A stretch of 64,000 bases of DNA from Schmidtea nova. Lineage: Eukaryota. How positions within the stretch are numbered: the first letter of the stretch is position 1; each line of letters starts with the position of its first letter. The notes beneath the pieces were generated by a model. The model saw only the letters and a list, made by a program, of their open reading frames with translations, did no database searches and had not been told where the DNA came from. Of this stretch, positions 1 through 64,000 are shown one piece after another. Both the position numbers and the translations under genes were made by a program. Where the stretch lies: assembly GCA_044892505.1 (NCBI GenBank), contig CM097883.1:314526001-314590000 (forward strand). The letters are read 5' to 3'.

Positions 1-66
1 TTAATTTTGGAATACGGAATCATTTCCATCAAGTCCATTTGCCACAAATCATTGATTCTATATGTT

Positions 67-288
67 TTATATGCTCGAGTTGGAAACCGTTTCAACATCG
101 GTTTGTTTAGACTGTATGCAAGTTGCCCCGATAACCAACTTTGTGTCTGTTGTTTCGACTTCTGTGCTTTTTTCCTTAGCTTTTCGACTCCACCGAAACC
201 GGCGTCGTCTTTTGGGTTCGTCCAGATCTTCTCCATTACAACAAGAAGATTTAAAGTTTAAATTTAAATTAGGTAATGATTGACCCAT
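67..288 (-). CDS. Small basic Polinton protein (N-terminal Met-Gly, CC, KRRRR basic patch)
   Basis: 73-aa ORF starting 3 nt after the stop of the 292-828 ORF on the same strand. No family recognised. Confidence 0.5.
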   Translation of the reverse strand: MGQSLPNLNLNFKSSCCNGEDLDEPKRRRRFRWSRKAKEKSTEVETTDTKLVIGATCIQSKQTDVETVSNSSI

Positions 289-291
289 TGT

Positions 292-828
292 TTATGACTT
301 TCTTTTTCCCAATAAACCAGCACCTCCCAATAAAGATAATTCTAATGGTAACAATGCTGCGATAAAACCACCTTGTTGTTTATATATTATTTTGCGCATA
401 AGTTTTCGATTTTTTGTGTTTACTAGCGACAACAATGGTTTTTTATGCTTGTTCAAAACACGGCGATTAGATGGAGTTAGATTCATTTGACCTCGCACGA
501 CTTTAATTAAAATAGCGAGTAAATCATCGATGACGTAACTAGGAAACGATTGAAGAATACCCATTCTTCTAACTGATGGGGCTTTAAGTAATGCATTAAA
601 ACACGGTAAACTACGATTATGTAGTGGTTTAGCATTAGATTTCAAATTAATTTGATTATTTTTGGGAATATTATCCATAATTATTTTCTTGGATCTTGAT
701 TTCTTTTTTGATTTCTTTCTTGATTTATTTATAGATTTCTTTGTAAATAGTTTCTTTGTTTTCTTTCCCACTTTCTTTGTTCTAGCCTTTATCAATGGCT
801 CAAACTTTACTCGAGATTTCATTAACAT
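292..828 (-). CDS. Polinton basic core/DNA-condensing protein (pVII/pX-like)
   Basis: Lys/Arg-rich N-terminus. C-terminal KQQGGFIAALLPL and LLGGAG resemble the GG|x protease maturation motifs of Polinton/adenoviral core proteins. Adjacent to the ATPase. Confidence 0.7.
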   Translation of the reverse strand: MLMKSRVKFEPLIKARTKKVGKKTKKLFTKKSINKSRKKSKKKSRSKKIIMDNIPKNNQINLKSNAKPLHNRSLPCFNALLKAPSVRRMGILQSFPSYVIDDLLAILIKVVRGQMNLTPSNRRVLNKHKKPLLSLVNTKNRKLMRKIIYKQQGGFIAALLPLELSLLGGAGLLGKRKS

Positions 829-848
829 TATTATGATTGCAAACAGAA

Positions 849-1472
849 TTAACTTTGTTTATAAACCATGGCTCCTTCAGTGTTAAAAATATCAGTTCTA
901 ACTCGTAAATCATCACTGCATTGTTGAGTAAAATCCAGGAAAATATATCCATGAGGAGATTTTGTAGCATCTTGAAAGGCTTCAATCAAAAAGTTACGAT
1001 TAGAAGGATAAGCTTGTCTTGCCAGAAAATCAATAACTGTTGCATCTCTAGGATTTTTAAAAACAACAAGATATTGAACATTTAAATTACGAGTTCGATG
1101 ACTACCGCCCTGATGAAATAAATTCTGAGTTATAAAAATAACAGTAACACTTTTATGTCTACTGATTTTCGTAAATAAGTTATTGAAATCCTTTTCTTTA
1201 TTTGCTTCTTGATACAAGTCGTCAATGATAATCACATCACCTTGTTTTAATCTAGATGACCAGTTTTTATCGAAACCTTTTATGATTGTCATTTTTATTT
1301 TACAAAACTGATCTTGTGTCATTCCGCTTTCGTCGTCAGCACCCCTATGCCAATAAATATTATTAAATTTCGACTTGAATAATTTCGATTGCAATAATTT
1401 ACAAACAAATAAAGTTTTTTCACTCCCGCTCGGACCAACAATTTGAAATACTGCATCATTTCTTAATTCCAT
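849..1472 (-). CDS. Polinton FtsK/A32-like DNA packaging ATPase (Walker A mutated)
   Basis: IVGPSGSEKT (Walker A with G>E), IIIDDL (Walker B), FTKISRH, ITQNLF, NVQYLVVFKNPRD and PHGYIFLD are typical Polinton ATPase motifs. Confidence 0.9.
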   Translation of the reverse strand: MELRNDAVFQIVGPSGSEKTLFVCKLLQSKLFKSKFNNIYWHRGADDESGMTQDQFCKIKMTIIKGFDKNWSSRLKQGDVIIIDDLYQEANKEKDFNNLFTKISRHKSVTVIFITQNLFHQGGSHRTRNLNVQYLVVFKNPRDATVIDFLARQAYPSNRNFLIEAFQDATKSPHGYIFLDFTQQCSDDLRVRTDIFNTEGAMVYKQS

Positions 1473-1565
1473 ATTTAAAAATTATATTTAATTAATATTA
1501 TTGTTTATATTTGTTTTAAATACTGGTTCTCAAAGTAATTGTTTCATTTAAAAATATTTTCAGTA

Positions 1566-2033
1566 ATGATTAGAAACATTAATTACAAAGGTAAGACAGA
1601 TGTATCACACATGAAATTTCCAAACGGAAAACCCCAGCAAATTGTAGATCGAAGTGGAAAATACCCAATAATATACTTTAAAACAGGAAGATATAGAATA
1701 ATGGGATGCAGGGAATTTATTAGTGACGAACAAGTTCAGTTTTACGATTTAACAATACAATCGATAACTGTAACTGCGGATTTAGGATTTATTTGTAATT
1801 TGAATGAATTATCGAAATTAATATCATGTGATTACGAGCCAGAATTATTTCCAGCTTTGAGATATATCAAATATAATCCCATGTGTGTAAATATATTTGC
1901 AAGTGGGAAATTAGTCATATTAGGATTAAAAAACAAAGACTATTCAACTATAGTTGATGATATTATTTACGATATAAAATCAATTATAGAAGATAAAGCC
2001 TTTGTTGATTTCATACTAACATGTGACTCATGA
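1566..2033 (+). CDS. TATA-binding-protein-like fold protein
   Basis: IQSITVTADLGF...DYEPELFPALRY...VNIFASGKLVILG matches TBP repeat 2 (YEPELFPGL...IFVSGKVVLTG). IIYFKTGRYRIMG matches the end of repeat 1. ATG at 1566; the ORF track starts at TTG 1539. Confidence 0.75.
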   Translation: MIRNINYKGKTDVSHMKFPNGKPQQIVDRSGKYPIIYFKTGRYRIMGCREFISDEQVQFYDLTIQSITVTADLGFICNLNELSKLISCDYEPELFPALRYIKYNPMCVNIFASGKLVILGLKNKDYSTIVDDIIYDIKSIIEDKAFVDFILTCDS

Positions 2034-2065
2034 CTGCAATATCGATGCATTAGAAATGCACGATT

Positions 2066-2130
2066 CTGATTGGCTCTGCGTGTATCGATAGAATAAAGAC
2101 ATGTTGTGCATGCTTGATTCTGATTGGTTC
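2066..2130 (+). promoter_or_regulatory. Two CCAAT boxes (GATTCTGATTGG) upstream of the 2299 ORF
   Basis: GATTCTGATTGG occurs twice about 50 bp apart between the TBP-like stop and the next ORF. Confidence 0.35.
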
Positions 2131-2298
2131 ATTATGTGTGTTTCAAATCATGTGTGTTTCTTTGATATATATACTATGAACAATCTCACATAGTTTATAT
2201 CCAAAAATATGTCGCTAACCCAAACTTTAATTAAAAGCCGTAAGGATTTTAATTATTTATTTTTCATATTTTATATTATTATTATTTTAGAAAAGCTA

Positions 2299-2856
2299 AT
2301 GAATGTCATCTATCGGAAATTGGAGGAGCTTTTCCCCAACCTGATGCAGGCTCTGGTCTACACGGCTCCGGAGATGTTCCCATATAAAATCATGGTCCTG
2401 ACTGGTATCGATATAAACCAGATCGTCCTGGACCACATGACGAACCAGAATACGGATCTGCCAGTGGTACCCGAGCACATTCTCTGTGCTTATCAATGCG
2501 GGAGCTGCGTCGAAAGAATCCGGCAGTTCAATATCTGGGTTTTAAGGAATTCCCTCAAATTATACGAAGTCCAACAAATGGATAAAATCGATGAGGAGGA
2601 GGAGCAAATTAAAGAAACATGGCCCAACTCTACTCCGGAGCCGACTGATGATGAAACAACAACAGAATTGGAAGCACCAACTCTAGATGGTCCGTTTCCA
2701 ACTGAATCATCTCAATCACCAGATTGTCAGGAATCACCTCAATCACCTGATTGTAAGCAATGCCATCGAAAGGCAGAAGATTGTGATGGTGATGAGAATA
2801 ATAGTGATGATAATGATGGTTGCCAATCTCTTGGTGGTGAACCATCGGACATGTGA
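2299..2856 (+). CDS. Polinton hypothetical protein (CxxxCxxC, acidic C-terminus)
   Basis: GC-richer coding-like stretch from ATG 2299 with ILCAYQCGSC and a low-complexity acidic tail. No family recognised. Confidence 0.6.
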   Translation: MNVIYRKLEELFPNLMQALVYTAPEMFPYKIMVLTGIDINQIVLDHMTNQNTDLPVVPEHILCAYQCGSCVERIRQFNIWVLRNSLKLYEVQQMDKIDEEEEQIKETWPNSTPEPTDDETTTELEAPTLDGPFPTESSQSPDCQESPQSPDCKQCHRKAEDCDGDENNSDDNDGCQSLGGEPSDM

Positions 2857-3230
2857 ATGTTGTTGTTGTTGTTGTTGTTGTTATATTTTAGTTTTGTGTC
2901 ATTTTTGTTATTTTAGTTGAATAAAAGTTTTTTATTCATTTTAGTTTTTTGTCATTTTAGTTTAGTTAAATAAAAGTTTTTTATTCATTTTAGTTTTTAT
3001 TTAAATAATAATAATAGTAATAGTTTTTATTAAAACATTTTTAGTAGTAGTAGTAGTAGTAGTAGTTTTTTATTAACTGTATATAAAAGCTAAAAACTTT
3101 TTTATTAAATACTATTTAGAAAGAAAGTAGTAGTATTATGAAATAAATAAATAAATAAATAAATAAATAAGAACATTAGTAACCGGACATTAGGAGCAGA
3201 ACCCTGGAAGCAGAACCTATTCTGTGATGG
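2857..3230. repeat. Microsatellite and short duplication cluster: (GTT)n, (AGT)n, (AAAT)n and a duplicated AATAAAAGTTTTTTATTCATTT block
   Basis: Directly visible simple repeats. Confidence 0.8.
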
Positions 3231-3425
3231 TTTTGATGTGCAAAAGCTTCATACTTGACAAATACTAATTAATTAATTAATTAAACATGCACGCATACAA
3301 CAAAGACATTGCAATACATGTGCATAATGTGTGCAAAACAAATGCATGAATATGATTGGACAAAGACATCCAGTCATCAGTATAAATACAAAGACTTTTT
3401 ATAAAATATTGTCACAATCTACATC

Positions 3426-3842
3426 ATGCAATCACGAAAACAAAATTTAGATATAAGCGAAGAAAAAATATATCAGACTGAGGTCAAACCAGTTCAGATG
3501 TACTATGACAGCAGAATTTATTTTTTGGTTAATGAAATACCGTATCGATTATCTTATCCGGTAAAGTTAACAAAATCTTTATATGACAGTCTTGCTGTAA
3601 TTATTGCTAAAGAAGATATTATCGCATTAAATCGATTATTTTCAAAGATCAATGTTAATTTGACATGTAAAGAAACCATGTACATCAATAACAGAAAAAC
3701 TCGGTTCCATGATGCTTTTCAAACTATTGATTTCGTGGATCAAGAACACTGGTTCGTTACCATTATTATCCAGGGATACAAGATTGATAAAAAAGATGTT
3801 GTTACTCCGATTTGGAGAGTTGACAATGCAAGATACGCATAA
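3426..3842 (+). CDS. Polinton hypothetical protein, possibly an OB-fold ssDNA-binding protein
   Basis: 138-aa ORF preceded by ATTGG (~3356) and a TATAAATA box (~3381). Beta-rich C-terminus VTIIIQGYKI...VTPIWRV. The SSB call is a guess. Confidence 0.6.
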   Translation: MQSRKQNLDISEEKIYQTEVKPVQMYYDSRIYFLVNEIPYRLSYPVKLTKSLYDSLAVIIAKEDIIALNRLFSKINVNLTCKETMYINNRKTRFHDAFQTIDFVDQEHWFVTIIIQGYKIDKKDVVTPIWRVDNARYA

Positions 3843-3905
3843 TTGTTTTTTAATAAATATTTTAGTATGAACAAATTTAGTTTTATATTAGTTTTTGTTT
3901 TTAAA

Positions 3906-4487
3906 ATGAAATTAAATATACTTATTTTATTATTATGTATTCACAATACTGAAGGAGAGCAAGCTTTGGAAGATTGTCAATCATCCCATCCGTTTCGAAA
4001 ACAAGATAGTACTTGTGCGAGTTATAACGATATATGTCTTTACTCAAACATTGAATGCAGTCAAATAAAATTACAATGTAATCAATGTCCTTCAAAAAAT
4101 AATGTGATTAATAATGATTTTGAAAAAATGATTAACAAAATAATGATGAAAATAGTTGAACGATTTAAATGTATCAATCAAACTTTTGTTAAAAAAGAAT
4201 ATGAAGTCAGATACCAAAATCAAACAGTTGAAAATGAAAAAACAGCAATTGTATTACATTATATAAGTTTATTTATATTAATAATTATAATGATATTATC
4301 GGCATCCATACGGTTGGAGAAGATATCAAATATTCCAAAGAATAATATTCCGAAAATTAATAATATTCCGACGAATAATATTACAATGAATAATATTCCT
4401 ATGAGTAATATTCCGAGTAATAATTTAGATGTAAATAATTTTGAAACGAAATTTTGTACACGCACACAACAATATATTTATAAATAA
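3906..4487 (+). CDS. Type I membrane protein: signal peptide, Cys-rich ectodomain, TM helix, N-I-P repeat tail
   Basis: MKLNILILLLCIHNTEG signal-like start, six Cys within ~40 aa, NQT sequons, TM AIVLHYISLFILIIIMILSASI, repeated NNIP in the tail. Confidence 0.65.
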   Translation: MKLNILILLLCIHNTEGEQALEDCQSSHPFRKQDSTCASYNDICLYSNIECSQIKLQCNQCPSKNNVINNDFEKMINKIMMKIVERFKCINQTFVKKEYEVRYQNQTVENEKTAIVLHYISLFILIIIMILSASIRLEKISNIPKNNIPKINNIPTNNITMNNIPMSNIPSNNLDVNNFETKFCTRTQQYIYK

Positions 4488-4519
4488 ATTTTATTTTGGC
4501 TTTTTAATGTCTTTGTTTA

Positions 4520-4685
4520 TGTTGCACATGTGTTGCAAAGTGTTGCATGTGTATTGCAATGTCTTTGTTTAGTTTGCATACGTGTTGCAATGTCTTTGTT
4601 CATGTTGCACGCGTGTTGCAAAGTCCTTGTTCATGTTGCACGTGTGTTGCAATGTCTTTGTTTAGTTTGCACGCATGTTGCAATT
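4520..4685. repeat. Degenerate ~30-bp repeats (GTGTTGCAATGTCTTTGTT..)
   Basis: About five imperfect copies. Related sequence occurs inverted at 3287-3370. Confidence 0.75.
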
Positions 4686-4700
4686 ATTTTCGATGACTCT

Positions 4701-5810
4701 AATTTGTGTTAAAAAAATTTGTGTTAAAAAAATTTGTGTTAAAAAAATTTGTGTTAAAAAAATTTGTGTTAAAAAAATTTGTGTTAAAAAAATTTGTGTT
4801 AAAAAAATTTGTGTTAAAAAAATTTGTGTTAAAAAAATTTGTGTTAAAAAAATTTGTGTTAAAAAAATTTGTGTTAAAAAAATTTGTGTTAAAAAAATTT
4901 GTGTTAAAAAAATTTGTGTTAAAAAAATTTGTGTTAAAAAAATTTGTGTTAAAAAAATTTGTGTTAAAAAAATTTGTGTTAAAAAAATTTGTGTTAAAAA
5001 AATTTGTGTTAAAAAAATTTGTGTTAAAAAAATTTGTGTTAAAAAAATTTGTGTTAAAAAAATTTGTGTTAAAAAAATTTGTGTTAAAAAAATTTGTGTT
5101 AAAAAAATTTATGTTAAAAAAATTTATGTTAAAAAAATTTATGTTAAAAAAATTTATGTTAAAAAAATTTGTGTTAAAAAAATTTGTGTTAAAAAAATTT
5201 GTGTTAAAAAAATTTGTTTTAAAAAAATTTGTGTTAAAAAAATTTGTGTTAAAAAAATTTGTGTTAAAAAAATTTGTGTTAAAAAAATTTGTGTTAAAAA
5301 AATTTGTGTTAAAAAAATTTGTGTTAAAAAAATTTGTGTTAAAAAAATTTGTGTTAAAAAAATTTGTGTTAAAAAAATTTGTGTTAAAAAAATTTGTGTT
5401 AAAAAAATTTGTGTTAAAAAAATTTGTGTTAAAAAAATTTGTGTTAAAAAAATTTGTGTTAAAAAAATTTGTGTTAAAAAAATTTGTGTTAAAAAAATTT
5501 GTGTTAAAAAAATTTGTGTTAAAAAAATTTGTGTTAAAAAAATTTGTGTTAAAAAAATTTGTGTTAAAAAAATTTGTGTTAAAAAAATTTGTGTTAAAAA
5601 AATTTGTGTTAAAAAAATTTGTGTTAAAAAAATTTGTGTTAAAAAAATTTATGTTAAAAAAATTTATGTTAAAAAAATTTGTGTTAAAAAAATTTGTGTT
5701 AAAAAAATTTGTGTTAAAAAAATTTGTGTTAAAAAAATTTGTGTTAAAAAAATTTGTGTTAAAAAAATTTGTGTTAAAAAAATTTGTGTTAAAAAAATTT
5801 GTGTTAAAAA
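4701..5810. repeat. 15-bp tandem array (AATTTGTGTTAAAAA) x ~74 in the Polinton terminal region
   Basis: Directly visible, with G>A variant blocks at ~5111-5160 and ~5651-5670. Confidence 0.98.
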
Positions 5811-5831
5811 AAAATATTTTGAAAAAAAATT

Positions 5832-5988
5832 TTTGGCGCGAAAAAAAAATTTGAAAAAAATTTTTGGCGCGAAAAAAAATTTTGAAAAAAAATTTTTATG
5901 ACTCATCGATGACTCATCGATGACTCATCAAAAAAAATTCTACCCCCCGGGGTTTTTGTTCTTTTTTTCCGCCCACGCAATGAGTCAT
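5832..5988. promoter_or_regulatory. Terminal cluster of 2 E2F sites, 4 AP-1/GCN4 sites and a GC box
   Basis: TTTGGCGCGAAA at 5832-5843 and 5863-5874. ATGACTCAT at 5898, 5909 and 5920. CCGCCC at 5969. ATGAGTCAT at 5980. Confidence 0.6.
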
Positions 5989-8900
5989 AATGTCTTTGTT
6001 CCCGGCTCCACACATCTACCTACTTTAATACATAAAATATTTTATTTTTACAGAAAAATTTTAATCTGCATTTGAAATTTAAGAAAAACTTTAATTATTA
6101 TTCTATAAACAGTAATTTTATCAAGTTTAGAAACAATAAAAATAAATTTTTCTTTTGTTTAAAATTACTAATTTAATCCAAAAACAAATTAATCTAATTC
6201 AAAGATCATATCGATTTTAAATGTAAGTTTTATGAATTATCTTACTAAATTTATTAAATAATGATTTTTAAAGATCAGTCCAACAAAAGATGGGTACCGC
6301 CAGCAGCTACGAAGCCAGATAAGAATTCTCCCATCCAAAATGAATCAAAAAACTGGAATTCCAGCTCCTACGAAGCAAAATTGCCAACTTTGTCGACAAG
6401 TTAAAATTTATGACTATTTGAGAAATATAATTTATCTACAACAATTTTAGAAAAAAATTTTAAAGAGAATACATTGGAACCCGGCCCTTCAAGAACTGCA
6501 AACAGGAAAAATCCTTGTCGGAGATTTTTATTCCTCAAACGGAATGAAGGCCATCAATTTTGATAAATAAATTTTGTGATATTGTCAATTCGTTTTTTAT
6601 TTTTTTTCGTTTGTTATTTATTATTTTTATGTAATTTTTGTAAATTGAAAAGTAAAAAAAAACTATAATGTAAATGGCCTGTTCGATTATACTAAGTTTG
6701 GCTGGGTATATTTAATTTTATAGATGGTATGGTTGAATGATAGATGTAAGTGAATGAAATTTTTGTATGGTTTTTCTGGATGTGTGATGCAGACACACGT
6801 TATCAAATGAATTTTTGGGTGTGTATTTTATGGGTTTTGATGCAGTTAGGTACTATTGAGTGAAACGATATAGTATGTGTGTTGATGTTTGAATGAATTT
6901 TTGTATGGTATTATATATGGGTGTTACTAATGAATGAAATGGGTGTAAGTTTTTGCAAATATTGATGTATTATGATTTTGTGATATTGTGGGGGTAGTTA
7001 TAATATACTATATATAAATTATATAAAATATTTTTAGAATTAAAATAATAATAATAATTTTTATAATATTTTCTATAAATTTTAAATTTATAATTTTATG
7101 AAAGTTATATAATAATAAAATTTCTAATTTTTATAATATACATTTTTGAATTCCAATTTTTATATTTTAAGAATATATATATATATTAATCGTAAAAATT
7201 TTTTTCTATAAAATCTCGAATTTGGAATTTTATAAGATGATAAAATTTTTAATATAATAATATTATTTTCGATTCATAATTTTTATGGGGTTCGATATAA
7301 TTTTTGATTTACTAATTCTTTGGAATTTTATAAAATGACAAAATCTTTTATACAATAACAATATTTTCGATTGGTAAATTTAATGGGGTTCGATATAATT
7401 TTTGATTTACAAATTGTTAGGAAAATCTTTGGTTTACAATTTTTCATTATAAATTTTTTGCAATATAATAAAAAGTAAATTTTTATTTTTTGATTAAACG
7501 AAATCGACACAATAATAAATTTTTATCCACAATTTTCGAAATCCAAATAAGAATTCAATCTAAAAAGTTTTATCTACTGAATAAAAAATAAAAATAAAAT
7601 AAGTTATAAATTTTTCAAAGAATATTTTTCGGCATCGAGTAAAGTGAATTTCGGTTTCGTTCGAGCATGAATTTCCCAACCAAAGTGCGCGCGAATTTTT
7701 CGGGACACTTCACTTAGGAACTTCAGGCTCCCGAAAGCAAGGTTCACTAGAGAAAATTATTTAGATAATGAATGAGGTTTAATTCAGATCAATCAATACT
7801 TGTCTTCACAATTCGTTTTATTTCGTGATCATTATACCAGCTTTGAGCATAACTTCAAACTATTCTCTTTTCAATATTAGCTTCCATTTTACTTGTGTTT
7901 TCGGATAAGATGACAATTGTAGCGAGAGTGAAGGCGAACGACGAGTAAAATATTCTTGCATAAATTAATTTTCTTTTTATAATGGATAAGACATTACTGG
8001 AGAAAATCATCTTTACGTTTATATGTGGTATCAATCTTTAATTATGAATATGTTAGAATTATAAATTCAGATAAACTACATTATTATAAATCAAATATCA
8101 TTAGTATAACAACTTGCCCTTGGCCAAGCCACTGTTCCCCAGTTGGGATGAAGTGATCATGGATGTTTGGGCTATTCACCTGGACTCGGAAATATGGGCT
8201 GATCGATTACGAATCGAACCAGCGATCCGCTCAGGCTACTTCCACCCGATCGGCGCAAGGCCAGAAACAGGTTTCAGGGGGTACGGAAAAAACATTTTAT
8301 TTATTTATTTTTATCTTTTTTATAATAAACTTCATTTGTGATTTCAAATCTGGGATTTGTGACAATAAAAAAAATAAACAGTTATAAAAAAGAATTTAAT
8401 ATTCATTTAATATTTTGCATAAAAATATATGCCAATAATAATATAAATATAATATACCATTAACAAAATAACAATATTACCGGTACGGGGTGATCGGACA
8501 GGCATGGTGTTCGATGACCCCGCACCAAACAAGAAAATGACACTTACATCCTATCAATTCTTCCGAAATTTCTGGTTCCAAATTATCTGATACCAAATAA
8601 ATTCTTCGGCAAAGTCTTCTTTTCAAAATATCTGCTGCGAGCTAAATTGAAATCTTCAGCAAAATCTTCTCTGGGTCCCAATAAAATTAAAATTCTTCAC
8701 GAAAATTCAAGATCTTTTCTGGTTCCAAATAAAACGAAAATTTCAAATTCTTTTCTGGTTCCAAATAAAAATTTTTAACGAAAATTTCACAAAAATTCTT
8801 TAACAAAAAATTTTTTTCCACAAATTCTGGTAAATTCTGATTATTGCCATTTTGATGGCGGTATATATACCATCGATTTTGCGTTACCTTCACTAGTGTA

Positions 8901-10538
8901 GTAAAACAATTTGTTCTAGAATTTTCTTTTTAATTTTTCTAAATTAATTCTAATGATTTTCCGAAAATTAAATCCATATTTTTGTGTAATAATTTTTTAT
9001 AAAACACAAATAATTTATTTTAATTCAAAATTTTTTTTTTGAATCGAAATTTGTTCGATTTGATTTAATTTACGATATTTCGATCAATATTAGTTGTTTT
9101 TATTGTTAAACGTGACATTTTGTGATAAAATCACAATTTTCGGCTAAAATTTTGTTAAACTTTTTCGCGCTGAGGTTTTATAACACAATTCCGTTTTTAT
9201 GGGTATTTTCAATGGGTTTTCCGCCTATTCTAACTTTCAAACGTTCTTATTTTGACGATTTTTAATTTTTCTCGAGATTTCAGTGTAAGGGCTTTCAAAT
9301 TCACAGCTAGCGCGTTCTCTACTGGTTGATGTGTTTTGAGTCCACTTCACCTTTTGGTATTTTCCGCTTAACTACTTTGGTTTTTAATGAATGTTTGGGT
9401 TAAAACTGAATCTTGCGCGCTCTCTACTTATGGGGTTATTGCTTTATTAAAACAATTGGCAGTTTTTGCCCAACAATATGGTAGCCATATTGAATAAAAC
9501 AAAACACACCTATGAAAGTTACCATCTGTTTTTTTCTATGTTTTTTGTGTAATTATTTTTTTTTCTTACTCTGTCTACGACATAATAAATGACCATTTTC
9601 AGTAAAACAGCAATGAATTAGGTGCAGGTAGGTGTGTATTTTTCTATAATATAAGCTATTTGATTATTATAGGTCGCCATATCCAGTGTAACCTGGTGTA
9701 TTATTCATCTTACCCGTCTAATACCTAAATCCGTGTCAAGGCGGGCCTTCCCAAAGCTATGATAGCATGAACATCTAAACAGTTATACATAGAATTTTCT
9801 TGCCACATTATAGTCGAATAGTAGGCTATGCATTAGTTTTTTTTATTTGGAAAACGGTCCGTTATAGTAGTGCATCAGTTCAAAGTGCGTTTTTTAAGAA
9901 AAAAATTGTGGCATTAGAGGGTTAATATAGTAAGCTAAAAACGATGGCAAAAATTTAAAGTCTTTCGGCTGAAAAGATTAATTTTAAGATATGTCCATAT
10001 CTAGTTATACGGCGTAGGTATTTTGTCAGAAAATTGGCCATAAAGCGAAATTCCTTATAACTAAGCAATCCAAAACATTTCAGCTATTATGTTTAATGTA
10101 GTTAAAATTTTGATTGGATTAATTACTTATTCAGAATTCCGGTTTGGCGGTAATCTTCTAAGAATGTACCTAGACCATATAAGATATCAATGTATATATA
10201 CAATTTAGGCCTAGCATTCAATTTACATTAATAAACAAAGCTTTCACAATAAATAACATTTCAAAAATAACAAAATTTAAAACTCTACTAAAAAACTTCA
10301 AACCAACCAAAATAATCAAATATTACATAATCACATACAATAATTAACCATAAAAACTTTTTATTAAATACCGAAATCATAACATGCATTTATTATTTGA
10401 ATAAATATCTTCTATTATATTGTTTAACCAATAATTTTTTTTCAAATATTCAACAGATTGTATATCAAAACTTTGTCTTATAGGAAATTATTTTTTGTTC
10501 AATTCATCTTCTGGCATAGAAAGCAGCTGCAGTTATCA

Positions 10539-11059
10539 TTAATTCGTGATATTTCGGCACGAAACGATTTTTTCTTCACTGCAAGCAGACATAACAGTAA
10601 CCATGACTGTGTCACCGTTCTCGAATCGAGTTTTCAAATCCGCTTCCAATTCACCACCTGGTAGTTGGACATCTTCTTTAACTTCGCCTTTTTCTGCCAT
10701 CAAACTTACATAGCCATCAGTTGATATATCAACGAGTTGGTATTCAATTCTCTTCACAATTGGCATGTCTCTGTTAGCTGTTGATGGTGAGACATCTTCA
10801 CACTTTCTATCAGTAAATATATCAACAGCTGTTACATGGACTTTAGCTGAACCATGTTTACCTGTCTTGCAAGTACTCATATCTATGATTTTACAGGGTC
10901 GATCTTTTATCATTATGTATTGGCCTTTACGAAAAGCGCTCATTTGATTGGGAACCGTAAGAGAAGCTCCCGAATCGACATTTTCAAAAGTATCTTCGAA
11001 TTCTGACTAACGAAAAAATAATTTATATAAAAATTGACAACAAAGATAAACATTACCAT
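10539..11059 (-). CDS. eIF5A: Eukaryotic translation initiation factor 5A (156 aa; join 11059-11057, 11006-10539)
   Basis: Hypusine loop STCKTGKHGSAKVH, plus RPCKIIDMST and EYQLVDI. The ATG is followed by a 50-bp GT..AG intron (11056-11007), giving M-SEFEDTFENVDSGASLTVP in frame. Confidence 0.93.
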
Positions 11060-12150
11060 TTTTCAAAAAAATTTATTCGAAGTATTCATTATTAATAAAA
11101 CAAGTTGTATTACAGCGTCGAATATAATAGGATCTTTAGTTTATTTTTTATGATAACTATAATTATGAAGTTTAATTTAATGAAAATGCTAGATAATTCA
11201 GTGTGAATTTTAATTTTTTAATTTTTTATATAATAGTATAAAAATAATACAACTAAATTATACAATAAAAAATTTCCTATGGTAATGTCTGTTGGATTGT
11301 CAATGCGTATTTTACCTTGAATTTCTATGGTAACAAATATTGTTTATCAGTCATTAGTTAGATTCCACTGGCTTCTCCATTGCCATCTCACCAAATATAC
11401 ACGTGACTGGGCAATTTCACGTTGGTACTGTTTAACCATTTAACTACTTAACCATTGTAATCGCATACAAATATTGACAAACTATATTACTGTTGGGCTG
11501 GTGTGGGTGTTGTTATAAAAATTATTATTGACTATAGAGAATTATACAACCCATAGCCTATCATAAAATTTAAACTACCACCTTTAGGGTACCCATAGTT
11601 ATTCCCTAATTAACTATGTTGTTACAGTACACGTTGGTAAGAATCTAGTGAGCAGGAGAGCTTCGTTGCCGAAACTACTCCTCACTATATTCTCTCTTTC
11701 AAGTTCTTGCTGTCGATAGAAGGACTTACGCACCTGCTTACTTTTTGGTCGTATAACATGATTAAATCTTCGCTTTCTATCCCCTTATTCTATCTTAGAT
11801 CTACATTTATTCATTCTCACAAATATACGATATTTCAATGGGGATTTTTCTATAATTTTTAATAAATTATTTTCTTTATTCTGATACCTCTTAAATCCTT
11901 TATCATGCTTTTCGTATTCACTATACAAGCACTGATCGTTCGCATTCAATTCTCGTGCGTTCCTTCGTGTGTAAATCCGACCTGCACTCAAACTGTGAAC
12001 TCTCTTTTGAGATGCATCTTTTCTATCATTTCAATTATATCTCTACTATTACTACTATTTATGCTTTAGTATTTTATAATTCTTTGTGTTATTTTTCTAC
12101 CTAATGCTTTATTGTGCGTTTTGAATTTGCTTCTATTTGTGTATATTTAA

Positions 12151-12237
12151 TTTTTGATGAATTTAAACAAAATTTATTTTTGATGAATTTAAACAAAATT
12201 TATTTTTGATGAATTTAAACAAAATTTATTTTTGATT
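12151..12237. repeat. 26-bp tandem repeat x3 (TTTTTGATGAATTTAAACAAAATTTA)
   Basis: Directly visible. Confidence 0.9.
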
Positions 12238-12642
12238 CCACCAGCCCAACAACACTCCGGGGCCCGTTTAAATTAGGTTCCGCAATGTCATTAATTATAC
12301 AGCAAAAAAGCTATTTCATCATCCTGTCATTCCTCTTTACATTGAAACAAAATAAATTAGATTACACTAATAAATGTCAAAACCACAAGCATGAAAGAAT
12401 CACTTAATGTGATCAGTTTACACACATAATCACAATAATTGATATTGTTCGATGCAACTGTAGTTCATTTGTTGGATCCTTCGACTCGTTGCGGGTTCGT
12501 TTCCGTCTGGTGGGTTGATTGCATTGATCGTTTTTATTCATATCTGATTTGATTCTTGAGTCCAGGTTGTATTGATTCCAAGTTTTTCATTTCTCAGGTA
12601 TACCGAGTTGTGGATTGACTTGGATGATTTCGAGGTTTCTTT

Positions 12643-15422
12643 TCTCTTGGTTGGATGGATTGTTTGATTGTTGATTGTTTTCTCTTTAATTTTTTTGCCT
12701 GGGATGCTGTCAAGGTGATTAGGTTGACGATCATAAGGATACTGAGAGTGTTGCTTATGATGATGGCAATGATCCATCCTTCTTGATTGGGTAATTTGAT
12801 TTTTATAACTCTTTTTATAGTCTCTTTGTTCTCCTTCGGTAATCTTCGGATTTCTTCGAATTTCTTGGATTTGTAGAATTTGGGTTTGATCGTCTTCATC
12901 GGGGTTGATCTTTGTTGAGTTTTTGTGATTAATGCGGTAGCATTCGTTCTATTTGTGATTACTGATAAGGTTTTTCTATTGTTTGGGTTGTATTTGGTGT
13001 TGTTACCATTAATATTATATTCAGAATTGTTGCGGTAACGAGTCGATTTTCCATGATTCTGTTTAATACATTTACATTGATACACTGTCCGTTCATTCTC
13101 CAGTACGATTTTATTTACATTAGCGATTTCTCATTATTTTATACAAACGTCACTACATTCAGTCTTTCTCTTTGCATTCTTTATGTTGAATAACAATTTC
13201 ACATTCTTGTTTTATTCCCTCAAGGTGGTTAATTATTGTTTTAATTTTCTAGTTTTGTTCTTTGACACATTTCTGTCTATTCTGATCCAATTTCTTGGCT
13301 GAAGCTACTTGTTGGTTCTTTCTTCTCTTCGTTTTCCTTTCCCATTTTTACGCAATGTTCGCCTGGTTTTTGTAGGTTTCGCTAATTTTCTGGTGTCTTG
13401 CTGCACTTTATTCTGTCATTCTTTATATTTTAAAGTTCTATAATGTATTTATCCCTGGTGGTAATAATATGGTTATTCATTTGATTTACATTATCTGATA
13501 TATATAATCATATTCTGACATCTATACCATGACTGTTCTTTTCCCTTCGTATTGTCTTGCGTCTCTTAATTCATTCCATTTCTTTTCGTATCAAATGTCG
13601 TTTTGGCTTCATTTTAAATTAGCTCGATTGTTCCGACCATTTCAAATATTTTAGTCCGATTATCATATTGGCTTTTCACTTTACACGTACCGTGTCTAAT
13701 GAGGTTTAATCTACCTTCGTATTCCGTTGTGGGCATCTTTGAATTTCTTAGTTTAATATAGTCGAGTTTCATGTTTTCTTTTTTGGATCTCTTTTATGGG
13801 TTGATTTACCCATTTCTGTTCTGACTTTCTTAGTGAAGAGGCTTCATTTTTCGTGTTCTGGGTTTTACAGTGGACGAGCTTCATGATTTTTTGATTTTTT
13901 GATTTTGTTTTCTTTTTGAAATACATGTACACTGAGTTTACATACATCTGTTTTATTACTGACATATACATTTCATTAGCTTTTTCCACAAATATTAATA
14001 CCATATTGATACATATACATTGAATTGATTTTGCTATTTACAATTTATCCACTTTGTTTCTTTTTACACTTCACTCTATACCGCCTCATCGTTTAGGGTG
14101 AGAGCTTTTATGGGTTCCACATTGTTTGCAATCTCGACGTATTCTGATGTCGACTTTTGATAGTTTCGATTTTATTTCTCTTTTAATCTATTTATTTCTT
14201 GTATTGCTGACATTAGTTGGTTTTGATATCTGGTTTTGATATCTGGTTATTATTTCTTTTTGTATAATGATTTATTGTTAATAAGTGAGAGCTAATCGCA
14301 TCATATTAGTCAATTGTGTCTCTTTGCTTTTAGCTTCTTTCATGAAGATTTTTTGTATTCTCCTGAAATTGTTTACTTGCTTTTCCAGCTTGTTGATTGT
14401 GTCATTTTTCCTTTCGTTCACGTTCCTCAACTGGTTTTGGTTTCCTTGATTCGCGTGTTCCTTGTTGTTTTGATCTATTATCGCCTGATTCCTTGCTTCG
14501 GTACACTGGGATGCCAAATGTCCTCCTTGTCTGCATTGGTAACATATTCCTAAATGCTGACGAGTCTCTTTGATTCGTTCTCTCTTGGGATCGTTTTGAA
14601 CAATTCGATTTTCGTAATGCCTTTCTACAAGTTTGTTATTATTATTTATGAATTCAGATTGCTTCGTTTCTCTGGTTGTCTTTAGTTTCATTTCGTTCGC
14701 GATGTTGTCTTTCTGATTTTGGTTTTCCTGTTTATTTTTGAGATTCCAACAATTTCTTATCATGTGTCCTTTTTTCCCACAGTTTTAACATCTTTGACTT
14801 CTCAAAACCTTCTCTCCATGTCCTTTTGTTCCACATTGGGTGTAATTTTATTCTTGAAACAACTGCTTTCTAAGTGTCAATGTCTTTGGCAATTTTTACA
14901 CTATTCGTCTCTTATGTAGATATACTATTCTTTTGTCTCTTGTTGGTTTTTCTTTTCTTTCTTTTAAGTTTGATTTCTTTCTTCTACGTTTCCTGTTTGT
15001 TCATTTATCTTCTCGACTTCTGGAATTTCGTTTTTTTCTGACTGCTTGCTGTCTTTATTTTTCGTAACAAGTTGATTTATCGTTATATTTTCAATTTTTT
15101 CAATTATTTTGCTTTCAATTATTGCTTTTCTGTTTAGTTCTTTTAGTTACTCGTTTCTATTTTTCTAAGCATATTGATACTTGGATTATTCTTTTCTTAT
15201 TTTTCCCATACTTCTTCTAACTTTTGTGCCCTATTACTTCCATTTGCCATTTCCAATTTATCTGCCTTTAGAAGTTCTTCATTTATCTTTCTCCAAAGTT
15301 CCTCGTTGACACAGGTCTGCAATCCTACCAATTTGCTCCATCTGAACTTTTCTTCACGAACTTCCTTGATTGTTGGCTTTTGTGGTTCTGATTGACAGCT
15401 TGTCATCATATTGATTCTCCAT
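12643..15422 (+). repeat. 2,780-bp direct repeat, copy A (copy B at 21903-24682)
   Basis: Identical ORF translations at a constant 9,260-bp offset. At least one SNP (C12767 vs T22027). Confidence 0.95.
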
Positions 15423-16347
15423 GAATAATAAAATTTTATTTCAATAAAATATGATAATTTTCCAATGGGACATAGCTCAACATGGAGCATCCCATACTGA
15501 CAATATTCTAGGGCAGAAGAGTCTGAAATATCTGGATCAATTGGATGATATTCAGGGTTTTCTCGACTCGATTGTCACTCGAATTTGCCTGTATTGTCCC
15601 TGGCAGTGAATGTGATCTTCATCGGATTTGGATTCCGGCATTGCAATATTGGATAAACTTCTCTTTGATTTCGAACAATCGGAATCATTGAGGTGTTCTA
15701 TTGTCACTTGAAATTGTTTGTATTGTCGTCAGTGGTAAAGGTATTCTTCTTTAGATTTAAATTCCGGATTTTCAGTTCTTAGTAAGTTTCTCCAGATTTT
15801 GTCAAGTATTCGAAAATGTACAATAATTATCTGTAAGTTTTCTTTAAAGATTAAAATTTCCTTTTGATTGAGCTAAAGGAAAAATAATAAATTGTTAGAC
15901 GCTGTTCCTGAACGAGGAAACAGTGTTTATTAACCGGAGCAAAACGTCAAGAAAAAGAGGGTAAGATGTTTTCAGGTCAAAGATAGAAATTTATAAACAA
16001 AATGAAGTAGTAAATAAGAAATAATTAAGAAAGGAAAGAAAAAAGGTAAATAAAAGTGAATCAAGAAAAAAAAACCCTCCAAAACTAACAAGCTCATCCA
16101 CACGAGAGGAGAGAACACATTGTTCATCTCCAAATTTATATTCACCATTAGGCATTTGAGTTTCAGTTGGAATCATTTTTGAAAAGAGAAGAATTAAAAG
16201 AGATTATTTAAACAATGCCATGATATTTCAAACTTTTAATTTAAATTAAAAAAAAAATTAAATAAATATCTAACAAAGTTAAGTAATTGTTATCAAAAAT
16301 AAAAAAGGAAAAGGAAATAAATTTAAAAAAAAAAAAAAGAAGTTTGA

Positions 16348-16457
16348 AAAGTTTCACAGCACCTCGTATTCCCAGGCGGTCACCCATCCAAGTACTAACG
16401 AGGCCTTAACCTGTTTAACTTCCGAGATCGAACGACATCGGTTGAATTCAGACTCGT
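16348..16457 (-). rRNA. 5S rRNA: 5S rRNA gene lacking the first ~12 nt
   Basis: Minus strand reads ...CTGAATTCAACCGATGTCGTTCGATCTCGGAAGTTAAACAGGTTAAGGCCTCGTTAGTACTTGGATGGGTGACCGCCTGGGAATACGAGGTGCTGTGAAACTTTT, followed by oligo-T Pol III terminator-like tracts. Confidence 0.93.
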
Positions 16458-19400
16458 TTAGTTGTTGTTAATTCGAATGAATTGCTCCTCGTTTTCGAAA
16501 ATGGGCAGTGTACCATTCTTGTGGAAGTACCATCGTTTTGCCGAGTGTGCAATATTACTAATTGCACACTTTTTTAATAACCCAGCCACCTGGCCTTTAT
16601 TTATGCCAATTTTCTGAAGGATCTGAGGAGTTTCTACAGGAAAAGAGCCAAGAGCGCCTATAATGCAAGTATCGAGTTCAACTTTAAAGTCTGGCTTGAC
16701 AGTTTGAATATCGATTTTCAGAGAGTTGTATTTTTCCAAATTCAATAAATTTACACGCTCAAAGTTACATAAAGAATCACTCGGACATTTAAGGTCAACA
16801 AGGAAGATTCTTTTTCTAAGAACATCAGTTATCAGCAAATCCACCCGCTCTTTAGAACTCGGAACAAGTGAACAGGCATGGTTGACAACAACAATTAGGT
16901 TTTTATTAAGTTGGAGATGATTAGAAATGAGTTTAAGGCAAGCATCGTGTCGTTCAGAGCCCAAAGTCATATGAACTTTGCACGATTGAAGTACATGTGA
17001 TGAGGTTTCATCCTCATCATGACATCGACGACAGAGTCTTTTCTCTCCACTATTATAAGGCTTTGCAAGGGTGGAAAGAGTGTTGGTGCGTGCTCTATGG
17101 ACAAAGTTCCAAGCAAACTCGGATAAATCACTGCGATAGATAGCTTTGTTTACTGTCGGTGAAAGCTTTACAGCTGAAGCGATAATGTTTGAGACACAGC
17201 TTTTTTCCCATTTAACCAAGTATGAATCATTGAGCGCTAAGTGCAACACTTTTGCCGTGGTCTCACGTTCGTCCGGAGTTACAATACATGTACCACGTGC
17301 GTTCGTATTAATATAGAGACATAGTACATTATTGGTGATAGTAAACGTGATGTTGATGTCGTGCGTCTTCTCAAAAAAAGCAATCGCAATCCTAGCTCTT
17401 TGAAATCGAGTTTTCTTTCCAGAATGGGGAGAAAGAGACTCTTTTCCATTGAGCCATTCAAGACTTTCCTGAAGAGTTGGATTTTTTATCCCAAGACGTG
17501 GACTGGTGACAAAAGCTAAAGAGTCAAGATTAATTTTCCTTGCAAAGTCACACTGTGACGTGATTAATCGAAAAAAGTGTGTGATAGTCTGTGTGTGATA
17601 TTCGTCGAGGAGATCAACACAGTTTGCTCCCCCATTTTCAGTTGAATTGTAGAAATAACTCACTTCCGAGTGATTAGGCAAAAGCAGCATTTTTCTTAAG
17701 GTTTTCCTTAACTGGCTAGTGATGTTAACTGAAAGATTTTTATTATCATAAGATTTTGAAAGTGCACTAGTTTTAATTTCACGGGTTCTAAAAGGGAAGA
17801 TCAAGCGAGAATGGATAAATACTTTGTAAGCTTTAAGTTTTTGCCACCCAAGCAAATCCGAATCAGCAAGTTTTTTGGTGTCTTTGAGTGCCTCCAGTAG
17901 AATGTCGTAAGGACTTTGGTCAGTTCCTTCGCCAACTGGCACACCTAGGTATTGATAAAATTCATTAGACAGTAGTTTTTTTATTTTAACTCCATTGATT
18001 GAAATTTCACTGTCAATGTGAATTCTAGGAAGTTGCAGATAAGCACATTTCTCTGGCCGATATTCAAAGCCTATATTGGTTGCAGTTGTGACAGCAGTGT
18101 TAATGAGTTTTTGCAGGTCATTAGGAGATTTAGCGAAAATTGCGATGTCATCTGCATACGCGAGAATTTTGACAGATGATTCTCCAATAGCAAAAGCATC
18201 ACAGACTGTTCTGGAAACAGCTTCCAACACAGGATTAATCGCCAAAGCAAACAAAATCATGGAGATGGGACATCCTTGCTTGACACCCTTTTTAATTGGG
18301 ATTTTTGGTGTCAGAATAGGACCACAACTATAGAAGGAGCTTGTGTCAGAATATAAAAGTTCTAAGATGGAGGTAAAGTCTTCACTTACCCCAGTGTATC
18401 GGAGTAAGGACCACATGTAATCATGTGGGACACTACCAAAAGCATCTTTTATGTCGAGCCAAGCAATGGAAAGAGGACAGTTTTTACTATATTTGGAATG
18501 TTCCAGAGCAGCAGACAGAATCGAGTTGTGTTCAACGCAACCTTCATGTTGGGAGCCACCTTTTTGTCCAACATGTAATAGTTTATTAGAGTTTATCCAG
18601 CGAGCAAGACAAGAGGCTAGACAGGACGCAAAAACTTTGTAGATGACGGATAGCAAGGCAATCGGGCGCCAGGATGATATATCTGAATATTTATCATTTT
18701 TATTAGGTTTCGGGATTAGAGTGGTTTTGTAGACCTTCCAACTGTCCGGTATGGACTTCTCTGTAATGATCTTGTTGAACAAGAAAGTAAGTATATGACC
18801 ATCAGGATCTAGACGCAACAAGTCACGATATTGTAATCCATCAATACCGGGACTAGTGTTGTCAGCCCTCCTAAGTTCATACATCACTTCCCTATTCGAG
18901 AAGCATTTCAGAGGAAGTACATTTTGAGAGTGTTTACAAAAGTCAAATAGTTTCTCCCAATGCCCACGTGCAGGTGTTTCATGAGAAAAGTTTTTAACTA
19001 TGTTCTGAAAAGTTGGTCGAGCCGGTACATCGAAATTGTTGATGACCTTATTGACAGCTGACTTCATATCTTTCATGAATAAATCGATCAATTTATTTTT
19101 GCTAATTTTAGAAGTTTTAATTTTGGTTCCCAAGTATGGTTTTTTAGCTGGTTTCATTTTTTCAGGGAATTGCTCCATAATCGCGTGAATAATTTCATTT
19201 GTGCTATAATTTGCCCATTTAATTAAAAATAGTTCAGCATTAGTTCTCTTTTGTTTTATCGGAACTCTCAATATAGCTTTATGAATAATTTTAGTGTTAC
19301 TTGGGTTCTCTATATTATCGTGCTGCCTGACAAAGATAAGCAAAGAGCCAACCACGTCTCCAATCTCGCGCAAGTTTAAATTTACAAGGGGCAAATTTTT

Positions 19401-20231
19401 CGAGAAATTATTAATAAACGCACACAAGAGAATTTTACTAACAAGACCTGAGCTGCGGATGTCATGGGGACATTCAGAAAGATTCAAAACGCGGCCAGGT
19501 GTATCTTTTATGTCATTTATTTTATTTCTCAGAATTCTGCAAGTAGACAGATAATTGTCATTCACAGTTAAAGATGTTGGGTTTACAAGATAAAAGGTGT
19601 CAACACTATAATCGAGAATGAGCAAAATTTCACGATGTTTAGGGGGAGCAACAATCGCAAAGATGATTTGTGATTTGCATATATTTTCAAAATTCAGAAA
19701 ATCATTTATGTGTTGAGTACAATCGTCAAGAATAGCCGTGCACATGGTCGCACTCAATAAAAAAAAAGTCTTGGGTAAATTTAAATTATCAAAAAATATT
19801 GAAATTATTTTATCCGAAATTTTAGAATTAAGTAAGTTTAGATTCTGAGAGATTTCATTTGTTTCCCTTAATTTTATTGAGTTTAATGATTTGTGTATAT
19901 TTAAAAAATGAATAACTTTATTAAACAAAAGTTTCTCAAGAAGCTCAATAAAAACCGACGCAAAGAGAATTGTATCATCAGAGATGTTGGGCACCAGTTC
20001 CAAGCCGTGGTTAGGTTTAAAAGAAATGTTTGTTGATAGAAAGAACTTATTCAAGTAGTCAGTAATATTTTCGCCGATGCCAAGTAAACGGTCAGAAATA
20101 GGTTTTTCTTGATTGTTAAAAACGTAACTTGCACCATGTGTAATAGAAAAAAAGATATAAACACCAGTAATTATCATTTGGGATAACACTGATGACATGG
20201 TTAATCCCGAGAAAATTTTTAAACGTGACAT
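16458..20231 (-). CDS. RT-RLE portion of the non-LTR ORF
   Basis: 1257-aa ORF with RT (YADD), zinc knuckle and RLE. Confidence 0.9.
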   Translation of the reverse strand: MSRLKIFSGLTMSSVLSQMIITGVYIFFSITHGASYVFNNQEKPISDRLLGIGENITDYLNKFFLSTNISFKPNHGLELVPNISDDTILFASVFIELLEKLLFNKVIHFLNIHKSLNSIKLRETNEISQNLNLLNSKISDKIISIFFDNLNLPKTFFLLSATMCTAILDDCTQHINDFLNFENICKSQIIFAIVAPPKHREILLILDYSVDTFYLVNPTSLTVNDNYLSTCRILRNKINDIKDTPGRVLNLSECPHDIRSSGLVSKILLCAFINNFSKNLPLVNLNLREIGDVVGSLLIFVRQHDNIENPSNTKIIHKAILRVPIKQKRTNAELFLIKWANYSTNEIIHAIMEQFPEKMKPAKKPYLGTKIKTSKISKNKLIDLFMKDMKSAVNKVINNFDVPARPTFQNIVKNFSHETPARGHWEKLFDFCKHSQNVLPLKCFSNREVMYELRRADNTSPGIDGLQYRDLLRLDPDGHILTFLFNKIITEKSIPDSWKVYKTTLIPKPNKNDKYSDISSWRPIALLSVIYKVFASCLASCLARWINSNKLLHVGQKGGSQHEGCVEHNSILSAALEHSKYSKNCPLSIAWLDIKDAFGSVPHDYMWSLLRYTGVSEDFTSILELLYSDTSSFYSCGPILTPKIPIKKGVKQGCPISMILFALAINPVLEAVSRTVCDAFAIGESSVKILAYADDIAIFAKSPNDLQKLINTAVTTATNIGFEYRPEKCAYLQLPRIHIDSEISINGVKIKKLLSNEFYQYLGVPVGEGTDQSPYDILLEALKDTKKLADSDLLGWQKLKAYKVFIHSRLIFPFRTREIKTSALSKSYDNKNLSVNITSQLRKTLRKMLLLPNHSEVSYFYNSTENGGANCVDLLDEYHTQTITHFFRLITSQCDFARKINLDSLAFVTSPRLGIKNPTLQESLEWLNGKESLSPHSGKKTRFQRARIAIAFFEKTHDINITFTITNNVLCLYINTNARGTCIVTPDERETTAKVLHLALNDSYLVKWEKSCVSNIIASAVKLSPTVNKAIYRSDLSEFAWNFVHRARTNTLSTLAKPYNSGEKRLCRRCHDEDETSSHVLQSCKVHMTLGSERHDACLKLISNHLQLNKNLIVVVNHACSLVPSSKERVDLLITDVLRKRIFLVDLKCPSDSLCNFERVNLLNLEKYNSLKIDIQTVKPDFKVELDTCIIGALGSFPVETPQILQKIGINKGQVAGLLKKCAISNIAHSAKRWYFHKNGTLPIFENEEQFIRINNN

Positions 20232-21852
20232 TTTCTCTAATAAATGAGTTATTTCTAGAGATTATATTTAGTGTAAGTTCTTGGGACAGGACCAAGATGT
20301 CTTTATGGTCTTTAAACCATTCGGTAATCAAAGACGAGATGCAGGCATTACGTTTCATAAGGAAGATGTGGTCGTGTTTATTAGAAATATTTAGAGTTGT
20401 GTCTTTTTTCACTCTCTTAGGGTTAGTGAGTTTAGATTCACCACCTCCAGATGATTTTGGGACCATGTTATTTAAAGTAAGTTTAAATTGGTAGACATCT
20501 TTTCTGATATTTTCTATAAAATCACCAGGAAATTTTTGCCATGTACCACTTATCATCATAGCATAAGCACAGATGTAAGGCCCACAGTCATAGTTATTAT
20601 TTTGGTAGACAAAGTTTTTATGTGGGTGGAAAAATAGTGCAGCTTTAAGGTTAAAAAGACGATTCAAAGCGATTGTAGTTTGAAGAGCGTCGGCTCTATT
20701 GGTCAACGAATGGCGGTTGTTGAAAAGAGGATCTACAAAGTATGAAGTTAAAGAAGTTTTACAATACACAAAAATAATCCAATGAGTTTTATTAATATTT
20801 ATTGGACATAGTAGAGTTTGCGCAGATATTACTCTGTCTGGCATTCGAAAAATGGTTTCGCAAAGATTTGCCCGTAAGATTTCTATTTGAAAGCATTTTA
20901 TTGGAGCAAATTTAGGGTCATTGATATGACATTCAAGATAGTTATCAATGTCATCATCAGTAAACCATATTTTAGGGTCACGCAATATATTTGTGATTTT
21001 AGATGGTTTAAATTTTTTGGGAAATGTGCTGTCTGCATCAGTCTCTGTTGAGATTGGGGCAGATATTGAGACTGGTGCAGGCACACAACTTCATTTGTTT
21101 TTGGTAGCCATACGTTTGGGTTTTTTAATAGGCTTTTTCGAAGAGTCTTGAGACTCACTATCAATTAATTCAGTGTTTGATGTCAAATTTTCATCAATAT
21201 CGACAGGAAGTTTATTTGTAGGGTTTTCTACCAAATTGTAATTTATTTCAGCTTCATCGCATTCAGGAATAGAAAAAAGAGGCTCGTTTACAAGCTTTTC
21301 AGTATTCTCATTGTTCCCCATCACAGGCTTATCAACCTTTTCTATAGCAGGTTTTTCATTGACAGTTAGCTTAATAGAGCATAAGATTCTAGATATACCT
21401 TCGCTCATTTCTGGAGTACAAATCTTTCTACAGTACTTGGGAACGCGGAAGGTAAATTTATTTTTTAAAAGAAAAGTTTTTTTATCTCTAATAAGAAAGA
21501 ATAAGAGTCTTTTCGCTTTCAAGGTGTTTGAGTTATCCAAATCGTCTTGGAATTCGTTAATTCCACGTCCTATATTTTCAAGTGCCGTTAGTTGTTGTGC
21601 TTTATTTGGCAAAAGATTATCGATATAATCAAAGAAGTTGTTAATATCCAAAATAGTTTTTGGAGAGATGATGTTGTTTATTTTATCGATCTCTTGAAGT
21701 ATAAAAGTTTGTTTGAGTTTTAGGAAGCGCTCTTGGCAGCTTTTGTTATAATAGGAGTTGGTAGGTAGTTTTTTAATTAGTTCCATAGCCCAGGATTCAA
21801 TATTATCGCAGCATAAGGAGTCTACACTCTCAAGCTTCACAATCGAGTGCAT
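20116..21852 (-). pseudogene. N-terminal part of the non-LTR ORF with a Ulp1/C48-like cysteine protease
   Basis: ORFs 21852-21091 and 21084-20116 share a frame and are separated by one TGA. Motifs: WFTDDDIDNYL, PININKTHWIIF, YFVDPL, YQNNNYDCGPYIC. Confidence 0.85.
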
Positions 21853-21902
21853 TAGGAAGCAGTTACGAATGTAATTATAAATCCATCTCTAATTATAATC
21901 CA

Positions 21903-24682
21903 TCTCTTGGTTGGATGGATTGTTTGATTGTTGATTGTTTTCTCTTTAATTTTTTTGCCTGGGATGCTGTCAAGGTGATTAGGTTGACGATCATAAGGAT
22001 ACTGAGAGTGTTGCTTATGATGATGGTAATGATCCATCCTTCTTGATTGGGTAATTTGATTTTTATAACTCTTTTTATAGTCTCTTTGTTCTCCTTCGGT
22101 AATCTTCGGATTTCTTCGAATTTCTTGGATTTGTAGAATTTGGGTTTGATCGTCTTCATCGGGGTTGATCTTTGTTGAGTTTTTGTGATTAATGCGGTAG
22201 CATTCGTTCTATTTGTGATTACTGATAAGGTTTTTCTATTGTTTGGGTTGTATTTGGTGTTGTTACCATTAATATTATATTCAGAATTGTTGCGGTAACG
22301 AGTCGATTTTCCATGATTCTGTTTAATACATTTACATTGATACACTGTCCGTTCATTCTCCAGTACGATTTTATTTACATTAGCGATTTCTCATTATTTT
22401 ATACAAACGTCACTACATTCAGTCTTTCTCTTTGCATTCTTTATGTTGAATAACAATTTCACATTCTTGTTTTATTCCCTCAAGGTGGTTAATTATTGTT
22501 TTAATTTTCTAGTTTTGTTCTTTGACACATTTCTGTCTATTCTGATCCAATTTCTTGGCTGAAGCTACTTGTTGGTTCTTTCTTCTCTTCGTTTTCCTTT
22601 CCCATTTTTACGCAATGTTCGCCTGGTTTTTGTAGGTTTCGCTAATTTTCTGGTGTCTTGCTGCACTTTATTCTGTCATTCTTTATATTTTAAAGTTCTA
22701 TAATGTATTTATCCCTGGTGGTAATAATATGGTTATTCATTTGATTTACATTATCTGATATATATAATCATATTCTGACATCTATACCATGACTGTTCTT
22801 TTCCCTTCGTATTGTCTTGCGTCTCTTAATTCATTCCATTTCTTTTCGTATCAAATGTCGTTTTGGCTTCATTTTAAATTAGCTCGATTGTTCCGACCAT
22901 TTCAAATATTTTAGTCCGATTATCATATTGGCTTTTCACTTTACACGTACCGTGTCTAATGAGGTTTAATCTACCTTCGTATTCCGTTGTGGGCATCTTT
23001 GAATTTCTTAGTTTAATATAGTCGAGTTTCATGTTTTCTTTTTTGGATCTCTTTTATGGGTTGATTTACCCATTTCTGTTCTGACTTTCTTAGTGAAGAG
23101 GCTTCATTTTTCGTGTTCTGGGTTTTACAGTGGACGAGCTTCATGATTTTTTGATTTTTTGATTTTGTTTTCTTTTTGAAATACATGTACACTGAGTTTA
23201 CATACATCTGTTTTATTACTGACATATACATTTCATTAGCTTTTTCCACAAATATTAATACCATATTGATACATATACATTGAATTGATTTTGCTATTTA
23301 CAATTTATCCACTTTGTTTCTTTTTACACTTCACTCTATACCGCCTCATCGTTTAGGGTGAGAGCTTTTATGGGTTCCACATTGTTTGCAATCTCGACGT
23401 ATTCTGATGTCGACTTTTGATAGTTTCGATTTTATTTCTCTTTTAATCTATTTATTTCTTGTATTGCTGACATTAGTTGGTTTTGATATCTGGTTTTGAT
23501 ATCTGGTTATTATTTCTTTTTGTATAATGATTTATTGTTAATAAGTGAGAGCTAATCGCATCATATTAGTCAATTGTGTCTCTTTGCTTTTAGCTTCTTT
23601 CATGAAGATTTTTTGTATTCTCCTGAAATTGTTTACTTGCTTTTCCAGCTTGTTGATTGTGTCATTTTTCCTTTCGTTCACGTTCCTCAACTGGTTTTGG
23701 TTTCCTTGATTCGCGTGTTCCTTGTTGTTTTGATCTATTATCGCCTGATTCCTTGCTTCGGTACACTGGGATGCCAAATGTCCTCCTTGTCTGCATTGGT
23801 AACATATTCCTAAATGCTGACGAGTCTCTTTGATTCGTTCTCTCTTGGGATCGTTTTGAACAATTCGATTTTCGTAATGCCTTTCTACAAGTTTGTTATT
23901 ATTATTTATGAATTCAGATTGCTTCGTTTCTCTGGTTGTCTTTAGTTTCATTTCGTTCGCGATGTTGTCTTTCTGATTTTGGTTTTCCTGTTTATTTTTG
24001 AGATTCCAACAATTTCTTATCATGTGTCCTTTTTTCCCACAGTTTTAACATCTTTGACTTCTCAAAACCTTCTCTCCATGTCCTTTTGTTCCACATTGGG
24101 TGTAATTTTATTCTTGAAACAACTGCTTTCTAAGTGTCAATGTCTTTGGCAATTTTTACACTATTCGTCTCTTATGTAGATATACTATTCTTTTGTCTCT
24201 TGTTGGTTTTTCTTTTCTTTCTTTTAAGTTTGATTTCTTTCTTCTACGTTTCCTGTTTGTTCATTTATCTTCTCGACTTCTGGAATTTCGTTTTTTTCTG
24301 ACTGCTTGCTGTCTTTATTTTTCGTAACAAGTTGATTTATCGTTATATTTTCAATTTTTTCAATTATTTTGCTTTCAATTATTGCTTTTCTGTTTAGTTC
24401 TTTTAGTTACTCGTTTCTATTTTTCTAAGCATATTGATACTTGGATTATTCTTTTCTTATTTTTCCCATACTTCTTCTAACTTTTGTGCCCTATTACTTC
24501 CATTTGCCATTTCCAATTTATCTGCCTTTAGAAGTTCTTCATTTATCTTTCTCCAAAGTTCCTCGTTGACACAGGTCTGCAATCCTACCAATTTGCTCCA
24601 TCTGAACTTTTCTTCACGAACTTCCTTGATTGTTGGCTTTTGTGGTTCTGATTGACAGCTTGTCATCATATTGATTCTCCAT
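21903..24682 (+). repeat. 2,780-bp direct repeat, copy B
   Basis: See copy A. Confidence 0.95.
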
Positions 24683-24948
24683 TTATTTGTTTCTGTTTTC
24701 CTTTCGTTTTTTCTCGCTTTTGCAGTTTCTTTTTACTGTAGTTTGTTCTTGTACTCATATTAACTGTTTTTTTCTTTTCCCTGATTGATCTAATCTTGAT
24801 TTTCACTTTTTTTTCTATAAAGTTGGTTTAATGAATCGACATTGCCAATAATTTTAGGGGCAATTGTCGATTCATTAATTTTATGTTTTATCACGCAAAA
24901 ATTAATAAATAAATTGAATAATACTTCGCGGTATTCCAGTTATTGAAG

Positions 24949-26157
24949 TTACTGTTGCGACTGTATAAAATGAACTGCTTCGTAATGGAAGTACAAAGAA
25001 TTTACTTTGAAAATATTTGGTGTTTGCGCATTTGGATTCGATGGTAAAATATATTGAACAACTTTGGTATCTGATATTATATCAGCAATTCTGAAAACAC
25101 ATGATAGATTTTTGTATGTGTTTCTGGATTCTTTGTAATAATCAAATAAAGAATTTAAAATCAACTGCCGGATATCCATATTAATGTTCCACGCTATTGT
25201 AAATAACGATATTGATTCAGATGTTGAAATAAATAATGTAAATAATTTTAACAATAATCGAGATTTCAGAGCGTTAGTATACGTAAATTGAATTACGCTA
25301 CAAATCAAAATTTGTGGAACTTGCATCATAGGTATTTCAAACGTTTCTGTTACCTCAATTAATAAGCTATTGCCTGACAATTTTAGAAGAGTTTCTATAT
25401 AATCAATATTTTTCCAGAATCCTATTTGACTTTCGATATCTTCGTCTTCAAATTTTATTTTTAGAACAGATTAGTCGCATTTTTTACGAGGCCATGACAA
25501 AAATTATATAGCTTCGGGAAAATAAAAAACACTCTTCAGGAATGAAAATTGACCAACTGAATTTCTCCAAAGTGAATAGAAAACGTTATTTGGAAAGGCG
25601 CTGAAACCGTGAGATATACAAATATGTAAAATTTCCATAGTTATTTCTTGAAATCCAGCATTTTCCTTTCCACCATTGTCTACTACATATGATCTTAACG
25701 AATCTAGAAGCTTTTGACGAACAAATTGATTCGCGATATTTACTGTCTCTTTGTTGGAAGATTGAAACAAGAAAAGTTCAAATGCTACTTGTTGAACTTT
25801 GTTAAGCTTAAGAACTTTCGAAATTTGAGGCAGCAACTGATTTTTTGGTTTATGTGAATGAAAAAACCGATCAATAGCCTGGATCAGCAATGTAGAAAAA
25901 TGAGGGTTGGATATTTTGGCATTGATTTCATTTAATAAAAGTTGGTATTTATACAAATCCTTAGTAGATTTATTTTCAGCAGACAGAGAGAAATCTATAG
26001 AAGAAAATAGAACACGAAACAAATGATGTTCAACATCGGATTTGTAATGTTTCACTAATTGATTAATTTCCAATGTAGTCTGTTTATAATTCTTTTTGTT
26101 AATCGACAATATAAGACTACTAATTTGATTAGAAGCAATATTCAAATTATCTGCCAT
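24949..26157 (-). pseudogene. CNOT1: CNOT1 (CCR4-NOT scaffold) N-terminal fragment, internally deleted and disrupted
   Basis: QISSLILSINKKNY, HLFRVLFSSIDFS, ISKVLKLNKVQQ, KLLDSLRSY and GFQEITMEILH parallel the CNOT1 N-terminus. FPNNVFYSLWRNSVGQFSF, FWKNIDYIETLLKL and IRQLIL parallel segments further into CNOT1. Stop at 25504; similarity is lost near 24950. Confidence 0.85.
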
Positions 26158-26399
26158 TCTTTCAAATGTTAAAAAAATGAACATTAAATTACTATTACGA
26201 AACTAAGTTTTTTTAAACGTACAAAACAATTTAAACCAAAACATTTTATAATTAAAACTTTTAATAATAAAAATAAGTAATAGTTCATAACAAAATGTTG
26301 GATTGTTTGACGGAGACACGTAGATTGAAAAAATAAATAGATTTTTCACATTGAGATTACCTAATTTTCTTCAAGAATTTATTAATATGGAAATATCAT

Positions 26400-28320
26400 T
26401 CTTGGTCTATTTTTTTCAATCTCTTGTTATTAATCGCTCTTTGATTGAATGGAACTGAAAGGGGAGGCCAATTGGATGGATTAGACAATTCATAAACAAT
26501 AAAGTTCGCTTTCGAAATTATTAGAAAACTTCAGCGCTTTGTTGCCATGGTTATTATTGACAGATTTAGATGGGCGCTGAGTATCAGTAGACGTTGTAAA
26601 AAAATCAGTATTTTTGAAAAGTATTTTCGATACAAGAATATTAGGAACAGATGTGAGAGAAGGAATGATTAGGAATGGAAATGATGTGACAACAGAACAT
26701 TACAGTTGGTACTTTCAGCTTTTTCAATTTCTTTGTCCTGTTTATTTTTATCTTTCATGGATGTTACATTTATGGATTTCGTTCTTCTCATTAGCCTTTT
26801 CATAAGTTCTTCGCTTTCGATGTTTAGTGCCGGTTCGAATACGTCAATTCTCTTTTGTACTACTTCGCTCTCTTGGTTATGGCAGTATTGATCTTTCGTC
26901 TTTTTGACTATTCTCATCATGTTTATTCTTGGGGTGTTTATTTGTTGTTGCTTTCTTCTTCCTTGTTTTATTCTTTCATCTTCTTGTTTTAGTCTCGTCC
27001 ATTTTAGTGCATGTCCTTTTTTGTTCTCTTGATTTACTTGATCGTTTTCGTTTTCTATTTTCCTCATTATGCTGAATTTTCTTTGGTTTGGTTGCTGCAT
27101 TCTCCTTGTCATCTTTTCGATTACCTCGTTTAGTCTCTAAACTTCTTGCATTAACCTTATTTCTCTGTTATTTGGGTTGTTGCTTATACTGTTGTTTTGG
27201 TTGTAGCTGTTTTTTCCGTTTTCATTGGCCTTTTGGTTTCTTTGTAGATTATTTTTGGTCCCACATTTTCGTACTATATGTTCTTGTTCGCCACAACTAT
27301 AGCATCTCCGTATTCCACATATATTATCAGAGTGTCCCCACATCTCGCACTTCTCGCAATATTGATTTTTATAACACTCACTCCTCGATTGTCCGGATTC
27401 CCAACATGTTTGGCATATTTTAGTGTTGTTCTGGGTTTATTACCGTTGTTGTCGTATCATCGTTATTTTCTTTCCTCGTTTGTCTGTTCCCAGTTCCTTG
27501 GTTTGTATTTGTTGACTTAATTTGATTCCCTTCGTCTTCTGATTCATTTGGTGTTTCTGTTACGATTCTGATGTTGTTTACCTTTATATGTAGCTCATAT
27601 CTATCTGCAATTTCTAGCGCATCGTCAATTGTTTTGCGTCCTTTACAACCCACTTGAACTCGAATATCTGGCCTTCTCAACCCTCGTACAAATATTGCTG
27701 TCATTAATTCTTCGTTTATAGGATTCTCTTTGTTGAATGCTAGTTTGGATAATTTCCTTAGTTCGCTTGCATATACTGCATTTGATTCGCTTTCCTTCTG
27801 CTTCTGTGTTGAAAAATCGTTGAATGTCGGTCTTAGTACTTTGTTTATTCCGAATGTTTATTGGGAAAATTCTTTTATTTCATCCCAATCTTTAAATGGT
27901 TTGGTTCCTACTTTTCCTTCTAGGTACAGATCTAACGCGCTATCTCTAAGGTTTAGTGGGATTCAACCGATTATTGTTTCTGGATCCCATTTATATACCT
28001 CGCCAAATACGCCAAATTCCTTTATAAACATCTCTAATCTACTAGTGTCTCCGTTGAATGGTTCGCCTTAAAATCTTTCTCTATATTCTTCTCTCCTTTG
28101 TGCTATTGACGTTGATAGTGTATCTGACTCGTTTCGTTTCCTTCGCTATTCATTTTCCTGTTTTTTGTTTCTGTTTTTGTTGTTTTATCTTCCGTAGAAT
28201 TTTCCGGTTGTTCAATTTGTTGGTTTTTTTGGAGTTTGATTCGAGGCTTGTTCTTGTTCTTGTTGATCGTCTTGAGAGTTTGTTTAAATTTCTCTGTTTT
28301 CTTTTATGCTCGATTCACTG
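26400..28320 (-). pseudogene. Decayed Gypsy gag
   Basis: EPFNGD.., AIFVRGLRRPDIRVQV and CYSCGEQEHIVRKC knuckle, with multiple stops and frameshifts. Confidence 0.7.
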
Positions 28321-29464
28321 ATTATATTCTGTGTGCCTTTATTGTCTAAACGTTTAAAAATTAAAATGAACAAAAGCGCATCAAGTATACACGTTAAAAC
28401 ACAAACATAACATAAAAACATTATTTACAAAATAAATTACAGATTAGAAGAAATTTACATATTTTCGTAAAGAATATTTCGATTTTTACCTTAAAAACTA
28501 ATAAAATACCAAAGAAAATTTATTTAAATAAAAATTTAACTAATTTAGTAAAAACCTTTAATTTAAAGTAAGTATTTTGGATTAAAATAAATTTATTTAA
28601 ATTTTCATAAAAATTTTACACAAAATACTATTTTAATTTTCCTTTAAATCCTAAAATTTAATTTTGTTCTTTATAGAACAATTTGTTTAAACGCGCTAAT
28701 AAAAATGACAAGAGAAAATAAGTATATATACCACCATCCCAAATCGAAAAAACAGAATTTGGGGTTACTAAAATTTTGATATTTTTACTACTACCAGAAT
28801 TTGCGTTTTTTACCAGAAACCTTACATTCTACAAACTCGGTGAAACGAACTTACGACTACCGAAATTTGCTATTCAAGTCTTTTACTTACGAGAATTTAC
28901 TAAGAGATTTGCACAGAGCCGATGAAAAATTTACGAATAACTTGCAGAGATCCAGAGAACTTTCCAGGACCCGTACATTAATAGTCAAAACTTCCGTTAT
29001 TCACCAAGTTCACTGCTACGGAATTCCACAAAAGCCGACTGATTCGCTATAACCAATTAACAATTAAGGAAACGTAAGAGATGTTTTCTAGTTTGGTATA
29101 GGATTTTGAGGATCATGTCCCCGATCGTCCCATATCATTTGTTTTTTTATAATCGCATTATTTTATTGACAATATATTTAATCCAAATTTGCTGATGTAT
29201 AATTGTAATTTCTTTCACATTTCGTTAAAATTATAATTTCATTCAAAAATGATTTTTGTTTTTAATCCTTTTTTGATAATTGTCATTTTACAGAATAATG
29301 AGAGGGAAATTTCGTCACATTGACCTAATGATTAAATCATAAAAGCGTTTTCATCAGTTTTCATTAGGGCTGCGGAAATTATCGATCAATTAATCGGTTA
29401 ATCTATCAAAAATAAATTAATCGATTAATCTTAAAAATGTTACATATTTAATGTTACATATAAC

Positions 29465-30415
29465 TTTTATCCAGTGTACCAGGTATAGTATATAACAAAA
29501 TCTTTCGACTTTGTTTTATACTTACCTGGCGCGAAGAGAAATTTTCGCGTCTCCTGCATAGCACTGATGAGAGCCAAAAGCTCGAAACTAGTCTGCAATT
29601 GGAGATTTGCACTGGGTATCACAAAAAATCACAAGCTTTACTTGTTAAAAACAAATAAGTCATCCAACAAATGTTTTTTTCAAAAGATAATTCAAGTAAT
29701 TGAAATAATGAAGCTAAGGCAGTCGGGTGCGCTTGAAAACAGTTTCTGTTGAACACTTTTAGTGCGCAGAGGCGAAAATGAAATTCATACGCCATGTTTG
29801 CAAGTTACAGATTATCTGTAGGACCTTGCATATTCAAGTGATGTTTTATCCAGTGTACCAGGTATAGTATATAACAAAAATCTTTCGACTTTGTTTTATA
29901 CTTACCTGGCGCGGAGAGAAATTTTCGCGTCTCATGCATAGCAATGATGGGAGCCAAAAGCTCGAAACTAGTCTGCAATTGGAGATTTGCACTGGGTATC
30001 ACAAAAAATCACAAGCTTTACTTGTTAAAAACAAATAAGTCATCCAACAAATGTTTTTTTCAAAAGATAATTCAAGTAATTGAAATAATGAAGCTAAGGC
30101 AGTCGGGTGCGCTTGAAAACAGTTTCTGTTGAACACTTTTAGTGCGCAGAGGCGAAAATGAAATTCATACGCCATGTTTGCAAGTTACAGATTATCTGTA
30201 GGACCTTGCATATTCAAGTGTTGTTTTATCCAGTGTACCAGGTATAGTATATAACAAAAATCTTTCGACTTTTTTTTATACTTACCTGGTGCGGAGAGAA
30301 ATTTTCGCGTCTCATGCATAGCACTGATGAGACTCAAAAGCTCGAAACTAGTCTACTATTGGGGATTTGCACTGGGTATCACAAAAAATCACAAGCTTTA
30401 CTTGTTAATATTTAT
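29465..30415 (+). repeat. ~380-bp tandem repeat, ~2.5 copies (retrozyme-like)
   Basis: Near-identical units with a 379-380 bp period, each containing a hammerhead core. Confidence 0.92.
29555..29600 (+). ncRNA. Type I hammerhead ribozyme with intact core (degenerate copies at ~29935-29980 and ~30315-30360)
   Basis: ATAGCA-CTGATGA-GAGC-caaaa-GCTC-GAAA-C-TA-GTC-TGC: canonical CUGAUGA/GAAA/GUC core, 4-bp stem II and minimal stem III with palindromic ACTAGT. Predicted cleavage after C29593. Confidence 0.85.
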
Positions 30416-30525
30416 ATGTAAAGATTACTTAGCACTAGACTACCACTTAACGAAACAATGTACAAATACCGTCTTTAATCCAATAGGTTAAATATGGTTC
30501 TTAATATGTTATTCATTATTCAAGG

Positions 30526-30765
30526 TTACAAGAAAATCATATTTTGATTATACGAGATCTTATAAAACATAATATTATAAGAATTCGGAACCTTCGACAT
30601 AAATGTATCCGTAGTAGGGTCGTTGAAGTTCTTGTCAGAACAAATAATTCTATTGTAAACTAAGCAACACAGCTCATCCTTCGCGGTCTTAGTGAAATAC
30701 TCTGGATAGCTTTCAACGAACTTTGTGATTCTCTGTATTTGATTTGATTTCTTAATGTATGTCAT
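30526..30765 (-). pseudogene. Fragment resembling the N-terminal zinc-binding region of a DNA transposase
   Basis: FVESYPEYFTKTAKDELCCLVYNRII resembles degenerate C2H2/BED-like transposase N-termini. Weak. Confidence 0.3.
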
Positions 30766-32631
30766 TATGGGTATAAATTAAAAATATTTGTAAATTTGGG
30801 CAAATGAACAGCAATTTAATTCCATTTTGATTTTTATTTCATTGCAGTTCAATTACCGCAATTAACAAATATATCATAAATAAAAATTTTTAAAAATTAA
30901 GAAAATTGACTTTTTTTGACCGGTCGATAAATTTAATTGACAATTTTGACAATGGCTGCCCTAGTAATAATATTTATTTATATACAACATTAATTATTGT
31001 TTATTCGTATAGTTTTCACCCAATACACAATATGACGAGCAATGGGAGTAATGATCAAGTTAAGCATCTAACAGGGAAGTTAAACAAGCATTTTGTCTTT
31101 AAGCTAACTACTCATGACAAAGTAGGGGATTGCGAAATAGTTTACTGCATTCATTGAGACAAACAATTTGCATTCCGCGGTTCAAAAGATTCTCTCACGT
31201 ATCATCTTAAACACAGACATCTGTTGAAATTTCAAGAACGTGCTGAAATTGATCGCAAGAAACAATCTCAAACTCAAGCAATTACGAACTTCATGTCATG
31301 CCAATCAAATAAGCCCGTAAACGCCAAAATTTCAGATGAATTAAAAAATATCATTGTGTATTGGATTGCAAGTTCAGGACGACCGACTGAAATAGTGGAG
31401 GATTTTGGACTTTAGAGGATAATGTGCACTCGGAAAACCAGACTTACACGATGCCAAGTCGCCGTGATTGAGAGAATTTACGAAGAGAAGCTAAACGAGC
31501 ACAGAAATGCTATTGAAAGGGGTTGAATGTATTGCACTTGTCATTTATTTTTGGACATCAACCAACAATGAATCGTACTGTAGTATAACCGGACATTGGA
31601 TTGATTCGGAATGGGCGCTGAAATCAGTTACCCTGGGTTGTATGCTTGTTGATGAACGCCATACTGTCGAAGATGTTGCCAGTTTCTATAGTGAATTCGC
31701 AAAAAATTGGAAAATATCCAAAAATATTTTGTATGGTACCAGATAGCGCTCATAACATAGTTTCTGCCATCAGAAAAACAAGATGTAATCACATACCATG
31801 TATAGCTCACTGCCTTCGAAATAGCATACTGGCTGGGTTGAAGTCGGCCGATTCACAGCCAAATATGGCAAAATGTCGACTATTAGTGGGTCATATTTAA
31901 CACAGTCCAGCGAATACTTCTGAATTAAAGAGTAGTTATTCAAATGTCAGATAATTGAATGTCAATGAAGTATTCCTCAAACTGCAGCAGGATGTTTCAA
32001 CTAGTTGTAACAGTACATATATGATGTTTGTCAGATTAATTGAAGTTAAAAATTCCATAAATCAGTATCACATTGATTTATGGTCTACAGTGGTCTACAG
32101 TGGTCCTAAATAGTTTGAGTTAGATTGGGACAAAATTTCAAAATTTACAAAATTATTGACCACCATATTGGATGCTACGGAATATATTGGTGGTGAAAAG
32201 TATGATACATGATCAGCTGTTATTCCTCTAAATCTTTTTTTTGCGTAAGATGTTGAGTAGTAATGATGAAGATCCTAGTTATACCTCTCGTTTTAAATAT
32301 ATTATATAACACGATTTCATGACTCGAATTGCAAGTATCTCCAAGCATTTCCAATTTTTCAAATGGCAGTAGTATTAGATCCGTAATATAAGATACTAAC
32401 TTGTTTAAGTCGACAATAGCGTGAAACCGTATAGATAATATTGTCCAATGAATTTGAACATTTTATGAAAAGAGGCAGTCTTCAGAACTTACTACAGACT
32501 CCCCAAAAGATAATAATGAGGCGTCAACCGAACCCACTTCAATAAAGGCCAAACTTACTCTATTGAAAAGTGATTCTGAATCAATTGGATCATCCAATGA
32601 ATTATATGCAATACATGGAGCCCATACAGAA

Positions 32632-35600
32632 TATCATAATATTGTCAATGATAATTAACAATAATCGTGTTAATTATTGTTTTAATATTTTGTTTAAATA
32701 ACTTATCATTTTATAATAAATATAATTTGAATATTAAGAATTCTTATGCGTGCATTATAACAATGGCGTCACGATTGGAAGAATTGAATCTAGATGACAA
32801 CATCAATGTCGAAATATGGTTAACCGCTTTTGGTGCGATGAGTCGAGCCAATAAGTGGGTCGACAGTGACAAATCAAGACAAATCATGGACAACTTCCTA
32901 TCTGTATGTGGACTGAAGGCACTCACGAAAATCCAACATATGGCTTCTCCCAAATTGCTAGAGGAGATGACGTTCAGCGAGATCAAAGTCATGCTATTGA
33001 ACCACACACAGCCGAAAAGCAAAGTTGTAATAGCTGAGAGAGCAAGATTTTATCAGCTAAGACAGGAACCGAAAGAGAAATTAGCAGATTTCTATATCAG
33101 ACTCAAGAAAGCTGCTATATATTGTGACTTCAAGAAATTGAAGGAATCAACTGACCCCAACGAGGATATGCTCCTCATGGCATTGATATCGGGAATATAT
33201 GACATCAATGCTAAGGAAAAGATTTTGCTGCAAATGAGTGCTGGGATTCCAACATGCAACGAGATCCTCGCACAAATGCAAACATATGAGGAGATATCGA
33301 CGTTCATATCCCTCCAGCATGGAACAAAACTTACAATTACCTCTACGACCGATGAAATCAATTTCACTAAAAAGAAGAGATCAAACCTTGGAACATCAAG
33401 GAAATTCGAAGAGAAAGGAAATCAAAGGTGTCATTACTGTGATCGAATACACGAGCCAAAGAAATGCCCGGCATATGGAAAGAAGTGTACGAATTGCGAC
33501 AGAATGAATCATTTTGCGAAAGCCTGCAGATCTTTGACAAAGTCGATACACGGAACATTCGCAGATCAGACATCGTCAGCCGATAAAAGTGATACGCAGT
33601 ACATCAACCAGTTCACTTCAAATAATAATACAAGTGACATTAACCCTGTCCTCTTAGGTACAACGATAGTGAAAATGCAAAAAGATACCGGCGCATCTGT
33701 ATCAATCATATCATCCAAGATGTGGGAAGACATGGGAAGACCGAAGCTTGACAAGACAAGAAGAAAGCTTGAAGCCTACGATGGGCATATCATGCAATGC
33801 CACGGCTCGTTTCTGACAACTGTGGAATGGGAAAAGCAAGTGCTTCCGGTAACAATCACAGTCATTCAATCTATGAAGGACTTCGGACTAATAGGAATGG
33901 ATATACTGCAGCAGACACGACACGGAATCTTACAGTGTCAAATCACGAAGACAACAGAATCTCAAGTGTTACCAGCAATCAAAGGTATAAAAGCTTCTAT
34001 GGATTTAATCGACGATGCGAAGCCTATGTTCTGTAAGGCTAGGCCAATACCATTAGCTTTAGAAAACAAGGTCAACGATGAACTAATAAGGTTACAGCGA
34101 TTAGGAGTAATCTCTCCGTGCACCAAACCCGTACTGAATTCTTCGCCCGTGGTTTGGGTAAAAAAGAGCAATGGCGACCTCAGATTATGCGTTGACTTCA
34201 AAGTGCATATCAATAAAAAGATAAAGACCGATGCATACCCCATTCCGAACGTCGAAACAATTTTCTCAAAACTAAAGAATGCCAACAAATTTGCAAAGCT
34301 CGATCTCACATCGGCATATTGGCAGATAGAATTAGACGATAAAGCAAAGGAGATATCGTGCATAAATACGACAAAAGGTATGTTTATTGTAAATAGATTA
34401 CAGATGGGTATGAAGAACGCTGCTGCAATCTTTCAAAGGACAATGGAGCAAATACTTAAAGATATCAAAGGAATACTAATCTACCAAGACGACTTACTGA
34501 TTTATGCCGAGAATGAAGAATCACTAAGGAATAGACTGCAAACGGTAAAATCGCGCCTAAAAGAGAAAAAAGTTACAATCAACCAAGCAAAGACTATTGA
34601 ACTTACCAGTAGTGTTTCCTTCTTGGGTTTCGAAATATCGTCAAAGGGTATCACACCTGATAAAAGTCTCGTCAGCAAAATAAACAATATAAAAGAACCA
34701 ACATGCAAGGAGGAAGTAGAATCTTTCATCGGGTTAATTAATTACTTTGGTAGGTTAATTCCAAATTTTTCAGACAAAACAAGAGTAATCAACGAATTGA
34801 GAAAAAAAGGTGTAAAGTTCGATTGGAACAAGGAATGCTCGAACCAGTTCAAAGCACTAAAACAAGAAATTTCAACGTATCCAGTTGTGCAACCTTACAG
34901 CCTCGAAAAGGAAGCCACATTGACGACTGATGCATCTAAACACGCCATAGCAGCTGTCCTAACCCAAGATGGCCATCCTGTGATCTACATTTCCAGAACA
35001 CTTTCGGCTGCCGAAAAAATTACTCTAACATAGAGAGAGAGGCTTTAGCCATAGTATGGTCTATATCTAGACTACAACACTTCTTATTAGGGAGGAAATT
35101 CAAGGTGAATACAGACCACCAACCACTCCAATCCCTATTCGGTAGCGAATCACCGATTCCAAGGCGAACATCCAATCGAATTTCAAGGTGGGCCATGCTG
35201 TTGATGCAGTACGATTATGAAATATACTATGTTATGGGAAAGCAGATCCCGCATGCAGATGCACTATCAAGACTAAAATTCATCGATGAAAAGGAAGCAA
35301 ACGAGGAAATCAAAACCAAGAACACATTGAGTGTTTTCACGGTCCAGTTTAGCGAGGGCTTATTAAATGCCTCAGAGGTCAGATTGGAAACATCGCTAAA
35401 CGAGTTGGCCAGAGATATCATGCGTCGCATCAAGAAAGGCAATTGGTCGAAGTGCTCACAATCAGAAATGCCATTCAAGAAAATATCAGACCGACTAACA
35501 ATTGAAGATGGACTGATTTACCACGGGTCACGTCTATTCATTCCACCAAAACTAAGGAAGAAATGCATTGACATAGCACACAATGAGACACATTCTGGTC

Positions 35601-36632
35601 TACAATCAACATTTTACCGGCTAAAGGCATCATCTTGGTGGCCTGGAATCCACGGAGACATCGACAACTTCATTAGGTCATGTGCAATTTGCAAGAAACT
35701 ACATCCTCGCCCAGAGAAGAGCATTCACAAATGGCCAGAAGCGAAACCATTCCAAAGAGTACATATGGATTGGGCCCACATCAAAGAGGTGGGCGACGTG
35801 CTCATTATTGTAGACGCTGGTTCGGGATGGATTGAAGCCTTCAAGACATCCGATAAAACGAGTAAGTCAGTGATCACGTGCTTACGAACTGTTTTCACCA
35901 GGTTTGAAGTCCCGGAATGCATCGTCTCGGATAATGCCCAGGAATTCACTTCACATGAGCTAAACGCGTGGATCAACAGCCAAGGAGCAATGAAACTAGA
36001 ATCGCCGGCATACTTCCCTAGATCAAACGGATCAGCAGAAAGGGCTGTACAAACTGTCAAGAAAGCTCTCAAAGGATGGAACGAGCTTCGGACACATTGT
36101 GATTTCAATACCTTCCTACAGAAAATTTTATTCCACCACAGAATTTCATCGACATCGAGGGGGAAATCACCCGCAGAGATTGTTTTCGGGCGACAGCCTA
36201 GAGCTCCAATAATGTCTACATTTCAACAAGGCCAGGACATCTGGTACAAAGCCAGTGAGGATGTGGAACCAAAAGAGGGCGAATTTATCATGACTAAGGG
36301 CAACAACACTTCATACATCACCATCGAGAGTCAGAACGACAATGTGACGTTGGTTAGAAATAACCAAATCTCAGACCACCGGCAGATTCAGGAAGTCAAA
36401 GACGCACAACTTACGCAAGAAAAAGTACCAGCCGAATCCGACATTAGACGCAGTGGGAGACATCGATCGAAACATAGATGTGGGTGCTGCTGATGAAAGG
36501 ATATCATAATATTGTCAATGATAATTAACAATAATCGTGTTAATTATCGTTTTAATATTTTGTTTAAATAACTTATCATTTTATAATAAATATAATTTGA
36601 ATATTAAGAATTCTTATGCGTGCATTATAACA
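32632..36632 (+). mobile_element. Full-length Gypsy LTR retrotransposon (4,001 bp), young insertion with CAGAA TSD
   Basis: 131-bp LTRs at 32632-32762 and 36502-36632 with one mismatch seen. TSD CAGAA at 32627-32631 and 36633-36637. PBS TGGCGTCACG at 32764. Purine tract GATGAAAGGA before the 3' LTR. Confidence 0.93.
32763..36493 (+). pseudogene. Gypsy gag-pol (gag, CCHC, PR, RT, RH, IN) with one frameshift
   Basis: CPAYGKKCTNCDRMNHFAKAC, QKDTGAS, LIYQDD, TTDASKH, HNETHSG...CAIC, SDNAQEF and AERAVQTVK. A missing A in GAAAAAATTAC (~35013-35023) breaks AEKNYSNIERE. Confidence 0.9.
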
Positions 36633-37179
36633 CAGAACTTAAGTGATATCGAGAACAATTACCAATTGCAAAAACCCTTGATCCTTTCCTTTGGTGGAAA
36701 CTAAATGAAAATCGTTTTCCTGTTCTCTGTGGATTCGTCTAAACGTTTCTATGTGTACCAGCAACATCTGTCCCTTTCAAAAGATTATTTAGCTCTTCAG
36801 GATATTTCGGTAGTAAAATACGTTCAAGTTTGCTTCCAGAAAATGTAAACGTGTTGGTTTGTCTACGTGATTGGCTAAATTATTCAAATTTGACAAAGAG
36901 TAATTAAATTTCCGATTCTGTGATTTAAAATATTCATCAATATTTCTAGTTTGTTCTATTTTTTCAATTATAACTGGTTACGGTTTGATTTATCAACATT
37001 TATTTATAAAATACACTATTATATTACTTAAGCCCTGATAAAATTAGCATATTGTTTTGTCCTTATGATGATTTTTTAACCGATAACTACAGTTAAGATA
37101 AAACCTTAATACTTAAGTATAAATATTTAATAGTATGATGTGTCACCCCCCCTAAGATTTACGATTGAATAATTATAGT

Positions 37180-37281
37180 GTGTGTAAACTAACTTTAGCG
37201 GGAATAAAATGTGTGTACATAAACTTTGGCGGGAATTAGGTGTGTGTAAACCAACTTTGGCGTGAATAAGCTGTGTGTAAA
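37180..37281. repeat. 31-bp tandem repeat x3 carrying TTTGGCGGGAA-type motifs
   Basis: GTGTGT anchors at ~37180, 37211, 37242 and 37273. Confidence 0.8.
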
Positions 37282-37586
37282 AGAACATTTGATTGACTTT
37301 TAAGTGTGTATAGTGCGTATAGAAAATTTAGTGCGTTTAAACAAGTGTTTTCTTTTAATATTTAGTTTAAATAAAATTTGATGGGGATTTCAAAATAACT
37401 TTTATTTTCAATTGATTGGCAGAGATTTTGGAAGGTAAAGTAGGGTTAAATCTTAAAATATATTTGATTAAAATTTGGCTCATTGCTTTAACTACTTATT
37501 AGTTTTATATTACAAGTAGGTTAATAAAGTCTTTTGTTTAAATGATACTAAAAAGTCGTTTTTAAATTATTAATAAATAAACACTC

Positions 37587-37621
<35 letters not shown>

Positions 37622-38037
37622 AATAATCTTGAGTATCCAGATTACAAAAAAAATATTATAAATTTCATTTAAACATAATAAAAATAAGACATTTTGTAAT
37701 AATAATTCGAAATAATTCAGCAGATAGTTTATAGTAAAAATTTATTAAATATAACAAATTTGATATGAACAAAACATAAATGTTTTTAACAGAAAATCTA
37801 TTCAACATGGAATAGTCCGTAAGTTGTTTTCACAACTTTTTCTGTGGCTCAAATCTGAATCTATCTTTGTATATCTTCATCCGGCTTTGCGAATTTTCTT
37901 TGACCTGGTTTTTACTTCAATCGGTCGATATTTCACAGTGTCTCTATCCAGATCTCAATTCCCTCCACAATGAATCATCCAATTGCACAGATCAACATAT
38001 TTATTCAAAAGAAAAATTGTGTATTTATTTACAAATT

Positions 38038-38958
38038 TTAGTTTTTTACAAAATATTTTTTTACAATAAATAACAAAAGTCTGGAGTAAAGGCCTCTAGT
38101 ATAGTAGTACCAGATTTTGGCTGAATGAGCAATATTGCTTATCATGCATTCCTTCAATAAACTCTTTATATTGTTCTCTGGGACACCCATTTTAAGTAAG
38201 AGATCAAAGGTTTTTAAATCAACTGATCCTAAAGAACCTATTATGCATGTTAGTAGTTCAATTTTGTAGTCTGGCTTAACCTTTTGTATATCTAATTTTA
38301 ATTTATTATATTTTTCTAAATTTAATTTATCAATTTTTTCAAAGTTGGAGACAGGGTCAATAGGACACTTCATGTCAATAAGAAAGATAGTCTTTTTTTC
38401 TGTGTTTGTGATTATCAAATCAACACGTTCGTTAGAGTTTGGAACTAGAAAGCACGCGTGATTAACAACTACAATTAATGCTGGATTTTTGAGCTCTTTA
38501 CAAATATTATCAAGACAGAAATTGTGACGACTAGTTGCAAGTGTCTGATTAATTTTACATTTTTGAAAAACATGTAACATTGTCTCATCTTCTAATTTAC
38601 AGCGACGACAAAGACGGTCCTCAGCACTTTTAAAAAGCTTGGCAGATGTTGAAAGTGTATTTGTCCGAGCACGATGGGTAAATTTCCATTCAAATTCAGT
38701 CAAATCACTATGGAAAATTAATTTGTTGACTAATGGGCATAGCTTTATCGCAGATATCAATAGGTTGCTGTTATTACTTTGTTCCCATTTTTCTAAGTAA
38801 GAATCTTGAATGGCAGAGTGAAGAAATTTAGATACTGCTTTCCTTAAAGTTGATAACAAGATTCTTGTACCAGTTAGAGATGTAGTAAGACGAATTGAAG
38901 GTTCACCATTAACTGTTTCAAATAGAATTTTGATATATTTATTTTGTACACAAAACAT
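38038..38958 (-). mobile_element. 3' fragment of a second NeSL/R5-type non-LTR element (CCHC + RLE)
   Basis: HRARTNTLST, CRRCKLEDETMLHVFQKC and ERVDLII..LIDMKCP. Clearly paralogous to the C-terminus of the 16458-20231 ORF. Confidence 0.88.
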
Positions 38959-39099
38959 TGATCATCATCACTATTGTAATCAACAACGTTTTACTCAAGT
39001 TATTTAATTGAGTGGGTTTTTTTTGTAAATTTTTGTTTAATTTCTTTTTCTTTTTCACCGTTAATTGGTTTTGACCTCAGGGGATACCCTTCTTCCACT

Positions 39100-41120
39100 G
39101 TAACTTTCTTACATCGATTCACATGAATGAAAATTGTTCCAGCCTTTTTATTATTTCGTGGACGCAATTTTAAATTCTTTCTGTTGCATCACAAACTAAA
39201 TATGGTCCTTTAAATGGTAAATGTAGCTTTGTAGACAGCCTTTTTGTTGGCTCTGGTTTATTTATGTATACTAAGTCTCTAACTTTAATATCATGTGCAT
39301 GTGCACATTTGTTGTAGCATTCTTTATATGCTTCTTGGTTATGCTTTATTTTAAGTCCAGTTTGGATCCATACTGATTGCAGTCTTTCCTGCATTACCAC
39401 TTTATAATGGGATACGTCCATATATTGTAAGATTGGTGGTTGAAACTTAAGGTCAATCGGCCTAATGATTCGTCGTAAGTACATAAGATAAAATGGTGTT
39501 TCACCAGTGCTTTCATTCACGGCATTTCGATATGCGAGCAAACATGGTTTAATGAACAAATCCCAATCCTTTTGTTTCCTGTTTACATACGAGGATATCA
39601 TGTTGATCAGTGTTACATTGAGTCTTTCAACTAGACCGTCTGTTTGTGGGTGATACCGAGATGCATTAAGTTTCAGAATTCCAAATAATTCGGTGATAGA
39701 TTTAAATAATTCGCTTTAAAAGTTTGTTCCTTAATCTGTGAGCAGTTTCCTTGGTGCCCGGTACCGAAATATGATGTTTTCTACAAATAATTTTGCCACA
39801 GTTTCCGCTTTTTGATTCTGCATAGTATATGCTTTTGGCCATTTTGTTACATAATAACAAAAAACAATTGTATATTTATTGCCATTAGTTGTTTCTGGTA
39901 GTGGACAAACAATGTTCATTGCTGTCATTTCCATTGTTGCTAGTGGCACGGGCATACGTTTCAAAGGAAGCTTTATTTCCCTACCTGTATTTCGTCTGGT
40001 TAGACACACTTCACAAGTATGACACCATTGTCTGACATCGTGTTCCATCGTATCCCAATTGTATATCTGTTTTATTCTTGACAGAGCTTTTGAGCAGATA
40101 AATGTCCTCCCAATGCCCCATCGTGATATAAAAACAGTAATACTGTTCGATATTTTGTCGGTACTACTATTACTAAATTTTCGTTTTTTACACATTTCAA
40201 CAAACTGTCATGGATGACGTATTTATGTTTTTCTTCCGCAATATGCTTCCAGTCACTTTCTCTTTTTATTGTGACGGCATGTTTACGCAATTGATTTAAT
40301 TCAAAATCTTTTGCTTGATCACTTTGTAATTCTTTAATATTATTGGCAGTTTTGATTGCCATAGCTATTGTATTTTCATAATTTACTTCATTTTGAATAA
40401 TATTTTCCTCAGGGATTCTCGACATTGGATCCGCATTTGCATTTTAATTCCCTGTACGGTACTTAATCTCGAAATCGTACTCTTGTAATGCAATTGACCA
40501 CCTAATTAGCTTGATTGATGAATCTCTATGCTTTATCAACCATTGTAATGGGTTATGATCCGTGAATACAACAAACTTTCTCCAAACCAAATATTGTCGA
40601 AAATTAGTTATCCTATATACTAATGCTAGAGTTTCTTTTTCAATTGTTGAGTAATTTTTCTTATGTGGTTTTAATGAACGGCTTGCATAAGCGATTACGT
40701 GATCTTTCTCACCTCCTACTTGCTGTCCCAGTACTAATGCGAAATTGCTTGCATCCGTCATCAGTAAAAATGATTTTTTGAAGTTCGGGAATCTTAATAT
40801 CGGTTGTTTAATAAGACTCTCTTTTAATTTTTCAAATGCTTCTTGTTGAGCTGTTGCCCATTTGAATTTGGTCTGCTTTTTTAGCAACATATTTAAAGAT
40901 TGTGCTACATACAAAAAATCCTTTATGAATTTCATATAATAGCTAGCTAATCCAAGAAATTGTCGGACTTGGTCTGCATCTTTAGGGATCAGATACTTTT
41001 TAATCTTTTCAACATTTTCTGAATTTGGTTGTAACCCTCTCCGTGAAATAATATGTCCTACATAAACAACTTCTAATTTTCCCTATTCACATTTTAAAGG
41101 TTTCATTTTTAGATTAGCTT
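39100..41120 (-). pseudogene. Decayed Gypsy pol fragment (late RT, RH, IN)
   Basis: TDASNFA, RTDHNPL, YHDGALGGHLS, CHTCEVC and RAPRKLLTD, with frameshifts. Confidence 0.85.
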
Positions 41121-41123
41121 CTA

Positions 41124-44100
41124 TTAGTCGTTGAAAACACTGCTATTAATTGTTTCATAAGATATATGAGCCTCCTTTCCATTAAGATGTGATATGATTT
41201 CTGAAATAATTTTGTCTTCGTTTTGCTTCTGTTTAATAATTTTCATAATATATGAACTTTCTTGTAGACTATTAATGTACCAAGTTCTGCATTTTGCCTC
41301 TTTGGCATTTTTGTTATTCATCTGACAATGAGCGCATATGGCATTATTTAAACGAGACATACCATCTGCATTTCCATGTTCTTCTCCCTTCCTATATTGT
41401 AACTCAAAATCGTATTCAGATAAATTTGCCATCCATGTCTGAAACTGCGGGCTTATTGGTTTCTTTGTCGAGTTCATAAACGTCAATGCCTTGTGATCCG
41501 TTCTGGCTACAAATTTTCTTCCATATAAATATTGTCTAAAATTTACAATAAACTCGTGAAGTGCCAAAAACTCTTTTTTAGTAACCCAATATCCCATTTC
41601 ATGTGTTGTCAAATGTCTTGAACCATACGTTTTCACTCCTTTAGTACCGTCTTCCTTAATCTGAGATAAAACTGCACCTATGGCTCTAAAACTAGCATCC
41701 GTATCAAAAATAAATAGTCGATCTGCCCTTGGAAATTCTAATATTGGTGCTTCATACAAGAGTTTCTTTAAATTGATAAAATCTTTTATACATTCTTCCT
41801 TCCAAACAATAATTTTATTGTTTCCTGTTGTTGCGGCATATAAAAGTGCTGTTATCATTGAATGATTCTTGATAATAATTAGTAAAACCTAAGAATGAAC
41901 TAAATTCTGTAACACTCTTCGGTTCAGTTGCATTTTCAATTTCTGAAATCTTTCTTTTATTTGTTCGAGTTCCATTTTCACTCACTGTATGACCAATGAA
42001 ATTTAATACGCTTTTATGGAGCGCGCCTTTCTTGGGATTCTACTTTCAAACCGGCATCTCTAATGCGTGTGAATAGACGTTTATCACGAGTTCCCTGATT
42101 TTCAGCATATATTAAAATTTTATCAAGATACACAACCACTCCTTTGAAAATTAATCCTTCCAATATCGTATGCATTAGTTTCTGAAAAGTGACAGGAGCT
42201 GTTGACACACCAAATGGTAACCTGTTAAAACATAACTGTCTTTCTATTGAATTAAATGTCGTATTTTTTGGAAATTTTCATGCAACTACCTGATAATAGG
42301 CCTGACCTAACTCAATTGATAAAAATATATTTGACTTGCCCAGACAATTCAATAATAACTGTATGTATGGAATCGGAAATGATAACTGTAGGAAGAATGT
42401 ATATTAAACAATTAATGTTGTTTTAATATTATGAAAATGTCGGAAAATAGAATTTGAAAAACGTTGTGTTTTACAATAACCTTTCTGTAACCGAATTTAA
42501 TAACCTAAAATATAGACACATCCGGTTTTTCGACTATCACTAGTGGTGTGTTCCACATACTCTGATATTTCCTTACAACTCCAGCTTCTAATAAATTCTG
42601 TATTAACTCTTCAAATTTTACTTCTAAATGCATGGGTTGTCTTCTGGGATGATCTTGTATGATCTAAGTCAAATTTGGATGCCATAAAATGTTGCTAAAC
42701 TTAGATATTAAAGTACCCAACTTGGACTTCTTGTCCAACTTCAGCGTTGATAACGCAAACTCTAACCCATCAAAATCTGTAAATTTCTTGGTAATTAACG
42801 AGGCATTTGTATAATTGACTTCTTTAAGCTCCATGCCAAATATTCTCATGGTGTCTACACATCTGGATGAATTTTTCTGACAATAATAAAATTCGATTCT
42901 CGACATTTGTTGTTCCATTTTGCAACAATTTTAACGCTTATGAGAGGTTTCTCGTCTTCTCGACCGTATTCTGCTTTCCCTCAATGTTACACTGCCAATA
43001 TTTCTCACTCACCAGACCGATTAATACTCCTGAATCCCATAGCATTTATTCATAAAATTCATTTATTTCAATCGTACTCCACTTTCTGTCATCATCCTTC
43101 TTAACCACTTTACCGGTAGACCCGAGTTAACTCGTCAAGCCAAAACCAGTTGATAACCGGTAGACCCGAGTTAACTCGTTTTATAGATTTAGTTAGTTAA
43201 CTGTTATTCGTTATTAGTTGTTCGTTATTGTTGATAACGATGATTGAAAAAAAATTAAAAAATTAAATTTTTTTATAATCGCCAATAAAGTTGCCAATTA
43301 AAGGTCGATTTCAAAAAAATGTTGACGGTAAAGGGGTTAAACATCACATCCTTCTTTCAAACATTTCGTTTTTTTATATTCATCTACTGTCTCGACCCTA
43401 CTGACGAAATGTAGACAACAGGGTCTTCTTGGTTCTTTTGAGTCTCAAAATTATGTATGACTGGGTATGTCAATTACTCTGATCTGTCATCGTCTTCTTC
43501 GTGTATACAATACACTTCGTTCCAATCGTTGTCTATTGCTTCTTGATTTTGCTAACAAATTGCAACTTCTAAATTAATGACCTTCTTTACTGCATATTAA
43601 GCACGTGTCCTACAAAGGACACTCAAATCACATATGGTCACTTTGTCTACAACAAAAGCATTGGCCAGGTCTTAACCTTTCTTCTGTGGTTCAGGTAAGC
43701 CACAAGATTTATTATAAACTTTCCTCGTGATATGTTTCATTGAAACTAACGATGGTGGTTTACTATCCGTAGTTGTGCTTTCATTATATTGTTCTACCAC
43801 AGTTGTCACTCTATCAATTTGTCTGTCGCTTCTTTCATTTTTATTTTAACGATTTGAATATATTCTGTTATTAAAAGATATTTTTGGAGTCCATTGCTTT
43901 TTTATCTTGAGCGACGTTTGCATAGGTTGATTTAACTATTGTCTGAACTTCTTTAAATCGTTCTTTTGCATCATAACTTTCTCGTGCCTCATATACCTTT
44001 GCTAAACTTCTAATCTCTTTCCTCGTAATGTTAGCCTTCGTTGATATATTTTCTTTCAAGCGATCATTCAAAACTCTGTTGCACAAAATCAGTTCAACAA

Positions 44101-44552
44101 TATTTTCTTTTGAGATTCCACATTCAAAAACCTCGTCAAAGAGTTTCTTCACTTGTATCTCGAATGTAATGAATGTTTCATCGTGATTTTGTTTCACTAC
44201 TGATAAGTCCCAAGTCTTATTCTAATGGACTTCTTTTTGGTAAATGTTTCATTAAACCATTCACGAGCTTTTTCATCCGTTGTGGAGATGTCTTTAAATT
44301 CTTTCCAAAGAATAGATGCTTCTTCAGACAATAACAAGTCAAAAATACTTACTAAATTTAGATCATTAATGAGCATTCAATATTTAATATCCTTGAGCCA
44401 TTTCTCTGCTTCTATCGTGTTTTGTCCGTCAAATTTTCTGAGATTAAAATTAAATATGTCCTTTGCCTGTTTAGGCAAGATTCCATGATCCTTTTCTATG
44501 CTGATTTATTGTCACTACGTGAATCGTTTTGATTTTCTCTGCGTGGTCACCA
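41124..44552 (-). pseudogene. Decayed Gypsy of another family (gag, RT, RH) with candidate PBS TGGTGACCACG at 44552-44542
   Basis: DTDASFRAIGAVL, RTDHKAL, GVSTAPVTFQ, VVYLDKIL (degenerate YxDD) and gag-like QNHDETFITF. Confidence 0.75.
43105..43336. mobile_element. piggyBac-type MITE (232 bp) with TTAA TSD
   Basis: TTAA|CCACTTTACCG ... CGGTAAAGGGG|TTAA (11-bp TIR, one mismatch). Internal direct repeat ACCGGTAGACCCGAGTTAACTCGT x2. Confidence 0.85.
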
Positions 44553-45346
44553 GTTGCAATCTCTTCAAAAATCATAATAGCAATAAATTTATATTTTTTA
44601 AAAATATTGTAGAATTTGTAATATTAAAACAAAATTTTAATATACATTAATTATTGAACATCACTATTATATTATATCATAACAATTATATTATATTTTA
44701 AAAATACTCCACTGCCGACAAATAATAAAAATTTTATTTTATGTTTATTTTAAATAATAATAATATTATTGATAATAAAATTTATTTATAATATTAAAAT
44801 TTTGTAAATAATTACTTAAAAATATTAAGTAATACAAAAAAGTAACTTAAATCTACAAAAATTAGGGACTAACGGATGTACGTAGAAAAGTAATTATATA
44901 ATCTGATAAAATTCTTTCATGAAATATATGTCGAAGTCTCAACTTTAGGGCACTTTGTATAAATAAATAAATAACGAAGACTCTGAATTTGAAATTACAA
45001 TTATTCCAAATAAATTGACACAAAAATGTTTAGATTTAGTACTAAGTTTCAAAGACGAGTTCATTCTGTAATGCAATTTGTTTTGCGTACAAATGCCTAG
45101 GCTGGGCTATGTTAATGTACACTACTTTTATTTTTGGTCTATTAGGACCTAAAAAACTAACGCAATAATTTTTGGGTGGTTTGACTGAAAATTTTCTCGA
45201 TTTATATAATAAAATTTGTTGGTTTACTATTTTATTTTTAGAATAACGTTTTGTTTATTTAAAATATTGTGGGTACGTGTGCGTGTGTGTAATTGTATAC
45301 TAAAAAGAATTAGAATTATTATTATTAATTTTTATTATTATTATCA

Positions 45347-45556
45347 NNNNNNNNNNNNNNNNNNNNNNNNNNNNNNNNNNNNNNNNNNNNNNNNNNNNNN
45401 NNNNNNNNNNNNNNNNNNNNNNNNNNNNNNNNNNNNNNNNNNNNNNNNNNNNNNNNNNNNNNNNNNNNNNNNNNNNNNNNNNNNNNNNNNNNNNNNNNNN
45501 NNNNNNNNNNNNNNNNNNNNNNNNNNNNNNNNNNNNNNNNNNNNNNNNNNNNNNNN
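45347..45556. other. Assembly gap (210 N)
   Basis: Run of N. Confidence 1.
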
Positions 45557-46194
45557 TTTAAATATTTTGAACACATAAGTTTTTTTTGCAAGATTTGCAA
45601 GATATTTATCAAACAAGTTCCAAAAAAATATTCCCATCCATCCACCACTAGATGCACATGTTGGCGGATCTGGTTTCTCCAGTGCCTTTCATCTTGTAAG
45701 TTTTTTTTGTTTATATTATTAAAACTTGATTAATAAAGAAAAAAAACTTTTCTTTTTAAATTTGCACCAACAGACAATATTTTCTACAGTTTTGCGTTAT
45801 TGTACTGTGCATGCAATTGTGGATAGATCCTTGTTGGCGCTATGCATCATATATTTTAATTTAATTAAAATTTTGTAATGGAAATTTTTGTCTATCTTTA
45901 TATATGTTGGGTTATTATAATTTCGGTATGACTAAACTTTATTCTGACTCCTTGTAATCTTTGAAAATCAATGAAACCCAGCAAAGAATATTTATTGATT
46001 AAGAACAAAATTCCACAACGTCAATGCAATCTTGCTTTTGTTTTGGGTAAAATATCCGAAGGTTGTACCTCTGAAATCTGATTCAGGCGATATTTTTATT
46101 AATTACAAATAAGTTTCTTGAATTTTATTTAGCTCTAATCCCTTTCATGGACTAGTTCTTTTCGATTTTGTGTGTTTATGTATAACCCCAACAA

Positions 46195-46196
<2 letters not shown>

Positions 46197-46248
<52 letters not shown>
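46197..46248. repeat. (TA)n microsatellite
   Basis: Directly visible; shorter ones at ~37590-37618 and ~47562-47578. Confidence 0.95.
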
Positions 46249-46251
<3 letters not shown>

Positions 46252-47953
46252 TGTCACACAACACAAAGTAAAACTAAGAGTTCATCAATAAAAAAATTTC
46301 ATATTATTATCATATTATCTCTGGGCCTTCCAAACAGATATTGAGTCTATCTCGTATCTCTAATCTTGTAATTGTTGTCTAAATTTAATATTTTTATCAA
46401 TTTTCTGTTGTCCACAATATAAACTATAAAGAAATGAGTTGTCATTGGATTAGTATTTATTTGAAGAATTTATTTCGAGAATTATTATTATTTGGAAAAT
46501 GTATTATTTATTTAATGTAAATTATTATGTACTATTGCCGGAACCCCAAAAGACACAAATAAAATGAAACATAGAACATGTAACACTATCTGAAACACAG
46601 AATCCCCATCTCGTGCTCCCTATAATAATTTACGAGTTTAAAATATTCTTCTATTTATAATTTTCATAATAAATTATTTTTCTATAAATAAAAAATAATT
46701 CATCATTGACATTTCTTATTTTCACGTTTTATTTTTTTCTTTTCTATTTCAAATATTTTCCGTTTTTTTATAAAGACTTCGAATCAAATTTGTGAAAAAT
46801 ACACACGTGAAAAAGGCTGTGTCGAAAATTTGTGTACTTTAAAAAAAAATGTATAAAAAGAAAACTAACTAATAAATTTAAAAATCATATTCATAATGGT
46901 AGTGCAATTCTAAATGGGGAATATTGAAAATATTTACAAATTCCTTTGCAATGCGAACCGCTTTGAATATTTAATTGTTAAAAAAAAGTAATTAAAAAGT
47001 ATGAAAACTTTATACAAAAAGGAAATTATTACTGACAAGTATTTGAACCTTTTCCCAAAATTTTTAAAACATGATTTAATTTAACTAATGCCCTGAAGTA
47101 ATTTCCAGATTATGTTTATAATGTAGAATAAAGAGCAGTGAGATGGGTCTAATTGACAGGATGAAAGTACCTATAGGATGACATGAAAAGAACTGCCTTT
47201 GGATAATTGCTTGCATGTTAAATTATTTGATGATAAGCATATTTTGATTAAAAGGAAATTTTTAAATTTAAAATTATTTTTATCACTGATTAAATATGTT
47301 TAATAATTATGATATGATCAAGGGGCGACCTTAGATAAATTTCACGAAGCACGAAAGACTTACCTGTTCGATGTCTATTTTAGTACTTTAGGATGGTTTA
47401 CAACAAGCGTGCCAGACCCGCAGCCTACGCCCCGCATACGGCCCAACAATATTCATATACACACAAACTTTTTCAATTAATTTTTTAAAACTATTTCATG
47501 TTGCTATTTTTTAATTTCGTAATAAAAAATTCATGAATTATTGAAGTTTAAATTAACTAAGTATATATATATATATATTGTGAATGTTATATTTTTGTGT
47601 TATTTTATGATGATGGTTATTGTCATTTTGGTATGAGTTTGTAAGCGCCGTCATTACTAGGGACGGTGCCCTTGCGGTCACCAGGAACCCCCCCCCTATT
47701 TATTTTTTTTATATTGTCTAATAATTAAATAATTAAATAATTTGAATTATTAAAATTCAAATTATTAAAAATTCAAATAGCTTACTATAGGAAACTATAG
47801 TAAGCTATAATAAAGAAAATTGATTAAAAAAATATAACTAATAACAATATGAATTCGTGAATTGAAAAAATTTAAAAACTTTTAAGAAAAGATCTCAATA
47901 CCCTTTATTAACGCAGAATCAAAGAATAGAAAATTAAAAATCAGAAACTAGAC

Positions 47954-48164
47954 CAAGCCAATTTCATTTATACAGAAGATTTATCAAAGCTTATATAGTC
48001 TTCCAATTTACAATCTCCCTCGTCGACGGCTGCTAAATTGTAAAGAATCAAAGATTGCTGAAAGAAAATTCAAGCCAATTTTATTTATACAGAAGATTTA
48101 TCAAAGTTTATACAGTTTTCCAACTTACAATCTCCCTCGTCAACGGCTGCTAAATTGTAAAGAA
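47954..48164. repeat. ~94-bp direct repeat x2 (47954-48047 and 48071-48164), possibly inside an LTR
   Basis: Visible duplication just beyond a candidate PPT (GCGGGGGGAA-TGT on the minus strand, 48253-48241). Confidence 0.8.
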
Positions 48165-48551
48165 GTGCTGGTGTGTTGGTTGGATTGACAACTGAGATCC
48201 TTATGATTTTATACGTTAGGGTGATCTCGCCAACATAAAAACATTCCCCCCGCTGACACCCATGATGTATCCCTAACTACTCATCATGTTGGTGCTGTGT
48301 CAACGTTGTGAAATGACAAGGCAGGTGAGCAACCTTTCGGCTACTATTCCCTTGTTTATTCACGGGTCCACCACTACCGATAGAAGGTGTCTGTGGCTTT
48401 CTTTCGGTCCCACTTATGCTCTTTTCTATTGTCCTAGGGTGATTCAATTTTATTACATCTGCGGCTTTAAATGAATCCGGGTTTTAGTTATATTCAATTC
48501 TCAGTCATTCCACAAACAAACAAGACAAGTCAAATCATTCGTTTTATACAT

Positions 48552-49115
48552 TTATTTATAGTTCAACAATACAGAGGGTCGTATTACATTTAGTAGTTCT
48601 TGCTCGGATAGACCACTGAGCAAGTCTACTTCGATTCCAAGGCGATCTGCATACGCGCGTCTCTCCCTACGCTTTTTCGCTCCCAAGCGATTCCGTCTCT
48701 TTGTTCGTTTCGAGCCTTCCAGAATGATTGGGGATGTTGGGGTAGTTGTGATTGGGATGGTTTCTATCTCCGTTTGGGTACTTGTTGTCATCGATATTGT
48801 GTCCACCCACCTATTAAAGGTGCTAGTCCTGATCACTGGGCGTAATTGCTCGGTGATAAACTCCTTGGTTGATGCCCTCAAGTAATTCGACAGCTCCATC
48901 TTTAGGGCTGCTACCTCCCTAGCTTGCTCGTCGATTGTTCGCTCCGCTCTGTATCGGGCTTGCAGGATAGTTTTAACCCTCTCTGGGTTGAACCACGTGG
49001 CTTTAATTCGCTGGTGCTCTTCGTTTAGTTGACGCAAGCGGTTTTCTAGGACTCGCGATCGTGCTTTATGCTCTTTGGCCTCTTGTTTGTAGTCCCTAGT
49101 CGGATGTTCACTCAT
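48552..49115 (-). CDS. Accessory ORF: coiled coil plus Arg/Lys-rich motif
   Basis: ATG 49115 preceded by TTTTACAGAG. Heptad-rich N-half and KRTKRRNRLGAKKRRERR. The ORF track extends to GTG 49172. Confidence 0.65.
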   Translation of the reverse strand: MSEHPTRDYKQEAKEHKARSRVLENRLRQLNEEHQRIKATWFNPERVKTILQARYRAERTIDEQAREVAALKMELSNYLRASTKEFITEQLRPVIRTSTFNRWVDTISMTTSTQTEIETIPITTTPTSPIILEGSKRTKRRNRLGAKKRRERRAYADRLGIEVDLLSGLSEQELLNVIRPSVLLNYK

Positions 49116-49306
49116 CTCTGTAAAATGTACAATTAATCGGGTTATGTATGGTTTGTCTGTTCTCTCAGTCACTATCTTTATTATTAAACCGGTGTTTCAC
49201 TCTCAGATCACTTCATGCATTCAAAGACATAACAAAACCCAAAAATTAATACATTTATTTTTAATACACCTCTCATCTTTCTTCGAATGATCGATTTCCT
49301 TGCGAT

Positions 49307-49942
49307 TTAGATGAAGGTTCGTAATTCCTGGTCGGCCGTGTTCTCGTCACGACGGATTCCACTTTCGTAGTAGAACTCCGGGGCGGGGCTCCAACTTAAC
49401 TTGTCCCGAAAGATGAATACCTCCCAGAGACGAAGGTCTTTGGGCTCGGGTTGTTGGTCCAACGAAACGCTTCCCGGCGCGTTTGAGTAGGCGAAGACTT
49501 CCCCAGTGTCGCCACACCGAGGCCTGTCTAGCAGCAGGTAACCGAGTTGATGTAGCTCTTTTCCGGACATCATTCCAGTACTTAGTAGCCAGCGGGGCTG
49601 CTGTGCTTCATCCACGAATTGGTAGAACCATCGGGGATTCTCCGGTTTGCTATGATCCGAGGAGGGTACCCAATCAGTATCTCCTTCCCACCGCAACTGT
49701 AGTCCAAACGCGCAAGCTGGGGTGCTAGCGGCTGAGCTCATGTGAGCCCTCATCCATCGTCGTAGGTGGCGACGTGATACTTCTGCGACCTTTCGAGGTG
49801 CTTCGTTCTCTCCTCTGATGTTTATGATCGTATTGGGTCGGATGACGGAGCGGGTGCGCCGTTTCTTACGAAGGATGGTGTCCTCTATCTTTATCGGGTG
49901 CGCGGTCATCGGCTTCTCTTGGAAATTCTCTAGTTTCACCAT
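49307..49942 (-). CDS. Accessory ORF, unknown function (basic N-terminus, Trp-rich globular C-terminus)
   Basis: 211-aa ATG-initiated ORF, GC-richer, with an acceptor-like TTCTTTAG upstream and AATAAA downstream. Confidence 0.65.
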   Translation of the reverse strand: MVKLENFQEKPMTAHPIKIEDTILRKKRRTRSVIRPNTIINIRGENEAPRKVAEVSRRHLRRWMRAHMSSAASTPACAFGLQLRWEGDTDWVPSSDHSKPENPRWFYQFVDEAQQPRWLLSTGMMSGKELHQLGYLLLDRPRCGDTGEVFAYSNAPGSVSLDQQPEPKDLRLWEVFIFRDKLSWSPAPEFYYESGIRRDENTADQELRTFI

Positions 49943-51014
49943 AGTATTTCTAAAGAAGATGGTTGTTTGTTAACTATGGATTCTATGGTATAACGGGCCT
50001 ATTTATATTAGTCAACCCACCCGTTATACTTAATTTTCAACACTCATGTGTAACCACTCAGCTTTAACAGTTTTTATTTATCGATAATACTATTTAATCA
50101 CATTCAATCTCATCAGTCGTTTTCAATTACTTCCTCATCTAACCAGCAATGATCATACCATGTCGGGTAATTCTCGTAAGTACCTGTGATCCGTACACGC
50201 TGGGGTTCATCATTTTATCAGTTCTCAATGCCTGTGATTTATTTATCATCTCTCTTGGCGATTAAACGCGTCTGACAGAGGTTATCGATTACCCTTAACC
50301 CTTGATACTAGGTTCACTATGCCCGAACTCGTAAGCGCTAATGTTGACATATACCTACCCTCGTCGTCACCTAATTCATCGGCACTAATATTATTCACTA
50401 CACGTCTATCCCTCGTCTAGACTTCACCGCGATATATGTCCTTCCTATAAAACGGGTTTCACTTTGCGCTCGTTTACGACTACTAGTTTATACTCGATAC
50501 CCTATCATCGTGATGTATAACGTTTACATTAGATCATCTCTACCTTGATTTCGTTCATGATCATTAGGTCTTACTCGATACCCTATGTGCATTTAACCCC
50601 TTCCGCTTTCCAAATATTTAATACACCTATGGTCCCGCCGCATCAGCACCTCACAACCGAAAGATTGTGTTGCGCTGAGAGGCCCCAAGAATCCGTCAGG
50701 CTGTTAGGCCTCCGGAAAACCTTATGGATTTTAATATGGTTATAAACAATTATGAGGGTTTAAATACATCAATAACATAACTCCAAATTACCTTTTATTT
50801 TCGCTTCGAAATCGGTATTACAACGTTTTCAGTAAGTCACAAGAGCTTACACTTGGTAAAAAATGACATATTCAAATACTGATTTTACTTCAGTATTTAT
50901 ACTGAACCGGTGTTGTTGGTTAGCCAATCAGCATCGAGTATGTGTGTTTGATCATTATTCTGTGTTGCCGGCTTTTTGCTGCCTAACTTAACTCGCCGAT
51001 TTGTTTGGTTAATC

Positions 51015-51320
51015 ATGCGGTAAGTTTATTTTTTGTACGATTTAATTTTTATTTGATTTTGCTTTAGGTCTTCGGTGACATCCGCCCACGCGCTGTCATA
51101 TTCCAATTTTTTCTGCTTCGCATGAGTGAGTTTTGAAGATTTTTGTTGTTTTGATTAATATGTTATTTCTTTTAGATGTTGCCGCCTATTTTGTTACGCT
51201 TTGGTGTTGGTAATTTATTTTGTTGTTATTCTGTATTTAATTTATTTTATTGATTGTACATTATTTTCAGATGCTGCTCGATTTGGCTGGCCCAACATCA
51301 CTCGGGGTCCCCTAAAATTG
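51015..51320 (+). ncRNA. Candidate spliced antisense transcript (three GT-AG introns of 48, 50 and 61 bp)
   Basis: Introns at 51020-51067, 51126-51175 and 51210-51270 with GTAAGT/GTGAGT/GTAATT donors and T-rich ..TAG/CAG acceptors. Only very short ORFs. Confidence 0.5.
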
Positions 51321-51499
51321 CGTCCCGCAATTACATGCATATACCTACCTCAACATACATAAAAAGTTCGTGACAGAATTCACATTCAAAACCACATAAG
51401 GTGGTAGCTTTCATACGCATTTATACAAAGTCACACATTGTCATTGTCGTGTTTTTATTGTCACACAGTTCAATGTTTCTGGCTCATAGGGGTTGATTT

Positions 51500-52024
51500 T
51501 CAGGTCCTTTCACTGGTTGACTGCATTTCGTATCGGGCTTGGATTTGTCGTAGATGACTTCTCATCCTTTGTTGGGTTTTTGCTTCTCTTTTGGCGCATC
51601 TACACATTATCGTTTGTTGTTGTTTGAGGCTTCTGATTCGGTATAGGGTATACGTAATCACGATGATCAGGATGATTGTCAGTATTGTCATTGTGACTAT
51701 TCCCACGATGATCCATCTGTTTCGGATTTCGGATTCGATTTGGGTTTGACCTTTGATTGGCTTTAGGTGATCTTGAAAGGTTTTATGGATTTCTCGGATC
51801 TTCTCGATTTGATCGAATAAGGTTTGTAAGGGTTTGCGATGATCATGACTGATTCGCATTTGTCGGATTAATTGTTTCAAGTCTTCTCTGACTTCGTTTA
51901 ATTGTTTTTCGATCTCCTGGGATATCTCATTTGACGGGGTTCTTTGGATTTCGGTTGTCGTACAGTTCGTGATTGCTGCTGTTAACATAATAGTTAGGAT
52001 TGGTAGGGTTTTGAGCCAGTTCAT
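51500..52024 (-). CDS. Accessory type I membrane protein (signal peptide, coiled coil, TM, basic tail)
   Basis: MNWLKTLPILTIMLTAAITNC signal, heptad ectodomain, TM WIIVGIVTMTILTIILIIVITYTLY. Confidence 0.75.
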   Translation of the reverse strand: MNWLKTLPILTIMLTAAITNCTTTEIQRTPSNEISQEIEKQLNEVREDLKQLIRQMRISHDHRKPLQTLFDQIEKIREIHKTFQDHLKPIKGQTQIESEIRNRWIIVGIVTMTILTIILIIVITYTLYRIRSLKQQQTIMCRCAKREAKTQQRMRSHLRQIQARYEMQSTSERT

Positions 52025-52097
52025 TTCTGATTATTCCACTGATTAATACATGTTACATCGATTTGTACATTTTTATACACGGATTTTTCGCCTCTTT

Positions 52098-53258
52098 TTA
52101 CACATCCGTCTCCTCTGGTTCATGGAACCCTTCATCTTGGAGTTCCATTGGTGGTGGTGGTATAAACGGTAACCACACCACTCTGCTTCGCCACATTGCA
52201 ATTTCATCTTGATACGTTCGAGAGATTTGTATCTCTTCGTCTAACAGATACTCCATGTAGTCTGATTGTTCGCTCAGAGTTTCAATTTGTCTTTCCATCT
52301 CTTCCACTTTTCTCTTCAGGGCTTCTACTTCTGTTGGTTCGGTTTCTATTTCTCGGGTTTCTTTCTCTGCTTTCAGGGTTATTATCTGCTGTTTCAGTTC
52401 CTCATTTTCTTTCGTCAAGTTCGTTATATTTTCCTCATAAGCTCGGTTTGATTCCGCATGCCTTTCTTTCACTGCTTTCAACTCCATTTTCTTTTGGGTC
52501 ACCACCCCTTGATAACCATTTACATCTCTTTCCAGGCTTTCTTTTTCCCTGATCAACTTTTGTCTTTCCGCTTCCTCTTTTTGTCTAATGCCTCGCATTT
52601 CTCCATTTATCATCTGTATTTGCCATTGCGTTTTCTTTAGTTCCTTTGCTTGCTCTCGAATAAATCGTTGCCGTTTTCGACTCCATTCTTTGTTTGCTTG
52701 TTCTTGTCGCTTTCTCTGTTCCAATTCCTCTTTCAATTCGTCTATCTCTTGATACAGTTTCCAATCTTCGCTGTATGCTGTCTTTCTGATTATCTCTTTG
52801 GCTTCTTTATACACTCGTTTAGACTCCATCTTCCAATGTCTCGCTTGAGCCTTGATAGCTAGTATTTTTACCTCCATCTTTTCCTCTTGTTTCTCCCTCT
52901 CTTCTCTTCGCGTTTTCATCATATTTTTATAATGTTCTGCTTGTTTCCTCATCAACTGATAGACATCTTCTATCTTCTGTCGACTTCGTACATTCGTTCC
53001 TTTTAGCTTCTCTATTTGTGTTGTCAGTTGTACTATCTCTTTATTCACTTCCTCGAGTTCTAGTTGGTATAACTCCATTCGTCTCTCGCATTTTAGTTTC
53101 TCGTAGTAATTATTTGTCATCACTTCGTGTAATTCTCTGGTTCTTTGTTCTACTTCCATTTTACATCTCCTTTCGATTTCTCTTTCTATTGTTTCTTGTT
53201 CGTTCAACATCTCGCTTCTCGTTTCATCTTCGATTCCATGTTCATTTGCGTTTTCCAT
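52098..53258 (-). CDS. Accessory long coiled-coil (SMC/myosin-tail-like) protein
   Basis: 386 aa of continuous E/K/R-rich heptads with a C-terminal PPPP. Confidence 0.75.
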   Translation of the reverse strand: MENANEHGIEDETRSEMLNEQETIEREIERRCKMEVEQRTRELHEVMTNNYYEKLKCERRMELYQLELEEVNKEIVQLTTQIEKLKGTNVRSRQKIEDVYQLMRKQAEHYKNMMKTRREEREKQEEKMEVKILAIKAQARHWKMESKRVYKEAKEIIRKTAYSEDWKLYQEIDELKEELEQRKRQEQANKEWSRKRQRFIREQAKELKKTQWQIQMINGEMRGIRQKEEAERQKLIREKESLERDVNGYQGVVTQKKMELKAVKERHAESNRAYEENITNLTKENEELKQQIITLKAEKETREIETEPTEVEALKRKVEEMERQIETLSEQSDYMEYLLDEEIQISRTYQDEIAMWRSRVVWLPFIPPPPMELQDEGFHEPEETDV

Positions 53259-53347
53259 TCTGTAATTTACAAATTTACACTTGTTATACTATATGTTTAT
53301 TGTTGTCGTCGATTTTTACACTTTATTTACAGGGTCGTTCACTCTGA

Positions 53348-54760
53348 CTACTCTAACCATCCTTTCGTTGACTTCGTGTTCATCACTGTTATACTTGCTT
53401 TCTTCTCGATTTCCAATTCTACGTATAGGTTGTCGTCGTACAACATTTCCCACATTGTTTGGTGTGGTATGAATTTTGGTTCTCCAGTCGCTAATGAACA
53501 TTCTGTGGTTGGTCTTTTGTAAGCTTCGTGCTTACCATCAATTTTGAATATTCTCGCTATTGTTTCTTTCGAGTTTCTCACTCTCATTATAGCCTTTGTT
53601 TCTAGTGGCCATTCTAATATGTCGTCGTAACCACCTTTACACAACGCAAAGAATAATGACACATGCGTTTCCTTTCCTGATCCATCTCCATTTGGATAAA
53701 TTCTCATCCGGACTTTGTATCCGTTTTTCCACAGATAGAATGGTGGACTTGTTACCGACACTTGACTTCCTGCTTTTGCTGCTGTGAACTTTTCGTTGAA
53801 GTTCTTGATTTTCCATATATATGGTGCAACAGGTAAACTCTCGATATCCTCCGCATCTCGTATCCACATTTGATGTCGCACGTTTACTTCTTTTACCAAT
53901 GTCTCTATGACTTTGATTTTCTCCATCATTTTCTCTCTGGTGAGCTCGAATTGCTCTCTCGTTTCCAGTAATAACTCCGTCATTATCCTCTGAGATTCAA
54001 TTTCTTTTCCCAGTTTCTGTATGGTTTGTTCCATTCCGTTCAAATTTTCTGTTAGCATCTCGGCGTGTTGTACCGTTTCCGTTTCCAAATGCTCTTTCAT
54101 CTCTTTGTTCGTTTTCTTTACTGCACATCCTTGTTTACTCCATACGCACTTTCTTGGTCTTGATTCGCATTGTTCCCAGTGTTCTCTCAACATCACTTCT
54201 TCTCCGGTTCCGCAATTACTTGGACAAATTCCTCTGAATTTTCCACACACTTTCTCTTCTGCTACGTTGAGATGTTCATTTTCGATTACTTCTCTCGTCT
54301 CTCTTTGTTCGCAGTATTGACACTCTATTATCTCTGCTTTGCACTCATCCTTGTGCTTTTTCGACTGCTTGATGGTTATCGTCTGTTGACACTTTTCACA
54401 TATCGCTTTCTTGTTTTCGCATTTTCCTAGATGTTGTCTTAGCTCGATTATTTGTCCTTTCCATTCACAGGGTTGGTTTATACATTCTGTTTTTATCTTC
54501 CAGATCTCCTTTTGTATTGCTTTGTCGGGTTTTGTCTCGTTGATCAGTAGTTTATCGTCGCACTCTGGGCACTTTCTTGTCTCACTTTCACTGATTATTT
54601 GTAGTATACACTTGGTGCACATCCTGCATCCACATTCCGTTTGTCTCGGTTTTAACATTAAATTTTTACACTTTACACACGTCACATTTACTCCCCATTG
54701 TCGATTCTCTCCTCTTAGAATCTCGATTGTTTGGTAATCTGCTTCGCTTTCTGCTCTCAT
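53348..54760 (-). CDS. TRAF: TNF-receptor-associated factor (RING, TRAF zinc fingers, coiled coil, MATH), intronless
   Basis: CVKC..CGCRMCTKC..CPEC RING, several CxxC..H..C fingers, and MATH YIWKIKNF..SPPFY..GYKVRMRIYPNGDGSGKETHVSLFF..GGYDDILEWP. Confidence 0.93.
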   Translation of the reverse strand: MRAESEADYQTIEILRGENRQWGVNVTCVKCKNLMLKPRQTECGCRMCTKCILQIISESETRKCPECDDKLLINETKPDKAIQKEIWKIKTECINQPCEWKGQIIELRQHLGKCENKKAICEKCQQTITIKQSKKHKDECKAEIIECQYCEQRETREVIENEHLNVAEEKVCGKFRGICPSNCGTGEEVMLREHWEQCESRPRKCVWSKQGCAVKKTNKEMKEHLETETVQHAEMLTENLNGMEQTIQKLGKEIESQRIMTELLLETREQFELTREKMMEKIKVIETLVKEVNVRHQMWIRDAEDIESLPVAPYIWKIKNFNEKFTAAKAGSQVSVTSPPFYLWKNGYKVRMRIYPNGDGSGKETHVSLFFALCKGGYDDILEWPLETKAIMRVRNSKETIARIFKIDGKHEAYKRPTTECSLATGEPKFIPHQTMWEMLYDDNLYVELEIEKKASITVMNTKSTKGWLE

Positions 54761-54849
54761 TCTACAACAATATTTACATCAATTTCCCCATATTTTTGAT
54801 TTTTCTGGTTCTTTATTTACACGTATTTACACAATTTTCCGCTTATTCA

Positions 54850-55200
54850 CTATACATCCTCCGTTGAATCTGGCTCTGGATACACGTCTATCTCATTTAC
54901 AATCCAGCTCGTCCAACTATCCGGTATCTCCTCCTCTTCATGTCTCGTTAATCGATCAATTTCCTCTGCTTGCCAGTTGTTCACTTCATTTAATGTTCGG
55001 TTCTCGTTCTGTAATTCGTTTATCTGTATTTGTTGGATCTCGATTTTGTTCATTGCTTCGAAATTACAGTTATAACTCTCGGTTAATAATTGCGTTTTGG
55101 CCGTCAACTGGCTCTGTAATTCATTTACTGTTCTGGCTAGCAGGTCGCATTGCACTTTCCATCTCGTCATCATCAACATCTCGATATTTTCTTGGTTCAT
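54850..55200 (-). CDS. Accessory small coiled-coil protein
   Basis: 116-aa ATG ORF, Q/E/N-rich heptads, acidic end. Confidence 0.65.
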   Translation of the reverse strand: MNQENIEMLMMTRWKVQCDLLARTVNELQSQLTAKTQLLTESYNCNFEAMNKIEIQQIQINELQNENRTLNEVNNWQAEEIDRLTRHEEEEIPDSWTSWIVNEIDVYPEPDSTEDV

Positions 55201-55326
55201 TGTTTTTCTAGATTATATACATCATTCTCTTTTTTTTCTGTTTTTATGTTTTATAATATTTATACCCACACGTATACGGTTATGCATTGGTTTTTTACAC
55301 TACTATTTACACTCATATTCCACCCT

Positions 55327-58300
55327 CTATACAATCACCACGGGTTTTCCTTCGTACAGTTCTTCGTCCTCGATCTGTACCCACATCTCTTCATGTCTTG
55401 ATCGTCTTTTCAGTTCTTCTCGTACTTCTTTTGGTAGTTTTATGTTATAATTCATGACCTTTACGTCTGGCCATTTTACTGCTATGGTCTTATTTCTCAT
55501 GCCATATCTCCAACATACTATCATGACCATTATCAGTGGAATACACGCTATGAATACTCCCATGCTGATTAATCCCATTATTGTTTTCCCAATGCTCATC
55601 TTCGGAGTTTCACTTTGGTTTGTCATCACGCCATATTGACCTTTCCATTCTGCTTCCCATTGTTCATATTGTTGTTGTCTCTGTCTGACTTCTTCGATCA
55701 CTTTCTCGGGTTCCCATCTTTCTTGTTGATTTTGTAGTATTTCCTCCGTCTCTGTTTGTTCTCTTTTCTGACTCAATTCTCGGAATTCTAACTTGCGGGT
55801 TCCCCCTTTTATCGTTATGTTCCTTGGCGTGTAATAGGTTTCGCACCTTTCTTGTTGATTTCCTTGTGCGTCTACTTCTTCGATTGCACACACTTCGTAT
55901 TCTGCGTTTGTTTTCAACCTCCTCATTTCTACCTCGATTATTTCCCTTTTGTCATTTGATGTCTTTTGACAGTTTCGTGGAGACTCTCTCATACTGTTTG
56001 GCATTAATGTCCAACAGATTTCTAGGACCTTTTTATGGATCTTCCATATTATCAGAGTCGTTGATTCCGGTTCGTTTTTTATTGACGTCCCTTCTGTTGT
56101 CTGTTGAGTTCCTTGACTGTTGGTTGTCGTGGTTCTTCTTGACTTTCTTTTCCTTTGTCGACTTCCTCCCATTTCGATCGTTCTTGTACCGTTAATTTGC
56201 TCTGGCGTCTTGTACAGTCTGCACTCCAGGCTTCTTTGTATTACTTCTCTTATTCTTCGGATTACGCAAATTTCGTAAGCTTGTCCGACTTCGAATCCAT
56301 TTAGTTGAAACGGGATTCCTCGTTCTCTCGTTCTGCATTGCGGTATTATGATGTTGGTCGGTATTCCGATGTATTTTCTCCAACACATCCCAATTGTTCT
56401 CCGACCAATGTTTTTTATCTCCACGGTTACTACTTCATTCGCAATCATTTCTTGATCTTGTTTCTTTCTTTTTGGGAACTCAATTATCTCCTTTGCTTGG
56501 AACACTTTACACTCGCTTGTTCCTGGTCTGTTTCCGTTTGCTGCTTTTTCCATGAGGCATAGTTCACATGTTTTCTCTGTTTCCATTTCAGTTATCTCGA
56601 TTTCCTCGTTTGTCTCTGCCTCTCGACTTTCTCTTGTTTCGCTGATTCCAATTACCTCATTGTTTCGTCCCCAACATCTTCCGTTCGTTGTTCGTTGGTC
56701 TTGGATATTTACTAACGTCATCACGCTGATATCTATGTCCTCTATGATTCTCTTAATGAGGATTAATATTAATGCTACACATATCAATTCTGGTTGGAAT
56801 GTTAATTTGCCCGCTGGATTTTTGGTTATTCTTTCTTTCTCTGTTCGGTTTCTGATTCCCTCTTCTGCTTCGGTTTGATTCTCCCCTTTCTCTGGTTCCA
56901 CTTCTGTTCTTCTCGTTGTCTCTTCGCTTCTTTTCTCAATCCATTTCTGTATCTTCAGCGCTTCTGTTGCTTTGTATAGTTGACATGCAGTTACTTGAGG
57001 TGCTTTTGGTTCTCCTCTCTGCTTTACTGCGCATATTATGTATGACTTTTCTTTCTCCAACCCTTTGATTTGGATGACGTCTCGCTTCAAATCTGACAAT
57101 ATACACTTCAGCGTATCGTTTTTCCCCAGGTTTTCTTTCCAGCATATTCTTTCGTATACTTCATTTCCTCTAATTATCTCTAGCGTGACGTATTGTTTCT
57201 TGGCTTCTCCTTGTCCGATGATTGTTAACAATATCGCAATACACAACATTTCCGGTCTTAAAAGTAGACTTCCTGTTCGTTTTCCATAGTTCGTACTTTC
57301 GTCTTTTGTTCCTCTGTTTTCTCGTTCTTCGGCTTCTCCTTTCTTGTCGTTTCTCGTTGGCTTCGGTTCTTCTTGTCTTTCTTTTTCATTATCCTCCGTT
57401 CTTTTGTTGTCATTGTCTTCGTTGTTCTCTTCGTTGTTACTTTTGTCGTCGAAGTCTTTGTAACCACCCCCTGGTCCTTTGAAAATGTCGTCCTCGACAT
57501 TAATTTCTTCAATCAATCTTTCATACGCTTGAACCGCGAGTGTGCTAGACTCGAATTCACGTATTTCCATATCCTTAGATGGTTCTATGTCTTCTAGTCT
57601 ACTTTGCTTGATTGCTCCTTTGGCATTTGCCCATTCATTCACATATTTTCTGAACAAGTCTTTCCATCTTCCCGTTCGTTCCTGTTCCTTTGGATTGTTC
57701 GTGAATTTCAAATCTCTTCTCTTCAGGAATTCTTCAACTATCTCTGGCTTTTTGTGTCTTAATAACGCGCTTCTGATACACCAATTCTGATTCTGTTCCA
57801 TATGGTCATTGATCTTGAACGTTGGTTCCTTGGTTATCGGATTCACCCATGTTAGTAATGCTCTCGTTTTCTCTATGTCGTGTATCATTACTGTTAGACT
57901 GAAGTTCTTTACGTTATTCGCCAGGTATTCGATATCGTCTTGCTTCTTGATGGACTTTATGAACTTGATCATCTCGAAGTTGTTCCACTGTATTGCGATG
58001 TCTATGATGGAATTATTCTTTCCATTTTTCCCTTCGATTTTTGCTCCTGCTTCGTATAACTCGTTTAGCACTTTGCAGTTCGTCTTCTTCCTCGCTGCGA
58101 TTATCATGATTGTGTCTCCGTTATCATCAACCGTGTTCATGTCTGCTTCGCATTTGACCATCGCTTTCGTTATTTCCAGCACTTCGTTTTCTTTCTTTCG
58201 ACGTAATGCCCAGTGTATCGGTAGTCTTCCATCCTTTGATAAAAGGAATGCTACTGGCATTTGGTTCTTGATCGTTTCTATGTCACTCTCGTTATAATCC

Positions 58301-61300
58301 CCTTCTGCATATCTGTGCACTTTCTCTGTAATTGTTCCTAGTATTTCCAACGAATTTTTATTCTCTTTGAATTCCGATAATTTTTCCTGTGCTTTTGCTA
58401 CGATTGCGTCTAATCTCTCTTGATAATCGGCTTTTGCATTGAACAACACTGCTTTGCTTCTTATTCGTGTTTGCATCTGTTTCATCCGTTGGTCTTGATA
58501 TACTGCTTGTCTGAAGAATTGTCCATAATTCAATGCTTCCACCAGCTCTTTATATCGCTTGCTTATTTCTTTGTGCTGCTTTTGGATGTCATAGAAATGT
58601 TCGAAACTCATATCCGGATTCCATTGCTTATCGCCCCATTTCTTGATTAATCCGAATAATTCTTTCTTTCTGTCTTCCAACTTGTATTCTCTTGGGTTCT
58701 CGCTGACCCGTAGCGTATCTCTCGCTATCAACACTGCAAGTGTTTTTGGATCGTATGTTACTTCTAGTAGATGTTTCAGTAACGCATTTTCCCCCCTTGT
58801 GAATACTTCATTACAATTTACGACCCACGAATCTCCTTCTGGTCGTTTCCACTTTAGCAGTATCCTCCAGGTTTTACTGTTCTTTACCTCGATTGCTTGT
58901 TTCATAATCGATCTTCTGGTTAGTTCATCGATTTCCCACGTGGCATTCTCTGTGATATACTTCAGTATTCGGTGATTCGCTCTATCAATTGCATGATTCA
59001 AGAACGTTCGTCCTTCTTTATCTTTTGTCATCCAATTCGATCTGGTGTTTCCGAATAGCTTGATTATTTCATCGTTTCTTCCGTGAATCGTCATCATCAT
59101 AAGTGGAGTAATTCCTTCCCAGTTCACTTTGTCAATTTCTCCTCCACCTTCGAGTATCATTTCTACGATCTCCTTCACTTTCTCGTTTCCACTGTGCTTG
59201 ATTGCATTATGTAACGCGGTATTACCATCTTTGTCTTGTAGATTCAATGTCTGAGGGATCTCCTCTAGCAGCGTCCTTGTTATTGGATGTGCTGTTCTAT
59301 CCTTAGCATACTCCATTACATTCTTTCGAACTTCTGACAGTATATTGAAATCGAACCACCATTTCCATTCTGGTATGATTTCTCTGGTCCTCTTTGCCAG
59401 TTCTTTGATGTCTATTGCTTCTCTTCGATTGTCTTCTAGACTTGTTTGCGGCTTTTGTTGTACTCGCAACATACTGATTCTCGCCGTCTGTGATCTTGTC
59501 ATTACCCGTTTCTCTGGTGATAGAGTTGCTGTATTTGGTATTTTCCTGCATCGACATGCATTCACGTATATTGGTCTTACCAATGGATTGTTCACCAATC
59601 GTACTCGCACATTGTTTTCGTTTACGGTTGTTATTTCGTATGGCCCTTTGCCTGGTCGTTGGAGTTTCTTGACCGTACCGGGTATTATCTCTGGTGTTTC
59701 GATTATCACCCAATCTCCAACTTTTAAATCATGTGCTTTCACGTTCCTTTTCTGATCATGTAGATCCTTATAACTTTCTTGATAGAACTTGATGTTTAGT
59801 TCCGCCGTTTTCCAGATCTCTTGCATTCTTTCTTTGAACTTCGTCACGTAATCGTCAACCTCCATGTACTGTGATAATGGTGGTTGGTATTCTAAATCGA
59901 TCGGTAAGTTGCAATCTCTTCCGTACATCAGTTGAAATGGACTTAGCTTTGTTGCCGCATGTATTGACATTCTATATGCCATCAAACACAAGTTGATATA
60001 CTCGTCCCAGTCAGTCTGATGTTTACTGACGTAATTCGACAACATGCGTATCAATGTTCCATTGAACCTTTCCGTTTGACCGTTCGTTTGTGGATGGTAT
60101 GGGGATGTTCGTAATTTCGCAATTCGGAAGTAATTCGTAACTTCGTCTAATATTTCACTCATGAAATTCGTTCCTTGATCCGTTAGGATTTTCTTTGGTG
60201 TTCCGTATCTGCAGCATATTTCTTCCACCAATATTCTCGCGACTGTTTTCGCCTTTTGATCCGGTATTGCGAATGCTTCTGGGAACTTTGTTAGATAGTC
60301 CGTGACTACTAATATGTATTGATTTCCCTTCAAACTTTCCGGCAATGGTCCAACTACATCCATTGCTATTGTTGCCATTGGTTCTGCAGGTATTGGCATA
60401 GGTTTTAGTGGTGTTTTCCACTTTGCTCCGACGTTCTTTCTTGTCGCACAGGTTAAGCAGTTCTTTATCCATTCTTTCACATCATCTTCCATGGTTGGCC
60501 AAAAATACTTTTGTCTCAATCTCCCGATTGTCTTTTTCGCTGACATGTGTCCGCCTAATTTTCCGTCATGATATTGAGTCATGATTTCCTTTCGCCTATT
60601 CGCAGGTAAGCACATCAATCTCCGTTCTCCATCTTGTATCAATAACCATCCTTTTTCCATCACATATCTATGTTGATATTTCTGCATATGTTCGCGTAAC
60701 GTTTGGTTCTTGCCGAATATTTCCATTTCCCTTTCTTTCAGATACTTGCTGATCAATCCCAACTCCTCATCTTCGAGTTGATCTTTCCTTAATTCGCTGA
60801 AATCCAAATCTTCCGCTATTAATGCACATATTTTTTGAGCATTCAGGTTCACCAATTCTGGAAATGTAAACCTTGACATGCAATCCGCGTTTGCATTTGC
60901 TTTTCCTGCTTTAAACTTTATGAATGGCGAGTATTCTTGTAACTGCATTGCCCAACGCATCAATCTACTTGATGATTCTTTATGTTGGCCTAACCATACC
61001 AATGGTTGATGATCCGTCGTGATATATATTTCATGACCCCACAGCAGGTACTTGAAATGCTTGATTGCTAATATTATCGCATAGGCTTCTCTTTCTGTGA
61101 CTGAGTAATTCCTTTCATGTTTTCTGAACGTTCGACTATAATATCCGATTACTCTCTCTTTGCCTTCTTCATCAAATTGGCCTAGTACTGCTCCTGCTGC
61201 GTATCCACTTGCATCTGTTGCCAACAAAAATGGCTTCTTAAAATCTGGGTGGACCAATATTGGTGCTGTAATCAGCTTGTCCCGTAATGTCTCAAATGCT

Positions 61301-64000
61301 GCTTGCTGTTCTGTTCCCCACACAAACGATACATCTTGTCTTACCAATTCTTGCATTGGCTTTGATATTCCTACATAGTCCTTGATAAACTTTCGATAAT
61401 ATCCACACAATCCCAAAAATTCTTGTATTTGAGTCACTGTCTTTGGTGGTGGACATTCTTTGACTTTTTCGATATTCCTTGGGTCTGGTTCTTTTCCTTT
61501 TGCTGATACAATGTGACCTAAGAATGTCACTTTTTCTTTTGCCCAATCGCACTTTGACGGCTTTAATTTCAGTTTCCACTGTCTCAATTTCACGAACACA
61601 TTTCTGATGTCTTGCAAGTGATCTTCGAATGTTGCGGAGTAGATCAATAGATCGTCGATATACACCATGCATTGTTTTATGCCATGTGTTACGAAATTCA
61701 TGCATCTCTGGAATGATGCTGGCGCGTTTGTTAACCCAAACGGCATTTTCTTGAATTGGTACAGATCTCGTCCGATTGTAAATGCTGTCTTTTCTTTATC
61801 CTCATCTTTCATTTTGATCTGCCAATATCCGCTTTTTAAATCTAGTGACGTGAAATAAGCTGCTCCTTGTAACGTCAACAACATTTCGTTTATGTCTGGC
61901 AGTGGGTACGTATCTCTTTTCGTAACTGCGTTCAATCGTCTGTAATCGATACAGAATCTCTGAGTTCCATCCTTCTTTTTCACCATCACCACTGGGAATT
62001 GCCAGGGTGAGCAACTAGGTTCGATGACCTCTGCATCTAACATCTTTTGTACCTCTTCTTCTGCTACTGCTTTTTGAGCTTCTGCCAGTTTATATGGTCT
62101 TAATGCGATTGGCGTTTCGTCCGTCAACGGTATCGTGTGCAATGTTACATCACATGTTCCTAAATCCAAATCTGATGCTGCGAATATATCTTTATATTCC
62201 ATCAACAGTTTCTGTAACTGTTCTTTTTGTCGTTCGTCTAACAACACACTGTCGATTTTCCATGGTAATTCGTCTTTGCTTTTCTCGTTCTTGTCTGGTA
62301 TTTCGATTTCGGACATGGGTGTCAATTTACCCAATCTCTCATTCTCATATATTATCTTGTCCTCTTCGTCGAAGTTCACCAGATTGATCGGTATTTCTCC
62401 TTCTTGGTTTATCGTGACCAATTCTCTTGCCATTGGTAATTCTTTCTTCACTTCGAACTTCTTACTTGGTTCGAATACCATATCTCCTTTTATTGTCGAA
62501 TCGATCTTGACGTAGCACATCATTTCGTGTCTCGCTGGCACTACTATTTGTTCCGCACTTGCCACTTTAACTTTCATTCTGCAGATTTTTCCTGTTCTGT
62601 CTTTTAGCTTCATTGCTCCTAGATCAATTACGATTTCCTTGAACAGGTCTGGCATCAGGTCAGTTCCAATAATACATGGTACACTCAGCGATGGTATTAC
62701 AGCGATGTACGTGTTGATCTCTGCACCTCGATGCTTAATTTTTACAAACCATCTTCCGGCTACTTCTACTGTCTCCTGACTGCACGCGATTACATGTACA
62801 TTCGTTTTCTCAATTTCTCCTTGGTTTTTCTCGGGTATATAGTTAATGTCGATTGCCGAAATATTCGCGCCTGTATCGATCATAGCTTCAATTTCTCTGC
62901 CATTTATTTCTACGGTTGTTGTTAAGATCGGTCCCATATTTGTGGACATAACCGCTATCGTGTGCGTGTCTTCCAACGAGTTTACGCTTCCGCCTCGTTT
63001 TACTTTGCATCCTTCGGGAATTATCGGGTATATACTTGTCATCGGCATCATCTGCCTCATATTCGGCTTCGCTTTATATATCGGTTCGTTATACATTGAT
63101 TGGGGTGGAGCACTGTATCTCCAATTCTCAACCGCACTCTTTTCGGTATATTGTGGAATCTGGTTTATATTCGCTTGTCCTCCTCGATCGTCATCATCAT
63201 CTTCATCATTGCTTGAATCATCTTGCGTTCGATATCCTCTCACTCTTTCCCATAATCCTTTCCTTTCCTTCTTCAGTTGTCGCCTTGCTTGTTCGTCTTG
63301 TATTATCTTTTTGAATTTCCTTCCAACATCTTCATTTGTTCCTTTCATTTTCGCAAGTATCTTCAACAACCTCTTTATTCGATGTATGTCTTTTGAGTGT
63401 CCGTGTAACACCATCGTTTTCGCAAGGAATGGTAAAAACCCTACTACCATTTTCCAATTCACTTTCTTTTCTCTCTTGTAGATGTCGAAACACGCTAACA
63501 TTTGAGTTATTATCACTCTGACGATTTGTATTATCAGTATAACCCCCAGTATTCCAGCCATCATTTGTCCAAATATCAGGAATCTTCCCCACATTGCCTT
63601 CATCATATTTTCTGTGGCTTTCTTGAAATGTGCCGGTGACAACAACAGTTCGTAATTCGGTCCTTCTCGATAATTCGTTCCTCCCGTTATTGTTACGATA
63701 TTTGACAGTAATGCTTCTCTTCTTGCCGGGAATAATATATTCTGCCTTGCCGCTTCTAAATCTTTTGGACTATAGATTCCGTTGTTTGAGACATCTACGT
63801 CACTGAACTGTCTATCCTTTGACAACTGCATTAGCTCAAATTCTCTTGGTGCTAATACTTCAGTTCTTCCTGGGAACATAACCCATTTGCCATCTGGCTT
63901 CTGATAAAGCGGTCCGTACGCATTACTACAGTTGAATGGATTTGGTTCAAAACTTGGTGGATTGATGATTCTCGTCACCGGTTGAACGTATCGTACTTTT
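55327..64000 (-). CDS. Polyprotein: env-like glycoprotein C-terminus/TM, PR, RT, RNase H, IN, ankyrin repeats, FN3-like modules, TM
   Basis: Open to the window edge (KVRYVQPVTRII..). AMIDTGANIS (62877), FCIDYRRLN, VYIDDLL (61662), LATDASGY, YHDGKLGGH..CLTC, MDVVGPL/TDQGTNF/ERFNGTL, QDKDGNTALHNA and C-terminal TM IMGLISMGVFIACIPLIMVMIVCW. Confidence 0.92.
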   Translation of the reverse strand, partial: KVRYVQPVTRIINPPSFEPNPFNCSNAYGPLYQKPDGKWVMFPGRTEVLAPREFELMQLSKDRQFSDVDVSNNGIYSPKDLEAARQNILFPARREALLSNIVTITGGTNYREGPNYELLLSPAHFKKATENMMKAMWGRFLIFGQMMAGILGVILIIQIVRVIITQMLACFDIYKREKKVNWKMVVGFLPFLAKTMVLHGHSKDIHRIKRLLKILAKMKGTNEDVGRKFKKIIQDEQARRQLKKERKGLWERVRGYRTQDDSSNDEDDDDDRGGQANINQIPQYTEKSAVENWRYSAPPQSMYNEPIYKAKPNMRQMMPMTSIYPIIPEGCKVKRGGSVNSLEDTHTIAVMSTNMGPILTTTVEINGREIEAMIDTGANISAIDINYIPEKNQGEIEKTNVHVIACSQETVEVAGRWFVKIKHRGAEINTYIAVIPSLSVPCIIGTDLMPDLFKEIVIDLGAMKLKDRTGKICRMKVKVASAEQIVVPARHEMMCYVKIDSTIKGDMVFEPSKKFEVKKELPMARELVTINQEGEIPINLVNFDEEDKIIYENERLGKLTPMSEIEIPDKNEKSKDELPWKIDSVLLDERQKEQLQKLLMEYKDIFAASDLDLGTCDVTLHTIPLTDETPIALRPYKLAEAQKAVAEEEVQKMLDAEVIEPSCSPWQFPVVMVKKKDGTQRFCIDYRRLNAVTKRDTYPLPDINEMLLTLQGAAYFTSLDLKSGYWQIKMKDEDKEKTAFTIGRDLYQFKKMPFGLTNAPASFQRCMNFVTHGIKQCMVYIDDLLIYSATFEDHLQDIRNVFVKLRQWKLKLKPSKCDWAKEKVTFLGHIVSAKGKEPDPRNIEKVKECPPPKTVTQIQEFLGLCGYYRKFIKDYVGISKPMQELVRQDVSFVWGTEQQAAFETLRDKLITAPILVHPDFKKPFLLATDASGYAAGAVLGQFDEEGKERVIGYYSRTFRKHERNYSVTEREAYAIILAIKHFKYLLWGHEIYITTDHQPLVWLGQHKESSSRLMRWAMQLQEYSPFIKFKAGKANANADCMSRFTFPELVNLNAQKICALIAEDLDFSELRKDQLEDEELGLISKYLKEREMEIFGKNQTLREHMQKYQHRYVMEKGWLLIQDGERRLMCLPANRRKEIMTQYHDGKLGGHMSAKKTIGRLRQKYFWPTMEDDVKEWIKNCLTCATRKNVGAKWKTPLKPMPIPAEPMATIAMDVVGPLPESLKGNQYILVVTDYLTKFPEAFAIPDQKAKTVARILVEEICCRYGTPKKILTDQGTNFMSEILDEVTNYFRIAKLRTSPYHPQTNGQTERFNGTLIRMLSNYVSKHQTDWDEYINLCLMAYRMSIHAATKLSPFQLMYGRDCNLPIDLEYQPPLSQYMEVDDYVTKFKERMQEIWKTAELNIKFYQESYKDLHDQKRNVKAHDLKVGDWVIIETPEIIPGTVKKLQRPGKGPYEITTVNENNVRVRLVNNPLVRPIYVNACRCRKIPNTATLSPEKRVMTRSQTARISMLRVQQKPQTSLEDNRREAIDIKELAKRTREIIPEWKWWFDFNILSEVRKNVMEYAKDRTAHPITRTLLEEIPQTLNLQDKDGNTALHNAIKHSGNEKVKEIVEMILEGGGEIDKVNWEGITPLMMMTIHGRNDEIIKLFGNTRSNWMTKDKEGRTFLNHAIDRANHRILKYITENATWEIDELTRRSIMKQAIEVKNSKTWRILLKWKRPEGDSWVVNCNEVFTRGENALLKHLLEVTYDPKTLAVLIARDTLRVSENPREYKLEDRKKELFGLIKKWGDKQWNPDMSFEHFYDIQKQHKEISKRYKELVEALNYGQFFRQAVYQDQRMKQMQTRIRSKAVLFNAKADYQERLDAIVAKAQEKLSEFKENKNSLEILGTITEKVHRYAEGDYNESDIETIKNQMPVAFLLSKDGRLPIHWALRRKKENEVLEITKAMVKCEADMNTVDDNGDTIMIIAARKKTNCKVLNELYEAGAKIEGKNGKNNSIIDIAIQWNNFEMIKFIKSIKKQDDIEYLANNVKNFSLTVMIHDIEKTRALLTWVNPITKEPTFKINDHMEQNQNWCIRSALLRHKKPEIVEEFLKRRDLKFTNNPKEQERTGRWKDLFRKYVNEWANAKGAIKQSRLEDIEPSKDMEIREFESSTLAVQAYERLIEEINVEDDIFKGPGGGYKDFDDKSNNEENNEDNDNKRTEDNEKERQEEPKPTRNDKKGEAEERENRGTKDESTNYGKRTGSLLLRPEMLCIAILLTIIGQGEAKKQYVTLEIIRGNEVYERICWKENLGKNDTLKCILSDLKRDVIQIKGLEKEKSYIICAVKQRGEPKAPQVTACQLYKATEALKIQKWIEKRSEETTRRTEVEPEKGENQTEAEEGIRNRTEKERITKNPAGKLTFQPELICVALILILIKRIIEDIDISVMTLVNIQDQRTTNGRCWGRNNEVIGISETRESREAETNEEIEITEMETEKTCELCLMEKAANGNRPGTSECKVFQAKEIIEFPKRKKQDQEMIANEVVTVEIKNIGRRTIGMCWRKYIGIPTNIIIPQCRTRERGIPFQLNGFEVGQAYEICVIRRIREVIQRSLECRLYKTPEQINGTRTIEMGGSRQRKRKSRRTTTTNSQGTQQTTEGTSIKNEPESTTLIIWKIHKKVLEICWTLMPNSMRESPRNCQKTSNDKREIIEVEMRRLKTNAEYEVCAIEEVDAQGNQQERCETYYTPRNITIKGGTRKLEFRELSQKREQTETEEILQNQQERWEPEKVIEEVRQRQQQYEQWEAEWKGQYGVMTNQSETPKMSIGKTIMGLISMGVFIACIPLIMVMIVCWRYGMRNKTIAVKWPDVKVMNYNIKLPKEVREELKRRSRHEEMWVQIEDEELYEGKPVVIV

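Follow-up and report, generated by a model that had tools for sequence, protein, structure and literature searches.

A family of tandem hammerhead repeats with the insertion footprint of Penelope-like elements, and a candidate circular RNA behind it

The locus described here raises the question of how a short tandem repeat carrying hammerhead motifs came to be inserted into genomic DNA, and whether its RNA took part as a self-cleaved, circular molecule. It lies in the window, by which is meant the whole stretch of 64,000 nucleotides that was analysed. A preliminary description had claimed a tandem 380-bp array, and this was borne out by TRF, which reported a single array on the + strand at 29465-30408 (period 380, 2.5 copies or, more precisely, 2.48 units, 97 % matches). 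The repeat almost certainly represents a retrozyme family. On balance, it may be understood as a putatively self-cleaving, likely circularising repeat of 380 nt, likely copied by the reverse transcriptase (RT) and endonuclease of a Penelope-like element (PLE) into cut, AT-rich DNA. The array contains no stop-free frame of more than 87 aa, its units have a GC content of 37 %, and the insertion arms are bare tandem repeats in which no LTR structure was seen. The features of the locus are as follows.

29465..30408, + strand: retrozyme array, 2.48 units of 380 bp; the 5' end is arbitrary, the 3' end is family site A
29465..29843, + strand: copy 1, 379 bp
29844..30223, + strand: copy 2, 380 bp
30224..30408, + strand: copy 3, partial, stops at site A
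29479..29529, + strand: long hairpin 5' of the hammerhead, recurs in each copy, fold z -6.3
29530..29549, + strand: CGCG-closed hairpin, kept in organism A along with the hammerhead
29550..29605, + strand: hammerhead 1, core 29564-29570 intact, cut predicted 3' of C29593, stem I with an A.A mismatch
29930..29985, + strand: hammerhead 2, core AUGAUGG (two changed bases), predicted to be catalytically dead, cut site C29973 retained
30310..30365, + strand: hammerhead 3, core intact, stem II broken, C.A mismatch in stem I, site C30353
29644..29649, + strand: 3'-end site A of the family, copy 1 (positions ~181-186 of the unit), putative RT start 1
30404-30408, + strand: equivalent of site A, closing the array
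29681..29685, + strand: 3'-end site B of the family, copy 1 (positions ~218-222 of the unit), putative RT start 2, ~37 nt past A, corresponding to the PLE "tail"
30405..30408, + strand: target TTAA of the host element, whole on the right side, as shown by empty sites in L162-L175
29465-29466, + strand: TT, a 2-nt duplication or microhomology
29365..32270, + strand: host element, a decayed BED-finger DNA transposon, presumably hAT-like, right end unmapped, separate from the retrozyme

The hammerhead of copy 1 combines the core CUGAUGA with a 4-bp stem II and its loop CAAAA, GAAA, the palindrome ACUAGU and a GUC cleavage site, while stem I consists of 6 bp with an internal loop plus a distal helix. 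Of the structure proposed in the preliminary description, the type I architecture and the palindrome were recovered but the two-pair stem III was not: in the monomer it would be better drawn as one A-U pair with a palindromic tetraloop, because two pairs would leave a loop of 2 nt. As a dimer, ACUAGU self-pairs over 6 bp (-6.2 kcal/mol). Copy 1 had been called intact, which holds for its core but not for the hammerhead as a whole, given the A.A mismatch in stem I that it has in common with copy 2. The change of CUGAUGA to AUGAUGG in copy 2 is read in the sequence as claimed, the weak stem II of copy 3 corresponds to a C.C mismatch and is accompanied by the mismatch in stem I, and both of the long hairpins were found again, the one at 29479-29529 being equalled by 0 of 200 shuffles. 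The stem I that had been postulated as ancestral, AUAGCA/UGCUAU, equals the majority sequence of the family, in which all core bases and helices are present.

Taken by itself, the locus gives a faint signal. Rfam returned a weak match to Hammerhead_HH9 at 29546-29615 (20.4 bits vs a gathering score of 52, E 0.21), the alignment of which nevertheless places every core base, and the 66-nt hammerhead segments alone fold no better than their shuffles (z -1.1 to +0.7). The case for the hammerhead therefore rests on the family data. Rfam miRNA matches near 30781-30875, far under gathering, were rejected as AT-rich hairpin noise. As only copy 1 gives a near-intact catalytic half, the locus probably yields little monomer; two consecutive complete hammerheads, by which Li et al. 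(10.64898/2026.07.22.740005) recognise an active copy, are lacking here and present in many arrays of the family.

A genome-wide copy search, which had been proposed at the outset, returned 3,677 occurrences of the exact 36-nt core, and 0 of the reversed control, across all three large contigs of genome G000 (1.25 Gb in 283 contigs, an animal by gene content). The family unit measures 380-382 bp and occurs from single partial copies to arrays of at least 59 units. Numerous arrays hardly deviate from the majority sequence, which indicates that the family is young. Folded as a circle, the monomer reaches -118 kcal/mol with 71 % of its bases paired at 37 % GC (z -8.4, equalled by 0 of 100 shuffles). 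Long arrays at G000:C1:29336000-29363000 (>60 units) and C1:478548600-478570900 (59 units) contain recurring unit variants, and this is DNA-level higher-order expansion of a retro-inserted seed.

In organism A (run X1), almost all of the depth, read here as conservation and not as expression, falls on the hammerhead module, where a single stem I pair has changed on both strands of the helix, U-A replacing C-G (depth 10,957/11,104 and 7,264/7,290 for the two sides). When cores with another stem III were sought, 44 were returned, mostly single-base decay products; 11 of the 44 carry ACGCGU, a second palindrome, and come from a sister family that is old and has a stem I of its own. ACGCGU self-pairs over 6 bp (-8.9 kcal/mol) and the single mutant fails to self-pair. 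Members of this sister family (L192:1481-1950; L183, L189, L194, L198, L199, L201, L202, L204) have stem III ACGCGU and loop II CAAAUA; in L192, two sister motifs lie ~385 bp apart, with a B-box-like stretch, not called a tRNA by ARAGORN, before the second. In a 16-row alignment (A1), the rows of which are drawn from two related families and include decayed copies, 78 % of the cells are paired and 14 carry double changes, a result reached by 0 of 500 shuffles, while two of five covariation measures do not surpass the shuffles. The palindrome kept by double change and the covariation support dimer-type cleavage. Judged from the compensatory stem I pair and the sister palindrome, the hammerhead is conserved and apparently under selection.

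An origin of the unit from a Pol III SINE or a tRNA was considered and found to be unsupported: ARAGORN called no tRNA in L001 or L090, a sense A box is absent from the unit, B boxes are present only with one mismatch, and each unit contains six T-runs of at least 4. Smalpha-like elements, which we take to be Pol III SINEs with a hammerhead, were the class tested for the unit.

Published systems, cited in this work for those portions of their text that were available, allow the family to be placed. The architecture of animal satellites and retrozymes, which had been assigned to the array from the start, stood: tandem type I hammerheads with a palindromic stem III match those in PMC4209133 and PMC7229834. 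Dimer-type cleavage is usual for metazoan type I motifs, and a weak palindromic helix III is common among metazoan hammerheads (PMC4209133). Animal non-LTR retrozymes (Cervera and de la Pena 2020, PMC7229834; Li, Clavereau and Pollet, 10.64898/2026.07.22.740005) have the following in common with the present family: tandem non-coding units of 150-450 bp, a canonical type I hammerhead, a GC content below 50 %, a highly self-paired monomer, occurrence from dispersed monomers to long arrays and PLEs in the same genome. The present family differs from them in that its sequence is new, that no similarity to PLE terminal repeats (pLTRs) was found and that the locus carries no long target site duplication (TSD); for animal non-LTR retrozymes, a TSD of >4 bp, when present, is the published criterion. 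The satellite hammerheads of newt and axolotl (HHR_Amex1 type; PMC7229834, PMC6155905) likewise have a single-pair helix III with a palindromic tetraloop, need dimers for efficient cleavage and are of similar unit size, whereas the host here is invertebrate-looking and the unit sequence is unrelated. With its canonical hammerhead, unit size and GC content, non-coding nature and self-paired RNA, the family is, as far as sequence can tell, a new animal non-LTR retrozyme.

That the array was inserted follows from its flanks, which belong to the decayed BED-finger transposon, ~16 long relatives of which were found. In most of these, the TTAA at which the array sits is intact and uninterrupted. The array was thus inserted without deletion of target sequence, accompanied by a duplication or microhomology of 0-2 nt. 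Most other copies of the family sit in microsatellites, where a TSD is unreadable. Downstream of the cut site, copies 1 and 2 have derived bases in common that copy 3 does not have; upstream of it, derived changes unite copies 2 and 3 to the exclusion of copy 1. Because copy 2 shares derived variants with both of the others, the simplest reading would be that an insertion of 1.5 units aged and that one 380-bp segment was later duplicated locally. The locus itself is an ordinary decaying passenger copy.

The mode of insertion was read from the ends of the family copies. Loci were sampled from the best DNA hits and the first exact-core hits in order along contig 1, with variant-core loci added later, and the end sample is selected for an intact core. 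Among the loci taken in order of position, two windows that together span 13 % of the unit receive 46 of the 59 3' ends, vs 7 of the 58 5' ends. Of 124 arms in total, 46 stop at A and 47 at B, a further 12 at A of an older subfamily (A*) and 18 elsewhere, and 1 is cut off. Site A is located ~50 nt and site B ~90 nt 3' of the cut site, each right after a U tract. The 3' flank is (AAT)n, (ATT)n or (TA)n in 59 of 94 cases, and no poly(A) tail was observed on the family copies examined.

Back-to-back pairs, of which there are 29 among the 124 arms, follow a rule. Both arms were classed in 18 pairs, 11 of the 29 being left out because an arm stopped at neither site or ran beyond the sequence retrieved; 17 are A+B, one is B+B and none is A+A (p 7e-5), with 3 of the 17 A+B pairs depending on class A*, which was defined after the data were seen. 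The arms of one pair agree in 42 of 45 subfamily-marker comparisons, vs 61 % across loci, which points to one template per event. The arms of the B+B pair are of different subfamilies and, since they disagree at two markers, this exception probably represents two events. Literature searches, by which few subscription papers were reachable, returned no report of the family or of tail-site pairing in retrozymes.

The pattern resembles that of PLEs, the hallmarks of which are a tail of 30-40 bp at a single end, a 5' copy in inverted orientation and a bias towards microsatellites (10.1101/2021.04.23.441226). In vitro, PAc of Anolis cleaves both strands at ATT, and its RT begins at two internal positions that are one tail length apart (PMC11167929). 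EN+ PLEs (PMC11167929; 10.1101/2021.04.23.441226) thus have in common with the present family two internal 3' ends, 30-40 nt apart and 3' of a hammerhead, ATT-rich targets, an inverted 5' arm and a tail at one end only. They differ in that the unit here is ORF-free, the whole element being one short repeat, and in that A and B follow U tracts, not an AC-rich loop. Intact PLE reading frames of 840-900 aa (RT+GIY-YIG) are present in G000, and an autonomous 856-aa RT+GIY-YIG family of this genome has 3' ends ~567 and ~601 nt after the stop, ~34 nt apart; 11 of its 12 inverted pairs, which were hand-picked with edge-cut and three-arm loci excluded, are mixed. A PLE is very likely the mobiliser of the family.

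Which PLE this would be was sought among five families (P0001; L068/L122; L070/L143; L073; L138), none of which has useful nucleotide similarity to the unit, and no partner was found among them; 150 of 3,406 candidates from a GIY-YIG family search and 150 of 28,173 from a protein search were scored, and these are dominated by two abundant families. In this the family is unlike non-autonomous Chlamys PLEs such as MRC1, the 3' end of which, in the available account, is like that of their autonomous partners; hammerheads are missing from most Chlamys elements (10.1101/2021.04.23.441226). The same source says of PLEs with a C-terminal endonuclease that they bear a hammerhead. In the P0001 family, a hammerhead is absent by a strict scan and by Rfam, and P0001 itself gave no PDB sequence match. 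An intact 856-aa RT+GIY-YIG element stands in tandem at L121 (G000:C1:338228000-338237999), with a period of 3,136 bp and an inverted arm; a hammerhead was not detected in its terminal repeat. The PLE family at L068:4510-7330 has a degenerate hammerhead-like core and two 3' ends of its own, and its very short back-to-back stubs are extremely common beside microsatellites, with short copies in many loci (e.g. L069, L074, L082, L107, L132). A fragment of 18S rRNA lies near a PLE insertion at L135:7281-7441.

The form of the RNA template was addressed through the 5' ends. Counting AT-flanked ends, a single 5' end falls at the cut site, vs 1 and 0 at two control positions; in a separate count of 94 5' ends, 1 falls within positions 128-132. 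A cleaved linear monomer as the main template was rejected, as no accumulation of AT-flanked ends is seen at the cut site; the template would therefore cross that site, as a ligated circle or an uncleaved multimer. At L032, each of the 5.3 units, the two terminal parts among them, carries a three-variant haplotype that is lacking from the 4 other loci with the same marker, and this, like the conserved ribozyme, speaks for a circle. The marker of L033 is not private, being common to 3 other loci that include homogeneous arrays of 59 and 13 units, so that identical units could have been copied from a linear multimer that stems from a homogeneous array. The 59-unit array has long pure runs, and its unit heterogeneity does not separate a circular from a linear template. 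On the whole, the template was probably circular rather than uncleaved and linear.

The best of the other explanations retains the family and its PLE mobiliser and takes an uncleaved multimeric linear transcript as the template, with cleavage serving RNA turnover or some other step. Such a template would be in keeping with the behaviour of PAc, which in vitro inserts from unprocessed, uncleaved RNA, hammerhead mutants inserting normally (PMC11167929), and with the 59- and 13-unit arrays that carry the L033 marker; the lack of 5' ends where the RNA would be cut is equally compatible with it. Only 1 of 9 Xenopus dimers was cleaved in vitro (10.64898/2026.07.22.740005). However, the hammerhead is the most conserved part of the unit across organisms and has undergone compensatory changes, which is hard to explain if cleavage were dispensable. 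Tandem arrays are, moreover, where dimer cleavage should be efficient, and the haplotypes of L032 and L212 are without a source array among the exact-marker hits. An uncleaved template is considered rather unlikely.

With a circular template, the life cycle may be pictured as follows. Tandem arrays would be transcribed, and the ACUAGU palindromes of adjacent hammerheads would pair to form a stem III of 6 bp, with cleavage 3' of GUC, as predicted from structure, covariation and the literature. A host ligase may then circularise the monomer, by analogy with the retrozymes of PMC7229834. A PLE protein would cut both strands of an AAT-, ATT- or TA-rich target, and RT would start inside the RNA at A or B, often with one site per DNA end; the pattern of the ends is observed, and the enzyme is the presumed one. 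RT would circle the template for a variable length, giving the partial to multi-unit arms that are found in the genome, the circle again being presumed. Later growth of arrays would take place by DNA-level duplication, as the shared variants show at the present locus. We tentatively put forward a more specific form, which we hold to have somewhat less than an even chance: a dimeric Penelope-type enzyme, sitting on one 380-nt circle, would cleave both strands of an AT-rich target, prime cDNA from each DNA end at the two fixed sites 37 nt apart and roll round the circle, producing back-to-back arrays in one event, with recognition by RNA structure and not by pLTR homology.

Three further explanations concern the nature of the unit or its mobiliser. 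In the first, the unit is the pLTR of an unsampled autonomous PLE and the arrays are truncated copies of that element. All insertion hallmarks are indeed of the PLE type, Xenopus retrozymes resemble pLTRs (10.64898/2026.07.22.740005), and the PLEs scored were but 150 from each of the two candidate sets. Yet no examined arm extends in register into PLE coding sequence, the arms continuing round the 380-nt unit instead; the unit has no frame of appreciable length, and the hammerheads seen in PLEs of G000 are of a different, minimal-looking type. This is very unlikely. Even less probable is a DNA satellite that spreads by recombination or by extrachromosomal DNA circles and in which the hammerhead is vestigial: the expansion of long arrays and the local duplication at the locus did take place in DNA, but against it stand the facts that the 3' ends are fixed and strand-specific, that the array entered an empty site cleanly and that the RNA structure is under selection. 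The least probable, and already disfavoured, is the mobilisation by a nearby LINE-type non-LTR element that the preliminary description had suggested: a 1,267-aa RT frame is present in the window (16458-20261) and the 5' ends of the family are variable, which would be so with any target-primed RT, but the two internal 3' ends, the outward-facing A+B arms and the missing poly(A) tail match PLEs including one in G000, as does the 0-2 nt duplication, and the unit has no similarity to the LINEs of the window.

Several other features of the window were recorded. The 1,267-aa RT frame is part of a 6.5-kb non-LTR element that also has a protease-like frame and is flanked on either side by a 2,780-bp direct repeat (12643-15422 and 21903-24682, 99.96 % identical), which could be an unusually large insertion duplication or an assembly feature. 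LTR-retrotransposon-like gag/pol frames occupy 32655-36493, between 135-bp direct repeats at 32628 and 36498. A 15-bp minisatellite of 74 copies with 99 % matches is present at 4701-5812, and an intronless eIF5A frame (Pfam PF01287, PF21485) lies on the - strand at 10539-11006. Short ORFs are clustered at 292-4487; among them, the ATPase-like frame 849-1481 looks to us like a packaging gene of the Polinton/adintovirus type, and another frame of the cluster is presumably TBP-like. The long, strongly strand-skewed stretch at ~50000-64000 contains retrotransposon-like frames and a 476-aa ORF (53348-54778, - strand), which we assume to be RING/TRAF-like.

In conclusion, PLEs have been named as a strong candidate for the copying of retrozymes (PMC7229834), the mechanism of which is described as still to be elucidated (10.64898/2026.07.22.740005). 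The retrozyme papers, in their available text, propose the PLE route from co-occurrence and pLTR similarity, and tail sites and A+B pairing are not reported in it. The clean footprint of the present family turns the proposed route through PLEs and circular RNA into a concrete experiment. A young, high-copy family in a genome with intact PLE ORFs gives exact predictions for an assay of the PAc type, namely two RT starts, one per DNA end, one template per event and copying over the cut site. If recognition is by structure, an old, ORF-free ribozyme circle could switch from one PLE helper to another. If the circle is the template, a natural circular RNA would be written into DNA as tandem arrays, which would constitute a route for the birth of satellites, and, if the dimeric-enzyme proposal is true, the back-to-back arrays would be direct genomic evidence that a circular RNA of an animal is retrotransposed by a rolling-circle mechanism.

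Follow-up and report, generated by a model that had tools for sequence, protein, structure and literature searches.

The accessory genes of a giant Gypsy retrotransposon may each be expressed by cis-splicing of one short leader exon of the long terminal repeat (LTR) to a single acceptor per transcript, a reading to which we assign a probability of about 0.5. Intron-less genomic copies show cis-splicing for one leader-to-ORF join, that of the LTR leader to LTR ORF a (LTRa), and the same leader would also serve the four internal ORFs. Points in favour in the DNA are the TATA box of the LTR, an invariant leader donor, exact intron losses before LTRa and three further losses that end at acceptors; against it stand the several nearer acceptors that would have to be skipped, and the fact that only one of the three spacer losses is exact, the others requiring one base change each.

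Genes for apoptosis and signalling are part of the cargo of Burro elements, and one of these elements is reported to aid planarian regeneration (as cited in PMC13465017). The literature covered, including the Burro descriptions in PMC6431247, gave no account of the expression mode of the up to eight accessory ORFs. Either outcome would matter: a Gypsy element with retrovirus-like splicing that spans 25 kb, or a mobile element that contains a spliced-leader (SL) operon. Genomic copies that have lost introns can record the splicing of a retroelement, and the exact donor and acceptor coordinates make the question answerable from existing RNA data.

The element and its accessory ORFs

The window, that is the whole analysed stretch of 64,000 nucleotides, from what is probably a flatworm genome and by inference a planarian one, carries the six accessory ORFs on the minus strand, the strand of all its features below, in an element of 29,126 bp with LTRs (about 29.1 kb) that is flanked by a 4-bp target duplication. 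Its 3' LTR (48166..51297, 3132 bp) is 99.87% identical to the 5' LTR 26 kb upstream and is preceded by a short purine-rich stretch (51298..51316) that is likely the polypurine tract. Between the LTRs, Pfam matches follow the Gypsy order of protease, reverse transcriptase (RT), RNase H and integrase. Whereas a Burro element would be expected to encode a single gag-env-pol polyprotein, the window copy has one frame for gag (1245 aa) and another for env-pol (3620 aa); the 3' part of the env-pol polyprotein ORF (55327..64000) runs on beyond the window, and the ORF encodes a fusion glycoprotein, protease, RT, RNase H, integrase and ankyrin repeats. The mononegavirus-like fusion protein (PF24664) shares the ORF with protease and RT and lies ahead of pol in frame. 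Pfam found both ankyrin and TRAF/MATH domains, the TRAF in an ORF of its own, and gave zero matches to BIR in the ORFs of the window element and zero to a BCL2-like region in the element.

Judged from these features, the element is a Burro-like giant Gypsy, likened by size, domain content, order and published descriptions; a protein search with the RT region retrieved giant relatives at 46-55%. The parts of PMC6431247 that describe Burro/GYPSM1 present a planarian giant Gypsy of about 30 kb with a zinc-knuckle gag, a mononegavirus-like fusion protein before pol, and accessory ORFs. The likeness to that description extends to size, gag zinc knuckles, fusion protein, ankyrin repeats, TRAF/MATH and accessory ORFs, whereas the window element differs from it in having a TRAF ORF of its own among the four lined up 3' of pol, two LTR ORFs and no BIR. 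A BIR-RING ORF occurs in family D, a sister family at 29-39% protein identity.

The six ORFs fall into four internal ones and two inside the 3.1-kb LTR (starts at 49942 and 49115). The latter are therefore present at both element ends, and it would be too simple to count them as the fifth and sixth genes of a 3' unit. The internal row begins with o1 (54850..55200, 116 aa, no Pfam family over the cut-off, 39% identity to a family D ORF) and continues with the TRAF-like ORF (53348..54760, 470 aa, with RING, zinc fingers and MATH). It is followed by a charged 386-aa ORF (52098..53258, no Pfam match, 29% identity to a family D ORF), the product of which is likely a coiled-coil protein, and a 174-aa ORF (51500..52024, no Pfam family over the cut-off), in which a hydrophobic N-terminus and one internal hydrophobic stretch likely represent a signal peptide and a membrane anchor. 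The spacers from pol on measure 126, 89, 89 and 73 nt, in line with the earlier estimate of about 70-130 nt for four spacers. Within the LTR, LTRa (49307..49942, 211 aa, no Pfam family over the cut-off) follows a gap of 1557 nt and is separated by 191 nt from LTR ORF b (LTRb; 48552..49115, 187 aa, no Pfam match). Co-travel of the LTR ORFs with the 3' half reached a best r of 0.30-0.36, and one test the other way gave r 0.46 (36 tests, uncorrected).

Acceptor-like triplets before the start codons

The six upstream strings and coordinates on which the sequence-only reading was based were all exact on recheck, and its central claim, a YAG 1-7 nt before every one of the six ATGs, holds beyond chance and recurs out of sample. 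The YAGs end at 55208, 54762, 53260, 52027, 49950 and 49118; among the other sense-strand ATGs of the element, 121/681 have such a triplet, and shuffling of the six upstream regions gave p = 8e-5 for six of six. In family D, a YAG lies 0-7 nt before seven of eight accessory starts (p 1.7e-5; six of eight without the post-hoc choice of one second-Met start), the eighth being 18 nt away. A seventh ORF, of RING type and located beyond the window, starts 3 nt after a CAG, which is kept in all 17 copies covered.

The triplets are retained, together with a branch-like motif, while the spacers diverge. The candidate acceptor of o1 (TAG, 55208..55210, 7 nt before the ATG) is kept in 63 of 64 loci, with one locus not covered, and looks the weakest together with the candidate acceptor of the 174-aa ORF (CAG, 52027..52029, 2 nt before the ATG), which is present in 59/64 loci (five not covered). 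Before the TRAF-like ORF (TAG, 54764-54762), a branch-like YTGAY about 20 nt from the AG is kept in subfamilies of 77-88% identity, and the 386-aa ORF (53260..53262, 1 nt before the ATG) has CAG in 60/64 loci and TAG in two, with two not covered. LTRb has CAG 2 nt before its ATG in every one of the 17 copies with this ORF, although their DNA identity is 73-92%, and LTRa has a YAG at most 9 nt from its ATG in 16 of 17 copies, the 17th being an intron-less one. The 12 nt before the AG contain on average 5.7 T at 15 candidates versus 2.6 at 1199 other YAGs (p 7e-9). About one in five ATGs has a YAG nearby, so that a chance pattern in A-rich sequence has to be considered; it can practically be dismissed in view of the in-sample and out-of-sample p values (8e-5 and 1.7e-5), the T-rich tracts, the conservation and the exact intron losses described below.

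It should be noted that no GGTRA donor occurs in any of the 13 upstream spacers, nor within 200 nt before LTRa or the family D RING ORF. This lack of strong donors nearby favours a distant leader but is just as compatible with SL operons (PMC12582326). All internal mRNAs would then arise by poly(A) cuts and trans-splicing of a host SL to the next AG, with the cis leader reserved for the LTR ORFs, a reading that we hold to be less probable but a serious rival. Two flatworm studies (PMC12582326, PMC8629364) describe same-strand genes about 100 nt apart with UUNYAG-like acceptors before the start, often common to cis- and trans-splicing. The internal spacers (73-126 nt) match the 100-nt peak (PMC8629364) and lie, on the same strand, within the 300-bp limit (PMC12582326) given there; UUNYAG is matched by three of the six acceptors, with T at -5 in five. 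SL resolution would also be more economical for the seven or eight consecutive genes of family D. On the other side, the unit has a strong upstream donor of its own, with which the LTRa acceptor is paired, while joins of other acceptors to weak spacer donors occur rarely; according to PMC4558846, the spliced leader loses out to a donor in cis. Furthermore, the AG-to-ATG spacing is a multiple of three at 5/16 sites of family A, that of the window element, and family D; this lack of frame bias gives no hint of use of an SL AUG.

The LTR leader and intron-less copies

The LTR contains a reverse CCAAT box and a TATA box (50894..50929) with a predicted start near 50870. About 108 nt after the TATA motif lies the putative leader donor, AATAAAAG/GTAATT (50786..50799, GT at 50791-50790), which is invariant in 19 of 20 copies within an otherwise diverging leader, the 20th copy being the spliced one. 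The predicted LTR intron from this donor to the LTRa acceptor (49950..50791) spans 842 nt; two elements, of another LTR subtype than that of the window, are missing precisely the equivalent GT-AG piece from leader donor to LTRa. One of them is L025, and the other, which carries a different leader variant, has the exact joint in both of its LTRs (99.9% identical); a 2-nt AG is common to both ends of the joint, and the two elements may be descendants of one event.

Three further copies lack a spacer that ends at the predicted acceptor, one exactly and two with one changed base. In L174, the putative 94-nt GT-AG intron between o1 and the TRAF-like ORF (54762..54855) is gone, and the last base of the exon has changed from T to G. 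For the family D homologue of the 386-aa ORF, a lost intron ends precisely at the acceptor; the intron lost in L035 begins at a T/GTAAAG in the spacer, and in L035 and L153 the upstream 3' end is joined in cis to the next ORF. The earlier interpretation of the AGs as splice acceptors is thus supported by intron-less DNA copies. Of 17 distinct deletions tallied by hand, four have a predicted acceptor as their end point (p ~1e-6, if each is generously given a 0.5% chance of doing so). The other 13 do not, and several large ones join repeats of 10-17 nt; six large deletions in four short elements include none at GT-AG.

Cis joins between neighbouring ORFs might indicate a polycistronic message with spacers spliced out or read through and the downstream ORFs reached by re-initiation or leaky scanning. 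Ribosomes re-initiate poorly once they have translated a long ORF, which counts against such a message, and spacer-loss copies are rare (1/64 family A loci, 2/46 family D loci). Moreover, the loss in L174 takes out the o1 stop and creates a 146-aa out-of-frame product that looks like damage, and this explanation is therefore regarded as very improbable.

With respect to the two mechanisms that had been proposed at the outset, cis-splicing has direct support for one join, leader to LTRa, whereas SL trans-splicing, still a plausible rival, has none, all joints found in DNA being cis. Genomic pattern searches for leader- or SL-joined copies of the four internal ORFs yielded no joints: one returned four matches (L025 and three unrelated sequences), another one point mutant and another none. 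These searches are weak, because leader-joined RNAs of internal ORFs would be without the primer site; in addition, the positive control found only 58 exact copies, and one pattern missed L174.

Possible promoters close to the ORFs

Small promoters before the individual ORFs, with or without a short 5' intron from a T/GTAAA donor in the spacer, are improbable as a general scheme, although several features point to them. In the more distant families B and C, the ORF after pol is preceded by a reverse CCAAT, a TATA-like box and a G/GTAATT donor, with a TTTTAG acceptor about 115 nt after that donor, and this promoter-like stretch suggests that more than one expression scheme is in use. The pol-o1 spacer of the window element has a CCAAT and TATAAATA, and L035 has lost an intron that starts at a spacer T/GTAAAG. 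However, in both copies of 77-78% identity that cover it the o1 CCAAT is changed, and of these two, one lacks the o1 TATA by deletion while the other has it altered, so that an internal promoter before o1, not being conserved across copies, was rejected. The other three internal spacers are without CCAAT and two are without TATA, spacer donors are weak and shift position between copies, and 73-89 nt would hardly give room for promoter, start site and intron. For LTRa, a second TATAAATA (50000..50007, about 60 nt before its ATG) is kept in most LTR subtypes and is possibly a promoter of its own; independent initiation upstream of the AG, named beforehand as the refuting case, may thus apply to the ORF starting at 49942.

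A model of expression and its relation to known systems

With one LTR leader serving many acceptors, the leader of the 5' LTR would reach LTRb and the RING ORF as well as, over a distance of 21-25 kb, the four internal ORFs, and the unspliced RNA would be both genome and gag-pol message. Each mRNA would be translated from its first ATG, 1-9 nt past the joint, and some would likely terminate at the AATAAA downstream of the ORF that they carry. The intron losses in the spacers would represent rare joins to weak local donors and mark active acceptors, and acceptors without a donor may receive the host SL as a side route.

Complex retroviruses and the adenovirus major late unit use one promoter, one leader donor and an acceptor before each accessory ORF. 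The scheme proposed here from DNA shares with them the single leader donor, the acceptors at the ORFs and an unspliced genome RNA, but concerns a Gypsy retrotransposon with leader-ORF distances of up to 25 kb and ORFs inside the LTR. A precedent for the joint itself comes from tapeworm ta-TRIM solo LTRs, for which PMC4558846 describes an LTR leader cis-spliced to what used to be a trans-splice site, directly ahead of a coding gene; unlike the window element, ta-TRIMs are tiny and non-coding and act on host genes.

It is possible, though we favour it less, that the element is a retrotransposon with a true SL operon, from which four to eight genes (TRAF, IAP, membrane) would be released from genomic RNA via the host SL and internal poly(A) cuts; expression of its genes for apoptosis and signalling would then be linked to cells with abundant SL machinery. 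The Gypsy element Cer1 of C. elegans has, according to the RNA data given in PMC3315495, an unspliced 8-kb RNA and a spliced RNA with and without SL1, so that an SL1-capped spliced mRNA exists for one Gypsy element; in contrast to the window element, that account describes one spliced product sharing gag sequence and no row of accessory genes. The flatworm SL operons, in turn, consist of host genes with demonstrated SL joints (PMC12582326, PMC8629364), whereas the window element is mobile and has a strong cis donor upstream.

Poly(A) signals and a further motif

An AATAAA follows five of the six accessory stops, in line with the earlier remark on most stops, with none after the 386-aa ORF and none after pol. 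Those after LTRa (49254..49259) and LTRb (48556-48551) are accompanied by GT-rich stretches and are likely poly(A) sites; further AATAAA lie at 54817, 53327, 53301 and 51459. Candidate signals after most ORFs resemble the adenovirus arrangement and not the retroviral one. Nevertheless, AATAAA is not enriched over shuffles (three versus 2.0 expected in the A-rich spacers, nine versus 12.5 in family D), and separate poly(A) sites are therefore unproven, which also weighs against an SL operon; the AATAAA in the spacer between the TRAF-like and 386-aa ORFs is lost in one diverged copy.

A role of TGTA as a CFIm poly(A) enhancer is doubtful, since PMC5068929, in its part on planarian poly(A) signals, reports no UGUA upstream of them. 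A strand-specific TGTAAA motif, for which the leader scheme does not account, occurs nine times versus 0.4 expected.

A Burro-like element and its sister family

The 3' half of an LTR element occupies the minus strand of the window from 48166 on, with the remainder in the adjacent DNA; the whole element measures 29,126 bp, and its LTRs, of 3132 bp each, are 99.87% identical and accompanied by a 4-bp target duplication. Pfam domains include zinc knuckles, a Monjiviricetes fusion protein, protease, RT, RNase H, integrase and ankyrin repeats; a RING ORF precedes gag, and a TRAF ORF follows pol. This agrees with the account of planarian Burro elements in PMC6431247, so that the host is probably a planarian; the kind of element is already known. 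Burro1 is described with one polyprotein, whereas in the copy L011 gag and env-pol are in separate frames about 300 nt apart (L011:2189-2485); before gag, this copy has tandem repeats with AAG|GTGAG donor-like sites and small hairpins (L011:7060-7480). When the 1.25-Gb genome was queried with the TRAF ORF as DNA, 777 candidates were obtained, the best 40 of them at 96-100% identity; the window's element and its copies are referred to as family A.

Two accessory ORFs, LTRa (ATG 49942) and LTRb (ATG 49115), lie within the LTR and hence are present at both element ends, although in 3 of 20 copies the LTR is short and lacks both. The LTR middle (window 48500-50577 compared with L014-L033) is only 68-92% identical and thus far more variable than the internal region (95%), several LTRa subtypes differ down to 61% amino-acid identity, and LTR variants without ORFs also occur; fast turnover or recombination is one reading of this variability.

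The sister family D was reached through a Pfam search for BIR (1295 candidates). The copies read (L079-L083, L088-L090) lack RT and integrase, carry TRAF and BIR-RING ORFs and are arranged head-to-tail in units of about 21.2 kb; their accessory ORFs share 39%, 35% and 29% identity with o1, TRAF and the 386-aa ORF, respectively, which follow pol in family A. The primer-binding site is identical in the two families, though the LTRs otherwise do not align, and we take the primer to resemble tRNA-Pro. Near the LTR end (window 48166-48420; L080:6180-6430), both have the short motifs CCTTCYATCGGTAG...TGGACCC and a GT-rich stretch, possibly a conserved RNA structure, and in both the LTR TATA box lies within a short inverted repeat (window 50888-50909; L080:2720-2750).

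Candidate splice acceptors before accessory start codons

The sequence-only reading placed a YAG 1-7 nt before six minus-strand ATGs (55200, 54760, 53258, 52024, 49942 and 49115), and all six strings are present exactly as it gave them. A YAG at this distance precedes 121 of 681 other ATGs, and shuffles give 8e-5 for six out of six. The RING ORF, which lay beyond the view of that reading, has a CAG 3 nt before its ATG in the window's element, and this CAG is kept in all 17 copies covered. In family D, a YAG is found at most 7 nt from the start of 7 of 8 accessory ORFs (p 1.7e-5), a count that includes one post-hoc choice of a second Met and is 6 of 8 without it. The strand is A-rich, yet the 12 nt ahead of the 15 candidate AGs are rich in T (p 7e-9).

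Across 64 family A loci, none of the four internal YAGs is disrupted where there is coverage, except at a joint in L174, and where a CAG varies it has become TAG; this conservation has little power because the loci are mostly 94-96% identical. Four copies are more diverged (77-88% identity): their spacer middles differ, and a YTGAY motif and the YAG are retained. All 17 copies that have LTRb, at 73-92% identity, keep the CAG 2 nt before its ATG. The YAG-before-ATG pattern is a real feature.

Complex retroviruses express accessory genes by splicing. For Burro accessory ORFs, no description of expression was found in the literature searched, which included PMC6431247, PMC8532177, PMC13465017, PMC11410931 and PMC2770079; a 2026 Burro1 paper may already contain transcript maps.

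Genomic copies as a record of splicing

Genomic copies made from spliced RNA were sought as a record of acceptor use. The LTR carries a reverse CCAAT and a TATA box (TATA at 50901, minus strand), and about 108 nt beyond the latter lies AATAAAAG|GTAATT. This sequence is the same in 19 of 20 copies, while the surrounding leader varies. In the twentieth, L025, the match breaks off precisely in front of GTAATT and picks up again precisely behind the TTTCAG that precedes LTRa in L028, the closest relative of L025. A genome search with the L025 joint, at which the matches of other copies split, retrieved a second element: both of its LTRs (99.9% identical) lack the donor-to-LTRa piece, and its leader variant differs from that of L025. 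The equivalent intron in the window is 50791-49950 (minus strand, 842 nt). In the 4.3-kb family D LTR, a 93-nt stretch (L080:5205-5297) flanked by TTTTTCAG and AG|GTAAGG is a possible internal leader exon.

Losses were also found at other acceptors. In the family D copy L035, exactly a 105-nt GTAAAG...TTTCAG is gone from in front of the 386-aa ORF homologue, and its ends show no repeat. The family A copy L174 is missing 94 nt, as many as GTATAG...TTGTAG spans in the o1-TRAF spacer, and its last exon codon is GAG, versus GAT in 35 other copies; in L153 (family D), a one-base pattern of this kind recurs at a different acceptor. We infer for these two that a T>G change created a strong donor and that splicing then linked it to the closest acceptor; a deletion displaced from the splice sites by one base is a possible alternative. 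Counted by hand, 4 of the 17 distinct deletions of at least 15 nt end at a predicted acceptor (p ~1e-6); an eighteenth, a 45-nt gap in L179, does not, and a further 24 family A and 16 family D loci contained no new intron loss. Several of the large deletions join repeats of 10-17 nt.

Routes to the internal ORFs

Splicing of the LTR leader in cis is our preferred main route for the internal ORFs, with a probability of about one half. A strict donor scan returned 13 sites in the whole element, and for the LTR donor alone could both conservation and use be shown; none of the spacers contains a GGTRA donor. Genome searches of narrow scope (positive control: 58 copies) revealed no DNA copy in which the leader is joined to an internal ORF, an absence that is expected, given that the primer site would be missing from an RNA of this kind. 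Donor-first competition, as described in PMC4558846, would favour cis splicing as long as the leader donor remains on the RNA.

Trans-splicing of the host spliced leader (SL) is less likely as the main route. SL1 is present on a Gypsy RNA (PMC3315495), operon spacing peaks at 100 bp (PMC8629364), and of the SL sites in flatworms 66% on average are spliced in cis as well, the share being smallest inside operons (PMC12582326). Flatworm SLs have a terminal AUG (PMC7346339); it leaves no trace here, since the AG-to-ATG spacing is divisible by three at 5 of 16 sites, which is the chance level.

Local promoters as the main route are more doubtful still. In the more distant families B and C, in which pol is 37% identical, the ORF that follows pol is equipped with a CCAAT, a TATA-like box, a donor and an acceptor of its own, and most LTR subtypes retain a second TATA some 60 nt ahead of LTRa, both of which count against a single scheme; the CCAAT and TATA of the pol-o1 spacer are not retained in diverged copies. 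It should be noted that leader splicing in cis, SL addition and local promoters are not mutually exclusive.

Motifs in the spacers

An AATAAA after most stops had also been noted; it is present after five of six, but its frequency does not exceed that in shuffles in family A or D. TGTAAA is far more frequent than expected on the spacers' sense strand (9 versus 0.4 expected in A, 17 versus 1.3 in D), and its reverse complement is absent from the spacers of both families. Planarian poly(A) signals are reported to have no UGUA upstream (PMC5068929). One TGTAAA site acted as a donor in L035. Leads for the motif are PUF sites, or weak U1 sites that restrain cleavage from occurring too early.

Other features of the window

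An identical 161-aa zinc-knuckle ORF occurs twice (14278-14763 and 23538-24023), flanking a non-LTR-type RT ORF of 1257 aa (16458-20231). Small ORFs at 292-1472 and 4675-5901, where there is also a long 15-nt tandem repeat, resemble those inserted in L082 and L077, which we take to be a Maverick-type ATPase region. An eIF5A gene is represented by a 134-aa ORF without the usual N-terminus (10539-10943), and the sequence upstream points to more coding sequence that follows a T-rich putative acceptor.

Follow-up and report, generated by a model that had tools for sequence, protein, structure and literature searches.

A full-length TRAF is selected cargo of a Burro-type Gypsy retrotransposon in Schmidtea nova

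The window, that is, the whole stretch of 64,000 nucleotides of Schmidtea nova DNA that we analyzed, carries on its minus strand (53348–54760) a single uninterrupted reading frame coding for a TRAF of 470 amino acids with the order RING, zinc fingers, coiled coil and MATH. In Pfam, MATH_2 matched residues 314–451 (E 3.7e-27), and zf-TRAF (170–224) and TRAF3_RING (28–67) matched under their curated cut-offs; these last two regions were assigned from Pfam together with a reading of their ligands. The RING (aa 28–67; 54560–54679, minus strand) is all-cysteine (C4C4), with ligands C28, C31, C43, C45, C48, C51, C64 and C67, and C45 replaces the usual His of C3HC4 (CGCRMC). The TRAF-type zinc fingers (aa 93–229; 54074–54484, minus strand) number four to five in total, with the sets C93/C98/H110/C114, C121/C124/H136/C140, C147/C150/H163/C172 and C179/C183/H194/C198 and a possible fifth at C205/C212/H224. 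All 34 Cys and His residues of the protein are invariant in 30 of 30 copies. An AlphaFold2 model built on a 52-sequence alignment (mean pLDDT 92.5) places a continuous helix of 78 residues, the coiled coil (aa 229–306; 53843–54076, minus strand), before the MATH or TRAF-C domain (aa 314–451; 53408–53821, minus strand), which was identified by Pfam, sequence and fold. Among the fold matches listed for the model, 28 of 28 are TRAFs, and in sequence comparison with solved structures the MATH domain is nearest to TRAF5, TRAF3, TRAF2 and TRAF1 (E 4e-27 to 5e-25), followed by TRAF4 at about 1e-19 and then TRAF6. The first-pass annotation had described a complete RING, zinc fingers, coiled coil and MATH domain with the RING His changed to Cys, and Pfam, the ligands and the model bear this out.

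The TRAF sits downstream of pol, ahead of the 3′ LTR, in a young Gypsy LTR retrotransposon with Burro-type anatomy, an assignment that rests on that anatomy and sets the element beside Burro1-4 by description, not by reference sequences. The 3′ LTR (48166–51297, minus strand; 3132 bp, TG...CA) differs by 4 mismatches from the 5′ LTR, which lies beyond the window (L032:3160-6291, window frame 74160-77291, minus strand), and the 4-bp target-site duplication GAAG at 48162–48165 (plus strand) is repeated beyond the other LTR; it is this LTR pair and this duplication that mark the insertion as young and fix its length at 29,126 bp. The insertion target was a 117-bp repeat at 47954–48165. The primer-binding site is a 19-nt match to the 3′ end of the host tRNA-Pro(TGG), and the same site is used in the related families B and D described below. 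Elsewhere in the genome, tRNA-Pro(TGG) forms a tandem array with a 308-bp period (G000:C1:459.61-459.66 Mb; L157), whose pattern has 899 genomic matches and one unit of which reads as tRNA-Ile(TAT) via anticodon changes.

On the minus strand, the gene order of the element is LTR (with two ORFs), RING ORF, gag, env-PR-RT-RH-IN-ankyrin-tail, ORF116, TRAF, ORF386, ORF174 and LTR. The domain order PR-RT-RH-IN that characterizes Gypsy elements was recovered with Pfam, and family A, to which the window copy belongs, also has a Gag with CCHC knuckles and ankyrin repeats. The polyprotein part that falls in the window (55327–63999, minus strand, running past the window edge) comprises env (fusion glycoprotein), protease, RT, RNase H, integrase, ankyrin repeats and a C-terminal hydrophobic segment, the env match being upstream of the protease in the same frame. 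In the window copy the frame is split between gag and the remainder; unsplit frames of 5,076–5,114 aa are present in 26 of 112 family-A copies. Before env, where Burro elements have a BCL2-like motif, there is a helical stretch containing GGW, for which PDB sequence and atlas searches gave no usable match and a single-sequence fold reached a pLDDT of 43.7. MATH_TRAF_C cargo is present at a position unlike that in Burro1, and in the family-A ORFs scanned we found RING only and no BIR. A RING-only ORF (152 aa, PF13920; L032:2143-2601, window frame 73143-73601) sits between the primer-binding site and gag in families A, B and D, and the LTR contains ORF211 (49307–49942) and ORF187 (48552–49115), both on the minus strand and each with an acceptor-like site. 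Family B likewise carries two ORFs inside its LTR.

The remainder of the window holds several unrelated features. These are a non-LTR RT ORF of 1257 aa (16458–20844, minus strand), which follows an ORF matching a Ulp1-type peptidase, a small Gypsy-type element with 135-bp direct repeats and a split pol (32628–36632, plus strand), CNOT1-like pieces (24949–26184, minus strand), an ORF that matches a Pox_A32-type ATPase and may derive from a Polinton-like element (849–1472, minus strand), and a 15-bp tandem array (4536–5900).

Upstream of the TRAF lies the conserved ORF116 (54850–55200, minus strand; pairwise dN/dS 0.06). Downstream are ORF386 (52098–53258, minus strand), an accessory ORF whose product is charged and coiled-coil-like, is conserved in its C-terminal tail and gave no Pfam match, and ORF174 (51500–52024, minus strand), which has a hydrophobic N-terminus and one hydrophobic stretch and likely codes for a membrane protein. 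The C-terminal tail of ORF386 (52098–52140), DEGF-x-E...ET-x-V, is kept in all four element families (homologues in L102, L148 and L156), and from the likeness of the motifs we take it to resemble a phosphomimetic beta-TrCP degron and a PDZ-binding end. As had been stated from the letters, 89 nt separate the TRAF from either neighboring ORF. TGTAAATA motifs are present in the upstream spacer (54761–54849, minus strand), where an acceptor-like TAG stands 1 nt short of the TRAF ATG, and the downstream one (53259–53347, minus strand) contains TGTAAATAAA and then an acceptor-like CAG 1 nt before the ORF386 ATG.

This layout is operon-style, with same-strand ORFs about 100 nt apart (spacers of 73–126 nt between the same-strand accessory ORFs of family A) and an acceptor-like site before most of them. 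Of 26 accessory ORFs from four families, 23 have a YAG no more than 7 nt from their first ATG, compared with 4.8 expected by shuffling and with 24 of 95 internal ATGs as a control; because the element families are related, these do not amount to 26 independent events. Family-A spacers, 381 nt in all, contain the motif TGTAAATA 5 times, vs. 0 times in 11,247 nt of coding sequence, and AATAAA itself shows no enrichment in the spacers (3 vs. 2.1). Moreover, the acceptor region before the TRAF is near-invariant among copies, whose synonymous sites differ by about 0.25. The acceptor-like sites, the spacer motifs and this near-invariant region together point to separate processed mRNAs for the accessory ORFs, TRAF included, which may be produced by cis-splicing from the 5′ end or by spliced-leader trans-splicing, a process that resolves operons in the flatworm Macrostomum (PMC8629364). 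A donor-like GTAAGT is found in the family-A leader and no GTRAG donor was found in the 2 of 2 family-B leaders read, so we discarded the idea of a cis splice donor conserved across families, present as it is in family A only. Four contig sets from one study, of unspecified kind, covered all 30 bins with 0 informative joints and carry no weight either way.

To count close copies of the TRAF, we scored the best 90 of 3195 candidates from a protein search. Each of them is close to full length with an identity of at least 95%, and 85 are free of stops. Every one is in an element context, 77 by integrase offset and 13 by their flanks (5 among the 30 fetched loci and 8 of 8 among the rest), and both neighboring ORFs are common to the 30 fetched loci (30/30). 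A domesticated close copy outside elements was thereby rejected, none being present among the 90 scored. In a reverse census starting from 112 integrases at 93% identity or more, the TRAF downstream was full-length in 100 and partial in 5, and none was found within 9 kb in the remaining 7, which also lack ORF116 and part of the 3′ pol. This census added 23 full-length copies, 11 of them uninterrupted. A 22-nt motif from the beginning of the TRAF has 132 matches in the genome, against 0 for its reversed control, and was present in 29 of the 30 loci checked, which puts family A at roughly 130–140 copies. These counts bear on how many genomic TRAFs adjoin a Gypsy pol, and they describe a multicopy, element-bound gene rather than the single-copy, independent one that the first-pass annotation had named as the contrary case. 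Its central claim stands as well, the TRAF being an uninterrupted 470-aa frame carried as cargo by a multicopy Gypsy element.

Three further element families, B, C and D, carry related full-length TRAFs. Family B, 52% identical to A, gave 62 dispersed matches among 84 scored, of which 8 were read, and the 2 contexts read are both full elements. Family C, at 54% identity to A, accounts for 87 of 92 scored matches, 82 of them full-length (5 contexts read), and family D, at 35%, for 91 of 91 (2 contexts read). Protease and ankyrin are kept in both family-D contexts, and in the 2 copies read no RT, integrase or env match was found between the RING ORF and ORF116; family D is apparently a non-autonomous element. 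Directly after its TRAF comes a BIR-RING IAP ORF (2/2 copies read) and then several accessory ORFs, as in L156:877-3724 (G000:C3:57.97 Mb) and also in L153. The IAP gave 106 of 106 matches at 97% identity or more, and since many of its copies are 100% identical family D would have been recently active; a homologue search with the IAP returned no match. The cassette order ORF116 - TRAF - (IAP) - ORF386 is fixed in the four families. Altogether there are at least 348 full-length element-type TRAFs (113 + 62 + 82 + 91), a count behind which context was read for 9 copies of families B–D. Several family-C polyprotein frames measure 5,140 codons stop-to-stop, a figure equal, possibly by chance, to that given for Dugesia tigrina ORF1 (PMC6431247).

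The TRAF is under purifying selection, with dN/dS of about 0.1. Pairwise dN/dS was 0.108 among 22 family-A copies picked by integrase, a sample drawn from 35 such loci missing from the top TRAF list, which leans towards decayed copies and from which the three most diverged (L144, L146 and L147) and those with less than 90% coverage were left out; the value of 0.082 obtained from copies picked by TRAF similarity is biased low. Variants common to several of the 22 copies have a dN/dS of 0.109 and 0 stops, and singletons 0.24 and 11 stops. Constrained, stop-free shared variants beside looser singletons with stops are what would be expected of a protein that is under selection during element replication and degrades once a copy has inserted. 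Within the TRAF, constraint is strongest on the RING, whose shared-variant dN/dS of 0.04 (26 copies) falls between those of integrase (0.02) and the ankyrin region (0.10). Between families B and C, dN is 0.12 and dS 0.96, and comparisons of A with B or C are saturated. It is near certain that the TRAF is selected cargo of the element.

We then compared the element TRAFs with those of the host. In a MATH profile search, of which the best 150 of 2393 candidates were scored, the top 57 matches do not belong to family A and fell mostly (49/57) at G000:C2:405-455 Mb, tandem arrays included; a word-indexed TRAF search returned only 7 distant proteins. The 30 host-type MATH loci that were read consist mostly of MATH in a short open frame, likely a last exon, together with several single-exon full-length TRAFs. 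AT skew is low in all 30. The element TRAF ORF, with an AT skew of 0.41 and an A3 of 0.46, is close to pol (0.36 and 0.44) and unlike four host TRAF ORFs (0.10–0.15 and 0.30–0.35), which agrees with the codon skew noted earlier as common to the TRAF and its element. Element fragments lie a few kb from some host TRAFs, and 3 of the 30 loci have a weak polyprotein match. Two supposed signs of capture did not survive this comparison. Six full-length host TRAFs outside the element gene order are single-exon and have a CGC RING, and the Cys at the RING His position is found as well in Dendrocoelum TRAF-2 and TRAF-4 and in two echinoderm TRAF3-like proteins. Neither the change from His to Cys as an innovation of the element nor the lack of introns as proof of retro-capture can therefore be upheld, and the C3HC4 His is not defining for TRAFs across animals.

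In a 27-row tree under a mixture model, whose outgroup of 10 rows includes 6 named proteins from cnidarians, brachiopods, molluscs, echinoderms or sharks, families A–D and two unnamed element-like proteins (P0009 and P0052) form one clade (100/99). This clade is nested within another that includes host and Dendrocoelum TRAFs (100/100), apart from the outgroups, and trees of 30 and 66 rows agree. Triclad host and element TRAFs are grouped against other metazoan TRAFs with 100/100, and with 100/99 in further trees; this kinship, like the Burro-type anatomy, fits a triclad host. Since the element TRAFs are a single clade inside flatworm host-type TRAFs, the phylogeny that had been called for suggests that one old capture from the flatworm host TRAF family is the likely origin; a biased amino-acid make-up common to the element TRAFs could also draw them together in trees. 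In a MATH-only tree, which took in 7 of 10 cluster rows and 20 of 24 other rows, the short-frame MATH sequences of the host cluster (100/100) are separate from the element clade (100/98), and a derivation of the host cluster from the element is not supported. The suggestion that element-borne copies account for part of the planarian TRAF expansion holds for the copy number found in this genome, with at least 348 element TRAFs vs. at least 57 host MATH matches, but not for the diverse host expansion, because the host MATH cluster is a clade of its own. Among the TRAF forms found here, that of the element is now the most frequent.

What might the TRAF do for its carrier? The partnership of TRAF2 with cIAP is known in mammals. 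We give a probability of about one half to a role as a trimeric adaptor that feeds into TRAF-IAP survival signalling in cells with an active element. On this view the gene now present as a 3′ accessory ORF in the Burro-type Gypsy LTR retrotransposon would stem from a single capture out of the TRAF family of the flatworm host and be expressed from a processed subgenomic RNA; its protein would form a trimer and act as an adaptor in TRAF-IAP signalling, keeping element-producing cells alive while the element multiplies. The direction of capture, expression by splicing, trimer formation, the partners and the pro-survival effect are all steps that we infer. We favor this reading because cell death goes up in S. 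mediterranea when host TRAF is knocked down by RNAi (PMC7586133), stem cells are protected by Burro1 B-IAP (second-hand, PMC13465017) and family D pairs a TRAF with an IAP. In family A, where the stretches scanned gave no BIR, the TRAF would depend on an IAP supplied in trans by the host or by family D. It is doubtful, if conceivable, that the elements are operon cassettes whose RNA is cut by the host spliced-leader machinery, with TRAF and IAP rebuilding a survival complex on which stem cells partly depend; were this true, hundreds of mobile copies would supply a captured TRAF and IAP in a virus-like manner.

The TRAF might instead be a dominant-negative decoy that enters trimers of host TRAFs or sits on receptors, dampening JNK/p38 or the innate defence against the element, which we regard as unlikely but worth serious attention. 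Relative to mammalian TRAFs, the MATH groove of family A has SSS changed to HEA at 411–413 and Cys to Glu at 427, with R353, Y355, D359 and F405 kept, all positions that presumably have functional roles. The element RING has K30 where four of six host RINGs have Ile, at what we take to be an E2 contact. Such altered groove and RING surface residues count against the adaptor and speak for a decoy, as does the 29–37% identity at which families A, B and D match both the best host TRAF and one another's deep lineage, and the evidence of purifying selection applies equally. Nevertheless, one Dendrocoelum host TRAF also has Lys at the K30 position. In families B and C the groove triad retains Ser/Thr; all ligands of the RING and zinc fingers are invariant and constraint is strongest on the RING, features that a pure decoy would need less.

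Less probable is a role in the life cycle of the element itself, in which the TRAF would scaffold or ubiquitinate env, the polyprotein tail and ORF174 for assembly or release with little effect on host signalling. Its fixed place in the four-family cassette would suit such a role, and the element does encode env and other proteins with hydrophobic segments; family D, however, keeps TRAF and IAP in copies where RT, integrase and env matches were not found (2 read), and the published co-cargo of BIR and BCL2 points to apoptosis control (PMC6431247). We think it very unlikely that the copies now mainly serve the host, with regeneration depending on element-borne TRAF. The Burro1 IAP offers a precedent for such mutualism (second-hand, PMC13465017) and 85 of the 90 scored family-A copies have no stop, but the contrast between constrained shared variants and singletons with stops indicates selection during transposition and later decay, and no element-free close copy was seen among those 90. 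A neutral passenger, or an ordinary host gene beside the element by chance, can be dismissed in spite of the single-exon TRAFs of the same type in the host, given its place within paired LTRs, a dN/dS of about 0.1, an element-like codon skew and retention across four families down to 35% identity.

The complete element-borne TRAF turns a published hint into a testable case. MATH_TRAF_C, BIR, ankyrin, BCL2-like and in-frame env cargo have already been reported in Burro, and interference with apoptosis and ubiquitination has been proposed (PMC6431247). Burro1 RNA rises after smedwi-2 RNAi (PMC8532177). The 121 MATH domains of S. mediterranea are described without a link to Burro in the relevant passages of PMC6109357, the available text of the TRAF RNAi study contains no word starting with "transpos" (PMC7586133), and the available parts of PMC11410931, PMC13524379 and PMC13238120 add nothing on TRAF cargo. 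We found no description in print of a full RING-to-MATH TRAF in these elements, which Jurka 2007, Grohme 2018 and Lee 2026 may cover, nor of its single origin, selection or acceptor-like sites (23/26 ORFs) in a literature search outside which the main Burro papers fell. Selection has preserved a full signalling adaptor, and not a stray domain, while four element families diverged. Element copies may confound planarian TRAF counts, RNA-seq mapping and TRAF RNAi, and the layout makes one ask by what means a single LTR element expresses at least seven separate ORFs.

Finally, the element can be set beside the systems it resembles. As described in the Burro section of PMC6431247, Burro1-4 (GYPSM1) of S. 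mediterranea are likewise about 30 kb and have a CCHC Gag, PR-RT-RH-IN, ankyrin and MATH_TRAF_C, with env in frame between gag and pol in a polyprotein near 5,000 aa, as in family A. The published Burro size exceeds 30 kb, so that the present element is slightly shorter; MATH lies inside ORF1 in Burro1-4, whereas here a complete TRAF is a separate ORF downstream of pol; and BIR, a variable cargo of Burro, was not found here in the ORFs scanned in family A and belongs to a separate BIR-RING ORF in D. Closer in this respect is the Burro-like element of Dugesia tigrina, whose MATH_TRAF_C is in a separate accessory ORF, although this ORF is reported upstream and with the MATH domain alone named, and copy census, selection and origin are not given in section 7 of that source (PMC6431247). 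The BIR-RING protein of family D recalls Burro1 B-IAP, a host-derived apoptosis regulator on a planarian Gypsy element (Lee et al. 2026 Dev Cell, via PMC13465017); that work concerns the IAP, which has a tested function. Mammalian TRAF2, TRAF3 and TRAF5 are the best solved-structure matches of the MATH domain, but they have a C3HC4 RING with His and are not mobile, and receptor or IAP binding by the element protein is putative. The nearest relatives are the triclad CGC-RING TRAFs (Dendrocoelum lacteum TRAF-2 and TRAF-4; L036, L037, L040, L046, L058 and L110), which share domain order and clade with the element TRAF, are about 450–490 aa long with the same all-cysteine RING and, in this genome, are single-exon. 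From these the element TRAF is set apart by an identity of 27–32%, A-rich codon use, a changed MATH groove and its hundreds of copies.

Follow-up and report, generated by a model that had tools for sequence, protein, structure and literature searches.

A predicted FN3-type membrane protein at the end of a giant Gypsy-type polyprotein of Schmidtea nova

Genes and features of the locus

The window analyzed here, a stretch of 64,000 nucleotides of the Schmidtea nova genome (assembly GCA_044892505.1, contig CM097883.1, forward-strand positions 314,526,001 to 314,590,000), contains the 3' portion of a young 29.1-kb Burro-like Gypsy element. The outer ends of its LTRs lie 29,126 bp apart, and both LTRs measure 3,132 bp. 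The features of the element in the window are as follows.

55327..63999, minus strand: giant polyprotein ORF, 3' part, comprising the C-terminal part of env, protease, reverse transcriptase, RNase H, integrase, ankyrin repeats and the C-terminal cassette; extends past the window
63520..63582, minus strand: env transmembrane helix, a predicted stop-transfer segment bringing the chain back to the cytosol; env matches PF24664
60091..62919, minus strand: protease, reverse transcriptase, RNase H and integrase core (residues 361-1303, Pfam)
57955..59256, minus strand: ankyrin-repeat region, with the best Pfam stretches at residues 1582-1626 and 1929-2015
53348..54778, minus strand: accessory ORF, TRAF-like (RING, zinc fingers and MATH, Pfam)
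52098..53288, minus strand: accessory ORF, charged, probably coiled-coil; no Pfam family over the cut-off
48166..51297, minus strand: 3' LTR of 3,132 bp, with four differences from the 5' LTR (L012:1160-4291), TG...CA ends and a 4-bp target duplication

All of the motifs quoted in the preliminary description occur in one open frame on the minus strand (55327-63999), which codes for 2,890 amino acids within the window. Its Pfam domains follow the order of a Monjiviricetes-type fusion glycoprotein, protease, reverse transcriptase (RT), RNase H, integrase (IN) and ankyrin repeats, while its last 870 residues match no Pfam family over the cut-off. The gag region with its zinc knuckles (zf-CCHC, E 8e-10) and the remainder of env (PF24664, E 1.4e-72) are found in the adjoining DNA, and the gene order of the element is gag-env-pol-ankyrin, with a pol of the Ty3/gypsy type. 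The polyprotein ORF of the window copy is split into two parts of 1,366 and 3,674 amino acids, the break being at the end of the gag part; an uninterrupted frame of 5,076-5,114 amino acids was counted by eye in 27 of the 150 copies scored. The C-terminal cassette is joined with env, pol and the ankyrin repeats in a single reading frame.

The element carries several smaller ORFs as well. Each LTR contains two, both some 215-220 codons long and having a YAG just ahead of their ATG (window 48552-49196 and 49307-49969, minus strand, and the same in L012), neither of which matches a Pfam family over the cut-off. Immediately inside of the 3' LTR lies a small accessory ORF (window 51500-52030, minus strand), also present in a related family, termed family B, at L089:2027-2632, where it resembles a short signal-helix-TM protein. 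Upstream, the accessory ORF at L012:143-613 (minus strand) carries a RING at its C-terminus (PF13920, E 5e-9) and does not match BIR. A word that was taken by eye to be BH2-like lies at about 2250-2400 of L011 (minus strand), some 40 residues ahead of the env signal, and L087 and L088 show the same spacing. The env signal may therefore double as an anchor for a BCL2-like domain; the element ORFs that were searched gave no BCL2 match in Pfam or among PDB sequences.

Elsewhere in the window, an array of a 15-bp unit (4666-5901), open in three frames, is a simple repeat, and an ORF at 849-1481 (minus strand) is P-loop ATPase-like, by eye similar to a packaging ATPase of Polintons. Non-LTR retroelement ORFs occupy 16458-22390 (minus strand) and 38038-38961, with a reverse transcriptase and a C-terminal restriction-like endonuclease recognized by eye and a protease-like ORF before them. 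Other Gypsy-type gag-pol pieces are located at 32655-36493 (plus strand) and 40444-41888 (minus strand), the part at 40444-41082 being similar by eye to the pol of another related family, family C.

The C-terminal cassette and the predicted fold of its modules

The end of the frame is arranged in the order S1, module A, linker, S2, modules B, C and D, stalk, transmembrane (TM) helix and a tail of 60 amino acids.

57202..57264, minus strand: S1 (residues 2246-2266), a predicted internal signal peptide that ends in G-E-A
56962..57201, minus strand: module A, FN3-like, four Cys (module alignment)
56803..56961, minus strand: charged linker with two N-glycosylation sequons (sequence)
56749..56802, minus strand: S2, paralogue of S1, 11 uncharged residues, conserved Cys, then K-R (residues 2400-2417)
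56488..56736, minus strand: module B, FN3-like, without the second Cys of the other modules (module alignment)
56200..56445, minus strand: module C, FN3-like, four Cys (module alignment)
55822..56076, minus strand: module D, FN3-like, four Cys; used for the fold model (alignment and model)
55585..55821, minus strand: stalk, 51% identity with family B (alignment)
55510..55584, minus strand: transmembrane helix (residues 2806-2830), 25 uncharged residues, basic C-terminal flank (hydrophobicity)
55327..55509, minus strand: tail of 60 amino acids with a conserved acidic-tyrosine motif, and stop codon (tail alignment)

The preliminary description had placed two related hydrophobic segments before three modules. 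The two segments are indeed related, yet module A precedes S2; likewise, the three modules were found (57204-56962, 56445-56200 and 56076-55822), but a fourth, module B (56736-56488), had been missed, although it bears the same invariant C-W, C and C. The terminal helix (55584-55510) and the 60-residue tail are present as described, and the basic residues on the C-terminal side of the helix support a type I anchor. The alignment of S1 with S2 has a z of 6.4 and that of S1 plus module A with S2 plus module B a z of 11.5, the score being reached in none of 2,000 shuffles; this register indicates the duplication of a unit made up of a signal and a module. Between the modules themselves, z is 2.2-8.3 in the six pairs, the weakest of them (B-D) being matched by 3.2% of 1,000 shuffles. 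Throughout 38 module sequences of 11 types, the C-W and two further cysteines are invariant, and the fourth Cys is missing in the B type.

S1 recurs in 29 and S2 in all 30 of 30 close copies, and both segments are also found in family B. Across the cassette the pN/pS ratio is 0.19 (0.07-0.36 by part), as calculated for the 26 of these 30 copies with an open frame, the other four being dropped; the 30 copies had been chosen for their high scores to modules C-D, so that pN is biased downward in this part. The cassette is under purifying selection.

The four modules are predicted to be related domains of the FN3-type beta-sandwich, as the preliminary description had proposed for three of them. 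A model of module D, built from the 38-row module alignment, has a mean pLDDT of 84 and forms an all-beta sandwich of six strands with no helix, superposing on FN3. When it was compared with 48,161 chains, FNIII, fibronectin or tenascin stood in the titles of all of the 14 best, with Z values of 8.1-7.5 and rmsd of 2.5-3.8, the top match having a Z of 8.1 and an rmsd of 2.7 across 76 residues; a Z of 7-8 is weak by itself, being also typical for models without a clear match. A profile of the modules retrieved 72 proteins at E<=0.001, 68 of which have Pfam fn3 among their top five families; these matches are summed weak domain scores, each of at most about 13 bits, in proteins with tandem FN3 domains. 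Many of them have partner domains of bacterial type, and the few animal-like ones share the Cys pair of the last strands. The unanimity of the 14 best chains, together with the independent profile search, suggests that the modules behave like FN3 domains.

In Pfam, all modules stayed below the cut-off for fn3, the best E being 0.047 (3 of 38 members), as did the whole ORF, and Foldseek with the module D model listed mostly FN3 chains, none at E<=0.001; a viral structure library held no match to the model at the same threshold. A single-sequence model of modules C and D had a pLDDT of 35, and the ESM Atlas leads for the two modules were FN3 clusters at 0.86-0.88. Word-index protein searches found only ankyrin proteins and no relative of the cassette, and the module alignment matched nothing. 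Against PDB sequences, a single sequence gave one irrelevant match and the profile three leads at E 1.4-2.1 (contactin-4 twice and PPP1R29). A Pfam match of module D to MIT_ATG1 (E 0.0012, below the cut-off) was rejected, as the model contains no helix.

The modules share a beta-sandwich, an L-x(5)-Y-x-x-C...C pattern and the placing of tandem modules ahead of a TM helix with animal FN3-repeat surface proteins whose last two strands carry a Cys pair (the ELFN2 FN3 domain, PDB 9y2f, a weak match, and the profile matches P0013 and P0069) and with the FN3 proteins found by structure (sDscam, tenascin, fibronectin). They differ from their structural matches in sequence (8-18% identity) and in having an additional C-W...C pair. 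The 85-residue module D model, which begins 20 residues ahead of the C-W, has six strands compared with the seven (A-G) of FN3, and aligns from about the second strand of these matches; module A leaves no room for a further strand after the S1 site. When the modules are aligned with their FN3 sequence matches, the C-W lies in the middle strand of the latter, and its tryptophan is presumably other than the usual one of strand B. As for a host donor, the module profile compared with 15 of 108 host fn3 loci stayed within noise (best E 0.098).

Related families and membrane topology

Comparison with related elements extends the picture beyond the close copies, designated family A. Family B, 40% identical over the cassette and with frames of about 5,650-5,690 amino acids, contains in one frame S1-A-S2-B-C-D-TM followed by S1'-A'-S2'-B'-C'-TM'-tail, i.e. 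four plus three modules; the loci with this double cassette are L080, L089 (G000:C2:448638001-448648000) and L090-L092, while another copy (L044) has one cassette only, with the tail attached. A search with the env family disclosed two further families, C and D, with frames of 3,401 and 3,393 amino acids, whose RT and IN are 53% and 58% identical to those of the element. Following the IN, they code for a clear signal, a sequon-rich ectodomain of 320 amino acids, a TM helix and a short tail, with no ankyrin repeats. The ESM Atlas leads for the family C ectodomain were FN3 clusters at 0.88-0.90, and the module profile matched neither the family C nor the family D polyproteins. A predicted layout of signal, ectodomain and anchor is common to all four families.

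Between families A and B the tail shows 42-48% identity (L046 and L047 were left out of its alignment), with an invariant W-x-Q-I-E-D-E-E-x-Y-E. All four families end with an acidic tyrosine motif and a terminal Val, and the E-T-F-V ending of families C and D fits a class I PDZ motif. The end of the long ORF of these two families was read at L078:5400-6692 and in L079, with 98 candidates scored and 100 matches for family C. The ORF that follows their polyprotein (L078:7086-8537 and L079:6950-7945) resembles by eye a DEDD-type exonuclease and has no Pfam match at E<=0.5.

Seventeen hydrophobic segments of the four families were compared by means of an insertion scale (dG, without position weights). 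In seven TM helices the uncharged residues number 21-27 and the dG is -6.8 to 0.8. The corresponding figures are 12-19 and 2.8-7.9 for the env signals and S1-type segments, and 11 and 5.4-8.1 for the S2-type segments of three cassettes, S2' being at 8.1. S1 itself has 14 uncharged residues, and its 19-residue dG of 3.8 is to be compared with 2.9 for the element's own env signal. It combines a basic n-region, a short hydrophobic core and small residues at -3 and -1, a combination that S2 does not show. Among 30 close loci S1 was found in 29 copies, of which 28 end in G-E-A; among 18 family B loci it was found in 15, of which 14 end in S-Q-G; and the signal of families C and D ends in A-x-A or T-N-A in all six loci; S1' of family B ends in E-E-A, with an acidic residue at -3, in 14 of 15. 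The suggestion that S1 acts as an internal signal is therefore likely, given its G-E-A site and its hydrophobicity, similar to that of the env signal and unlike that of the TM helices.

The same role does not appear to extend to S2, for which it had also been proposed. Two consecutive signals need a return between them to open the translocon, and therefore one of the two must be idle as a signal. If S1 is used, S2 would be approached from the lumen, and it has only 11 uncharged residues. Where it aligns with the S1 site, position -1 or -3 is acidic in nearly all copies. Each cassette most likely crosses the membrane twice, at S1 and at the TM helix, because a crossing at S2 would invert the second cassette of family B, which keeps the same cysteines; S2 itself probably does not cross. 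The charges around TM1 of family B (net -3 before and +4 after) and around S1' (+5 before and 0 after) fit an out-to-in passage and then an in-to-out one. Sequons number six in the segments between S1 and S2 compared with 2.2 in shuffles (P 0.017), and ten between S2 and the TM helix compared with 8.7 (P 0.38), but this test is weak, since no enrichment is seen in the env ectodomain that served as its positive control (1 of 25 Asn). S2 is nevertheless the best-conserved part of the cassette between families (57% compared with 24-49% for the modules), has a pN/pS of 0.07, and is left without an explained role when a single product is assumed. In two of three cassettes the number of cysteines from S2 to the TM helix is odd when that of S2 is not counted; the S2 Cys may pair with the odd one of module B, or S2 may mark a second cut.

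A probable surface protein after pol: interpretation and alternatives

The type of element is already known. Burro, or GYPSM1, comprises giant Gypsy-like LTR retrotransposons of planarians, considered possible proviruses (PMC6431247), and the present element shares with them a length of about 30 kb, a single ORF of about 5,000 amino acids, CCHC knuckles in Gag, an env in frame between gag and the protease, ankyrin repeats and MATH/TRAF (PMC6431247). It differs in that its TRAF domain is encoded by a separate downstream ORF, the likeness being one of described features; and where Burro has BIR and BCL2-like motifs, a RING in the upstream ORF, no BCL2 match and the BH2-like word recognized by eye are seen here. 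FN3 domains, an internal signal or a membrane anchor following the integrase and ankyrin repeats are not mentioned in the Burro section of that paper (PMC6431247). RNAi of smedwi-2 in planarians increases BURRO1 RNA (PMC8532177). The available text on the GAG-ENV-POL errantiviruses of Platyhelminthes with HSV/gB-type env describes the same gene order and env class, the class being assigned here from the PF24664 match and pairwise identities, and the family C env stretch closely resembles by eye its Smed_errantivirus_1 row (PMC13524379). This source deals with env and pol; as available, its main text contains 'Fibronectin', 'Burro' and 'ankyrin' 0 times, and its supplements 'fibronectin' and 'FN3' 0 times.

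For a glycoprotein encoded behind pol in the same polyprotein, Atlas virus is a known example. According to the sections available, Atlas virus and the nematode belpaoviruses encode a Gag-Pol-Env polyprotein in which the protein following pol has a C-terminal anchor, like the cassette; there, however, it is the fusogen (phlebovirus-like GN/GC), whereas here the fusogen precedes pol and the protein after pol is a second one, of FN3 type (PMC9094657). Rotifer elements have small TM-bearing ORF3s as separate ORFs, and 'fibronectin' occurs 0 times in the text available (PMC5408684). No description of an FN3 membrane protein after the integrase was found in this literature; the primary Burro paper, Repbase entries and the figures of the papers may annotate the region. 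The cassette is a real and selected part of a known kind of element, probably hitherto undescribed.

The preferred reading, which is given an even chance, is that the cassette yields one type I surface protein freed by signal peptidase, probably the attachment partner of the fusogen. Following the env anchor, about 2,090 residues would be made in the cytosol, after which S1 would reopen the ER translocon and be cut after G-E-A2266. Modules A-D would then enter the lumen and form disulfides, S2, too short for stop transfer, would remain lumenal, and the last helix would stop the transfer, leaving the 60-residue tail in the cytosol. This much, from the reopening and cut at S1 to the stop at the last helix, is judged quite likely. 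The product of about 620 amino acids, made 1:1 with Gag and Env, would reach the cell surface or the particle membrane and bind a neighbouring cell, the least certain of these steps; given the cut and topology proposed, arrival and binding are considered somewhat more probable than their failure. Tandem FN3 ectodomains are typical of adhesion proteins. The role of attachment partner is favoured because one ORF gives Gag, Env and the FN3 protein in equal amounts and because the ectodomain is of the adhesion type.

With the same topology and cleavage, the product might target the host cell rather than serve particle attachment: it would be a decoy or mimic of a receptor, signalling by way of its tail, beside the TRAF-like and RING genes. 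This is a rather unlikely but serious alternative: the conserved tail with its acidic tyrosine and the C-termini ending in Val fit signalling as well as attachment, a TRAF-like ORF directly follows the polyprotein, and domains of apoptosis and ubiquitin pathways are prominent in Burro (PMC6431247). The tail motifs could equally sort the protein to budding sites, however, and genes for host regulation are mostly in ORFs of their own with YAG before the ATG (8 of 9 types of accessory ORF), whereas the cassette is tied 1:1 to Gag and Env; moreover, families C and D have a cassette but neither an ankyrin region nor a TRAF ORF following it in the stretches read. Another proposal is that S2 is a second processing site, cut by signal peptidase on an in-plane helix or by a convertase at the conserved K-R, to give module A with the linker and B-C-D-TM as separate pieces. 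The in-register kinship with S1, the low pN/pS of 0.07, the K-R after S2 in all copies listed and the Gly of family B in register with the S1 site agree with such a cut, and non-canonical signal-peptidase sites are reported for viral polyproteins in the portions available of PMC3937272 and PMC5010249. Yet all 30 close family A copies have Asp or Glu at the position concerned, S2 is uniformly hydrophobic rather than amphipathic, and its Cys could serve to pair with the unpaired one of module B (the count being odd without it in two of three cassettes), so that a second cut is regarded as unlikely. It is still harder to accept S2 as a stop-transfer helix that leaves only module A in the lumen and modules B-D in the cytosol. 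S2 does have the most hydrophobic 11-residue core of the window ORF, immediately followed by K-R, the sequons after it (among them those at N2603, N2727 and N2794) are not enriched, and the linkers around modules B-D are strongly basic; but by the dG estimate a stretch of 11 residues is too short, and that of S2' is weaker still (8.1). Modules C and D keep the four cysteines of module A, the basic flank of the final TM helix is C-terminal to it, and a crossing at S2 would turn the tandem cassette of family B upside down, all of which make this reading extremely improbable.

The mode of release has its own alternatives. Were S1 an uncleaved signal-anchor, the ankyrin repeats, S1, the FN3 modules, the TM helix and the tail would form a two-pass receptor-like protein, freed from the integrase by the viral protease, as might be suggested by the ankyrin region lying directly upstream in frame and by S1', which is without a small residue at -3. 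This is thought very unlikely: with 14 uncharged residues and a dG of 3.8, S1 would be a poor stable anchor, the small residues at -1 and -3 are kept in families A, B, C and D, and in families C and D the signal occurs without ankyrins. A slightly smaller probability still is assigned to the cassette being made mainly from a spliced message starting at S1 (Met2251) or S2, which would make re-entry of the polyprotein into the ER unnecessary. In its favour, 8 of 9 types of accessory ORF have a YAG that precedes their ATG by 1-7 nt, a CAG stands 2 nt ahead of Met2251 in 14 of 29 family A copies, and family B has CCA-GAA at the position of this CAG in all 15. Against it, in the remaining 15 of the 29 close copies, that of the window included, a silent change gives CCG and thus no CAG, and CCA makes up 66% of the Pro codons of the ORF; there is, in addition, no Met at the start of the hydrophobic core in S1 and S1' of family B or in families C and D, and no stop between pol and the cassette in intact copies. 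Release from the polyprotein therefore appears to be the better reading.

Returning to the type I surface protein as the preferred product, a wider and more tentative proposal, considered possible although less than even, is that env-bearing retrotransposons of planarians cut the two proteins of an entry system from a single polyprotein, with a class III fusogen on the N-terminal side of pol and a separate, fast-evolving FN3 protein for attachment on its C-terminal side. The number of modules and cassettes would be tuned by tandem duplication (four here, four plus three in the sister family), and there would be four to six crossings of the ER membrane, with pol kept in the cytosol, in the manner of RNA-virus polyproteins. 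The present reading accounts for about 640 residues left unannotated in the literature found. If it is true, one ORF of an LTR element supplies separate proteins for attachment and for fusion, and the conserved second surface protein would provide a specific antigen and a product size to be sought in particles and on cells.
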